From positions 992,001 to 1,056,000 of the forward strand of contig JAWMAR010000165.1 of NCBI GenBank assembly GCA_036785375.1: 64,000 nt of DNA. The letters are read 5' to 3'. The number at the start of each line of letters is the position of its first letter. Position 1 is the stretch's first letter. The notes beneath the pieces are model-generated. The model saw only the letters and a program-made list of their open reading frames with translations. It made no database searches and was not told the origin of the DNA. This document shows positions 1 to 64,000 of this stretch, in pieces. The stretch comes from Leucoraja ocellata (lineage: Eukaryota). The position numbers and the translations under genes were made by a program.

Positions 1-204
1 CTCATTCAGGATATGATGGCGTTCACAACAGTATTGTTCTTGAGTGTCAGTTCAGAGAGGCGGCTCCAGAGTCGACAGTGAGATTAAACCCAGGGCGGTC
101 GGATGCAGTGGCGAGGACAAGGCCAAGCTGAACAATGTCAATATTATACACACAAAAAGCTGGAGTAACTCAGTGGGACAGGCAGCATCTCTGGAGGGAA
201 GGGC

Positions 205-540
205 TGGGTGATGGGAACCTGATTGTTCAGGAAAGGAGCTGTTCCTGAGCCTGGTGGTGTGGGAGTTCAGGCATCTGTACTGCTGGGAGCAAAAAGAGGG
301 CATGGCCCAGATGGTGGGATCTTAGATGATAGATGCCATCTTCTGTAGACATCCTCATGTAGATGCTTTTGATGGTGTAGGAGGCTGTGCCAATGATGGA
401 TCCACCACACTCTGCAACTCCTTGCATTCCTATGTGTTGGAATTATTGTACCAGGCCACGATACAACCAGTCAGGATACTTTCTACATTGCATCTGTAGA
501 AGTTTATTTTAAGAGTATTCAGTGACGTACCAAATCTCTT
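205..540 (-). mobile_element. Degraded Rex1/Babar-type LINE 3' fragment
   Basis: Reverse strand resembles the FYRCxxESIL...SHHLGHALF...FRNSFF segment seen in better copies (8838-9362); many frameshifts. Confidence 0.6.
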
Positions 541-635
541 TATAGATAGTAGAGGGACTGGTGATTGCATCCATGTGCTGGGCCAGGCCAGGCCAGGTCA
601 TGTATGTGCTAGGTCCAGGAGAGGTCATACACGCT

Positions 636-930
636 AGAGTGAGGCCACATGCAAACTAGAGGGACAGCACCTCGAATTCTGCTTGGGTAGCTTACAACCC
701 AACAGTATGAACATTGAATTCTCCAATTTTAGGTAACATAACAACCCTCCCCCTTTTTCCCCCACCCCTACCTCTGTTGTTCAGAGACCAAAACAGACTC
801 AAGCATCTCTCCCATGAGGGAACCAATTCCTCCGATCTGCATGATGCAGATTCCTAACCTCCCCTCCCCCCCCCCCCCCACCTCTCACCTGTATCCACCT
901 ATCACTTGCCAGCACCCCTCCCCCCCCCAG
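636..930 (+). mobile_element. Penelope-like element: C-terminal end of GIY-YIG endonuclease ORF plus 3' UTR
   Basis: 638-736 translates SEATCKLEGQHLEFCLGSLQPNSMNIEFSNFR*, matching the KLEEQHLIFRLGSLQPxGMNIEF end typical of vertebrate PLE ORFs; followed by C-rich UTR with CTCACCTGTATCCACCTATCACTTGCCAGC. Confidence 0.7.
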
Positions 931-1054
931 AGGGCAGCTCTTCCAATGTCTTCCTCAAGCCTCCATCAACATCATAAGGGGCGAAAGATTTTAAGAAGGA
1001 AATAGAGTTTGTTCCAGAATCTACTCATCAGAACCTGATCTTTCACAATAAATG

Positions 1055-1640
1055 CCAAGAAAGCTCACCAACGTCTCCACTTTCTTGGAAGTTCGGCATG
1101 TTCCCAACAACACTCACCAATTTCTACGGATGCACCATGGAAAGCATTTTATCCGGATGGATCACAGCATTGTTCAGGAACAGCTCCATCCAAGACTGCA
1201 AGAAATTGCAGAGAATTGTGGACGTAGCCCTGACCATCGCACAAACCAACCTCCGTTACATTGATTCCGTTTACACGTCACGCTGCCTCGGCAAGGCCAG
1301 CAGCATCATCAAGGACCAGTCTCTTCTCCCTTCTCCCTTCTCCCTTCTCCCATCAGGCAAGAGATACAGAAGTTTGAATTGCACACTTACAGTTTCAGGG
1401 ACAGTTTCTTCCAAGCTGTCAACCAGCTAGAATGCGGTCTTAACCTCCCATCTACTTCATTGGAGACATTTTTTATCGGATTTCATCTTGCACTCAATAA
1501 TACACCCTTTATCCTGGATCTGTACACTGTGGACGGCTGGATTGCAATCATGTATAGTCTTCTCATTGACTGGATAGCACACAACAAAAAAAGCTTTTCA
1601 CTGTAACTCGGTACTCGTGAAAATAGTAAACTAACCTAAG
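1055..1640 (+). mobile_element. Rex1/Babar-type LINE 3' fragment (DUF1891-like region and tail)
   Basis: ORF 1098-1430 FYGCTMESILSGWITALFRN...KKLQRIV...RCLGKASSIIKD...LLPSGKRYRS; 3' tail ending TAAACTAAC. Confidence 0.8.
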
Positions 1641-1809
1641 ATGCCTCTCAGTCCCGCCTACCCCTGTAAGAAAATGGTGCCCCTCACCTTCCTCACCCAG
1701 TCTTGTCTCCTCGACTCCTATCAAGGATGTTCAACTAATCTTCACAATTTCTATGTCTCTCCATATCCATGTGCCTTTGTAAAAGCCTCAAGCCCCTGTC
1801 TTATCTGAT

Positions 1810-2130
1810 CGTGCAATCCGGGCACTCACCACCCTCAGTCTAAAACAAAACTTGTACAAAAGCTAGGCCCTCTTTGACACTTCGAGCCTGGGAACGAGGT
1901 TCTGACTGTCAGGCCTATCAACGCCTCTTGTAATTTTAGATACATCTATCAGATCCCCACTCAACCTCCGGTGTTACAGAGAAAACGATCCGTGTTTGTG
2001 CAGTTTCCCCCTGTAGCTAATACCCACTAATCCAGGCAGCGACCGGGCACACCTCCTCTGCACTCTCCACATTCTTCCAGTAATGGGGCATTCAGAACTG
2101 CACACAATACTCCAAATTGCACGCAATGCT
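1810..2130 (-). mobile_element. Degraded CR1 LINE fragment
   Basis: Reverse strand MYLEHCVQF... (ORF 2027-2221), homologous to CR1 RT C-terminus at 3157-3660. Confidence 0.6.
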
Positions 2131-3104
2131 CCAAATACATTGTACACATCTTTTCTTTAAACACAATGAAAGTATCATGCCTTTCTGAGAAGAGGGAAGC
2201 AAAGTATTTGTCCAGGAGCACACACCCCCTCCACTCATTGCATTCCGTTATCTAAAAGGCCACTCACTTTTCTTGCTCCGTCCGCTCCTATTCTTGCTTA
2301 CATATTTTTTATAAGGTCATAGGTGATAGGAGCAGAATTAGGCCATTCAGCCCATCAAGTCTACTGCGCCATTCCATCATGGCTGATCTATCTCTCCCTC
2401 TGAACCCCTTTCCCCTGCCTTCTCTCCATAACCCTTGATTTGTATTTTTGTGATGCTACTGCCCAACATTTCTAATTTCCTTTATACCCTCTGCCAGCAT
2501 AAACGGAAAGGCAAAAGTGGGTTTGAAAGGAAGAGCAACAGCAAAAAGAAGAGGAATCAAGGGAGAGGGTGTGGGGTGACAGAGAGGAATGGGTGATAGT
2601 TGAGAGGATAAGACGGGAGTGGGAGACGGAGGAAGGAGAGATGGGGAAAAGAGAATCCATTATGGGCACAGAGTTTACGATGCAGAAAGATGAACTGTTC
2701 CTATAGATAATGTGGGCTGATGGGCCTGTTCTTGCTCTATACTCTCATCTATGTTCTAAATGAGGACAAGGATTTAATGGAGACAAAAGGAACTGCAGAT
2801 GCTGGCATCTTGAGCAAAACACAAAGTGCTGGAGCAACTCAGCGGACCAGGCAGCATCTGCGGCGGGAATGGGCAGCCAACATTTCGGGTCAGACATTTC
2901 TGGGAACGCTTGTGCTTGGGTGCTGAGAAAATGTAATCATTGAGAAAATCATCTCTGAATATCCAACCCTCTTACCCTTGTATCCACCTATCATTTGCCA
3001 GGCCTTGCCCCACGCCCACCTCTCTTTACCAGCTTTCTCCCCCCTAATGCAAACAATCTGGAAGGGCCCCGACCCAAAACGTTGCCAGTCCGTTCCCTCC
3101 ATAG

Positions 3105-4596
3105 ATAACCATATAACCATATAACAATTACAGCACGGAAACAGGCCATCTCGGCCCTACAAGTCCGTGCCGAACAACTTTTTTCCCCTTAGTCCCACCT
3201 GCCTGCACTCATACCTACCATAACCCTCCATTCCCTTCTCATCCATATGCCTATCCAATTTATTTTTAAATGATACCAACGAACCTGCCTCCACCACTTC
3301 CACTGGAAGCTCTTTCCACACCGCTACCACTCTCTGAGTAAAGAAGTTCCCCCTCATGTTACCCCTAAACTTCTGTCCCTTAATTCTGAAGTCATGTCCT
3401 CTTGTTTGAATCTTCCCTATTCTCAAAGGGAAAAGCTTGTCCACATCAACTCTGTCTATCCCTCTCATCATTTTAAAGACCTCTATCAAGTCCCCCCTTA
3501 ACCTTCTGCGCTCCAGAGAATAAAGACCTAACCTATTCAACCTATCTCTGTAACTTAGTTGTTGAAACCCAGGCAACATTCTAGTAAATCTCCTCTGTAC
3601 TCTCTCTATTTTGTTGACATCCTTCCTATAATTGGGCGACCAAAATTGTACACCAGATTTGGTCTCACCAATACCTTGTATAATTTTAACATTACATCCC
3701 AGCTTCTATACTCAATGCTCTGATTTATAAAGGCTAGCATACCAAAAGCTTTCTTTACCACCCTATCTATATGAGATTCCACCTTCAAGGAACTATGCAC
3801 GGTTATTCCCAGATCCCTCTGTTCAACTGTATTCTTCAATGCCCTACCATTTACCATGTACGTCCTATTTTGATTTGTCCTGCCAAGGTGTAGCACCTCA
3901 CATTTATCAGCATTAAACTCCATCTGCCATCTTTCAGCCCATTTTTCCAAATGGCCTAAATCACTCTGTAGACTTTGGAAATCCTCTTCATTATCCACAA
4001 CACCCCCTATCTTGGTATCATCTGCATACTTACTAATCCAATTTACCACACCTTCATCCAGATCATTGATGTACATGACAAACAACAAAGGACCCAACAC
4101 AGATCCCCGAGGCACCCCACTAGTCACCTGCCTCCAACCCGATGAACAGCCATCCACCATTACCATCTGGCTTCTCCCATTCAGCCACTGTTAAATCCAT
4201 CTTGCTATTCCTGCATTTATACCTAACAGTTGAACCTTCTTAACCAACCTTCCATGAGGAACCTTGTCAAAGGCCTTACTAAAGTCCATATAGACAACAT
4301 CCACTGCTTTACCCTCGTCAATTTCCCTAGTAACCTCTTCAAAAAATTCAAGAAGATTAGTCAAACATGACCTTCCAGGCACAAATCCATGTTGACTGTT
4401 CCTAATCAGACCCTGTTTGTCCAGATGCTTATATATATTATCTCTAAGTATCTTTTCCATTAATTTGCCCACCACTGAAGTCAAACTAACAGGTCTATAA
4501 TTGCTAGGTTTACTCTTAGAACCCTTTTTAAACAATGGAACAACATGCGCAGTACGCCAATCCTCGGGGACTATTCCCGTTTCTAATGACATTTGA
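3105..4596 (-). mobile_element. Young 5'-truncated CR1 LINE (ORF2 reverse transcriptase region) with (ATGGTTAT)n tail
   Basis: ORFs 4191-4658, 3606-4166, 3157-3579 give PEDWRTAHVVPLFKKG..NYRPVSLTS..DFSKAFDKVPH..GVPRGSVLGP..YADD..LERRRLRGDLIEVFK; one stop at 4191 and a frameshift near 3650; 8-bp tandem tail at 3105-3128; interrupts a Penelope-type terminal element. Confidence 0.95.
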
Positions 4597-5149
4597 CCCT
4601 GACCCGCTGAGTTACTGCAGCATTTTGTGTTTACCTCTGGATATGAACTAATTTGCAATCAATAAATAACTATCTCTAAAAACTAAAATTGAATACTAGC
4701 CTACTTATTTACCATAGTTCACTGAGGCAGCAGCATTTAAACAGTGGTAAATGCAGTATTGAAATGAAGTCTCTCTGATTTAAAGCAGAATTATAATGTT
4801 GGTGTCAATGGGAAATGATGCTCAAACTGAGCTCCTATTTACTCAGCCAATAATGTTCTTTTGTTCTGTTTTTCTAATTGGAACAGTCGGTCTTTGGGAT
4901 TGAAGGAAGAATTGTATAAGGAACAGAATGCCTATGATTTAATTGGCTGTGACTTTATGAACAGTTTGATAACCCGTGAGTATGAGTGATTTATCACTGT
5001 GTTTTTAATGAACATCTGCAGCTTGGACTGGGCACAATGGAAGAAGAGAGAAATGGGATGAGTTAACCCAGGCACCAAACAACAGAACAGGAGAGGATGT
5101 GTGGAGGTGTGCACCGGGGTCAACAAGACCGATGAACAGGGACACAGGG

Positions 5150-5580
5150 AAACAATTTAAGTCGAAGTTTATTCTCATATATGCACAAGGACAGCCATGA
5201 TTGAATGTTGCAGCAGACTCGTTGGGCCGAATGGCCTACTTCTGCTCCCATGTCTTTTGGTCTTACAGTGAGGAACAGATGTAATGAAAATATTGCCTGC
5301 AGCAGCAACACAGGCACATAGACCCAGACAACAGACAAAAACATAAAGTACACAAGAAAGTGCAAAAAAAAAAACAGACATTAGTGCAAAGCACAATTGG
5401 AAAACAAGTCTGTGGTAACGCAAGAGGTGGTCCACAGTGATCTGTTGCTGAGATTGGGTTAGGTTTGTATGGGTCGGTTCAGAAACCTGATGGTTGTAGG
5501 AAAGTAGCTGTTCCTGAACCTGGTGGTGTGGGACCCCGGGCTTCTGTACCTCATGCCCGACAGTAGCAGTGAGAAGGAGC
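5150..5580 (-). mobile_element. Rex1/Babar-type LINE 3' end with nested CR1 3' tail (~5190-5263)
   Basis: Reverse strand CACCACCAGGTTCAGGAACAGCTACTTTCC motif and AATAAACT-type tail; CR1 tail GGGCCGAATGGCCTACTTCTGCTCC inside. Confidence 0.6.
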
Positions 5581-5659
5581 ATCATCTCTGGCAAACATGG
5601 ATAGGGACTCTTCTTCATACTGCTCAAGGGTCCTGTTTCTCTTTCTCCCTTTCCTGTTG

Positions 5660-6147
5660 GGAGATCTATCAGAAGCGGAGCATCAGCAGAGCTATCTCCA
5701 TTATCAAGGACCCCTTTCATCCATCACACCACATCGTCACCATTCTGCCATCTGGGAAGAGGTACAGGAGCATCAGCTGCAAAACCAGCAGGATGCCACA
5801 CAGCTTCTGCCCACAGGCAATAAGACTGGTTAACGGACTGTGTCCCCTCCCCATATCATTCACCAACACATTCAACTTCGCCCATCCTTTGACAGCTAGG
5901 CACCTGTCAAAGCAAAGCCACTGTCCGTCGCAATGTCTGTTTTTATTTTATTGTCAATTTTAGGCCTACTTTCTGTTTTTAGATATGGTAATTTTAATTT
6001 TTTTTTTAAAGCTCTATGTATTTATCCTGTTTTTATTAACTACACTGAATGGAAACTGATAGAGAAACGTTTTTTTTGTTTCATCTGTGTATGCAAGTAC
6101 TTAGTTAAAATTATAATAAATAAATACTGATACTGACTGATACTGAC
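5660..6147 (+). mobile_element. Rex1/Babar-type LINE 3' fragment with (ATACTG)n tail
   Basis: IYQKRSISRAISIIKDPFHPSHHIVTILPSGKRYRSISCKTSRMPHSFCPQAIRLVN in ORF 5523-5963; AATAAA followed by ATACTG repeats at 6115-6147. Confidence 0.75.
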
Positions 6148-6519
6148 CCGAGACGTCACCTATCCTTACCTACCCATGTTTGCCTTTCTCTCCACAGGTG
6201 TTGCCTGACTTGCTGAGTTCCTCCAGCACTTTGTGCTTTCCTCAAGATTCCAGCGTCTGCAGTTTCTGGTGACTTCACATACAAAACCATACCAGTGGTG
6301 CGTGGGTCTCAAAAGGAAGCACGGAGTCCAGTGTTTTGAGAGGCACCTTCAATTATGTTCCTCCCGGTTGTAGGGAAGACCAAACAAGAGAAAGATGGCA
6401 CCCAAACCCTTGCCTTTAAACCCTCTGGCTAAGGGCCACCTCCGGACTGAACCACTCCCGTGCCGAGGGGTTCGACAGTATGATGGCACGACCCTTGGGA
6501 GCCGCCACACCAGGCATAT

Positions 6520-6705
6520 AATGGCCCTGTCTCACGGTGTGAGTCCACACACGAGAGATCCCGAGTTTAAAACAAATCAAACTCGTGGTAATCAGGTAGA
6601 ATTAACGTAGGGGGAACGTCGGAACTCGTAACGCTAACGGCAGGTACCCGGGAAACTTGTTAACTCGTGAAAATCTTTCAACATGATGAAAGATTTCCAC
6701 GAGCC
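6520..6705. mobile_element. Truncated MITE of the AGGGCCTGTCCCAC family
   Basis: Starts GGCCCTGTCTCAC; interior aligns by eye with 59589-59780; second TIR missing. Confidence 0.55.
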
Positions 6706-7150
6706 AAATTTGCTCTTGAAGTAAAAATTCTGCACTTTGTGTCTTCACCTTTGCTAGACTTATTGCACTTGAGCTCGATTTGATTGTATTTATGTATTAT
6801 ACTATCTGATTTGATGAGATAAGATGCAAAACAAAACTATTCATTGCACTGTACACACGCCAATAATAAATGTATACCTCAACCATCAGTACCACCCCCC
6901 CCAATACACGTATCATGAACTTAAACTTAAACTTCACCCAATGGATATCGGGGACATGGATGGCAAAGGGAAGTGCCTTCAATCGCACTAAATGCCACTG
7001 TTTCCCAGCTGAATTACAAGGGATACCGTCCATTTCAGGCTGGGGAACAGGCAGCTCTCGTCTCTCTTGTACCCTCACAATGACCAATGAAAGGTTGTTG
7101 CCATGTTGCAGGCTAACCTGCCCCATTTCAAACACAAACGCAGATGGTGA

Positions 7151-7374
7151 AGATAGACACAAAAAACTGGAGTAACTCAGCGGCTCAAACAGCATCGCTG
7201 GAGAAATGGAATAACTGACATTTCAGGTCGAGACCCTTCATCAGAATGAAGAAGGGTCTCAACCCAAAACGTCACCTATTCCTTTTCCCCAGAGATGCAA
7301 TCTGACCCGCTGAGTTACTCCAGCTTTTTCTGTCTACCTTCGGTTTAATTCAGCATGTGCGGTTCCTTCCTGCA
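7151..7374. mobile_element. Asymmetric hairpin element (Penelope-terminus derived) with back-to-back hammerhead-like cores
   Basis: Arms 7151-7244 and 7247-7339 are imperfect reverse complements; 10-bp TSD CAGATGGTGA at 7141-7150 and 7375-7384. Confidence 0.8.
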
Positions 7375-7402
7375 CAGATGGTGAGGAGCAGGTGGGCCGT
7401 AC

Positions 7403-7597
7403 CTTGCTTTGTCCGAGGGCTCTTGCCTGCTGCGGGGGGTTTGGATGAGGGAGGATGTGGCTCATCCTTGACTGGATTCTTCTCTGCTTCCTCTTCCTTC
7501 ACCGGCTTTATATCTGCTTCCTCCTTCCTGATCGGCCTTTCCTCGGCTGCCTCGTCCCGGTCCAGACTCTTCTCTGCTTCAATTGAAATGTCCGTAG
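7403..7597 (-). CDS. Internal coding exon (195 bp, phase 1-1) of unidentified host gene; acidic/lysine/proline-rich segment
   Basis: Acceptor tgttttttccgcgttccag and donor AAG|gtacgg; open frame xTDISIEAEKSLDRDEAAEERPIRKEEADIKPVKEEEAEKNPVKDEPHPPSSKPPAAGKSPRTKQ; unique sequence, length divisible by 3. Confidence 0.8.
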
Positions 7598-7888
7598 CTG
7601 GAACGCGGAAAAAACATTGACATCAGTTCATGAAGTACACAACGAACATCCACGTCTAGCCCAGAGTACGGAGGCAAGTAAGGTAACAACATTTAAAAAT
7701 CATTTGGACAGGTACAAAGATAGGAAAGGTTTAGAAGGATATGGGACAAATGCAGACAAATGGGGTTAACTTAGTTGGGGCATAATGGATAAATTGGTCC
7801 AAAGGCCTCTTTCTGTGCCCCATGACTCTCTGACCACATAGTTCGTTGCTGGTTTTTCCCAGGCCAAACAGAACACAAATAATCAAAT

Positions 7889-8090
7889 GTGGACAAATGT
7901 GATGGTGAAACTCAGCGGGTGAGGCAGCATCTATGGAGTGAAGGAATAGGTGAAGTTTCTGTTTGAGACCCTTCTTCAGCCTGAAAGGTCGCCTATTTCT
8001 TCGCTCCATAGAGGCCGCCTCACCCGCTGAGTTTCTCCAGCGTTTTTGTCAACCTTTGATTTTTCCAGCATCTGCAGTTCTTTCTTAAAG
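7889..8090. mobile_element. Asymmetric hairpin element, CTTAAA-end subfamily
   Basis: Inverted arms AACTCAGCGGGTGAGGCAGCATCTATGGAG / CTCCATAGAGGCCGCCTCACCCGCTGAGTT; 12-bp TSD AAATAATCAAAT at 7877-7888 and 8091-8102. Confidence 0.75.
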
Positions 8091-8837
8091 AAATAATCAA
8101 ATAATACGTTCAGGAGTGCATCATCTGGTCCCTCGAGCATGCGACACCATTCGGCAAGCTGTTCATCTAGAACACAAAGTGCTGGAATAACTTAGCGGGT
8201 CAGACTGCATCTCTGGAGGACATGGATAGGTGGCTTTTCGGATCGGGACCCTTCTTCACCCCCTCTGAGTTACTCCAGCACTTGTCGTTCCATGCAAGAT
8301 TCCAACTATCTACAGTACCTTGTGGTCAAAGCAGTGCATCTACTTTAGCTCCATTCACTTGCACCGACCCTAATTCCCATGAATCCCCTCACATCTGGAA
8401 AACTATTTACCTCAGAGAACGCCTGAGGCACCAGAGTACAGGAGTGCGATGATTCACCGCCCTCCGCAAGAGATTTCTGCTTATCCCAGTGCTTAGTGGC
8501 TGGCCCTTCATTCTGAGACTGAGCCTCTGCTACCAGAGTCATTGTCCAGGACAATCGACCTCCCCTCATCAAGAATATTGGGTCAACTATTCTTCTCCCA
8601 TTCACCTACAGTGACTTGCAAAAGTTTTCATACCCCTTGAACTTTTCCACATTTTGTCACGTTACAACCACAAACGTAAATGTATTTTATTGGGATTTTA
8701 TGTGATAGACCAACACAAAGTGGTGCATAATTGTGAAGTGGAAGGAAAATGATACATGGTTTTCAATTTTTTTTACAAATAAAAAACTGAAAAGTGGGGC
8801 GTGCAAAAGTATTCAGCCCCCCTGAGTCAATACTTTG

Positions 8838-9362
8838 GAAATACTTTCCTGGTGAACTTCTACCGCTGCACCATCGAGAGCATCCTTACCAACTGCATCA
8901 AAGTATGGTATGGCAACTGCTCTGTCTCCGACCGGAAGGCATTGCAGAGGGTGGTGAAAATTGCCCAACACATCACCGGTTCCTCGCTCCCCTCCATTGA
9001 GTCTGTCCAAAGAAAGCGCTGTCTGCGGAGGGCGCTCAGCATCGCCAAGGACTGCTCTCACCCCAACCATGGACTGTTTACCCTCCTACCATCCGGGAGG
9101 CGCTACAGGTCTCTCCGTTGCCGAACCAGCAGGTCGAGGAACAGCTTCTTTCCGGCGGCTGTCACTCTACTCAACAACGTACCTCGGTGACTGCCAATCA
9201 ACACCCCCCCCCCCCCCCCCCCCCCGGACACTTATTATTATTTATTCAAATCGTTTGCTATGTCGCTCTTCCAGGGAGATGCTAAATGCATTTCGTTGTC
9301 TCTGTACTGTACACTGACAATGACAATTAAAATTGAATCTGAATCTGAATTTGAATCTGAAT
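8838..9362 (+). mobile_element. Young 5'-truncated Rex1/Babar-type LINE nested in the Tc1
   Basis: Uninterrupted FYRCTIESILTNCIKVWYGNC..LLPSGRRYRSLRCRTSRSRNSFFPAAVTLLN; (GAATCT)n tail 9335-9362; CTTTG repeated at 8833-8837 and 9363-9367. Confidence 0.9.
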
Positions 9363-10373
9363 CTTTGTAGAACCACATTTCGCTGCAATTACAGCTGCAA
9401 GTCTTTTGGGGTATGTCTCTACCAGCTTTGCACATCTAGAGACTGAAATTTTTGCCCATTCTTCTTTGCAAAATAGCTCAAGCTCAGTCAGATTGGATGG
9501 AGAGCGTCTGTGAACAGCAATTTTCAAGTCTTGTCAGAGATTCTCAATTGGATTTCGGTCTGGACTTAGGGCCATTCTAACACATGAATATGCTTTGATC
9601 TAAACCATTCCATTGTAGCCCTGGCTGTATGTTCAGGATCATTGTCCTGCTGGAAGGTGAACCTCCGCCCCAGTCTCAAGTATTTTGCAGACTCTAACAG
9701 GTTTTCTTCCAAGATTGCCCTGTATTTGGCTCCATCCATCTTCCCATCAACTCTGACCAGCTTCCCTGTCCCTGCTGCAGAAAAGCATCCCCACAGCATG
9801 ATGCTGCCACCACCATGTTTCACAGTGGGGATGGTGTGTTCAGAGTGATGTGCAGTGTTAGTTTTCCGCCACACATAGCGTTTTGCATTTAGGCCAAAAA
9901 CGTCAATTTTGGTCTCATCTGACCAGAGCACCTTCCTCCACATGTTTGCTGTGTCCCCCACATGGCTTGTGGCAAACTGCAAACGGGACTTCTTATGGGT
10001 TTTTTTCCAACAATGGCTTTCTTCTTGCCACTCTTCCATAAAGGCCCGATTTGTGGAGTGCACGACTAATAGTTGTCCTGTCGATAGATTCTCCCACCTG
10101 AGCTGTGGATCTCTGCAGCTCCTCCAGAGTTACCATGGGCCTCTTGGCTGCTTCTCTGATCAATGCTCTCCTTGCCCGGCCTGTCAGTTTAGGTGGACGG
10201 CCATGTCTTGGTAGGTTTGCAGTTGTGCCATACTCTTTCCATTTTCGGATGATGGATTGAACAGTGCTCCGTGAGATGTTCAAAGCTTGGGATATTTTTT
10301 TATAACCTAACCCTGCTTTAAACTTCTCCACAACTTTATCCCTGACCTGTCTGGTGTGTTCCTTGGGCTTCAT
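9363..10373 (-). pseudogene. Disrupted Tc1 transposase
   Basis: MKPKEH..HTH..GRPPK; [33 protein letters not shown] motifs; frameshift in T run ~10000-10007, small deletion/stop ~9566, TGA at 9534-9536, last codons displaced by a LINE. Confidence 0.95.
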
Positions 10374-12019
10374 GATGCTGTTTGTTCACTAATATTCTCT
10401 AACAAACCGCTGTGGCCTTCACAGAACAGCTGTATTTATACTGAGATTAGATTACACACAAGTGGACTCTATTTACTAATTAGGTGACTTCTGAAGGCAA
10501 TTGGTTGCATTGGATTTTATTTAGGGGTATCAGAGTAAAGGGGGCTGAATACTTTTGCACTTTTCAGTTTTTTATTTGTAAAAAAATTTGAAAACCATGT
10601 ATCATTTTCCTTCCACTTCACAATTATGCGCCACTTTGTGTTGGTCTATCACATAAAATCCCAATAAAATACATTTACGTTTGTGGTTGTAACGTGACAA
10701 AATGTGGAAAAGTTCAAGGGGTATGAATACTTTTGCAAGCCACTGTAAATGCATGAGAATGGAAGCCAACTCTTCTCACCCTTCATTCAGCAAAGCCACC
10801 ATCTTAGGAACCAGCCTGCACTCTCACAATGGCAAGGACATCCTTCTCTAGTTAAGAAAACTGAACACATTCGTTTCCTTTTGTACCAAACCTACTTTGA
10901 CCCATGTCTAAGATTACACCATGCAATATCAGAAGGATATTGGTTCTTTTCCCAACGTGAAGAAAACTGCACGGGGCCTTGACCACATAATACCTCCCCG
11001 TTCTGCACTTGTTACATTCTTTATTAACGGATTAGAAGATACATCATCGAAACAGGACCGTCGGCACACCAAGTCCGCACCATTCACATTAGTTCTGTTA
11101 TCCCACTTTCTCATCCACTCTCCACAAACTAAATTACAGCCGCTAATTAACCTACTAACCCACACGTGTTTGGGATGTGGGGGAAACCGGAGCTTCCGGA
11201 GGAAACCCACAACGTTAGGTAGTTTTGTTTATAGTCACGTGCACCGAGGTACAGCAAAAAGTACTGCACGTGACCAGTCAGCAGAAAGTCTAGACATGAT
11301 TTCAATCGACTGCACATGACTACAGTCGAGGCGTCCACAGTGTACTGATGCAGGATCTAAGGAATAACGGGAGGGCGTACAAACCTCACACGGACAGCAG
11401 CCGAGGTTAGGATCGAACCTGGCACGGTGAAGCAGCAGCTCTACCAGCTACACCGCTGTGCCTCCCCACCATCTCACACCATCGAAAAGTATCTCCTAAC
11501 CAAAGATAAAGATTCTACAACTCCCGCTGTGCTGTTAGAAATCCAGCAAAATCCCAGATTGTGGTGGAGGAAATGGGATTTGGGATATACCGGACCCAGG
11601 TCATGCCGCTAAGCGTACCTGGGTTGGTGCGTGTCTGTGGGCAGTTCTCAGGCAGGAGCTAATCGAGGGCAACGCGTACACAGGTTGTACTATGTAATAC
11701 TGTTGATAGCGACACACTGTAAAGTTCATCTCAGAAATGGAATCATGGAAAATCCATAGCCTGAGAGGCCATTCGTTCCATCCTTTCTATTCTGATTGAT
11801 AAAAGGCACCTTGGGCCAGTGGCATATTTCAGTGCTGGCTACAGAAAATGGCTCTTCAATTACACATTCAAGTACTGCTACAATGCGATGAGACCTTCTG
11901 TCTCTCCCACCCTCAGGCAACGGGTTCCTATCACACTACGTCCTCTCTGGCTGAGACCATCTCCCTCATCGCCCCACAAACCATCCCACCAATGATTTGA
12001 CTGTTTTTTACTTCACTTT

Positions 12020-12620
12020 TAAGGAAAAATCTCAACCCCTGGGCCTCTCATTATTTTCTCCAGCAGGCTAGGTTTCTTTGTAAGCCTCTGCTGCAAAGAA
12101 AACAAGACAAGCTTATCCAATCTCTCTGCCAGCTAGCCACATCTTTCCAGTCTTAGCAACGTCCTTGCAAACCTCCTCTGCACCCTCTTCAGTGCAAGCA
12201 CTTTCCAGTAACGTGGCAACAGGATCTATATGCAGTTGACACGGTGCGGCCTCAATAATATTCTGCATACTTCTCCCATAACTTCCCTGCTCTTACAAAC
12301 TCTGAGATTCTGCAACAAGCAGTAAGCATTGTGAATGTGTTTTTTTAATTCTTTGTTGAACTGCACTTTTACCCTGAAGGATCTATGGACAAGCACTCTT
12401 CCTCTCCACACTGCCCAGAATCTTCCCATCTATTGTATCATCGCCTAGTTGTACCTTCCCATGGCATTATCTCACACTTTGCTGGATTACATTTTATTTT
12501 TCTATCTTACTGGTCAGACCATCTGTATCTTCCTGAAGTCTAGAGTTTCTGCCTCGCAGCCATTTTTTAATATCTCGTTTGCAACTTTCATTCCCGTGCC
12601 CTTACACCCTTGTTAAAATT
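12020..12620 (-). mobile_element. Old degraded CR1 LINE fragment
   Basis: Reverse strand resembles KSREVM...LLRPH...CI of the CR1 RT C-terminus; heavily mutated. Confidence 0.5.
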
Positions 12621-13230
12621 ATTAACACATTTACCAAAAAGCAAGGCCAACATTTTCAACCAACATGCCACACGGGACTGATTTATGCAGTCCCTCAGAA
12701 TGGATTCCAAACTTCTATAACCACTGGAGTTCAAATAACCGGCCTGTAATTACTCCCTGTTATAAACAGTGGCAGTGGTTGGCACCCCTCCAGTCTTCTG
12801 GCATCACAACCCGAGCCTCAGTTACCGCCGGGATTTGCGCAGCACAGTGGTGCAGCTGGTAGCGCTGCTACCTCACACTTCCAGAGACCCAGGTTGGATC
12901 CTGAACTCCACCGCTGTCTGTATGGAGTTTGCATGGGTCGCTCCTACCTCATCCCACATCCCAGAGACGTGCGGGTTGGCCACTGTAAATCTGCCACTGT
13001 ATATGTGTGGGTGACGGGAGGGGGAGTTGATGGGATATGTGGGGTGGGGAAAATGGGATCAGTCCAAGTGAGTACTTGATGGTTGATGTGGACTCACTGG
13101 GCTGAAGAGGCTACAGTATCTCTGTACCGAATGGCACTGATTCAGTGACGAGTTCAACAGCAAACGCGCAGGTCCCTCTGTGGAGTTTGTATCCCAGCCT
13201 CTACAGCACAGACTCAGTAGCAACATCAGG

Positions 13231-13495
13231 GGGCGGCATGGTGGCGCAGCGGTAGAGAAGCTGCCTTACGGCGCCGGAGAGCCGGGTTCGATCCTGACTA
13301 CGAGTGCTGACTGGTCGGAGTTTGTACATTCTCCAGCGTAGGTTTTCTACATTCTACATATCCCACATTCTACTGATTTGTAGGTTAATGAGCTTTGTTA
13401 AGTTGTATAATTGTCCCTAGTGTTTGTAAGTTAATGTACAGGGTCGGCACGGACCGAGTGGGTCGAAGGGCCCGTCTTCACGCTGTATCTCTAAA
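13231..13495 (+). mobile_element. tRNA-derived SINE (V-SINE/HE1-like) with CR1-like 3' tail
   Basis: Pol III A box TGGCGCAGCGG and B box GGTTCGATCC (13285-13294); 3' GGGTCGAAGGGCC...CTGTATCTCTAAA; at least 20 related full or partial copies in the window. Confidence 0.85.
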
Positions 13496-13962
13496 GTCAG
13501 TCACAGCCACACAGCCAGCAATGGTCTGGCTTCTGAAGGTTTATGCCTGGCAGGAGCTTGCATGCTTCAGGGGGAACACGGAACATGCAACAGGGAGCAG
13601 TAGAGCACAGCTGACAGTGTATGCTGCGCATGTTGCCGATCCAAACCAACCCCAATTCCGAACGTGATTCCTCCTGTTCATTGCCTGCCTTGTAAACACT
13701 GCCATCACATCAGCTTCCACAGCCTCCTCAGACTTCTTATTTACCGTTAACACATCTGAGATGGCTGTTCAATGTTCAATATGCCATGATTAGAGTGATG
13801 CCAGGATTGAGTAGTGATGCTCAAGAAATATTGTCTTATTTCTGCACTGCCTCAATTTGCTTTTCATAATATGAGACCAGGTCTGTTTGGAGCACTGCAT
13901 TTAGTTTAGTATCAAGATTCTCTATGGAAACAGGCTCTTTGATACAATATGATTTAGAAGAA

Positions 13963-14851
13963 GGATTTGCAGATGACACAAAGCTGGGTGGAAGTGTGAA
14001 CTGCGAAGAGGATGCCATGAGTATGCAGGGTGATTTGAACAGGTTGGGTGAGTAGGCAGATGCATGGCAGATGCAGTATAACGTGGATCAATGTGAGGTT
14101 ATCCACTTTGGTGGCAAGAACGGAAAGGCAGATTATTATCTGAATGGTGTCAGGTTACGAAAAGAGGACAATGAGAACTGGGTGTTCTTGTACATCAGTC
14201 ACTGAAAGTAAACATGCAGGTACAACAGGCAGTGAAGAAAGCTCATAATGAGATGAGTTGAATATAGGAGCAAAGAGGTATTTTTGCAGTTGTACAGGGC
14301 CCTGGTGAGACCACACCTGGACTATTGTGTGCAGTTTTGGTCTCCTAATTTGAGGAAGGACATTCTTGCTATCGTGGGAGTGCAGCGTAGGTTCACGAGG
14401 TTAATTCCAGGGAAGGCGGGACTGTCATATGTTGAAAGAATGGAGCGACTGGGCTTGTATACACTGGAATTTAGAAGGATCAGAGGGCATCTTATTGAGA
14501 CATATAAGATTATTAAGGGATTGGACACGCTGGAGGCTGGAAACATGGTCCCAATGTTGGGGGAGTCCAGAACCACTCTTTAAGAATAAGGGGTAGACCA
14601 TTTAGAACAGAGATGAGGAAAAACTTTTTCACCCAGAGAGTTGTGAATCTGTGGAATTCTCTGCCTCAGAAGGCAGTGGCGGCCGATTCTCTGGATGTTT
14701 TCAAGTTAGAGCTCTTAAAGATAGCAAAGGGATATGGGGAGAAGGCAGGAACAGGGTATTGATTGTGAATGATCAGCCATGATCACAGTGAATGGCGGTG
14801 TTGGCTCGATGGGCCGAATGGCCTACTCCTGCACCTATTGTCTACTGTCTA
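13963..14851 (+). mobile_element. CR1 LINE 3' fragment with (CTATTGT)-type tail
   Basis: FADDTKLGG at start; ORF 14284-14583 LYRALVRPHLDYCVQFWSP..LEFRRIRGHLIETYKI; tail CCTATTGTCTACTGTCTA. Confidence 0.9.
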
Positions 14852-15743
14852 CACTTTAACGACCATGTTGTTTTCACAGAGGCAAATCTTTGGGAGCTGA
14901 GAGGGAACCAGAGCAACTGGAGAAAACCCACATAGTCACAGGGAGGACAGGCAAACTCCACGCAGACAGTTCCCAAGGTCAGGATTAAATGGGTCTCTGT
15001 GAGGCAACAGCTCTGTCCGCTGTGCCACTGTGCTGCCCTGATTTGGTTCCGTCAAGGTCCTATAATCTGAAATGATGTTATAAACAGGAGCGCAGATGCT
15101 GGTTTATATTAAAGATAGACACAAAATGCTGGAGTAACTCAGCAGGTCAGCATTTCGGAAGAAAAAGAGAAAATGGAGAAAATGTGTGAAGAAGGGTCCC
15201 GACCCGAAATGTCACCTATCCATTTTCTCCAGAGATACTGTCTGGCCCGTTGAGTTACTCCAGCACTTTGTGTCCATCTCTGTGACGTAAACTTCCATCC
15301 CTCAGGAAATAAATTCCAAAGATGTGGGGGGGTTTTAAATGCCTTATTAAACTCCAGTATCGATAATGATTGCGTATGATCTATATTTCAAGATCCCTCA
15401 CCACACAACAACAGTGTTAAAGGAGCTTCTTGTGCTTCCTACCAAAGTGCACCATTTCACAATTCTCTATGTTGTAATTCTATTGCTAATTGCTCTGTTT
15501 ATTTGTGTCTGGCACGTTGTCACAGCTCAGCTCTGCATTAACCACACGTTTCATTGGAAGAGTTCCTCAGAATACCATCTTCACCCCAACTATCTTCATC
15601 TGCTACGTTAATTATCTTTTTTTCATAATGAAGTCGAAAGTGGCAATTATTTGTTGCTGATTGCACAGAAATATCTTATTCAATCTAAAGAGTCAATCAC
15701 TCTCTCCAATTTGTTTTGAAACTAATGTCCAAGGATCACCTTA

Positions 15744-15967
15744 AGGGCCTGTCCTATTTTCATGACCTAACACGACCTCTGCTGAGTTTACCCTTGACTC
15801 GTACTCGCAGCATGGTCGTCACGAGGTCGCAGGAGGTCATAGCAGGCCGTGATGCTAGCCGTAGGTACTCGTGGCATCAAGTAGGTCGGGGCGTTTCTCT
15901 AGCATGATGAAAAATGGCCAAGAGTAAAAAAGGTCGTGGATTAGGTTGTGAAAGTGGGACAGGCCCT
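15744..15967. mobile_element. MITE, PIF/Harbinger-type
   Basis: TIRs AGGGCCTGTCC / GGACAGGCCCT; TTA on both sides (15741-15743, 15968-15970); no ORF. Confidence 0.85.
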
Positions 15968-16059
15968 TTACTTCACATCAACTATTTCATTCTTTTATTT
16001 TGTTTGTTTCTACTTCATTCCATTAATCCGTATTTTTAAATTCCATGCCTCAAGAGCCG

Positions 16060-16512
16060 AGGTTCTGTGAACTTGTCTTCACTGGTGGTAGAGAGAGTCA
16101 ACAACAAGCTCCTGGCCTTGTATATCGCTGAGGATTGGCCTGGTCCCAGCACATTGATGCAATCACAAGGAAAGCCTGTCAACACATCTACTTCTTTCCA
16201 AGACTGAGGAGGTTCTGTATGTTGATGAACTTCTACTGGTGTACGATAGAAAGCATGTTGATTGGTTGCATCACGGCCTGCTTTGGCAATTCAAACTGCC
16301 CAGGATAAAGGAGATTACAGAGAGAGGTGTGGACACTGGCCGTTCATCACAGGTACTGATCTCCCCACCATCGAAGGGGATCTATAGGAGGCACCGTACA
16401 CTGTGGATGACTTGCTTGTAACCACGTATTGTCTTTCTGCTGACTGGTCAGCACACAACAACAGCTTTTTACAGCACCTCAGTGCACATGACAATAAACT
16501 AAACTAAACTAA
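16060..16512 (+). mobile_element. Degraded Rex1/Babar-type LINE fragment with (TAAAC)n tail
   Basis: Homologous to 1055-1640; AATAAACTAAACTAAACTAAA at 16493-16513. Confidence 0.65.
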
Positions 16513-16549
16513 AATACACACTTGGGGCGATTTTACAGAGGCCAATTAA

Positions 16550-16765
16550 AGGGCCTGTCCCACTTTCACAACCTCTGCCGAGTTTGCCCTTGACTCGTAC
16601 TCCCAGCATGGTCGTCACGAGGTCGTAGGAGGTCGTAGGTAGCTTGTGATGCTAGTCGTATGTATTCATGGCATCAAGTAGGTCGGGGCATTTTTTCTAG
16701 CCTGATGAAAAATGTCCACAAGTAAAAAGGGTTGTGAATTAGGTCGTGAAAGTGGGACATGCCCT
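16550..16765. mobile_element. MITE, same subfamily as 15744-15967
   Basis: AGGGCCTGTCCCACTTTCAC / GTGAAAGTGGGACATGCCCT; flanks TAA and TAG; interior nearly identical to 15744 copy. Confidence 0.85.
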
Positions 16766-16799
16766 TAGCCCACTTTTTATTCTCCCCACATTCCCATCA

Positions 16800-17017
16800 A
16801 CTCCCATCCTCTGAGTTTCATCTACACACTGGGAGCAATTTACAGAGGGACAATTAACTTACAAGCCCGCACGTCTTTGGGATGTGTGAGGAAACCGCAA
16901 CACCCGGAGGAAACCTATGCTGTCTGGGAACGTGCAAAGTTTCCACAGACAGCACCTGAGGTCAGGATCGAACCCAAGTCGCTAGTGCTGTGAGGCAGCG
17001 TCTCTACCAGCTGTGCC
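16800..17017 (-). mobile_element. tRNA-derived SINE
   Basis: Reverse-strand B box GGTTCGATCC near 16965-16974 and V-domain-like body. Confidence 0.75.
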
Positions 17018-17309
17018 AATGCCCCACCGGCTGGCTTTGATAGTCTGCCTCACAGAGCAGACATCACCTGCCCCGACTCCTGGCCTGTCGACTGGGGTGT
17101 GCAAGGATGTCGTCCACCTGCCCGAGATGTCCCTGGCCACGGGCACCAGTCACTCACCTACTCACCAGGGACCAGGGTGGAGTGCGGAGCATGGCAGTGT
17201 GTAGGGAGTGGATGCGGAAGTGGCATAACATAGAACAAATGTGAATGAGTGATCGATGGTTAGCATGGACTCCGTGGGCCAAAGGGCCTGCTTCCACTCT
17301 GCATCTCTA

Positions 17310-17493
17310 CACTAGTGTATCCACTGCTCATGCAGTAGGTGCTTCCACATCTGGAGGCCAGATGTGTATTGGGTGAGTGCTTTGATGAGCACATCTGTTG
17401 GGTTTGCATGCAGGACCTTGGCCTTCCGATTGCACCTCGTGGTAATTCTCCACCCCAGTCCCCTCCGACCTCTCTGTACTTGGCTTCCTAATC
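17310..17493 (+). mobile_element. Old Penelope GIY-YIG fragment interrupted by the 1040-bp element (continues ~18534-18640)
   Basis: Degenerate similarity to CIxCSxC..YIGET..LGxxFxEH..DLSVLGL segment of PLE endonucleases. Confidence 0.45.
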
Positions 17494-18533
17494 CAGGTAT
17501 GTTACAAAACCTACCTGAATCGTCATTGAGAATCTGACCCAGCCCGTGTGCGCGATTTTGGCGCTGTTTAGAGGGGGCGGGTTTAAAACGCGATTTTTAC
17601 TAGGCTGTTGCAATCGAAAATGTTCAGCCTAGTAAATCATTAACGAAAAATCGCTGAAAGACCCCGTCGCAAAAGGTATTATTAGTTTTTATGGCCTTGT
17701 ATAATAGTTATAGTAGTTTAAAAATCACTCTCTAAAACCGCGACCTCTCGCAGCCCCAGGGTTTTATAAAGCAAACAATTAAAGGTATGTACCTTATTTT
17801 TACATTAAAAGGGGCTTCTTAAGAACCCTGTATATAAAGTTTTCTATAGCGAGTAGCTCATTTTGGGCTCTTTATATCCTGCAGTATTTTTCTGGGCATT
17901 TGAGGGCACAAATCCAGCGCAATGCGAACGTTCTAAACCAGCGCGTTCAGAGGAACCCACTAGAAAGCCGATTTAAAATGGACTTTAATTTACAGCAATT
18001 GAACACTAAATTCCTTCCATTTGGCCTATAAATTGATGTAAATGAGATTTAAAAATCATGTTTTATTGTGAATTATTTGTGAATATTATTTGGACACTTA
18101 GGCTATTTAAAAATGTTAATCATTTATTAAGAAATGGATAGATGTTTAGATCTAGTAATTGAAGTTTGAAATTAGCTACAATTGGGTAACTAACTAATTA
18201 TATGCTTTAATTTCAGGTCATCCAAGTAAGATTATTTTATATTTGTTTCAGAATGGTTCAATCTATGATAACTGAAAATTTCATTCAGTTCTCTTAATTT
18301 TTAAGAAGGTTATGGGCTTTTGACTGTCCACGATCACAGCTTTTTTGTTATGTCCATAGAAAATCAATAGGGAACAAGATGCTAATTTCCGAGTATGGAA
18401 ATGACTATAACTTTTTTATTACTTGAGATATGAAAGTGAATTAGGTGTCAAATTAAACTTATTTTTATGCTTTATCTGATGGGATAAATTGCAGACTTGA
18501 TTTTTTAAATCTCAAAATTTTGTAACATTGCTA
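17494..18533. mobile_element. 1040-bp non-autonomous DNA transposon, copy 1
   Basis: Ends CAGGTATGTTACAAAA / TTTTGTAACATTGCTA (imperfect 16-bp TIR); 7-bp TSD CCTAATC at 17487-17493 and 18534-18540; AT-rich, no ORF. Confidence 0.9.
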
Positions 18534-18739
18534 CCTAATCAGCCCTGGTGAAGCTCAATGTAGCCCCGAGTCACACCATCCAACACTTCAGGAGTCACCA
18601 AGGACTTTGGATAATAATCCCGCTTTCGTTCTTTACTCTCCTCCTCAATTCTTCCATAGAGGCAGGGAATCAGAGAATCACAGAGCTATACAGCATGGAA
18701 AGTGGCCCTTCGGCCCACCTGGTCCATGCCGATCTAGTT

Positions 18740-19030
18740 GCCCACTCCTTCCATCAGGTAGAAGGTGCAAGAGCCTGAAAACTGTGACCACTAGGTTGGA
18801 GAGCAGCTTCTTCCCAACAATCACCAGGCTCTTGAACAATACACACTAACCTCAGCAACTGTGGATTGTCTGTCGATTGACGGAGGACTTTGTTTTGTAC
18901 AAGTATTATAGTTATGAATTTTTTTTAATGATTATATATCAACTGTGCATATTGCATTTACGGGGCATGTTAAGCTGTTTGCAATGGGAGTTTCATTGTT
19001 CCCTTGCCGGTACATATGACAATTAAAGAG
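18740..19030 (+). mobile_element. Rex1/Babar-type LINE 3' end
   Basis: LLPSGRRCKSLKTVTTRLESSFFPTITRLLN in ORF 18607-18849 and ATGACAATTAAA tail. Confidence 0.7.
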
Positions 19031-19519
19031 TCTATTCATGATACTCGACAGTCCCACTATCACTGACAGTCTTTTCATAGGTTGCAGTTTAGATTCGGTT
19101 CATTGACACATTCACCCTGAAGCCATTGCCATGCTTTTACAGTGAAGTCATTCACTCAGTCTTCCCAGCCACGTCCTGCCCGATGCAGGAACGAGAGCAC
19201 TGACTGGTTTAGGTGCTGAGTAACGTTAGGGCTGCTGGGCACAAGTACAAAGGAGCAGGAGGTAATCTTCCAAAATCAGGCACCTTTGCAGAGGTGAAGG
19301 GACGAGAGAAAGCTCTTCCCTCGAGTTATCACTACACCTCTTCGCCCAAACACTGGAGACAAAAGCTTGGCCTTGTGTAGCAGCAACAGCAGCTCAAAGA
19401 GCCAGCACTGGGTAGGAATTCAAAGCCTGCAGATTCAAGCCAGCTGATGCCAACTGCCATTAAAGGGCAAAGAAGGATCAGTAAAAATAAGCGTGGCGTC
19501 AGACCCTGTTGTGAATGGA

Positions 19520-20080
19520 GACACAAGAAACTGCAGGTGCTGGAATTTCGAGTTAAACCCAAAGTGCTGGAGGAACTCAGCGGGTCAGGCAGCATCTGTG
19601 GAGGGAATGGACGGGCGACGTTTTGGGTCGGGACCCTTCTGCAGACTGACTGTGGCAAGGGAGAAAAAGCTGGAAAAGAGAGGTGGGAGCGGGGCAAAGC
19701 CTGGCCAACCATATGTAGGATGGAACTGCAGATGCCGGTTTAAACCAAAGATAGACACAAAAAGCTGGAGCAACTCGGCGGGACAGGCATCATGTCTGGA
19801 GAGAAGGAACGGGTGACGTCTCGGGTCGAGGCTCTTCTTCAAACGTCAGTCTCGACCCGGCTGGAGGTAAAAAGGAGACAAAAGGATGCCAGATCAGGAG
19901 AGGAGATGTGAGATGTGAAACCAGAGGGAGGGAAGTGGATGAGGTGATAAGTGGATAAGGAAGTAGATAAGAGACGAGGAGTGAAATGTAAAGCTGGAGG
20001 GAGGGGGAGGGATGCAGGTGGAAGGGGACAGGGATTGGGGAAAAGGACCAGGATAGTGGGAAGATTGGGTGCGCACCTGT
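19520..20080 (-). mobile_element. Penelope 3' UTR/terminal fragment with a nested second terminal element (~19713-19855)
   Basis: Reverse complement of the C-rich UTR plus hammerhead-like motif seen at 22325-22510 and 61840-62235. Confidence 0.6.
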
Positions 20081-20500
20081 TGTGAATGGGTTTGTTTATA
20101 GGGAAGCCTTGTTTATAGGAATGTATCACAGCATCAGGTTCAAGTGCAGTGCAAGCCCCACGAGCACACAGATCAGGAGCACGGATCAATCATTGCAGGC
20201 GAAGGATGGTTCCACAAACACATTGACACATTGCTACAATATCAGGTTCTCCAGAATCGATCCGTGTCAGCTGCTCAGGAGCTAACTAGCTGTCAACGGA
20301 GGGGAACGGAAAGCCTGACATGATAACGCGCTCACAGCAAGTTAGGGCTGCAGGGCAGCTCCTCACACTTGTAGACCGCTAGTTCAGAAGATGCACGCAC
20401 ACACAGAGCTGCAAGAATACACGCACACACCTGCACTGCCATTGGCAACCTGAATCACCATAGCAACCTCACCGACACTTGTCTCTACAATATGCTCCTT

Positions 20501-20649
20501 TTTTTTTTTTTTCCAAAAAATTTATTCAATTATTAAAAAATAATATTTACACTACAATAAAACAAGCCAGAACCCACCACCATAAATACAATACAAACAT
20601 ATATCCATAATAAACTATTATACAATTATGATACAATCCTTATTGAGGA
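20501..20649 (-). mobile_element. 5'-truncated poly(A)-tailed L1/Tx1-like 3' end
   Basis: Poly(T) at 20499-20512, reverse-strand AATAAA just upstream of the tail; 15-bp TSD TACAATATGCTCCTT at 20486-20500 and 20650-20664. Confidence 0.85.
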
Positions 20650-20664
20650 TACAATATGCTCCTT

Positions 20665-21025
20665 GTCCACTGCTGCTTGAGAGGGACATTGCGTTGTCCA
20701 CGGACACCCTGGGGAATTCTGGGGCCGCTGGGCACCGCGAGGGGGTTAGAATGTATCCTTAAGGATTGTAATATAGTTAGACACAAAATTCTGGAGTAAC
20801 TCAGCAGGACAGGCAGCATCGCTGGAGAGAGGGAATGGGTGACGTTTCGGGTCGACACCCCTCTTCAGGCTGATAATATATGTAATACGTAATATGGTTA
20901 TCTCATATTCAGTTTTAAAGAATACTTGTTTTACTTTGTATTATGGTGGAAGGTTTAATTGTATTGTTTTGTATTGTTTATATTATGGTAAGTGATTGAT
21001 TAAATTTCATTTTGCTTTTTAGAAA
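20665..21025 (+). mobile_element. Older Tx1-like LINE 3' end, interrupted by a hairpin-family half element (~20778-20872)
   Basis: Frameshifted ERDIALSTDTLGxFWGRWAPRGxECIL resembles the Tx1 ORF2 C-terminus; GT-rich UTR; ATGCTCCT at 20656-20663 and 21026-21033. Confidence 0.6.
20841..20868 (-). ncRNA. Minimal type I hammerhead ribozyme core (candidate)
   Basis: Reverse strand CTGAAGA-G-GGGT-GTCG-ACCC-GAAAC-GTC: CUGANGA box, stem II, GAAA box, GUC triplet; stem III is only the ACGT palindrome; stem I weak; activity unknown. Confidence 0.55.
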
Positions 21026-21589
21026 ATGCTCCTCACACTCTGTGTTTACAAGTAAAGGCCGTTATCTCCCATTCTCCCAGTCACCCTGCTCCTTTCCCCA
21101 CCTTGCTACACTCATCTCCCATCCCTGACTCCCTCATTTCCCTTGATTCAGATTCAATTTTAATTGTCATTGTCAGTGTACAGTACAGAGACAACGAAAT
21201 GCATTAAAAATCAATTAATTAATAATAATAATACTCCATACAGACAGCACCCGTAGTCAGGATCGAACCTGGGTCTCTGGCAATGTAAGGCAGCAACTCT
21301 ACCCCAGCGCCCCGGTGCCACCTCTCCAGTTCTTGTATACCCTTCCCCCCACCCCCTCCCCCCCACATCACCCTCCCTTGTCCCCTTCCATCTATATCTC
21401 TCCCCCTCCCTCTGACTTTACCTTTCACTCCTCTGCTCTCCTGATCTAACACCCTTTCCACCTCTACCCTCCAGTCTGTGGTTCAGAGGGGCCTACTCAT
21501 TTGGACTACGTCTTTTTAACCCTTATTTCAATATATGTCAAAATTGTGTTTTTTCCACACTTTGCCCTCTTTCTTGGGGTCTGTGAATT

Positions 21590-21900
21590 TGGCACTTACT
21601 TCTTCAGAAGCTCGTAAACCCTCTTGATCTGTACTAAATTCCGTGATGGGATGATTGATCGCTGGATAGTAGTCAATGGTGGTCACATTTGAAGGTACCT
21701 CACCTGTTGCTGAGACAAATCCAGCCCAAGCTGGAAGCTCTTGACCTTTCTCACTACCCTCTTTCCGGAAAAGCATCCACGCCAGATCTTTTTGTGTACA
21801 CTGTTTGAATGCTTCATCCCCACCATCACCCTTGCAGTCCTGCACACGGAAATCTCGATTTGATTTCCGGCTGACATAGGATGATGGAAGAGGGCCCTCA
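21590..21900 (-). pseudogene. Academ-like transposase fragment
   Basis: DLAWMLFR..QELPAWAGFVSATG..TTIDYYPAINHPITEFSTDQEGLRASEEVS resembles the PxWxGF..IxYxPxIxxPxTxxSTV segment preceding the first catalytic Asp of Academ transposases; recalled similarity, not searched. Confidence 0.6.
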
Positions 21901-21904
21901 CATA

Positions 21905-22311
21905 AGGGCCTGTCCCACTTGGCCGTCATTTGCGCGCCATTTACGTGACCTCCAAAAATGTGGTCGTCGCGTTGTGACGCACGGGTAGCATGTGGATAGC
22001 GCGGGACGGGCGCATGGAGAGGCGTGGAGGAGTGTGGAGTTATGCACGGTATCGCACGGCGCTCCAGGATTTCGTGCTGCACAAAATCCTCGCGTGCCAC
22101 CGGTGTGACGTATCGCGTACACACGCTGACACATTGGGTACGCACGCTGATGCGTTGGCATCACACGCTGGCGTCCCGACGTCTCACATGTATCGAATGG
22201 TGACACATGGTGACATCACCATGCGTAACCATGTGTCGCCGCGCGCCGCAGGGTATTCTAATGACGTCACGCGCACCAGACGGCTGTGTTGACGCGTGTG
22301 GGACAGGCCTT
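21905..22311. mobile_element. CpG-rich MITE with AGGGCCTGTCCCAC TIRs
   Basis: AGGGCCTGTCCCAC / GTGGGACAGGCCTT; flanks ATA and TTA; interior unrelated to other copies. Confidence 0.8.
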
Positions 22312-22324
22312 TTACTCAGTATTC

Positions 22325-22510
22325 TGCCAACAACCCCCCCCTCACCTGTATCCACCTATCACTTGCCAGCCTTCGCCCCGCCTCCTCTCTTCCAGCTTTC
22401 ACCCCCCCTCCTAAAGTCAGTCTGAAGAACGGGCCCGACCCGAAATGTCACCTGTCCATTCCCTCCACAGATGCTGCCTGACCCACAGAATTCCCCCAGT
22501 ATTTTGTGTG
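22325..22510 (+). mobile_element. Penelope 3' terminal region with hammerhead-like motif
   Basis: CTCACCTGTATCCACCTATCACTTGCCAGC (identical to 883-912) followed by CTGAAGA..GGG..CCC-GAAAT-GTC at 22422-22449. Confidence 0.7.
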
Positions 22511-22749
22511 CTGTCCACAAGTAAATGCAGTTTGGACAGCACTCCTGAGGTGCCACTTTATGAAAATGATAATCTGAAATAAAAGCAGAAATCCTTGCAG
22601 GAATTATAACCTTATTAGTTTCACCAAAAGTGCAGGGAGAGAGGTGAGGAAGGAGGGGAGCACATCACCACAACAATGTTAACATTAAGCAACAAAATAT
22701 TCCCGATCGCTCTGTCAGCAGGGCAACTGCGTCATTGCACAAAGTATCA

Positions 22750-23290
22750 GAACATAGAACAGCATGGCACAGGAATAGCCCTTTTGGCCAACAATGTCTG
22801 TGCCGGACATAATGCCAAGGCAAACTTTAACTGCTGTACATAGCCCATGTCCCCCCATTCACTGCAGAGCCATGTGTCTGTCCAAAAGTCTCTTAAACAC
22901 CACTATCGTGTCTGCCTCCACCACCATCCTGGCAGCGTGTCCTCGCACATCTCCTTTAAACACTGCCCCTCTCATCTTAAAGCTATGCTCTCTAATCTGA
23001 CATTTCCACCCTGGGGAAAAGGTTCTGACTGTCTACCCTATCTATGTTTCTCATCGTTTTACATACGCCTCTCAGGTCTTCCCTCAACCCGTGCCGTGAT
23101 CAGAGGAAACAATCCAAGTCTGTCCAGCAATTCCTTGTAGTTAGTGCCACCTAATCCAGGCAGCATTCTGGTGACACTCATCTGTACCTCCTCCATAGCC
23201 CCTCCATCCTTCCTGTAACGGGGGGGGAAGCTGAACTGCACGCAAGACTCCAGATGCTCCTGACCAATATCCCATAAAGCTGCGTCATAA
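22750..23290 (-). mobile_element. Degraded CR1 LINE 3' fragment
   Basis: HLESCVQF..YRKD..MEEVQ..TRMLPGL..LDRLGLF in ORF 23059-23316; AGAACATAGAAC tail. Confidence 0.7.
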
Positions 23291-23907
23291 CTTCTATTTT
23301 TTAAATTTCTAAACACGTTTTCCGTTTACAAAACAGGCCGTTATTCGGTCCCTGTGTGGTGCAGTAAGGAGCTAATCAGATCTCATTCTCAGCTTGTCTG
23401 CACCCCCTTCCCTCCCTCCTTAACCTGCACCCTGGCCAGAGAGAAGGGATTAGCACAAATTCCTCGACAGCTATAAAACCCAGAGGTGGGAGTTGCCTGG
23501 ACGAAGCCTTGGGTGTTGTTCTCATCAGCGGCAGGCCTAATCTCCCCATCTCACCAAGTCGCCACAGCTGCTGTGCTTTGAACACAGGAGTGAAGCAGTG
23601 ACCGGGTGGAGAGGCGTGCAGAGCGGAAATGACTTTCCACGCTCTAATGGTTTAGGAAATTGAATCTGATTGCAGCCAGGGAAACACATCAACTGCTCCA
23701 TATCAGCCTGGGTCATCATGAACTAGACAAACAGAAGCTTTTCCCATTGTGCAAATACAGACTAGAGGGCACAGCTTTAGGGTGAGAGGGCAACAGTTTA
23801 AAGGAGGTGTGAGTGGCAGGAAATTACACTGAGGGTGGAACGTTCTGCCAACGGCGGTGATGGAGGCAGATACCATAGTGGCGTTTGAGGATTTTCGACA
23901 GGCACTT

Positions 23908-24140
23908 GGATTCTGCTGGTGATCTGTGGTGTTCGAACACCCTGTGGGAATTCTGCTGGTGTCCCTGATGTAGGGTCTTGGTGTAGGTAGGTCTGCTGGT
24001 ATTCTGTGGCATAGGGTCACTGTGTGGGCTTTCTGCTGGTGTTCTGTGGTGTGCGGTCATATGTGGGGGTTCTGCTGGGATTCCCAGATGTTCTATCACC
24101 CTGTGGGCATTCTGCTGGTGTTCCTGTTGTGGGGTCACAG
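23908..24140. repeat. Degenerate ~39-40 bp tandem repeat, about 6 units
   Basis: TCTGCTGG recurs at roughly 39-41 bp intervals. Confidence 0.7.
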
Positions 24141-24407
24141 AGATGCCATTCCTCTGGCCGTCTCCGGCAATTCATTCACATTCTCAGTCCTCAATGCCTG
24201 TGTCAGTGACGTAGACCATTTGCCGCTATAAATACACCAGCTAAATTTAAAACATTTCTCAGCCTCACTGCAGAACTTGACCATGTCACCTAATCTGGAG
24301 TTACGTGGAGAGGTGACGGAACGTTGAACACAGTTTGCAGACCAGACTTTAATGCAAGACTGTCTCTCTCGCCTCTCCACTGAACTGGAAAGATCTCTTG
24401 CCTTTCT

Positions 24408-24705
24408 CAGCAGTAGAGTTGCTGCCTCACAGCTCTAGAGACCTGGGTTCGATCCTGACTACAGGTGCTTGTCTGTAACTTCTCTCTGTGACCTGCGTGG
24501 GTTTTCTCTGGGATCTCAAGTCCCCACCCCCCCCACCCACACTCCAAAATCTCCGCTCCAAAGATTTGTAGGCTCATTATCTTCGGTAAAATTGTAAATA
24601 GTCCCATATGTGTGTAGGATCGTGTTAGCGTGTGGGATCGCTGGTCGGCGCGGACTTGGTGGGCCGAAGGGCCTGATGCTGAGCTGTATCTCTAAACTAA
24701 ACTAA
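24408..24705 (+). mobile_element. tRNA-derived SINE
   Basis: B box GGTTCGATCC ~24446-24455; tail CTGTATCTCTAAACTAAACTAAA. Confidence 0.8.
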
Positions 24706-25835
24706 AAAAAAGAGGGGGACTTCCACCCTGGTCCTATGTAAGAAACAGAAACAGGAGGAGGGAAGGATAAATCTCCTCCAGCGAACCGGGATCAGTCCTG
24801 ACCTCCAGTGCTGTCCATATGGAGTTTGCACGCTCTCCCAGGTTTCCCCTCACATGCCAATGATGTTGGTTGGCAGATTAACCGGTTGGTGTAAATTGCC
24901 CATTGTCTCAGTGGTTATGTGGAGAATCAGAGGTGGAGATTACAGGTTGATGAGAGACACTGAGGGAACCACGTAGACAGTAGCATGTACTTGATGGAAC
25001 GAATGGCCTCCTGCCATTACAAATTACAAGAATATGAGAATTCATATCTCACCTGTCCGATTATTCAATGTTCATACATACAACATAGAACAGTACAGGA
25101 ACAGACCCATTGGCCCACAATGTCCATGTCAAAGATGATGCCAAGAAAGACTAGTCCCACCTGCCTACATGTGATCCATATCCCTCCATGTGCCTATCCT
25201 AAAGCCTCTTCAATGCCCCACTATCGTATCTGCCTCCAGCGCCTTCCAGGCACCCACCATTTTCTGTGTAAAAAAACCTGCCCTGACTTTGGACTTTATA
25301 TACAGCACGGAAACAGGCCCTTCGGCCCATCGAGTCTGCACCGATCTGCGATCACCCTGTATATATACTAGCACTATCCTACACGCTAGGGATAATTTAC
25401 AGTTTACAGAAGCTAATTAATCTACAAACTTGCACGTCTTTGGAGCATGGGAGGAAACCAGTGCACCCAGTGAAAACCCACAAGGTCACAGGGAGAACGT
25501 GCAGACTCCGTACAAACAGCACCATAGTCAGGATCAAACCCGGGTCTCTGGCGGGTTCTATACCCTGGCCAATATTCAGCCCTCTGGACTAACCCTAAAA
25601 CCAGATGAGGAGGTCGCTGCAAGGTTGGCTGTACAACCATGCCTTGAACAAATGGTCAAAGTTAAAACAAGAACTACACTTCAGAAGCAACTTTGGCTGC
25701 GTGTTGAGCTTTGCAATATTGTGAAAGGCATTTTATAAATGCAATGGCATTTTCCTTTACATTCCCTCAACAGTTTCTCAATAGCCTCAAACCCACAACT
25801 ATCTAGTATTCCTAACAGCTGTTAGCCTGTTTGTG

Positions 25836-26123
25836 CAGCACGGTGCCGCAGCATTTGAGTTGCTGCCTTACAGCACCAGAGATCCGGGTTCGATCCCGAC
25901 TACAGGTGATGTCTATACGGAGCTTGTACGGTCTGCCCACGACCGCGTGGGTTTTCTCCGAGATCGTCAGTTTCCTCCCGCACCCTAAAGACGTACAGGT
26001 TTGCAGGTTAATTGGCTTGGTATAAATGTAAAGATTGTCCCTAGTGGGTGTAGAATGTGCGGGGATCGCTGGTCAGTGTGGACTCGGTGGACCGAAGGGC
26101 CTGTTCCCGCGCTGTATCTCTAA
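25836..26123 (+). mobile_element. tRNA-derived SINE
   Basis: GGTTCGATCC ~25887-25896; V-domain-like body; CTGTATCTCTAA end. Confidence 0.8.
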
Positions 26124-26759
26124 CACGAAGTTTTGAACCTCCTCAGTGATACATGTTACTTTCAGACTCCAGATCAAAACCAGGCCCACAGGAGATACAG
26201 GCAGGCTATAGGAGAATGAGGAAGGTGGAATAACACAGTTGAAGTGGGCTGGGCTGGGCTGGGCTGGGCGTAGCAATGAGCCAGACAGTCTTTGTTCCAA
26301 GCATGCTGACATTGCCGCAATATGTTCACAGACACGCTTTCGTCACAGAGGGTGTGGAGGCTCCAGGTCTTTCCTAAGCAAGTCCTTTTAAAAGGAGCAG
26401 CCAGGAATTAGTTGGCATCAGGCCGGGGCCTGCACACTATGAATCAATGTGCAGGCCCAGTCAAAGTCAAATCCAATCAGAACATGCTGAGATCAGCTAG
26501 CTTCCTCACACAGTCCCTCACGCTTAACTCTAAAGTGTCCTCACCAAACTACTGCAAGGAGATTAAAGGGGGAATAGTGTAGGATTGGTGAAAATGGGTG
26601 CTTGATGGGCTAGCACAGACTCAATGGGATGAAGGGCCAGTTTCCGAGCTCTACGATATTCCTTGTTCCTTGGAGATACAATGGCCAGATACAATGACAT
26701 CAATAAAAAACACTTGGACAAGAATAATTTAGAGGGATGCGGGCCAAATGGGACTAGCT

Positions 26760-27704
26760 TAGACAATAGACAATAGGTGCAGGAGTAGGCCATTCGGCCC
26801 CTCGAGCCAGCACATCATGGCTGATCATCCACAATCAGTACCTAGTTCCTGCCTTATCCCCATATCCCCTGACTCCGCTATCTTTAAGAGCCCTATCTAG
26901 CTCTCTCTTGAAAGTATCCAGAGTTCCGGCAGAGAATTCCACAGACTCACAACTCTGTGAAACAGCGTTTCCTCATCTCCATTCTAAATGGCTTAAACTG
27001 TGGCCCCTTATTCTTAAACTGTGGCCCCTGGTTCTGGACTCCCCCAACATCGGGAGCATGTTTCCTGCCTCTAGCATGTCCAAACCCTTAATAATCTTGT
27101 ATGTTTCAATAGGATTCCCTCTCATCCTAAGTTCCAGAGTATACAAGCCCAGCCGTTCCTTTCTCTCAGCGTACGACAGTCCCGCCATCCCGGGAATTAA
27201 ACTTGCGAACCTACGCTGCAATCCCTCAATAGCAAGAATGTCCTTCCTCAAATTTGGAGACCAAAACTGCACACAGTACTCCATATGTGGTCTCACTAGG
27301 GCCTCATACAACTGCAGAAGGACCTCTTTGTTCTTATACTCAACTCCTCTTGTTATGAAGGCCAACATGCCATTCGCTTTCTTCACTGCCAGCTGTACCT
27401 GCATGCTTACTTTCATTGACTGATGAACAAGGACCACCAGATCCCGTTGTTTAAGAAGGAACTGCAGATGTTGGAAAATCGAAGGTAGACAAAAATGCTG
27501 GAGAAACTCAGCAGGTGAGGCAGTATCTATGGAGCGAAGGTATGGCTCCATAGATGCTGCCTCACCCGCCGAGGCAGATCCGTTGTACTTCCCCATTTCC
27601 TAACTTGACACCATTTAGATAATAATCTGGCTTCCGGTTTTTGATACCAAAGTGGATAACCTCACATTTATCTACATTAAACTGCATCTGCCCACTCACC
27701 CAAC
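26760..27704 (-). mobile_element. CR1 LINE 3' fragment (CTATTGT tail) with nested hairpin element at 27451-27575
   Basis: ORF 26973-27596 AVKKANGMLAFITRGVEYK..LVRPHMEYCVQFWSP; nested element flanked by AGATCCCGTTGT / AGATCCGTTGT. Confidence 0.9.
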
Positions 27705-27717
27705 CTTAGATGGGACA

Positions 27718-27942
27718 CAAAATGCTGGAGTAACTCAGCAGTACAGGCAGCATCTCCGGATAGGAATGGGTGATGTTTCGGTTCAATACCCTTTTTCAGA
27801 CTTCAGCAGTCAGAAGAAGGATCTGGACTCAAAACTTCACCCATTCCTTCCATCCATAGATGCTACCTGTCCTGCTGAGTTACTCCAGCATTTTGTGTCT
27901 ATCTTCAGTTTAAACCAGCATCTGCAGTTCCTTCCTACACAG
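27718..27942. mobile_element. Asymmetric hairpin element
   Basis: Inverted arms; 13-bp TSD CTTAGATGGGACA at 27705-27717 and 27943-27955. Confidence 0.8.
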
Positions 27943-28694
27943 CTTAGATGGGACATCTTGCTTGGCATGGGTGAGTTGGGCCGAAGGCCTGTGGCCGTGC
28001 TGTACACACTATGCAGGAATCTTGAACAAAACACAAAGTGCTGGAGAAACTCAGCGGATCCGGCAGCAGAGGAGGAGAGAACGGACAGATGATGTTCCAG
28101 GTCGCATGTGACAGAAGTATATAAAGTTGTGAGAGGCATAAATATGGTAGACAGTCAGAACCTTTTCCCCATGGTGGAAATGTCAAAAACTAGAGGGCAT
28201 AGCTTTGTGTTTACAGAGATGGGGGTGGGTGCCTGGAATGCGCTGCCAGGGGTAGTGATGGAGGCAGGTGTGATAGGGGCATTTAAGAGGCTTTTAGAGA
28301 GGCACATGGATATGCAGGGAATGGAGAGATGTGTGCCATGTGCTGGCACTGGAGATTAGTTTATGTTTGGCATCATGTTCAGCACAGACATTGTGGGCCA
28401 AAGGGCCTTTTCCTGTGCTGTACTCTTCTATGTTGCATTGGACACAATCTAGCATTCTAGATTCAATAATGAATGTAGTTAACTTGAGATCTTTCTTCCT
28501 GGTATCAGAGCTGGCCATCACAGTCAGTCATGAATATGACTCCGTTCTTCCAAGTAGCTGTAGTCTGGCCTGTTGGGCATCAGCAACATATCATGCACAG
28601 ACGCTAGATATGATCCGATCTCCTCCTCCTACTGCCTCGTTGAGTCGACTGGTCTCACCCTATCCGAGATATTCCCCTTTGTCCTAACTATCCT

Positions 28695-29005
28695 GGCATG
28701 GTGGCACAGCTGCTAGAGCTGCTGCCTCGCAGCGCCAGAAACCCTAGTTGGATCCTGACCTCGGTGCTGTCTGTGTGGAGTTTGCACGCTCTCCCCGTGA
28801 CCGTGTGGGTTTCCTCCGGGTGCCCCGGTTTCCTCCAGCATCCCAAAGACTTGCAGGTTTGTAGGTTTCTCGAAATTGTCCCCAGTGTGCAGGAAGTGGA
28901 TGAGAAAGTGGGATAACACAGAACTAATACGAGCGGGTGATCTAAGGTTGGCGTGGACTCTGTGGACTCTGTGGGCCTGTTCCATGCTGCATCTTTAAAC
29001 TGGAC
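28695..29005 (+). mobile_element. tRNA-derived SINE
   Basis: GGCATGGTGGCACAGC head, degenerate B box, conserved body. Confidence 0.75.
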
Positions 29006-29329
29006 TAAGGGTATTTGTGGGAGACTCCCTCTCGCCTCTGCCTGGCTCTCTCCCCACTCCTCTATTCATTAAATAACAACAGACTGGTGACGGCTTCCTG
29101 TTCTGTACAGGACAGGCCAGCTGGTGGGCCCCACCACCACCGGGCAAAACCTCACGTCTGGGAGCCCGAGTCAAACAGAGGTCTCAGCCACAGCAGCAGC
29201 AGAAGCAGCTCTGCGTGCACAGGGGACTAACCAGAGGAAGTAGAAACTCCATTACTCAATGTTTAATTACACTCTCTGACTGTGTGGCCAGAATCTATTC
29301 TAAGGTTCCCATTCATTCATCCCTCACTG

Positions 29330-29880
29330 TCATGCCGTACAGCATTCAAACAGGCCCTTCAGCCCAACTTGTCCATGCTAACCGAGCTAGTGCCACGTGC
29401 CTGGCCCTCATTCCTCCAAACCTTTCCGACCCATGTACCTGTCCAAGCATCTTTTAAATTGCATAATTGTACTGGCCTCATGCACATATCCCACCCACTG
29501 TGTCAAAGAATTGCATCTCAGGTTCCTTTTAAATCTTTTTCCCCCTCGGCTTAACCTTGTGCCCTCTAGTTTTAGACCCTCCTATCCTGGGGAAATGACT
29601 GTGTCTAATCATCTTATCTATGCCCTTCATGATTTTGTTCCCCTCTATAAGGTCAGCACTCTGCCTCCGACATCCAAGGGAAAAACAACCCTATCCAGCC
29701 TCTCCTTATAACACAAACCCCAATAACTTGGTCACATCCTCATGAATCTTTTCTGCGCACTTTTCAATTGAACGACATCTCTCCTCTAGTAGGGCAATAG
29801 GAACTGTACACAATAGCCTGAATGAGGTTCCACAGATGTATTGTACAGCTGTAACATGACATCCCATCTCCTGTACTCAA
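29330..29880 (-). mobile_element. Degraded CR1 LINE 3' fragment
   Basis: Collinear with 3130-3720 by eye. Confidence 0.65.
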
Positions 29881-30795
29881 TATATGTAGTTTACATGGAA
29901 GATAGACACAAAATGCTGGAGCAACTCAGCTGCTGCACCCGCTGAGTTTCTCCAGCATTTTTCATTTTCCAGTATCTGCAGTTCCTTCTTAAACACTGTA
30001 CTTCTCTACATTCCTTCTCCCTTCTCTATATTCCTTCTCTCCAGAGATGCTGCCTGTCCCAGCATTTTGTGTCCATCTTTGGTAAACCAGCATCTGCAGT
30101 TTATGTTGTTCTCTAACATCTGGACAGACAACGAGTGACACCCACGGTAACAGTGCTGACTGCGAATCACAGCTTGTAAATTAGGAACTATAGTGAACTA
30201 TTTTCAGTTCAATATTTCAAAGCAGAACCAAGGCAACAAAGAGGCTTGAATTATGCAGCGTATACGTCACGCAGCCTGCAACACGACCTAGCAAGGTCGC
30301 AGGGATGTTCACGTGATCTTACAGCGGGACACTGAAGGCCAAGCAGTTCATCAGCTGCAGCTAAAGCCCGAATATCCTGGCCTGGGACTCGGCAGCTGCT
30401 CGTCCAATTACAAGCGGCGTGACCACCCCGCGGTGCTCCTCCAATCACACGGTGAGGAACCCACGATGTTTGTCCAATCACACAGCGAGGAACCCAGTGC
30501 TCACCCACGGTCCCGACCTGAAACGTCATGTGTGCATTCTCTCCACAGATGCTGCCTGACCCTCTGAGTTACTCCAGCACTTTGTGTCTGTCACCCAACT
30601 ACCTGCTAATGCTTCAAATGGTGGATAAAAACAGCAAACACTGGAGATGCTCAGCCTGGCGGGCAGCATCTGCAGAGGGAGAATCAAAATCAACAATGGG
30701 TTTTCCTCATCCCACTGCTGCATCCTTGCCTGTTGGATATCTCCAGCACTTTGTTTTTCCATAAGACAGCAGGCAGAGGAGAGTGGGGCCTCATG

Positions 30796-31392
30796 GATTC
30801 TACGCTGACATACCCGTGACATTCGGGGCCCCATATAGAATCTACACTGACATACCCGTGACATACGAGACCCATACAGATTCTACGCTGACATGCATGT
30901 GACATACAGGGCCCATATAGAATCTACACTGACATACCCGTGACATACGAGACCCATACAGATTCTACGCTGACATGCATGTGACATACAGGGCCCATAT
31001 AGAATCTACACTGACATACCCGTGACATACGAGACCCATACAGATTCTACGCTGACATGCATGTGACATACAGGGCCCATATAGAATCTACACTGACATA
31101 TCCGTGACATACGGGGCCCATGTAAGATTCTATGCTGACAAACATGTGACATACAGGGCCCATATAGAATCTACACTGACATACCCGTGACATACGAGAC
31201 CCATACCGATTCTATGCTGACATACATGTGACATACGGGGCCCATATAGATTCTATGCTGACATACGAGTGACATACAGGGCCCATACCGATTCTATGCT
31301 GACATACGAGTGACATACAGGGCCCATACCGATTCTATGCTGACATACGAGTGACATACAGGGCCCATATTGATTCTACACTGACATACGTG
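30796..31392. repeat. 41-bp minisatellite, ~14.5 units, with 82-bp higher-order alternation
   Basis: Units GATTCTACGCTGACATGCATGTGACATACAGGGCCCATATA and GAATCTACACTGACATACCCGTGACATACGAGACCCATACA alternate; distal units share a third variant. Confidence 0.95.
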
Positions 31393-31499
31393 CTCATCAC
31401 GCGGGTTGTTTACTAACTGCAGCTGAACCCTGAGATATTGTGGGCTTGGACACACCGCTACCTGGATATTTAATCACTGGCGGTGTGGCATCACAAGCT

Positions 31500-31872
31500 G
31501 ATAGAAGTATATACAAGTATGAGAGGCACAGATACGATAGGCAGTCAGAACCTTTTTCCCAGCATTGACATTTCAAAGACTAGAGGGCATAGCTTTAAGG
31601 TCAGAGGGGAAAAGTTTAAAGGAGATGTGCTGGGCAAGTTGTATTACACAGAGGACGGTGAGTGCCTGGATCACACTGCCTGGGATTGTGGTTGGAGGCA
31701 GATACAATAATAATGTTTAAGAGGCTTTTAGATAAGTACATGGATATACAGGAAATGGAGGGGTAAGGATCATGTGCAGCCAAAGGAGATTAGTTTAACT
31801 TGGCATCATGTTTGGCACAGACATTGTGGGCTGAAGGGCCTGGTCCTGTGCTGAACTGTCCAATGTTCTATG
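31500..31872 (+). mobile_element. CR1 LINE 3' fragment
   Basis: LIEVYTSMRGTD..SQNLFP..SKTRGHSFKVRGEKFKGDV in ORF 31483-31710; TGTTCTA tail. Confidence 0.75.
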
Positions 31873-33668
31873 TAACAGAGAACTCTCTATGGGCAGATAT
31901 GGCCTCGACTCTGACCATCAACCCATCTTGAGATACATTTTCCCAGATTCACACAGCATTTAATCCCTCTAAAATATCTTTAAAACCTCAGCTTTGCTCA
32001 AGCTTTCGATAACCTAATCTAAATTTCCTTAAGTGAATCAATATCAATTTCCATCTAGTTATCTAGTTTAGATTAGTTTCTTGCGATAAGATATTCTAAA
32101 TATACAGATCACTGTCAATTTTAAATGATACCCAAGCACTAACATCATTAAGATAATATGAAGAGATGCCATGGCAACATCATCGATTCAGTGCTGCGTC
32201 ACAGCGCCAGAGTCCCTGGTTTGAACCTGACCTCAGCTGCTGTCTGTGTGGAGTTAGCATGGCCTCCCTGTGACTGCGTGAGTTTCGCCAGGTGCTCCGG
32301 TTTTCATACACGTCCCAAAGACGTGCAGGTTAATTGCCGCTATAAACTCTGGTAAATGACCCCTAGTGTGTAGATAAGTGGTTGAAGCTGTGTGGTGTGG
32401 GCATGTGAGGACAATAAAAGTACAGGGTTGATATGGATTACTGTATATTGGTGACTGGTTGCCAGTATGATCATTGATTAATACCTCTTTAGAGGACCAT
32501 GGGGACTTGGTATGTCAGCAAATACTCTCTTGAGCTTTCGGTGTACAGTAGAGAACATGTTGACTGGTTACATCACGGCCTGGTTCGGCAACATTTTGGT
32601 CAGCCGACATTTTGCAGCTTATGCGCAAAATTGGAACCTCAACCCTAACCCTAGTTACAGTCGCAGCGACAGAGAGACAGACGCAGAGACAGACAGAGAC
32701 AAGAAAATTTGAAATATGTTTCGTATCTTTCCCTTGCTCAGTCTCAATCCTCATCCATCAAATTCCCTGCTACCAGTGCGGGTTTATAGGTTAAGTATTC
32801 CCTGTAAATTGTGTGCAGAGAGTGATAGAATCTGGGAAGGAATGGATAATATGGAGAGGATAAAGTTGGATTAATTTGTGTGAATGGGTGATCGATGGTC
32901 AGTGTGGACTCAGTGGGTCAAAGGGCCTGTATTTCTCAATACAAGGTGAAAGGGCAAGCATTTGATAGGAACATGAGGGTTAGCTTTTTCATTCAGAGAG
33001 TGGTGGATGCATGAAACAAGATGCCAGATGAGGCAGTTGAGACAGGTACTACAACAGCATCTATGGATAGAAAAGGGATACGAGCTGAGTGAGGCTAAAT
33101 GGGACTAGCTTGGATCTGCAGGGACCAGTTGGGCCTGTTTCCATGCTCTATGACTCTCTGACTCCCATATGAAGAATACAGAACATTGCCTTCAATGCTA
33201 CCCTGGACCTAAATTCCCTGAGATCTGCTGCTGAGGACAGGCATCTCTCTTTCTGCTTGCCCTCATCCTCTGATATGTATTTAGACAGCAAAAAACAAGT
33301 TGCATGCGAAACTCAGAGGGTCAGACAGCATCTGTAGAGGTAGAGGGATAGTGAGTGTTTCAGGTTGAGACACTGCATCAGATTTTTGCTCCACCTGCAT
33401 CGTCTCTGTGTCGATACAGCTTCTTATCAAGTGCCAGGGTTCCTCAGATACAAAGTTATTTTTAAATGCCCTCACCATTGTCCAGGAGAACTAGCCATTC
33501 TGCAAACTGGAGATAAGGGTGAGGAACACTGATCACCCACTCTCCACCAACAGACGTCAACAGTACACTTGAAGAACATGAAGATGCGAGGAGGAATTTT
33601 TTGTAAATCACTGGGTGGGGAACCTGTGGAATTAATTGCCACAGATGACTGTGGAGGCCAAGTCATTG

Positions 33669-34708
33669 TAGCAATGTTACAAAATTTTGAGATTTAAAAA
33701 ATCAAGTCTGTAATTTATCCCATCAGATAACGCATAAAAATAAATTTAATTTGACACCTAATTCACTTTCATATCTCAAGTATTTAAAAAGTTATGGCCA
33801 TTTTCATACTCGGAAATTAGCATCTTGTTCCCTATTGATTTTCTATGGACATAATAAAAAAGCTGTGATCGTGTGCAGTCAAAAGCCCATAACCTTCTTA
33901 AAAATTAAGAGAACTGAATGAAATGTTCAGTTATCATAGATTGAACCATTCTGAAACAAATATAAAATAATCTTACTTGGATGACCTGAAATTAAAGCAT
34001 ATAATTAGTTAGTTACCCAAGTGTAGCTAATTTCAAACTTCAATTACTAGATCTAAACATCTATCCATTTCTTAATAAATGATTAACATTTTTAAATAGC
34101 CTAAGTGTCCAAATAATATTCATAAATAATTCACAATAAAACATGATTTTTAAATCTCATTTACATTTATTTATAGGCCAAATGGAAGGAATTTAGTGTT
34201 CAATTGCTGTAAATTAAAGTCCATTTTAAATCAGTTTTCTAGTGGGATCCTGTGAACGCGCTGGTTTAGAACGTTCACATTGCGGTGGATTTGTGCCTCA
34301 AATGCCCAGAAAAATACTGCGGGATATAATGGGCCCAAAATGAGCTACTTGCAATATTAAACTTTGTATAAAAGGATCTTAAGAAGCCCTTTTTAATGTA
34401 AAAATAAGCAGCCTACCTTCTGTTAATTGCTCTATGCGACCCTGACAGCTGCCGGTGGTTGCGGGTTTAGAGATTGATTTTTAAACTACTATAACTATTA
34501 TACGAGGACTTTAAAACTAATAATAGCTTTTGCGACGGGGTCTTCCAGCGATTTTTCGTTAATAATTAACTAGGCTGAACATCTTCGATTTGAACAGCCT
34601 AGAGAAAATCGCGTTTTAAACCCGCCCCCTCTAAACGGCACCAAAATCGCGCACATGGGCTGGGACAGATTTTCAGCGGCGCTTCAGGTAAGCTTTGCAA
34701 CATACCTA
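33669..34708. mobile_element. 1040-bp non-autonomous DNA transposon, copy 2 (opposite orientation)
   Basis: Reverse complement of 17494-18533; 7-bp TSD GTCATTG at 33662-33668 and 34709-34715; inserted in a CR1 3' fragment. Confidence 0.9.
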
Positions 34709-35051
34709 GTCATTGGGGATTTTTAAAGCGGAGATTGACTAGTAAGGATCTCGACTCTCAAAGGATATGGGCTGAAGGCAGGAGAATGGGATTGAGAGGG
34801 AAAAATACATTGGGCATGATTGAATGGCAGAGCAGACTCAATGGACCAAATGGCCTCATTCTGTTGTCTGGTCATGGTAAATACAAGGTGCTGGAAGAAC
34901 TCAGCGGGTCAATTAACCGGAGTTCCTCCAGCACTTTGTGTTTTGCTCAAGCTTCCAGCGACTGAAGTTCCTTGTGAGTCCTGAAGAACTTTGTGTAGGA
35001 GCACCATGAATCTGCAAACATTTCAATGGATCATGTGAAACGCTACGGTAC

Positions 35052-35339
35052 AAGCCCTGTCCTACTGTACGAGGTCATTCAAGAATTCTCCTGAGTTTGC
35101 CCTGATTCGAACTCGGAGATTTACGGTAATGGCCGCTCGTAGGTACTCGGGGCTCTTGTGGACATTTTTCAACTTCTTGAAAAAACTTCACGAGCTTACC
35201 GCAACCTGCCGTTATCGTTACGAGCCGCTAAGAGACGTCCCGAGCTCCGATGTACCCACTACGTACATTCCACGGACTTACCACGAGTTTGATTTTTCAG
35301 GAGAGCTCTTGGGTAAACTTGTATAGTGGGACAGGCCCT
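35052..35339. mobile_element. MITE, same subfamily as 59589-59894 (opposite orientation)
   Basis: AAGCCCTGTCCTACTGTACGAG / CTTGTATAGTGGGACAGGCCCT followed by TAA. Confidence 0.75.
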
Positions 35340-35789
35340 TAAGTCGCTCTCTCTCTCTCTCTCTCTCCCTTTTACCGGGGCAACAAGGCTCCGTGGCTTT
35401 CTAACCAATCCAGGGATGTACAGAGTGGAACAGGGCATCGCAGGAAGTGAGGGAAATGTAGATTGTTCAGGTTAATAGACTTTAACAGTTGCATGTAAAA
35501 ATGTCAAAGAATTACTGAAGCGAATGCAGTTAACATTCATAAACAATGTATTGTCAGAGTCAGTGGCACCAGTCTGATGGGTGTTGCAGACTAATCACTG
35601 ATGTGCAGCAATGCGTACCCAGAGACTGCTGCAGACAATGTATTAGAAGCAGAGCAAGAGCATGGCAGTATTTCCTGCAGCCTCTCTCCCCCCTTCTCTC
35701 TCTCTCTCACACCCTCACTTCCCTGCCCCAACACTTTCAATCTTCTGTCCCCCATTCCATCTTAACCTGATGTCGGGACAACAGACATT

Positions 35790-36452
35790 TCTCTCAAATA
35801 TCAGCAAGACAAAGGAGATGGTGATCGACTTCAAGAAGCAAAGCAGTACACTTACACAAAATTGCAGAGAATCGTGAACACAGCTGAGCCCAGACCATCA
35901 CACAAACCAGCCTCCCATCCATTGAGCAAAGGAGATAGGCATGTTTCCCCAAACATTGCCTATTTCCTTCGCTCCATAGATGCTGCCTCACCCGCTGAGT
36001 TTCTCCAGCATTTTTGTCTACCTTCGATTTTCCAGCATCTGCAGTTCCTTCTTAAACAACTCCCATCCATTGACTCCATTTACACCTCACGCTGCCTCGG
36101 CAAGGCCAGCAGCATAATCAAGGACGAGTCGCACCCTGGCCACTCCCTCTAACCCCCTTCTCCCATCGGGCAAAACGTATAGAAGTGTGAAAACACACAC
36201 CTCTAGACTCAGCGACAGTTTCTTCCCAGCTGTTATCAGGCAACTGAACCATCCTACCAACAACTAGATAGCAGTCCTGAGCTACTATCCATCTCATTGG
36301 AGACCCTCGGACTATCTTGGATCGGACTTTACTGGACTATCTTGCAATAAACATTATTCACGTAATTCCCTTGATCATGTATCTGTACACTGTGGATCGC
36401 TTGATTGCAATTGTACATTTCCCTCCTTAGTACACGTAACACAGGCACACTC
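35790..36452 (+). mobile_element. Rex1/Babar-type LINE fragment with nested hairpin element at 35926-36059
   Basis: NISKTKEMVIDF and LPSIDSIYTSRCLGKASSIIKDESHPGHSL; nested element flanked by 14-bp TSD CTCCCATCCATTGA (35912-35925, 36060-36073). Confidence 0.8.
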
Positions 36453-38279
36453 TTGAACTGAATGGCGAGACTGACTTGGAAGACTTGAATAGGGTTGACA
36501 CATTTCCCAGGTTAGCTGCCGTTGGACAAGCTCTTCTTCCCTTGTCTGGATTTTGAACCACTATCTTCTCGACTATCATCTTGCGCGTGAAACCTAACAG
36601 CAGGTGTGATGTGGGCTTCCTCCAGGGATGACAGGAGCTGCATGCCTAAGCGGGTGAGCAACTGTGCTTGGGTGAGTGTGCGACCCGACATTCGCTCTCC
36701 CTTGGCAACAGGGTGGGTCCATGTCATTCCAGATGTCTGAGGCAGTTTCCAAGCCCAGGAGCAATAGGCCAGTCCTGGGTGCCACCCATTCGAGCCGGGC
36801 GTGACTAAAACTCTTTAAATACAATCCGTCCGCTTTTATTTTGAGCTGTGGTTCATCAGAAAGACAGAGACTCCATTTCAGGCAATCTTTTTTTTTTGCC
36901 AACTGACTCTCGTGCCCCAAGACTTTCACGGGAAAAGACACAGATATATCACGATCCATGTCCTTCAGAGACGCTGCCTGACCTGCTGAGTTCCTTCAGC
37001 AGTTTATGCTTTACGCAGGATTCCAGCATCTACAGTTTGTATGTCTGCAGTTTTCCCAGCCTTGAAATCAAGTATTACAGATAATGACATATTCTTGAAA
37101 TAAAGTTACTAAAAGCACAGTGCTGGAGTAGCAGAACAGGTCAGGCAGCAGCAGGGAACGAGGCTAGGTATTAGGTCGAGACCCTTTTTGTTGTAATGAA
37201 GGAAACATGATGGGCATCTTGCACAGAGTGAGATCGAACAAACACCCGAGATAATGACCACATCAATGTGATTTTAGGGGTGGGAGATTGCAACCTAAAC
37301 GCGGTCCGCCCTGTTTCCACGAATGCAATCAACCCGGCGTGCACAATCAAATAAGATCAAATAGAACAAGTTGTCCTACAACTTTAGGCTGTGCACGCCA
37401 TTCACAAGAAAAAGAAGAAGAATGTGATTTTAGACAAGGAACATCGTCGGGGCAGGTCCCAATCTTCTCCAAGATATCTCCTCTGGCAGCTCGTTTCATA
37501 TACCTACTACCCTTTATATAAAAATGTTGCCCCTCAGGTTCCTGTTAAATGTCCTCTCGTTCTTGATTCCACTGGGTTAAAAATCCTGTGTATTTACACT
37601 ATTTATTCCACTATACAACTCTATAAGGCCACCCCTCATCCTCCAGAGAATAAAACCCCAGCCTGTCAAACCAACGAGCTCAGGCCCTCAAGTCCTGGCA
37701 ACATCCTTGTAGGTTTTCTCCGCACCCTTTCCAACTTAACAACATCTTTCCTATGACAAATTGATCAAAATAATGAGCAGATTTGCAGGTTAATTGCCCG
37801 ATGTAAATTGGCCCGAGTGTGTCGGGAGTGGATGAGAAACATTGAACTAGTATGAATGGGTGATCGACAGTCTCGGTGTGTGGGCTCGGTGGGCCGAAGG
37901 GCCTGCTTCCATGCTGTATCCTTTAATATAGCTGGTGTTGCAATGTGATCTTGCCGGGATTATCTGAACATGGACGGTAAAAGGAGGAGACCTCCCTCCC
38001 TCCGTGAGAGCAGCTGCAGAAGGGGCCCGTCACAACTGTCTGGGTAAACAGCCATGGCAACACAAGACGAGCTGCTTCCAACTGGACTGCTCTCTCCCTC
38101 TCATCCACCTCGCCCATTGGCTGCCTGAAGACCTGCCCACCACACATTACCATCTGAATGCCAGCAACACTTTGCAGTGTCAATTAATAAACTCTTCTCC
38201 CGCACTGTTTGCTGTATGTCTGGCTACTGAGAGATACTGGGTGGGTTGTCGAAACATGAGGAGACGGTGCATAACCAAT

Positions 38280-38610
38280 GAGTGTGCCTGTGTCACGTGT
38301 ACCAAGGAGGGAAATGTACAATTGCAATCAAGCAATCCACAGTGTACAGATACATGATCAAGGGAATTACGTGAATAATGTTTATTGCAAGATAAAGTCC
38401 AGTAAAGTCCGATCCAAGATAGTCCGAGGGTCTCCAATGAGGTGGATAGTAGCTCAGGACTGCTATCTATTTGTTGGTAGGGTGGTTCAGTTGCCTGATA
38501 CCAGCTGGCAAGAAACTGTCGCCGAGTCTAGAGGTGTGTGTTTTCACACTTCTGTACCTTTTGCCCGATGGGAGAGGGGGGTTAGTGGCCAGGGTGCGAC
38601 TCGTTCCTGA
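38280..38610 (-). mobile_element. Rex1/Babar-type LINE 3' end, inverted twin of ~36125-36452
   Basis: Reverse complement matches 36125-36452 including the non-consensus end. Confidence 0.8.
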
Positions 38611-39309
38611 TTATGCATCTATAGAACGAAGGAAATAGGCAACGTTTCGGCCCGAAACCCTTCTTCCTATTTCCTTCGCTCCATAGATGCTGCTGCACCC
38701 GCTGAGTTTCTCCAGCATTTTTGTGTACCTTCGATTTTCCAGCATCTGCAGTTCCTTCTCAAACACTATAATAGTCATCGGTCTGCAGTTTTATCTTCAC
38801 ATGGCTTCCTGGAGGCTATAATGAGAGGCGGTGAACAAGCATAATTCAGCATGAAAACATCCATCCCAAATTAGCAGCAAGAACGTTCACCAGTCCACTC
38901 TCGCAGACAGGATTAGCCACTCTGTTACGCCATGACTTCAGCCGCCTTCGCTCTTCATTAACTTTGCCTGACCCTTTCTCTGCAGTGGGTCATTGATATA
39001 CAGTGCCGAGCCCCCACCTCAGTTACATGTAGTGGAAACCTGCAGCTCGGTGACGCTCATTAATATAGCTCGGCCTACGTCCCAGTGATGTTCAGACCTG
39101 CATTCTCCAAAACTGGATCTCAGTAAAACACAGGAATCATCCAGAAAAAGCAAGCCAAGTGCTTGTCCGAACTTCCAAGTAACAGATTTAAACCACCCGG
39201 TAGGCAGTTGGCTGGATTGCTTCACCTCAAGAGCCTTTAACTAATGATACACAGTGATAGACGTGTATCCTCTGAGCCACAACATTGGGTCAGTGCGAGT
39301 CAGTGAAGC

Positions 39310-39615
39310 TCAGTGGCGCAGGTGGAGGTATTGCTGCCTCACGCCACCAGAGACCCGGGTTCGATCCTGACCGCGGCTGCTGTCTGTGTGGAGTTTGCAC
39401 GTTCTTCCTGTGACCGGGTGGGTTACCTCCAGGTGCTCTGGTTTCACAAAGACGTGCGGGTTGGTAGGTGAATTGGCTATTGTAAAACTGCCCCTCGCGT
39501 GTAGGGAGTGAATGAGAAAGTGGGATAACATAGAACTACAGTGAATGGGTGATCGATGGTCGGCGTGGACGCTATGGGCCGAAGGGCCTGTTTCTATGCT
39601 GTATCTTTCAATTCA
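39310..39615 (+). mobile_element. tRNA-derived SINE
   Basis: A box TGGCGCAGGTGG, B box GGTTCGATCC 39358-39367, CR1-like tail. Confidence 0.85.
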
Positions 39616-40010
39616 ATCAACTCAAATCTGCAGAGTCCCGACCCAAAACATCATCTATCCACGTCCTCAAGCCTGACCCGCTGAGTTACTCCGGCACTTT
39701 GTGTCATTGATCCAAAGCAACAACATACAGCAAGACTGGTGTCCTTCTCTGCTGCACTCACTTGTACCCACTGCACTACACTGCAGTGATACACACCGAC
39801 ACATCAGTGCAGCTCAACGACATACGATAACACAGCCATAGCCTCCAGCACTACATGCCCAGTGACACACTGTGTGATCCACACCCAAATACCACACCTC
39901 TGTGAAAATCAGTGACTGACCTGCTTTCATTACCTCACACAGTGAGAATCCTGCACCCCCCCCCCCCCCCCCCCCCACCGCAATGTGATATTGAGCATGT
40001 AATGATATGA

Positions 40011-40443
40011 CTTTTCCATGGATTGTCACCTTGTCGTGGTGGAGAAGCTTGTGTGGACCTGAGATCCAGAGAGCGATGCCATCTGGAGCAATGTTCCTGG
40101 TAGGGCCACCCATGGCGGTAAGGTCAAGGGGGAGGTCTTTGACAAAGAGCAATCCAATCAAGACCTCAACGGTGGAACAGACGGAGGACGATGGCTGACC
40201 TTAGGTGAGGGTCACAACGGCTGGGAAGGTGGATGAAGGCTGCAGCAGAAAAGGGTCTCCGGTTGTCTTGGACTCCATACCACTGGATCCTGACCCAGAT
40301 CTGTTAAGGACCCCACGTGGGGGTGGCTGTCTGTGCACCAGTCTCCCCACGTTAAACAAAGTCACGCACAGGCATCCTCCATATAGGGAATAACACCCTG
40401 GAGACAGACACCCATGGTCAGCCATGACCGAAGGGGATCTATG
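40011..40443 (+). mobile_element. Short non-autonomous RTE (BovB/Expander-like) element: 5' UTR fused to 3' end
   Basis: CACCTTGTCGTGG..GCTTG..GATGCC..AGGGCCACCCA..GGTCA..TGACAAA resembles RTE 5' UTRs; CCATGGTC..GACCGAAGG resembles RTE 3' stem-loop; AATGATATGA / AATGATGTGA flanks. Confidence 0.65.
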
Positions 40444-41364
40444 AATGATGTGAAGAGTCCCGGCCCATTACGCCACCCTTCCATGTTCCCCACAGATGCC
40501 ACCTGACCCGCTGAGTTACTCCTGCACTTTGCGTCTTGCAGTGACATCCAACAGTGGCCCTGTCCCTCCGGTCCACAACTGCCCTGATATGTAGTGACAG
40601 CCCTGTCCTCTCCTGTACCACATCCCCAACACAGGGCATCACATCCTTGTTCCGTCCACACCATCTACACACTGTGACCCTCCCACACCATCCAGTCCTG
40701 CAACCCACTTGTCCCCGACTCTCCTGGGATACAGCGTGACACAGCATCACACCCCCACACTCTCCTGTACTGATTCGTAGTGTTAGATCAGACAGACTTA
40801 TACCGCAATGCAAGCCCACTGTAATGTGGCACCATTGTACCGTACTTCCTACAATGCACTCGTGACCCATAAATCAACACGGTAACAAAACAATAAGATA
40901 GTTACAGATGACTACCCTCCAGTAGAGCATCCCAGAGATGGGCCCAGGACATCTACTGTTGCATTCCAATGATGTACAGTAACATCCAGGGTCAATACAC
41001 TGTGACAGAACTCGGCGATATTCAGTGTCGTCACCACTCTGGTAATAAGGTGTCGTACAGTGAAATACTTCCAACACAGTGTTTTAAAATGGAAGCCTGC
41101 AGATGCCAAGTATGTAACTCAGCTTATATAACGCAGACAAGTACTCCTCTCCGCATCTTCACAGTATTGTAACCAGTGACATACCTGCACCCACGCACAA
41201 GTTACACCACCCACAGTGAAGTGTTTTTTTAATTTAAAGATACAGCCTTCGGCCCACGAGTCCACACCAACCTTCGATCACCAATTCACAATAGATCTAT
41301 GTTATCCCACTTTTTCCATCTGTCCCAACAGTTTAGTTTAATTTATTAGTTTCGCTTATTTTAG

Positions 41365-41650
41365 AGAGACAACACAGAAACAGGCCTTTCTGCTCACTGG
41401 GACCGCGCCGACCAGGGATCCCCGCATATTAACACTATCCTGAACACACTAGGGACAATTTTTACTTTTTACCAAACCAATTTACTTACATTAACTGTGC
41501 GTCTTTGGAGTGTGGGAGGAAACCGAAGATCTCGGAGAAAACCCACGGGGTCACGGGGAGAACGTACAAATGGGTACAGACAGCGCCCATGGTCGGGATC
41601 GAACCCAGATCGCTTGCGCTGTAAGGCAGCAACTCTACCGCTGCGCCACC
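41365..41650 (-). mobile_element. tRNA-derived SINE (further copies at ~41810-41950, 42365-42660, 43470-43740, 43810-44115)
   Basis: Reverse-strand GGTGGCGCAGCGGTAGAG and GGTTCGATCC. Confidence 0.85.
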
Positions 41651-44389
41651 GAGCTGCCTGTGATACACTGTCACGTGTACCAAGGTACAGTGTGAAGCTT
41701 GTGTTGCGTGCCAACCAGTCAGCGGTAAGACAACACAGGATTACAATCGAGCCTTCCGCACCGTACAGGCACAGGATAAAGGGAACTTCATACACACAAG
41801 GGGCAATTTACAGAGGCCAATTAACGGAAAACCCCGCACATCTTTGAGATGTGGAGGAAACCCACGCTGTCACAGGGAGAACGTGCAAACTCCACACAGA
41901 CAGCACCCGAGGTCAGGATGGAACCCGGGTCTCTGGCGCTGTGAGGCAGCGACACAAGCCCCACATTGCTCTGTGCTATTGAGGTGAATGAGCCAGCACC
42001 ACAGCGAGTGAGTGACGGGAAGGAGCAGAGGGAGGTAGTCGGGCAGACATCGCCCTTCTGACTCTAGTGGGATCGGCCAGAACTATCACAACGCTGCATC
42101 AGCTGTCACAGGCGCTGACCTTCAACTATGCTGCTCAGTGCCCTAGACCTTGGCAGCTGCAGCCCGGGCTGGCGATGGGGGAGGGGGTCAGCTCACTGCT
42201 CTGCCTGCCTGCCTCGCCCAAGTATTGACTACCGTATGCACCAGTGTTCACCCCCTAAACCGCCCACAACTCTTTTACTATGCAAGAGTTTGCTACTCAA
42301 AGAGCACGGTGCATATTTAACTCTGCCCACTGCTAATTCTTTCATCCAGCACTTCAGACTTTACTTTAGAGGTACAGCATGGAAACAGGCCCTTCGACCC
42401 AACGAGACTGTGTTAACCAACGATCGCCCACTACCACTATCCTACCCACACTTGGGACAATTTACAATTTTTACCGAAGCCAATTAACCTACAAACCTGT
42501 ACGTCTTCGGAGCGTGGGAGGAAACTGGAGCACCCGGAGGAAACCCACGCGGTCACAGGGAGAACGGACAAACTCCATACGTCTGTGCCCATAGTCAGGA
42601 TGGAACCCAGGTTTCAGGCGCTGTAAGGCAGCAATGTACCACTGCCCAACCGTGCTGCCCCGACATATTCCACTCTCTAGCATTTGCAGAGCTGGGTGTA
42701 TACTGTAGCATGCCATTTGTAACAGGATCCAAGTCTAAATTGACTCATTGCAATGATCTTTGGAAAAGCCGCATTAAGCTTATAACCTATCGAGCGGTGG
42801 GGTTAATGAAATTGTGAGACTCAGCTAGAGGCTAATCACAGCTTAATGACCCCACTTTATGAATCAGCACTCCTCGAGTTGCAAGGAATAACTATCCGAT
42901 GTAAACGGACTCACAAGTCCTGGGAGAAATGGCAACACAGTGCACTTGAACCCATTGGTGGCGGCTGCCATTTGCAAAGCAAAACGCTGCAGATGATGGA
43001 AATCTGAGATATAAACAGAAATATTCAGCAGCTCAGGCAGTACCCGTGGAGAGGGGGGTAGAATTAACAAGCTCCCCGTTCTGATGAAGGGCTGTTGATC
43101 CAAAACTTTCACCCTTCACAGTTGCTGCCCAACCTGCTGAATAGTTTTGGCACTTCCCATATTATTACTGGTCTTATTGAGCATTGTGTTATGCTTTATA
43201 TTAAAGGGGACACCCACAAGATGACGAACGTTACATGCAACAAAATGAGTTTACGAGTCTTCACCAAAAATGACCATGGCATCTGACCCGTGATTTATAC
43301 ACAGAGAGGAACTGGGTAGGTCCCTCCCGGAAGCCGTGGTCCTATTCAGAATCAGAAAGGGCCGAGAAAACACAAGAGACTGCAGGTACTGGAAAACACA
43401 AGGTGCTGGAGGAACTCAATGGGTTAGGTAGTATCAGTTAGATGCTGCCTGACCCACTGAGTTTACTTTAGAGATACAGCGCGTAAACAGACCCTTTGGC
43501 CACCGAGTCCACACCGACCAGCGATCACCTCTTAGACCAGCACTATCCTACACAGTGGGGATAATTTACAATTTACAGAAGCCAATAAACATACAAACCT
43601 GTATGCGTGAGGAGTGTGGGAGGAAACTGGAGCACCCAGGGAAAACCTACGTAGTCACAGGGAGAATGTACAAACTCTGTACAGACAGCAATCATAGAAA
43701 CTGGGTCCCTGGCTCTGCAAGAGCGTGCCACTGTGATGCCGTGCTCCAGCACGTTGTGTTCTTTCCTAATTACAATCCCTGGCTATGATCCATTTCTCAC
43801 AGTGGTTTAGTTTAAAGATACATCTTTGGAACAGGCCCTTAGGCCCACCAAGTCCATGCCAACCATCGATCACCTGTTCACATTAGTTCTATGTTATCCC
43901 TCTTAGTCATCCACTCCCTGCACACCAGAGGCAATTTCACACAGGCCAATTAACTTACAAATCCGCACGTCTTTGGGATGTCGGGAGGAAACCTCAACAA
44001 TGAGAACATGTGGCAATGAGAACATACAAACTCCACACAGACAGCACACGAGGATCAGGATCAAACCCGGGTCTCTGGTGCCATAAGGCATCAGCTCAAT
44101 CAGCTGCTCCACTATGGTTTATGGCAACATTTCCCAGCTTTCAAAACCAACAACTCTTTGCTTCCATGTAGTGTCCTCAACTAAACAAAATAACATCAGG
44201 CACTTGATTGGGACTATTCTCTGACAGATATTTCACCAAATCATGGAAGATTCAGGGCGGAGATTGGCCAAAGATTGGTTTAGGCTTCATCCTAAAGAGG
44301 CCGATGGATTTATACAGAGTTTTGGATTCTTGCAGCCAATAGAAACAACTTTAGGCCCTTCCAATGTAACAAACCACCCGCACAGACTG

Positions 44390-44823
44390 AATGCCCAGGT
44401 ACAAAGGAGATTGCAAAAACTGTTGGGACACTGCCTGGTCCATCACAGGTACTGATCTCCCCACTATCAAAGGGATCTACTGGAGGCACTGCCCCAATAA
44501 GGCAGCCAGCATCACCAAGGACTCACACCACCCTGGCCACACTCTCATTTCACTCCTGCCATTGTACAGGAATGTACAGGAATCTGAAATGTCCAGGTTC
44601 AGGAACAGTTTCTTCCCAGCAACCCTCAGGCTTCTCAACACTCCGAACACTAACGTTACTTCAAGCTATGAATTGCCTTGGTTGCACTAGGAAATTTGGG
44701 CTTTCACATTGTTTTTAGTAATTTATTGAACTTTTTTTTTGATTGTTTATTACGTTATTGAATTGAGTACCATGTTATTCTGTTATGACCCGTTATGCTG
44801 CTGCAATTAAGAATTTCATTGCT
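44390..44823 (+). mobile_element. Rex1/Babar-type LINE 3' end (tail resumes 45251-45292)
   Basis: SITGTDLPTIKGIY..KAASITKDSHHPGH..SRFRNSFFPATLRLLN in ORF 44391-44690. Confidence 0.75.
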
Positions 44824-45250
44824 GGGCCGTTCTTTGGAAAGTGAACCAAAATGTCACACACGTGACCAAATGGCATCACATAAAGTAATACATTGTAAAA
44901 GATTGATCTTGTTCATTGCTATTTTCCTACCTACAGAACTATAATGCATGTCTGCTAAAGACATGGACACCCTAGCTTTTTAAAATTCACAAGAGTTTGT
45001 AAGATTAAAAAGCGAGTCATGAAAAAAATGCTTCCGTGTGAGGTCACACACGTGACCAGTCCTATTTGACCTCTGACCCTACACAAACATTGTCAGCCTA
45101 ACATAAATATTTCACTTGATAAACTTCAAAAAAAAATATGAATCATATATGCAGTACAAAACAATATACCTGTAATGCTTTTCAGGATTAGATGCGATGT
45201 ATTTCACAATTTTTCACATTTCTGGCCACACATGTGACTGAGAATGGGCC
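44824..45250. mobile_element. ~427-bp non-autonomous DNA element with short TIRs
   Basis: GGGCCGTTCT / AGAATGGGCC ends; TGCT(G) duplicated at 44820-44824 and 45251-45255; internal GTCACACACGTGAC motifs. Confidence 0.7.
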
Positions 45251-45700
45251 TGCTGCGTTTCAGTACATGTGACAGCCAAACACCCTTGACTCGAACAATG
45301 CTGCTTATTTTGGTCAACTAGGGTAGCCTTTTCACCAAAGGGTGCACTCTGAAGATGCCTGAAGAAAGCTTCTAACCCAAAACGTTGTCTGCCCATTCCC
45401 TCCATAGATGCTGCCTGACCACCGAGTTACTCCAGCACTTTGCGTTTGTTTTGCTCGAGATTCCAACGCCTGCAGTTCCTTGTGTCTGCAAAAAATCAAC
45501 CCACGTGTCTTTGGGAGGTGGGATGAAACTGGAGCACCCAGAGGAAAGCCAGGAAGAATGCGCAATGTCTACCAAGACAGTTTGCACATACCTGTCCACA
45601 AACTCCTGATCCAGAGATCAGGATTGAAGGGGTGTCACTGGAGCTGTGAGATTGCAGATCTACCAGCTGCACTGGTGAGCCACATTTTATAGCCCACTTA

Positions 45701-45998
45701 AGGGCCTGTCCCACTTACGCGATTTTTTTCGGTGACTTGCCGGCACCCGTCATAGTCGCAGCAGGTCGCCGTAAATGTTCAACATGTTGAAAATCCCGCG
45801 GCGACCAAAAAAGGCACGACGCTTTGGGCGACTACTCACGACCATACAGGCGTCACACCGCGACATGTCGCCACGTAACGCCTGTATGGTAGTTAGCTGT
45901 CACCCAGAGAGTCGTACCTTTTTCTGGTCGCCGCTGGATTTACAACATTTTGAACATTTTCAGCGACCTGCTGCGACTATGACGGGTGCCGGCAAGTC
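45701..45998. mobile_element. Truncated MITE with long inverted arms (AGGGCCTGTCCCAC family)
   Basis: TTA then AGGGCCTGTCCCACTT; GACTTGCCGGCACCCGTCATAGTCGCAGCAGGTCGC mirrored at ~45963-45998; right terminus lost. Confidence 0.75.
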
Positions 45999-46373
45999 AG
46001 TTAAGGGGCTTTTAGAAAGGCACAAAGGTAAGCAAGGTATGGAGAGACATGGATCACATGCAGGCAGAGGAGAATATTTATCTTGGCTGTATGTCAGCAC
46101 ATTGTTGGCAACAGGGCCTGTTCCTGTGTTGCTCTGTTTTACATTCTATTTCATGATGATTCATCCTTGGTAAAACAGGATTGGGAAGCATATTCAGTAA
46201 TAACTTTAAACCTGAAGAGGCCAATTCTGCAGGAAGGAACTAGGGCATGGTGATTGCTTTCAAAGAACTGTTATGGACACAAAGGCCTTAGTAACCTCTT
46301 CCTGTTCTGTACGTGATTCTACAGCATTGTCCCAATTGAGGATAATCTGTCAGTGAGACTAATGATGCACTTT

Positions 46374-46752
46374 AATAGACAATAGGTGCAGGAGTAGGCC
46401 ATTCGGCCCTTTGAGCCAGCACCGCCATTCAAAGTGATCATGGCTGATCATCCTCAATCAGTATCCCGTTCTTTCCTTCTCCCCATATCCCCTATCTTTA
46501 AGAGCCCTATCCAGCTCTCTCTTGAAAGTATCCAGAGAACCGGCCTCCACCTCCCTCTGAGGCAGAGAATTCCACAGACTCACAACTCTGTGTGAAAAAG
46601 TGTTTCCTCATCTCCGTTCTAAATGGCTTACACCATATTCTTAAACTGTGGTCCCTGATTCTGGACTCCCCCAACATAGGGACATGTTTCCTGCCTCTAG
46701 CGTGTCCAAACCCTTAATAATCTTATACGTTTCAATAAGATCCCCTCGCATC
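46374..46752 (-). mobile_element. CR1 LINE 3' end, same subfamily as 26760 and 13963 copies
   Basis: AATAGACAATAGGTGCAGGAGTAGGCC tail; nearly identical to 26765-27125. Confidence 0.85.
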
Positions 46753-47144
46753 CTGGATTCTTCACTGTTATGTAGCAGCATGGTTACCAATAATAGAAAG
46801 GTGCCACAGGAGAAATAAGATTTAATAACACCTCACAACAAGGGCCCTTGGACTTGGTCAGTTTGGGTAACACAAATCAATAAATGTGCTTCAAAGTGAG
46901 TGGCTTCAGAGGGGGCGAATCTGTCAGTGAACCTTTAAACTTGAACCCAGGATGAAGATAGAATGGGATTGGGAGAGTAAACTCATGCAGCATGTCCTGC
47001 AGAGCTGATGGGAAGTCAGTAATACAGCAGATTAGAAGTGGCACACACACTGCCTGCCAGACTCCGCCAGAATGTGGGGTGCTGGCCCTACACTAGGATT
47101 CCCCTCCCCCCCTCTCTCTGTCTCTCTCTCTCACAGTTTCAGTT

Positions 47145-47570
47145 CAGTTTAGTGTCACATGTACCGAGGTACAGTAAAAAGCTTGTGTTGCCTACTGACC
47201 AGTCAGTGGAAAGACAATACATGATTACAGTCGATCCATTCACAATGTACAGATACATGATAAGGGAATAATGTTTAGTGCAAGGTAAAGTCAGTAAGAT
47301 AGTACAAGGGTCTCCAATGAAGTAGATAGTTCAGGACTGCTCTCTAGTTGGTGGTGGGATGATTCAGTTGCCTGATAACAGCTGGGAAGAAACTGTCCCT
47401 GAATCTGGAGGTGTGCGTTTTCACGCTTCTGTAACTTTTGCCCGATGGGAGAGGGGAGAAGAAGGAGTGGCCAGAGTGCGCCTCATTCTTGATTGTGCTG
47501 CTAGCCTTGCCGAGGCAGTGTGAGGAATAAATGGAGTGAATGGAAGGGAGGCTGGTTTTGTGTGACGGTC
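47145..47570 (-). mobile_element. Rex1/Babar-type LINE 3' end
   Basis: ORF 47344-47589 HCLGKASSTIKN..PLPSGKSYRSVKTHTSRFRDSFFPAVIRQLN. Confidence 0.8.
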
Positions 47571-49049
47571 TCTCTCTCTCACACAGCATTGGTAAAACAG
47601 CAGTTTGTATCGAAAGTAAACTCCCTCAATTGTGGAAAAGCCTTAATCATACGCGACAGGATGCCAGCTCCACCTCACCAGGAAGCTCGCAGTGTACAGG
47701 GCTTGAGCTCACATCCCGGCCCTGCTGAAGAACACTGATATTGCTGCCACACTTGCTGTAACATGGTTATATTTTATTAGCAGCAGGAAAAGGATGCAGA
47801 GGGAGGAATGAGGAAAGAGATGCGGCGATGAAGAGGAAAATGAGAGGATAGTGGAGGAAAGTGAAGGGAGACGAACAGAATGGGAAAGGAAATGAAAGAA
47901 GATAAAAGGCGGTTGACTGAAAGTGTGGGGAAGGTGGTACAGGAGTCCACACTGTAAAGTCTTCAGAAATTATTCTTCTAACTTATTATCCGTACAACTT
48001 TAAAATCCCTCATGCAAGGCTGATCCAGAAGATTAGGATGCATGGAATCCACGGTGACTTGGTCATTTGGATTCCGAGCTAGTTTACTCATAGAAGATGG
48101 ATGTGCAGAGCAGGTTTTTTTAACAGAGGGTGAAAGGTACCTGGAACACACTGCCAGGCGCGGTGGTCGAGGTAGATATATGATAGAGGCGTTTAAGCAA
48201 CTATTGGATAGGTTCATGGATGTGCAGGGAATGGAAGCATATGGTTCATAACTTCATGTTCATAAGTCATAGGAGCAGCATTAGGCCATTCGGCCCATCG
48301 AATCTACTCCACCATTCAATCATGGCTAATCTATCTTTCCTCTTAAACCCAATTCCTGCCTTTTCCCCATAACCCTCGACACCCTTACTAATCAAGAATC
48401 TGTCAATAACTGCCTTAGAAATAACCTGCCGGTGTAGGGGATCACATGGGGCCAGAGGACATTAGGATAACTTGGCATCATGTTCAGCATGGACATTGTG
48501 AAATGGGGCACTTGGCTGCTCACTATAAGCTGTTGTGTTTCCCACTGCAGCAGTAACTCTTGACTGCCTCGAGAGATGTGAATTGTTCAGCAATTCCATC
48601 ACGAGAAAGTGGCAAGTAGATAGTGGGGTAAAGAAAGCATATGATATGTCTGCCTTCTCCAGATGGGGCATTAGGTTTAAGGGTGCACAACACAGTGGCC
48701 ACATACTTAGGGCAGACGGTCAGAACCTTTTTTCCAGGGTGGAAATGCCAAAGACTAGAGGGTAGAGCTTTGAAGGAAATGTGCAAGTTAAGTTTTTGTT
48801 AAGAGGGAGCAGTGTGTGTCTGTAACACACTGCCAGGGATGGGCGGTGCAAGCAGATACGATAGTGGCATTGAAGAGATGTTTAGACAGGCACATGGAAT
48901 GGAAGGATATGGATCAGATGCAGGCAGAGAATATTAGTTTAACGGCATCATGTTCAGCAGTTGTGGACCAAAGCGCCTGTTCCTGTGCTCTACTGTCTAT
49001 ATTAAGCAGCATCTTTCATGTCGCAAATTATCCTAAGAACTCAGCAAAG

Positions 49050-49870
49050 GAGGCTTGATTTTGATCATGAAAGGCAAGGCAGAAGATGAGAGGAAGCTGG
49101 ACTGCAAGAATTTTCAATCTCTACATAAAAGAAGGAATGGGTTAGTAAAGGTGAATGTGGGCTCCATACAGACAGAGACAGGAGGGTTCACAATAGGAGC
49201 CAAGGACGTGACAGGGGAACTGCCGTCCATGGAAGACTCACAAACCCTGCTTCATATAATCGAGTATCAAGGATCTGGTGGAAATGAGGGACCAAGTCAA
49301 ACTGGAGCGTTTGAATGCTGATAAATTCCTTGCATCCAAAGATCTCCATCGCAGAGGTTTGACAGAGATGGCTTCGGAGAAAGCAGATGCTCCATTTGCT
49401 AACTTCCAAACATTTTGGGTTTGTTTCTGTGGATTTGGAGTGTAGCAAATGTGCCTCCAATTTTTAAGAAAACAGGGAAGAGAGGGAAAACGGACAACTC
49501 GCAGCCCGTGAGCCTAATGTTAGTAGTCAGGCAAGTGCTGGAATCTATATTGAAGGATGTAATAACAGAATAGCTTGAAAAGAACAACAGGCTTGAACAT
49601 GGATTTATAAAGGGATTGGCTAATCTGCTGGACCTTTTTCAAGATGTGACTCATAGATTAGATAAAAGGAAATCATAGACATGATGAATTTGGATTGTCG
49701 GAAATTCCTACAAAGGAGGTTGTCCAACAAGCTTAGAATATGTGCAGTTGCAATATGACGTATTGTTTTCAGACGGAAAGGGTGGGAACAAATGGGCCAT
49801 TCCAAGATGGACGGGCTTTGACAATGAGGATCCCAGGGATCAAAGAATGGACTCAGCTCCTCACAATCTA
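49050..49870 (+). mobile_element. Highly degraded CR1 ORF2 fragment
   Basis: Remnants ANVPPIFKKTGKRGKTDNSQPVSLMLVVRQVLESILKD (~49445-49558) match the CR1 RT N-terminal motif. Confidence 0.6.
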
Positions 49871-52800
49871 AGGGCCAACTCCTGCCTCTATTTCTGATAT
49901 TCCTATGGTCAAAACATTTAACTGCACCACAGATAAACAACATTTGTCTGGGACAATAAGGAGGCTCTGGAGAAGATGACCAAATGTTTTATTAAAAATC
50001 AAAGTTTGTAAAGAGGGGAGTTGGAGGGGTGGAGATTTAAAGAGGGATGCCCCAGATGAAAGCTTGGCTTACAAAGTTGCAGCAATCAAATAATGGAAAG
50101 GCTGAAGAAATGTGAGTGATAAGTGGGCCATGGGACTGTTCTCAATCATCCATCATCTGCTCCATCCCCATAGTCCTCGAGTCCCACAATATCCCAAAAC
50201 CCATCGGTCTGTGTTCTGGATGAAGTCAATAAATGAGCCACCCTCACCCGCTGGGGCAAACACATTCAAAGGCTCACCACCCTCGCGATGAAGAGATTTC
50301 TCCCCATCTTAGTGCTAAACAGCCTATCACCTTTTGCATGATCTTCTCCCCGTTCTCACCCTCCACCCCACCTGACGTAAACTCCTCACTTAAGGGAAAA
50401 ATTTCCCTCACATACATCCTGTCAAACACTTTCAGAATTTTGTATATTTAACAAAATCTCCTCTCAGTTTTTCCAAACTCTACAGGATCCAATCCCATTC
50501 TGGTTCACCTCTCTCCTCCACCCCAGCAACCTGTCGAATGAATCTTCACTGCACTCCCTCTGTGCCATGTACATCTGAGATGTCCAAACTCTACACAGAA
50601 CTCCAGGTATGGCATGTTTAGAGATACGACATGGAAACAGGACTTCAGCCCACCGAGTCCACACTGTTAATCACAGTAGATTAATGTCATCCCACTTTCT
50701 CATCCACTCCCCACACATTAGGGGCAATTTACAGAGGTCACAGGGAGAAAGTGCGAACTCCACACAGACAGCACCCGAGGTCAGAATCGATTCCGGGTCT
50801 CTGGCATTGTGACGCAGCCGTGCCATACTATCACCATGTAGAGTACATTATTGCAGTAAGATATCTTTTCTCATACATCTAAAACTTCTCATATCAAAGG
50901 CTAAAATATCATCGATCCTCTTACTCACTGGCTCCATATGCATTTGGGCATTCAGTGCCTCATGGCCAAACGCACCTAGATCCCTTAGAACATCAACATT
51001 ACACTATTGCCCCACTGTTCTGCATTTGTGCATGAAGGCGTTTGTCCACGTTAAACCGTAGTTGGCATGTTCCCTTCCACTCTCTCAACTTGCCCCCTGA
51101 TCTCCGGGTGTCTGTTTACAACTGCACCTAGTTTATCACTAGTGAACTTGGAAATATTACGGAGGAACTCAGCGGATCTGGCAACGTCTGTGGAAGGAAA
51201 AGACATATGATGTTTCGGGTCAGGACCCTTCTTCAAACATTGTACTGCAAAATCTCCTCAAGGTATGTTGTTTTGCACAATCCTGCAGGCATTGCCACTT
51301 TCATTTCACTGCACATCTTGTATGTGTATGTGACAAATAAAGTTGACTTGGTTCCTTTAAAGACTCCTCCTCTATTCTGACAGGAGTACCACGAGATCCT
51401 CTCTCACTGCTCCCCCTCTGATTCCTGCTGCTCTCCGTGTGTCCAACTATGTTCTCTGTCTGTAGAAGGACCCCCACCCAAATCGTCACCAATCCATTAC
51501 CCCCACTGATACTGCCTGACCCTTTGAGTCCCTCCACCACTTTGTATTTTGCAGCATCTGCAGTTCCTGTGTCTCCACTGGCAAGTTGACTTTTGATCCC
51601 TTCAGCCAGATCGTTGATATAGATTGTGAAAACGAGAGCTTAGCTATTTTCGTGCACATAAACAGGACAGTGGAGCAGTGGTGAGAGATTGGGTACTATT
51701 GGTTCAAAAGCAGCAAGCTTTGCGACACACTTGTAATCGCAGCCTGCCTGCCTGAACCATTTATTCCCACTTTGCTGGTTTATTTGGGGGAAGAAAGGTC
51801 AGAGCCGATGGCAAGACATGCAAGTGGAAGGGAGGAGAGGGACAACAGTGAAATGTCATGCTCTTGTGTCAGTGACGCTTCCAAGGAACAGTTTGCTAAG
51901 ACAGGTTTAGAAGGACCAAGGGGCAGCGTGCAGCGGACATAGATATTACTATTGTGGAGAGAAACCATTGTGGGTCACACTCTGCCCGTGCCTAGATGGG
52001 TAAACAGGTGAACTCTACCCAGCTGAGTCACGTGGGAGATGTTGGTGAAACATGGTGTGGTCTGTACTGTCAATGTGGAGATGGATAAGAGTCATAGTCA
52101 GAGTCATAACAGACTCTTTGGCCCAACATGACCATGCTGGCTAAGATAGTCCCATTTAGATCTTATAACATAGAAGAGTACAGCACAGGAACAGGCACTT
52201 CAGCCCACAATGTCTGTGTCGACATTGATGCCTAGATATACTAATCTCATCTGCCTGCACGTAATCCATATCCATCCATTCCCTACATAATCACGTGTCT
52301 ATCTAAAAGCCTCTCAAATGCCAATATCGTACCTGCATCCACCACCACCCCTGGTAACCACGTTCCAGGCACCCACCGCTCTATATGAATAACGTGCTCT
52401 GTACATCTCCTTTAAAGATTGCCCCTCTAACCTTAAAGCTTTTGCCTCGAGTTTTTGACATTTCAATCCTGGTGGGAGTTTACTCGATATAGGCCGCTCA
52501 TCATTTTCAATAATTCCCCCCAATATCTGGTGTTCAGGAGAAAACAATCCGAGTTTGCCCACATTTGGCCCATATTCCTCTAAACCTTTCCCACCAATGT
52601 ATTTGTCCAAATGTTACTGGCACCTGCTTCAACTACTTCTTCTGACAGCTTGTTCCATATACTCACCACCCTCTCTGTGAAAAAGTTGTCCCTCAAGTTC
52701 CTATTAAATCTTTCCCCTCTCATGTTACACCTCTGGGTATTGATCCACTAACCCGCCTGGATTACCAGAATTATTTCATTGTTGAGGTGTGTGACTGGAT

Positions 52801-53879
52801 CCAAACAAGGAGTAAGATGGAAGTAAAATTGGGAAGCCTGCAAGTTGAAGGATTTTGTAGATGAGAGGGGAGAGGGTAAGTCAGGAGAATCACATTTTAT
52901 TGACCATGTAGCATTCTAAGTCCTTGGAGACATGAGGAACTGCAGATGCTGAATTCCTGAACGAGATACAAAGTGCGGGAGGAACTCAGCGGGTTAGGCA
53001 GCATCCGTGGATGGAATTGATGGATGACATTTCGGATCAGGACTGGAGAAAAGCCCCAACCCGAGACGTCACCAGTCTGAGACCCAAAATGTTGCCTGTC
53101 CATTCCCTCCACAGTTGCTGCCTGACCTGCTGAGTTCCACTGGCACGTTGTGTTTTTTGTTCATAAGTCTCTATTTCACTCTGCCTGCTGAGCACTTGAT
53201 TGAAAGTTACCAAGTCAGGTCTTTTGTTCCCAAGGCTTGTCCAAAGCCAGATGTGTCAAACAGGAGCAAGACCAAGCACTGACTTGACCCCAGCCTCCCC
53301 ACCTGTAACAAGGACCACTGGGCATCAACAGCTGCCACAGAGAGGGGATTCAGCACACAACTGCAGCCATTCTGTGTAGGAAAGATCTGCAGATGCTGGT
53401 TTACACCGAAGACTCGAAATACTGGAGTAACTCTGCAGGTCAGGCAACATCCTTGTAGAAAAAGAATAGGTGATGTTTCAGGTCAAACCTTTCATCAAAC
53501 TGTGTCTCATCCAAAACCTTGCCTATTCCATTTCTCCAGAGATGCTGCCTGACCCGCTGAGATACTCCAGTCTATCTGCAGTCCTTCAGTGCCCTTTAAC
53601 CACCCATGGATGAAGATAGTGGCACGTGAAAAGCGAATGACAACATGTAATGAACCAAGTTGCAAGGACAAGGTGGGGAATTAAAGTGTGTGTGGGGAGC
53701 CCCAGGGCAAGGGTTAAAGTGGAGAGGCAGGTGATGCTATCAGCAGAACAGGAAAGGGCTATCATCAGCAGTGACTCAATCATCATCATAGCTTCAGGAG
53801 AATAAACTCACCCCTGAGTCAGAGTGCCGTACCTCAGCAGGTGCCGCACTTCAGGAGAAACCATACACCCAGACAAAAC

Positions 53880-54170
53880 ACAATGGCAGAGCTCCTGCCT
53901 CACGTGCCTGAGACCCAGGTTCATTCCTGACCTTGGGTGCTGTCTGTGTGGAGTTTGCACGTTCTCCCTGTGATTACATGGGTTTCCTCCGGGTGCTCCA
54001 TTTCCTCACTTTTCTCAAAGACGTGCAGGTTTCAAGGTTAATTGGCCTCTGTAACTTGTCCCTCATGTGTAAGGAGTGAATGAGAAAATGGGATAACACA
54101 GAGCTAGTGTGAACAGGTGATTGATGGTCAGCTAGGTGGGCCGAAGGGCCTGTTTTCATCTATAAACTGA
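53880..54170 (+). mobile_element. tRNA-derived SINE
   Basis: Degenerate B box GGTTCATTCC, conserved body and GGGCCGAAGGGCCTGTTT tail. Confidence 0.75.
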
Positions 54171-54954
54171 ACTCAGTGTTAGGCAGCAGGGAATGGACAG
54201 ACAACATTTTAGGTCAAGAACCACCTTCAGGCTGATTGTACACCTTACTCCTCCCTACTCCAATCAGTCTGAAGATGGGTCCTGCCCGAAACATCACCTG
54301 TCCATGTCCTCCAGAGATGTGGTCCTGACCCGCTGAGTTACTCCAGCACTGTGGATTTTGCTCGAGCATCTGCAGTTCCTTGTGGCTCCATTAAATCCAG
54401 GTCCGGTCAAACCACTGATAAAACATTTCAGGGCCGAACCCCAGAGACGGACGGGGAGTTGGTTTCTGTGTCTCGACCCCCATTGCCAGCAGATACCTGG
54501 TGACAACCATGCTGCTGGTTCTGGGACCTAGTGTACAGGTTAGTGTCTCGAATTCCAACATCACAACTATACTTCAAAAACACTGCATTGGCGGGAAAGG
54601 CTCACAACCTTGTTGAGATCGCGAGGTCAAAGTGATAGATCAAAAAACCAACAACAACTCAGCACTAACACAGCTGAATCAATCCTGAGGTCCTTGCCTC
54701 TGTGGATTCCAACCACATAGTTCGCTGCAGTCAGTCCCCACCAGATGTGGTGCAGATGTTAGGCCTCACTCAGAACAGCCGAACGAACATCTGTGGATGG
54801 TCAATGACCTTCAGTTCACATTGAGCGACAAACATGGACTCACACCTCTGTTCACACAGTACGTGCTAGACCAGGCCTACACGGGCTTGTTCTACATCGC
54901 TGTCCCACACCGCACCCCACAATAACAGCAGGCTTTATGCTACACACAATTCTG

Positions 54955-56547
54955 TTGGGGGGAGGGGGGTACATGGGGAAGGGTTACTGAAAAACACTAG
55001 CAGGAGGTGGGAAGAATTGTGGTAGGGGGAGGGATGGAAGACGGGGGGTGGGGGGAAAGAAATGGGTAAAGAGGGAGATGACGAAGGTCACGGAGGGACA
55101 GAGGGGGGTCAGGGGTAATAGAGGGGGAGAGGTGAAGAGAGGCAAGTGACGGAGAGGGGGCAGAGGGAGAAATGAAGGTTGGAGGGGGGAATGAGGGGGT
55201 CAGATGGATGAAGATCACAGGTTCAGGGATCTATACACAAGGGGCACACAGGGGTATGGAGAATGGAGAGAAAGGGGAGTAGAGAAAGAGAGAGGGGATG
55301 GAGGAAAGCTGACGCGAAGAAGGGCTTTGGACTGAGGAGGGGGTGGGATAGAGGAGAATGAGAGAGTGGGGGAGATGTTGAGTTGATGGGTGTTATAGAT
55401 CATAGGTTGGAGAGTGGGATGTGGGAAGCTGAGAGGAAGAGGGAGGTGGGGAGAGGATAAATATGAGGGAGGGATGCGGAGGAGGGGAGAGTTGATAGTG
55501 GCCGGTGCTTTGTGCTCGGGGGTTATGTTGGGATCAGTGTCCCGGCCTTTCTGACGCGGGGCCCTGGGAGTTTTCACATCCTAACTGTTGGAAGTTCAGG
55601 ACACACAGACTCTGTGCGGCCCGGGGTCGCGGGGTGGGGGGGCGTCTGCCCGGCTCCCTCCGCTCCCTTTCCCCGGCGCCTGCAGACCAGTGACCGCGGG
55701 AGCCCCGGACCCCACATCGGCCTCTAGCGGGGACGAGGCCGGGGATTGAAGCTCGATCCCTCCCCTCCAATACACAGGGGAAGGGGGGGGGGGAGATAGA
55801 GAGAGGGTGGGTGCAGGGGAGAGAGGGGTATGGATTGAGGAGGGGGGGGGGGGAGGGGGGAGGGGTATGGATTGAGGAGGAGGGGGGAGGGGAGAGGGGT
55901 ATGGATTGAGGAGGAGGGGGGAGGGGAGATAGAGAGAGGGTGGGTGCAGGGGAGAGGGGGGGAGAGAGGGGTATGGATTGAGGAGGGGGGGGGAGGGGAG
56001 AGAGGGTATGGATTGAGGAGGGGGGAGGGGAGAGAGGCCGCCACAGAATGAGCGGCCGCGGGATTCCGATGCGATGAGCGATGAAGTTTATCGAGGCGAG
56101 GGCGGCGCCTCGGGCCGGGGGGGGGGGGGGGGGGAGCCGGCAATCTACACGGTGAAGACCCCCGGGCCCGGGCCGCCACTTCCCCCCCCCGGCCCGTCCT
56201 CCCCCTCACTGCGGTGTTTCTGCAGAGGCTGCAAATGCGCACGTCCATCACGGGCGGAGGGAGGGAGGGAGGGAGGGAGCAACGATGGGAGAGAAAGAGG
56301 GTGGAGGAGGAGAGATAGAGGGCAAGAGAGGGAGGGGGATAATGGGAGAGGGGTGATGGGAGAGAGGGGGTGGGGTAGACAGGGCTGAGGATGCAGGAGG
56401 CAGAGGGGTTCGGGGTTAGAGGATAGAGGGAGGGGTAGAGAGAAGGGAGGGAGGGGTAGAGAGGGGGGGGTAGAGAGGAGGGGAGAGGGGAGACGGTGGG
56501 AGGAAGGATAGTGGGGGGGGAGGAGGAATAGTGGGAGGGGAGGAGAG
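54955..56547 (+). repeat. G/purine-rich low-complexity tracts, including GGGTATGGATTGAGGAGG repeats at ~55825-56025
   Basis: Many G runs of 4 or more; five copies of GTATGGATTGAGGAG; strong strand asymmetry. Confidence 0.85.
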
Positions 56548-57340
56548 GTGAAATCATCCCCCCGCCTCTACGCACAGGACGGGCCGACAAACTTACCCTG
56601 CGCCGGGACTTGTTGGTTGTCCATGTCGAGCCGGCTGTTCACAGGGTGGGCGATCTCCTCGCTGCGGGGGCCGGGGTCATGCCGGACCCCTCCTTCCCTC
56701 CCTCCCTCGATGAGTCCCGGTTCCTCGCTGGCACCGACTCGGCGCGTCCCACCGACTGTCTGTCTGTCTGTCTGTCCCACACCGACCCCGCCGGCCCTCC
56801 GGAAAGTGCTGGATGACAAAAGATTCCGCAGCCCAACCAGCTCCCGGCTCCCCCACCCCCCTCTCTCCTTTCCCCTCCCTGTCTCTCTCTTCCCCTCCTC
56901 GCTATGTCTTCCCCTCTCTCTCACACACACACAGCCGGTCGCGGCTCTTCAGCGACTAGAGGCTGGGAGCGGCAGACTTCCTCGCCCCTGCTTGTGTAAA
57001 ATGCGCTTGGTCCGGGTGGGAGCCGACAGCAGCGGAGCAGCCGGATTCCAGCACAGGGCGAATTCCTCTCTCCCTCTGCTTCCTCGCCGGCTGTCCGCTC
57101 CAGCTCAGCCCAGCCCAGTACCGCCCACCTCTGGGATCTCACCCCCTCCTCTTCGCTCCCGGTCTGGGACGTGTTACAAGGGCCGGCGGGGTGGAGAGAG
57201 AGGAGGAGGGGAGGGGGGGGGGGGGAGGGATAACTTGTTGACTATAAGCAAAGATCTTCTGCTCTAAGATATTTGACTATAAGGGCAGCCGTGGGCCGCA
57301 CCAAAGCTCCAGCAGAGACAGTCCCGGCCACGATTCCTCC
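55500..57340 (-). promoter_or_regulatory. CpG island with promoter and first exon of the minus-strand gene
   Basis: Dense CpG (GCGGCCGC, GGCGCG, CCGG) in unique sequence, free of TEs unlike the rest of the window; contains a consensus donor. Confidence 0.8.
56597..56624 (-). CDS. Coding part of first exon: MDNQQVPAQ plus 1 nt (phase 1)
   Basis: gacATGG strong Kozak context; perfect donor CAGG|gtaagt at 56596-56591; phase matches exon 7597-7403. Confidence 0.7.
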
Positions 57341-58947
57341 CCCGACACTAGAGGAAAGTGAATCTCTGAAATCCCTGAACTTTCCATTGTCTCCTCTGCT
57401 GCGGAACCACGTTCACTCCACACACACACACGGCCCCGCACCTGCTGCTGCTGCAGTGGAAACATGTATGGGAATGAAACTGAACCAAGCGGGGACCATG
57501 TCAGCGTGTTGCACCCCACCACACACACACACACACGCACAAGCAACTGCAGATGCTGGAATCTTGGGCAAAACACAAAGTGCTGGAGGAACTCAGCGGA
57601 TCAGGCAGCATCTGTGGAGGGAATGGACAGGCGATATCCCGGGTCTGGGCCCTTATTATTCACACAATTCAATGTTCACTAAATATAATGAGTTATTTAT
57701 GTTCAATAGTTTCACTGCACGTTTTCAGAAAGGGACACAGAGATACGATACAATATGTACTGATAAGCTGTGCACAGTGCGACACAGCTCGGAGTGGGGG
57801 GGGAAACACCATTAAATCTGCATTAGATAGAAATTGAAATAAAACAGAAAACGTTGACAACCACGATCAAAGAAAGATTGCAGGTCCGAAATCTTGAGCA
57901 AAACACGAAGTGCTGGAGTAACTGAGCGGGTCGGGCAGCATCTGTGGAGGGGAATGAGCAGGCGACGTTTCAGGTCCGGGCGCTTCTTCAGACTGTGTAG
58001 AAAGGAACTGCAGGTGCTGGTTTATACCGAAGATAGACAAAGTGCTGGAGTAACAGTGGGTCGGGCAGCATCTTTGGAGAACATGTTCCTCCAGCGACGT
58101 TTCGGGTCGGGAAGAAGGAAGAAGTCGGCCATCCTTCTTGTCCAGAGATGCTGCCTGACCCGCTGAGTTACTCCAGCACTTTGTGTCCATCCGATATATA
58201 GAATTTCCACAAATCTGTCGATTTTTTTGTTCCCCGCCGGCATTTTATCATTATCACAGCTCAGAGTATTACAGGGTGAGGCGGATTGCCTGTGTAAATA
58301 ATGGTGAGTAACAGTGTTGGCGGATCGTGCTTGAGATACAGAGTGACTATCAAATCAATGAATTGCCCTGATTACGTGCATATCAAACGGCGCAGCCAGC
58401 AATAAAAACAGAACATGTCATTAACAGTTAGCCGGGCGGGCAGCATCCGTGGAGAACGAGAAATAGAATTAGCTTTTCTGGGCTGTGACCTTTCATTAGT
58501 GGGTGAGACAGGCACTTGTGATCCCACATCAAGGCATCCGTTCCTCCACAGATGCTGGAATAGTGTGAAGATGGGTCTCCACGTGGTCTGTCCATTCCCT
58601 CCACAGTTGCTGCCTGGCTCACAGAGTTCCTCCAGCACATTGTCTGTTGCTCAGGATTGCAGCATCTGCAGTTCCTCGTGTCGCCAGGTCAAAGCTCGGT
58701 TGTCCTTCCATGACCATCTGAGATAGATGGTTGATGGTTGGGCGGTGAACAATAAGGGAAGGAACTCAAACATCTCCAGTCAGTAGGGGTGGTGGATAAT
58801 TCATCTCATCCTCCTGATGCCCCCACCCGCACACAGGGTAGCTATGGGAGTGTTGGATGCAGCAAAGGGTCAGGAGCCTTGGCAACGTCGCACTGTGGTT
58901 CTGAAGGGGTGAGGTTTAGAACAACCCTACACCTACATTCACCAGAG

Positions 58948-60190
58948 GTTCATAAGTTCTAGGAGCAGAATTAGGCCATTTGGCTTATCAAGTCTACTCC
59001 GTCATTCAATCACGGTTGATCTTTCTTTTTCTCTTAACCCCGTTTGCCTTCTCCCCAAAACCCTTCACCCATACTAATCAAGAATCCATCAAACTCTGCC
59101 TTTAAAATATCGATTGATTTGGCCTCCACTGCCATCAGTGGCGATGAATTCCACAGATTCACCACTAACTAAAGAAATTCGTCCTAATTTCCTTTCTAAA
59201 GGTACGACCTTTTATTCTGGTTATGGCCCCTGGTCCTAGACTCTCCAACTAGTGGAAACATCCTCTCCACATCCTCTATCCTGGCCTTTCACTATTCGGT
59301 AAGTATCAATGAGGTTCCCTCTCATCCTTCTAAACTCCAGCGAGTACAGGCCCAGTGCTATCAAACGCTCATCACATGTTAACCCAGTCATTCCTTGATT
59401 CATTCTCATAAACCTCCTCTGGACCCACTCCACCGCCAGCAGATCCATCCTCAGAAATCAAGTGCAAAAATGCCCACAGTACTCCAAATGCGGTCTGATC
59501 AGTGTCTTATAAAGCCTCAGCATTACATCCTTGTTTTTATATTCTAGTCATCTTGCAATCAATGCTGGCATTGCATATGGCTTCCTTAAGGACCTGGCCC
59601 ACTGTACGAGGTAATTCAAGAGCTCTCCCGAGTTAAAAAAAAATCAAACTCTTGGTAAGCACGTAGAATGTACGTAGCGGGTACGTCGGAGCTCGGGACG
59701 TCTCTTAACGGCTCATAACGCGTACGGCAGGTACTCGGGAAACGCGGTAAGCACGTGAAGATTTTTCAACATGTTGAAAAGTGTGCAAGAGAGCCCCGGG
59801 TACCGACGAGCGGCTATTACCGTAATTCTCCGAGTTCAAATCAGGGGAAACTCGGGAGAACTCTTGAATTAGCTCGTACAGTGGGACAGGCCCTTAACTA
59901 CCAATTCGACTTGCAAATTAACCTTTTGGTAATCCTGCACCAGCATATCCAAGTACCTTTGCACCTCCAATTTCTGAATTCACCACATTTAGAAAATAAT
60001 CTACACCTTTATCCCAACTACCAAATTACATGACTCCACACTTTGCTACGTTGTGTTCCATCTGCCACTTCTTTTCCAACACTCCCAACCTGTCCATGTC
60101 CTTCTGCAGAGTCCCTACTTTTGCTACACTACCTGTCATTCCACCTATCTTCGTATCATCTGCAAACCTGGCCACAAAGCCTTCAATCCC
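58948..60190 (-). mobile_element. CR1 LINE 3' fragment interrupted by a MITE
   Basis: FADDTKIGG near 60140-60167 (reverse); ORF 59236-59448 ALGLYSLEFRRMRGNLIDTYRIVKG. Confidence 0.85.
59589..59894. mobile_element. MITE, PIF/Harbinger-type
   Basis: AGGACCTGGCCCACTGTACGAGGTAATTCAAGAG / CTCTTGAATTAGCTCGTACAGTGGGACAGGCCCT; flanks TTA and TAA. Confidence 0.85.
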
Positions 60191-60662
60191 CAGTGGAATT
60201 GTCAGTGTGAAAACAGAGCCTTTATCCCATTGGGACCGAGAACAATTTACAGCAGTCTACAAATTTGCATGTCTAAGGGAAGTGGGAAACCAGCGTATCC
60301 ACAGGAAACCCCCGCATACACAGAGTGAAACTCCACACACACACACACACACAGCACTGGAGGTCAGGATTGAACCCGAGGCACTGGAGCTGTGAGACAG
60401 CTGCTCTACCAGCTGTGCCACTGTGCTGTAGAATCAAGTTGCTCCAGCAGATATACCTGGCGACGCGGAGCTCACACAGATATCCCAGTCCTGCAAAACA
60501 TCAGAACAAATGAATGCCCACCAACTGCCACCCCCTCACAATAAACCAACCTTCAGCAGGGCAACGAATGTGCAAACAACTGACATTGACCAATAATCTA
60601 CATCCTTTCATCACTTTTAAATCTGCCAGTACCACCAAGCTCCACATCTCTTTACAACCTTA

Positions 60663-60850
60663 GAGAAAAGAAATAGGTGACATTTCAGGTCAAGATCCTT
60701 CATCTGATGAAGGGTCAGATGTCTGATGAAGGGTCTTGACCCAAAACGTCACCCGTTCCTTTTCTCCAGAGTTTCTGCCCTACCCGCCAAGTTATTCCAC
60801 GACTTGTATCTATCGACGGTGTAAACCAACATCTGCAGTTCCGTTTTACA
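60663..60850. mobile_element. Asymmetric hairpin element
   Basis: 15-bp TSD CTCTTTACAACCTTA at 60648-60662 and 60851-60865; core CTGATGA-A-GGGTC-TT-GACCC-AAAAC-GTC at 60723-60750. Confidence 0.8.
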
Positions 60851-62877
60851 CTCTTTACAACCTTAATCCAAGCATGGATACAGGTCTGAATTTCAGAAAT
60901 GGAAGTCGTAGAGTCATAAGAAGGGTCTCGACCCAAAACAGCACTTATTCTTTTTCTGCAGAAATGCTGCCTGACCCGCTGAGTTCTTCCAGCAATTTGT
61001 GTCTATCTTCGGTGTAAAACAGCATCTGCAGTTTCTTCCTACTCATTGAGTCAATGATCAGGGAGACAGGCCCTTCGGCCCAATTTGCCCATGCCAACCA
61101 CAAATGGCCCATCAATCCCAGTACCTCCTCCCCGTTTGGCCCATATCCCTCTAAACCGATGAATTGTTGTCCTTGACATCATTTGACCAATGGCAACATG
61201 AAGACATCCTTGTAAATTTGATTCAATGGAAATCCTTAACAATTCAATGTGTTAGTTGGTTAATTGCCCTCTATAAATAGTCCCTAATGTGTAGGGAGTG
61301 GATGGGAATGCGGGATAACATAGAACTAGTGTGACTGGGTGATCGATGGACAGCTTAGACTCAGTGAGCTGGCAAGGGTTGTTTGGGACTTATGATCTCA
61401 GTCCCAAAGCATCAATTACAGGAGTTCTTCAGGGCACTGTTTTGGGCCAATATATCTTCAACATTGAATTACATTTTGTGATTTTTACATTAAACAATTT
61501 CTCATTCAACTTGACTTATTTGCACCCAATCAAAGGAATAGCCGTGGGAATGTACATGCTCTATCCCTAGAACAGTCCTTACTACAAATCCCACTCAGCT
61601 CCCCCCCCCCCCCCCATCACCCGAGGTCAGGATCAAGCCTCGGTCCCTGGCACCATGAGCTCTGCCAGCTACCCCACAGTGCTGCCCTGGTACTTTCCGT
61701 GATGTTCACTCTGTTTCTGCCTCCACAACTTTCTATCTGATCGGCTGATTAGTTAGCACTTTCTCTCTTTATTCTTTCCATGCCACTCAGGTTCGACCCA
61801 TTATGTTTCCTAATCGTCCATATCAATCTGATTCAATCCCACCCCCACCTCCTACAATCAGTCACTCCAACTAACCTCCCCCTGCCTCTTTCTCTTTTCT
61901 CCCCCACATCCCTCTCTCTTCCCCCCTTTCCTCCCCTGGACCCCACCCTGGACTCCCACCTATTTCTCCCCTCCACCACCCACCCCCCCCCCCCCCAATC
62001 TGCTACTTTCCTCCCCTGGCTTCACAATCCTCAACTCTCCATACCTGTCTCACACCTACTGTTCTTATCTCTGGCCTTTGTTCTAACCATCTACCTATCA
62101 AAACCCCGCTTCTCCTGTGTCAACCTATTACCTGCCATGCTTTGTCCTGTCTTGCCTCTCCGCTTTTCCAGCCCCTCGCCCCCCCCCCCCCCAACCCCCC
62201 CCCCTCCCCCCGCCTCCACTCCCCTACCTTCAGTCTCTTTGTTTCCATATACCAAGATTCAAGAGAGTTTATTGTCTTGTGTCCCAGCTATGACAATGAA
62301 ATTCTTGCAAGACATAATGTTCCAGACTAGTGTGACACAACTGCGCTGCACACTCTTGTGGATCTCTGTGAAATACAGTGCCATATATCGCGATCTCACC
62401 CACCAATGTTGGTATAGCTCTATTTAATATATCGCAGTCTGTGCCAATAGGCAGCAAGACCTGGACAATAGTGCAGCTGAACTGATAAGAAATCATAACT
62501 GAAAAATAGCCCCAGATTTTGTGTTTATCATCGGTATAAACCAGCACCTGCAGTTCCTTCCTGCACAGAAATCTTTAACGTTTGGCCCTATGACTCCAGT
62601 AAGAGAGAGCCTGCCCACCAATTCCCTGTCATCACCTAATTCCCCACCAGTTATACGTTCAGGGCCATCATTGATCAGTAATTTAACTGAACCAGTCACA
62701 CAGAGCAGATCAAAGGCTGTGTCTCCTCGAGGGGGGGGATTCACTACTTACTCCAACAGCTTTCCATCATCCACAAGGCACATGTCAGGAGTGTGCTGAA
62801 ATAGAGGACTAATTCTTGTCTAGAGGAATTAGTCCTCTATAACATTCAAGAGAGTATAAACATGTTGACTGGTACCT

Positions 62878-63067
62878 AAGATAGACACAAAATGCTGGAG
62901 TAGCTCAGCGGGACAGGCAGCATCTCTGGAGAGAAGGAATTGGTGACGTTTCAGGTCGGGTCTCAACCCATTCCTTCTCTCCAGAGATGCTGCCTGTCCC
63001 GCTGAGTTACTCCAGCATCTGTGTCTATCTTCAGTTTAAACCTGCATCTGCAGTTCCATCCTACACA
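62878..63067. mobile_element. Asymmetric hairpin element with collapsed centre
   Basis: Near-perfect inverted arms; TG(A/T)CTGGTACCT duplicated at ~62866-62877 and ~63071-63082. Confidence 0.75.
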
Positions 63068-63239
63068 GTTTGTCTGGTACCTGTCCATGACCATAAACAT
63101 TCACTCACTCTACACCAAGGCTGCAGCCTGTTCCATCCAGAAGATGCATCTTCACACTTGCAACTTCTCTCCTACTCCTTGGAAAGACCCACAGAAATAC
63201 TACCATCATGGTCTCCTGTGCCATACACTGCTTGTCATA

Positions 63240-63880
63240 GAGTCAGTCATATGGCACAGAAACAGGCCCATTGGCACAACTCACCCATGCTGACCAAGAT
63301 GCTCTATGTAAGCTTGTCCTGTTTGCCTGCATTTTGCTCATATTCATCTAACCCTTTCCTATTCATGTACCTGTATAAGCGTCATTTAAATGCTGTTATC
63401 ATTCCTGCCTCAACTACCGTTGGTACATGCTTCAACTATGTTAGGTACACAGATATGAAAGGTTTAGAGGGATATGGGGAAATGCTGGCAGGTGGAACTA
63501 ATGTAGATGGGGTATCTTGGTCAGCATCGGCAAGTTGGGCCGAAGGGCCTGTTTCAATGCTGTATTACTCAATGACTCCTATGGCCTCATTTTGCAGCTC
63601 GTTCCACATTCCCATGGCCTTCTGTGTTGAAAAGTTGTCTCTCAGATTCCTATTAAATCTTTCTCCTCTCACTTTAAACCTATGCCCTCTAGTTATTCAT
63701 TCCCATACTCTGGGGGGAAAACTGTACATTCATCCTGTCAACCCCCCTCATGATTTATACACCTCTATAAGATCACCTCATCATCCTGTGCTCCAAGGAA
63801 TAAAATCCTAGCCAGCCCAACCTCTCCCTGTCGCTCAGACCCTTGAGTCCTGGCAACTTTTCTCTGCACACTTTCCAGCT
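63240..63880 (-). mobile_element. Degraded CR1 3' fragment with an opposite-orientation CR1 tail nested (~63420-63583)
   Basis: Collinear with other CR1 3' ends; nested GGGCCGAAGGGCCTGTTTC..ATGACTC tail. Confidence 0.6.
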
Positions 63881-64000
63881 TAATCAATATAAATTGAAAT
63901 ATATCTATATTGTGTCACCATCAATGGGTCAAAATCCTGGAATACATTTGATAAAGCTTCGGGAATTCTCATAGGTTCTAGAAAATACTCATGGGGCCAC

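Follow-up and report, generated by a model that had tools for sequence, protein, structure and literature searches.

The short inverted-repeat units scattered over the window (the whole 64-kb stretch of DNA analysed) were interpreted as pseudo-LTR (pLTR) cores of subfamilies of EN+ Penelope-like elements (PLEs) of a skate or ray, probably of the Neptune type, each hairpin having been formed anew at insertion; the probability of this interpretation was put at about two in three. An earlier note on this DNA had related the units to PLEs and to target-primed retro-insertion, in agreement with the long and variable target-site duplications (TSDs), the asymmetric ends and the minimal hammerhead consensus found here. 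Its own alternative, short or abortive PLE insertions, fitted better, as the junctions differ, the arms form no clades of their own and the same arms occur in 5'-truncated copies. The pLTR core is made up of the hammerhead, about 90 nt and a tail of about 36 nt. A PLE origin is indicated by the inverted pLTRs, the one-sided tail and the TSDs, which are published PLE hallmarks: in Adineta, inverted pLTRs were described that have TSDs of 8-10 bp and a 31-bp tail at a single end (PMC3846280), and inverted pLTRs with TSDs are given as general PLE features (PMC8557442; PMC8969392). The hallmarks present in the window included the inverted and partial-tandem arrangement, 5' truncation and a tandem junction at 57994.

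Hairpins, target-site duplications and arm ends

Seventeen head-to-head pairs and 24 solo units were defined by hand from a table of locally aligned arms (Table 1). The arms gave 56 nhmmer matches, or 60 matches by local alignment compared with none in a reversed-window control, and took up 8.2 % of the window (5229 bases), at a density of about one arm per kb; the window is repeat-rich, with 40 % self-matching sequence. Arm positions were numbered from the C of the CTGA box (position 1). About five subfamilies (A1, A2, B, C and D), with three tail types, were distinguished among both the arms and the pairs. Besides the endings CTACAC and TTAAAC, described before as the usual ones, there is a third tail type, ending ..TTCCTTGTGTCTCC.

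Table 1. Positions of the focal hairpin and its parts, of the other head-to-head pairs and of copies with UTR sequence in the window
Feature	Position	Strand
Left TSD copy of focal element, 10 bp	7141..7150	+
Short tail-less inverted arm, subfamily A2, about 0..+96	7151..7245	-
Minimal type I hammerhead core, boxes intact; predicted stem II pairing 0 in full hairpin	7217..7244	-
Second hammerhead core, both conserved boxes mutated	7246..7273	+
Long arm (+2..+130) of probable PLE pLTR core	7247..7374	+
Tail of about 35 nt, long arm only	7341..7374	+
Right TSD copy of focal element	7375..7384	+
Hairpin B/B, 12-bp TSD; short arm further 5' than long arm	7889..8090	+
Hairpin D/C, 14-bp TSD with 2 mismatches	8171..8328	+
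Hairpin of a long A2 and a short D arm (discordant), no clear TSD	15086..15280	-
Hairpin B/B within CR1-like fragment, 12/11-bp TSD	27451..27575	-
Hairpin A1/A1, 13-bp TSD, axis at CTGA box	27718..27942	+
Chimeric head-to-head pair, A1 and B arms, 7-bp flanking repeat	29889..29995	+
Hairpin C/C, no TSD found	34879..34976	+
Hairpin B/B, 14-bp TSD, very short inverted arm	35926..36059	+
Hairpin B/B; short arm has +3..29, absent from long arm	38615..38765	+
Degenerate hairpin, no TSD found	43370..43463	-
Hairpin C/C with extra internal piece	52926..53156	-
Hairpin A2/A2, 12-bp TSD with 2 mismatches	53373..53575	-
Hairpin, long arm starting about 27 nt inside 3' UTR	54169..54389	+
Hairpin (57994-58191), tail joined directly to C arm starting at -2; partial tandem	57879..58191	-
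Hairpin A2/A2, 15-bp TSD, axis at CTGA box, small internal duplication	60663..60850	+
Hairpin A1/A1, 13-15-bp TSD, arms 5 % apart	62878..63067	+
Putative PLE ORF end (638-736, 32 codons and stop), then shared 3' UTR motif (878-913)	633..930	+
5'-truncated copy: 3' UTR, hammerhead and arm to +88, tail-less	22335..22509	+
5'-truncated C copy, UTR pieces 19645-19712 and 19856-20080; A1 arm between (19712-19844)	19517..20080	-
3' UTR, hammerhead and arm, interrupted at +51	2967..3106	+
Pyrimidine-rich UTR-like stretch up to CAGTCT site; BLAST similarity to other UTR pieces weak	61850..62232	+

All seven hairpins listed in the earlier note were present where it had placed them, and the five TSDs that it quoted were exact (10, 12, 13, 14 and 15 bp). 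The TSD length of 10-15 bp that it gave for every unit was exact in these five, but hairpins 27451-27575 (12/11 bp, with a 1-nt indel) and 62878-63067 (13-15 bp, with mismatches) carry small changes. By eye, a TSD of 10-15 bp was recognised in nine of the 17 hairpins when up to two changes were allowed in the core match. A TSD score of at least 8 was reached by six of the 17, whereas 246 mismatched pairs of flanks reached it in 2.4 % of cases (binomial p 2e-6) and the 24 solo copies in none (Fisher p 0.003), the latter comparison being confounded by subfamily age, as the solo copies are mostly of the older C subfamily and their age may contribute to the missing TSDs. The TSDs bracket the whole hairpin, vary between 10 and 15 bp and enclose a unit with asymmetric ends; a fixed short TSD with symmetric termini, as in a true MITE, was looked for, and the view that the units are no such elements was upheld. 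The focal hairpin had a folding energy of -106 kcal/mol (z -13), which was matched by none of 200 shuffles. Among 23 neighbouring arm pairs no more than 70 bp apart, 16 were head-to-head and two tail-to-tail.

The 3' ends of the arms were bimodal (n = 61). Twenty-six lay at +124..130, including the tail of about 36 nt, and 18 of the 32 tail-less ends (before +112) lay within +84..96 (p 5e-7 compared with a uniform distribution). In 16 of the 17 hairpins exactly one arm carried a tail; the exception was the A1/B chimera at 29889, the A1 arm of which may carry a deleted tail. In this chimera (29889-30101) a second A1 arm lies 7 bp after the A1/B pair, with a small tandem duplication. The description of the inverted copy as variably truncated was accurate for seven of the 17 hairpins, with ends at +44..78, but not for the other ten, which ended at +84..101. 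Solo arms ended at +88..96 in eight of 26 cases, including the UTR-bearing copy 22335-22509.

The 5' ends were at -2..+3 in 25 of 61 arms, three of which run on upstream while 22 stop there, and at +28..33, near the predicted hammerhead cleavage site, in five. Twenty-nine arms reached the CTGA box, and four of these continued into a mutually similar, pyrimidine-rich 3' UTR, the reference UTRs being of the C/D type and A and B UTRs being absent from the window. An ATG at +50 was in frame with the tail in 12 of 18 arms having a spacing of 53-57 nt (54 or 57 in the in-frame cases), three further arms having larger deletions; in some PLEs the first codons are held in the pLTR and tail (PMC3846280). 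A pyrimidine run ending in YAG was also seen at +36..49, just before this ATG, in C and B copies.

Several other features were observed around the hairpins. A probable host gene on the minus strand has its first coding exon at 56624-56597, with an ATG and a GTAAGT donor in a GC-rich region, and an acidic, lysine-rich exon at 7597-7403 (minus strand), about 49 kb downstream; the focal hairpin would sit 18 bp from the donor of this putative exon. A Tc1/Sleeping Beauty-like transposon at 8596-10758 has 226-bp inverted repeats (93 %), another repeat fragment inside and a broken transposase at 9569-10385 (minus strand), and the 3' part of a CR1-type LINE at 3157-4658 (minus strand) has RVT_1 in two pieces. 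The hairpins can usefully be contrasted with true MITE-like elements at 15743-15968, 16549-16766, 35056-35335 and 59586-59897, the termini of which are symmetric and flanked by TTAA-like sequence. Another long imperfect palindrome, unlike the hairpins, lies at 45733-45999; with 80-nt arms at 93 % and inner arms of 58 nt, it is probably derived from a DNA transposon. The window also contained two inverted copies of a 1-kb repeat (17495-18534 and 33668-34707; 92 % identity, no Pfam match) and a minisatellite at 30796-31389 with 14 copies of a 41-bp unit and an 82-bp higher order.

Hammerhead cores and the search for a PLE coding region

The consensus of 24 arm cores fitted the published minimal type I hammerhead consensus of metazoan PLEs, CUGANGAH-G..C-GAAA-CG-UH (PMC4209133). 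For the fuller copies, the earlier note had placed a core on each strand and the symmetry axis at the CTGANGA box. Cores on opposite strands were indeed present, but only two of the 24 examined had kept all boxes, one being the minus-strand core of 7151, and no hairpin of the 17 had two intact cores. Both arms reached the box in four of the 17 (7151, 27718, 54169 and 60663) but not in the other 13, and at least one arm reached it in nine. A transcript of either hairpin strand contains one sense core. According to predicted folding, the stem II pairing probability in 7151 falls from 0.46-0.75 in the isolated arms to 0 in the full hairpin. Covariation in the hammerhead was not significant (33-140 of 500 shuffles). 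Rfam gave no match over the whole window at gathering scores and two chance matches in an E-value search of 19400-23000. Minimal hammerheads require dimers and cleave poorly (PMC4209133). The hammerheads of the hairpins would not be expected to cleave, and the hairpins would be dead-on-arrival DNA.

A link of the arms to a PLE ORF is weakly supported. The shared UTR motif also occurs 3' of a stop-terminated ORF end at 638-736, which may be the C-terminus of a GIY-YIG domain of the Neptune type. The database protein P0002 holds, off-frame, a homologue of 636-767 followed by the UTR and an A1 arm. Among the 236 window ORFs of at least 75 aa, Pfam detected a CR1-type RT, a Tc1 transposase and two sub-threshold matches, and neither a GIY-YIG domain nor a PLE RT. 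No homologue of the 638-736 peptide was named by a word search, Pfam, Atlas or NCBIfam, and PDB gave one chance match; its off-frame relatives had six and four matches, none of them named, and Atlas scored only about 0.8 on P0026. A frame-shift test for a 12-residue motif pattern was not significant. A second test used the CX2-5CxxC linker pattern published for the Neptune clade and was marginal (p about 0.04-0.07): for two near-identical proteins (off-frame P0022 and P0026), 40-69 of 1000 shuffles matched, and two of 20 other protein-frame tests matched as well. The search with arm peptides returned 19 matches, consisting of unnamed ORFs and of repeat-derived gene models, some of them from Leucoraja erinacea and Narcine bancroftii, which point to a batoid fish as the source of the window; no PLE domain and no ORF beginning with the peptide was among them. 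The peptide motif was matched nowhere in the text searched of the papers and of the PMC8557442 supplement. A prokaryotic genome collection, scanned for contamination, gave no match and then nine chance matches without similarity beyond the pattern.

Insertion mechanism and alternative explanations

In the proposed mechanism a PLE RT-GIY-YIG protein would cut both target strands 10-15 nt apart. Copying would begin at an internal RNA site, at +130 for tailed and about +92 for tail-less arms, the anatomy of these ends being observed and the enzymology borrowed from Poseidon of Anolis carolinensis (PAc). Many copies end at -2..+3, and the RNA 5' end would lie there, at the TCAGTCT in the pLTR, which we take from its consensus to be an initiator-like motif, the start site being placed from the motif by itself. 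On this view the arms would not have been truncated at random but would be 'strong-stop' cDNAs of the 5'-proximal pLTR, and the 22 arms of 61 that stop at this boundary suggest such cDNAs made from a short 5' RNA segment. The RT start sites would be only 92-130 nt from the presumed RNA 5' end. A template jump there would be in keeping with the tail joined straight to an arm at 57994. In Penelope the promoter and start site are inside the pLTR (PMC2377424). The arm 5' boundary could equally be read as a 3' splice site, and in D. virilis helix I is where the intron ends (PMC4209133); unlike what would be expected from splicing, the arm-only copies have no common upstream exon.

Finally, the second target end would receive an inverted tail-less copy and the inner ends would be joined head-to-head, yielding a hairpin inside the TSD. 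Priming at each of the two target ends, for which two RNAs may have served, has about an even chance of being the route and is slightly favoured over fold-back of one cDNA followed by central deletions, which is possible but doubtful. Two-end priming is favoured because short arms carry extra sequence (in six of 17 hairpins the 5' end of the short arm lies beyond that of the long arm by at least 9 nt, the reverse holding in four), because two pairs (29889 and 15086) combine arms of different subfamilies, because ends at +88..96 occur on solo arms, and because the PAc protein, predicted to be a dimer, cuts and extends both strands. Fold-back is favoured by the 7151 junction, the length of which is exactly that of a snap-back at CAG-T-CTG, and by the seven of 17 short arms ending at +44..78, off the second start site; such ends are more readily explained by fold-back or by 5' truncation. 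An earlier study proposed self-priming at palindromes (PMC3846280).

The notion of a hairpin family with shared breakpoints and clades of its own was not borne out in the 64-kb window, where no junction was shared among the 17 and neither short nor long arms formed clades. On a tree of 46 of the 57 arms (those of at least 60 nt) the short arms needed 7 changes compared with a shuffled mean of 8.3 and were therefore not clustered. The partner arm was among the closest 8 % in eight of the 17 hairpins; pooled category means of the distances were inflated by the misaligned short arm of 35926 (0.63, an artefact) and were set aside. The same kinds of arm also occurred as ordinary 5'-truncated copies with a 3' UTR. 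Since all 17 junctions differ and the short arms form no clade, the hairpins were, judged by their sequences, probably built anew at each insertion. Unique junctions are no proof of independent origin, because palindromes lose their centres over time, and on such loss depends the unlikely alternative of a non-autonomous family, in which the hairpin loci, or loci with an arm only, would themselves give rise to transcripts that the PLE protein copies: the modal inverted end (+92) would be the 5' end of a master, the shorter inverted arms would be 5' truncations, as seven of 17 are in line with, and later deletion at the palindrome centre would account for the variety of junctions. The very high density with few UTR-bearing copies (four of the 29 arms reaching the box), the putative initiator and RT start sites that the arm itself would carry and the sufficiency of PLE pLTRs for mobilisation in trans (PMC3846280) agree with such a master, as do two weak short-short pairs on the tree, 7149+53504 (96/20) and 15184+58132 (82/59), neither of them starred and accompanied by one long-long pair. 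It is opposed by the absence of a junction common to any two of the 17 hairpins, by the occurrence of hairpins in all subfamilies with arms mostly of the partner's subfamily, and by the ends at +88..96 on solo and UTR-bearing copies; moreover, a near-perfect RNA hairpin of 200 nt would bury the hammerhead stem and probably the protein-binding site. Somewhat unlikely, too, is that the batoid pLTR core of about 130 nt, from the initiator at -2 to the RT start sites, is a self-sufficient, PLE-mobilised SINE-like unit, and that a PLE dimer routinely primes both cut ends on two short RNAs. If so, ORF-less hairpin retro-insertions, some chimeric between subfamilies and some re-amplified as masters, would make up several percent of the genome; reverse transcription would have produced a mimic of MITEs, and PLE insertion would have left an extensive record in nature.

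New formation from PLE pLTR cores was also weighed against origins outside PLE retrotransposition. A DNA-transposon MITE, or hairpins arising by post-insertion DNA repair or by chance insertion of solo arms next to each other, would explain the inverted-repeat shape, and the arm density is high enough for neighbours, one pair (29889) being chimeric. Such origins are very improbable and are largely refuted by TSDs spanning both arms, variable at 10-15 bp around units with asymmetric ends, by the different look of the symmetric TTAA-type MITEs of the window and by the excess of head-to-head over tail-to-tail neighbours (16 and two of 23 within 70 bp). DIRS-type inverted repeats, for which no TSD is expected, were considered and rejected. 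The earlier note had called the family retrozyme-like, in which case the RNA would be processed by hammerheads, and the resulting monomers or circles would be retrotransposed. The hammerhead consensus, the relation of animal retrozymes to PLE pLTRs (bioRxiv 2026.07.22.740005) and the five of 61 arms starting at +28..33 would suit this, but it is barely credible for these units: the cores lie on opposite strands, pair with each other in the hairpin and are intact in two of 24 cases, whereas retrozymes need hammerheads in tandem on one strand, and no array of units in tandem on one strand is present in the window, where Tandem Repeats Finder listed none for this family. Most arms span the cleavage site uncut, their 5' ends being piled up at -2..+3 and not at +29. 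The poor, dimer-dependent cleavage of minimal hammerheads (PMC4209133) and the dispensability of cleavage for PAc insertion (PMC11167929) weigh against it as well.

Significance and comparison with known systems

The hairpin architecture is already known, the window most likely presenting a stripped-down and very abundant form of a known PLE insertion pattern and not a new ribozyme element. In a literature search, conducted mostly outside subscription journals, no description of ORF-less hairpins at such density, or of a fixed 5' stop, was found, nor any paper on hairpins of this kind in sharks, skates or rays; consensus sequences of these repeats may already be in Dfam or Repbase. The way in which PLEs come to insert in inverted or tandem form has, according to PMC8557442, yet to be explained. 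If the window is typical, minimal insertions whose ends, junctions and TSDs can still be read abound in a skate-like genome. Counting them would allow a choice among two-end priming, fold-back and a hairpin master, and would be an in vivo test of the two RT start sites known in vitro. Repeat annotators may label the hairpins as MITEs or unknown repeats. Arm sequence also leaks into gene models, as shown by Leucoraja and Narcine proteins with arm-derived peptides; those in the skate gene models P0004, P0008 and P0018 suggest exonisation or mis-annotation.

LINE-1 inversions formed by twin priming copy non-overlapping parts of one RNA, whereas the hairpins copy one segment twice. The two are alike in that the second target end primes cDNA, giving a 5' inversion within the TSD (bioRxiv 2024.12.14.628481). 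With metazoan non-LTR retrozymes the hairpins share being non-coding, hammerhead-bearing, related to PLE pLTRs and dispersed as monomers, but retrozymes are defined by same-strand tandem hammerheads, in head-to-tail repeats giving circular RNAs, whereas here inverted pairs and solo units with decayed cores were found (PMC7229834; bioRxiv 2026.07.22.740005). The minimal hammerheads described for metazoan PLEs are mostly single motifs of truncated elements, and in Schistosoma dual hammerheads lie on opposite strands 100-700 bp apart, whereas those of the hairpins are directly back to back, with a helix I of only 2 bp and a helix II of 4 bp; the supplement text searched held no cartilaginous fish (PMC4209133).

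In PAc, two internal RT start sites bound the tail shortly 3' of the hammerhead, and its protein, predicted to be dimeric, cuts and extends both strands (PMC11167929); the two groups of arm 3' ends match these sites. The PAc ORF starts in stem II, whereas the candidate ATG here is at +50, and the sections covered of that report describe neither hairpin products nor a fixed 5' stop. The closest likeness is to the inverted-pLTR insertions of EN+ PLEs, namely Pen2, Pen2a and Pen3a of Adineta, Penelope of Drosophila virilis and those in Fig. 2 of Craig et al., which likewise have a head-to-head terminal repeat, a tail of 30-40 bp at one end only and a TSD of about 10 bp round the whole unit; in Adineta and D. 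virilis solo insertions without a TSD and partial tandems also occur, as they do here. Unlike in those insertions, the repeat stands alone in the window, as ORF-less units of 95-230 bp at about one arm per kb, with somewhat longer TSDs (10-15 compared with 8-10 bp), and is sharply bounded at the hammerhead on its 5' side.
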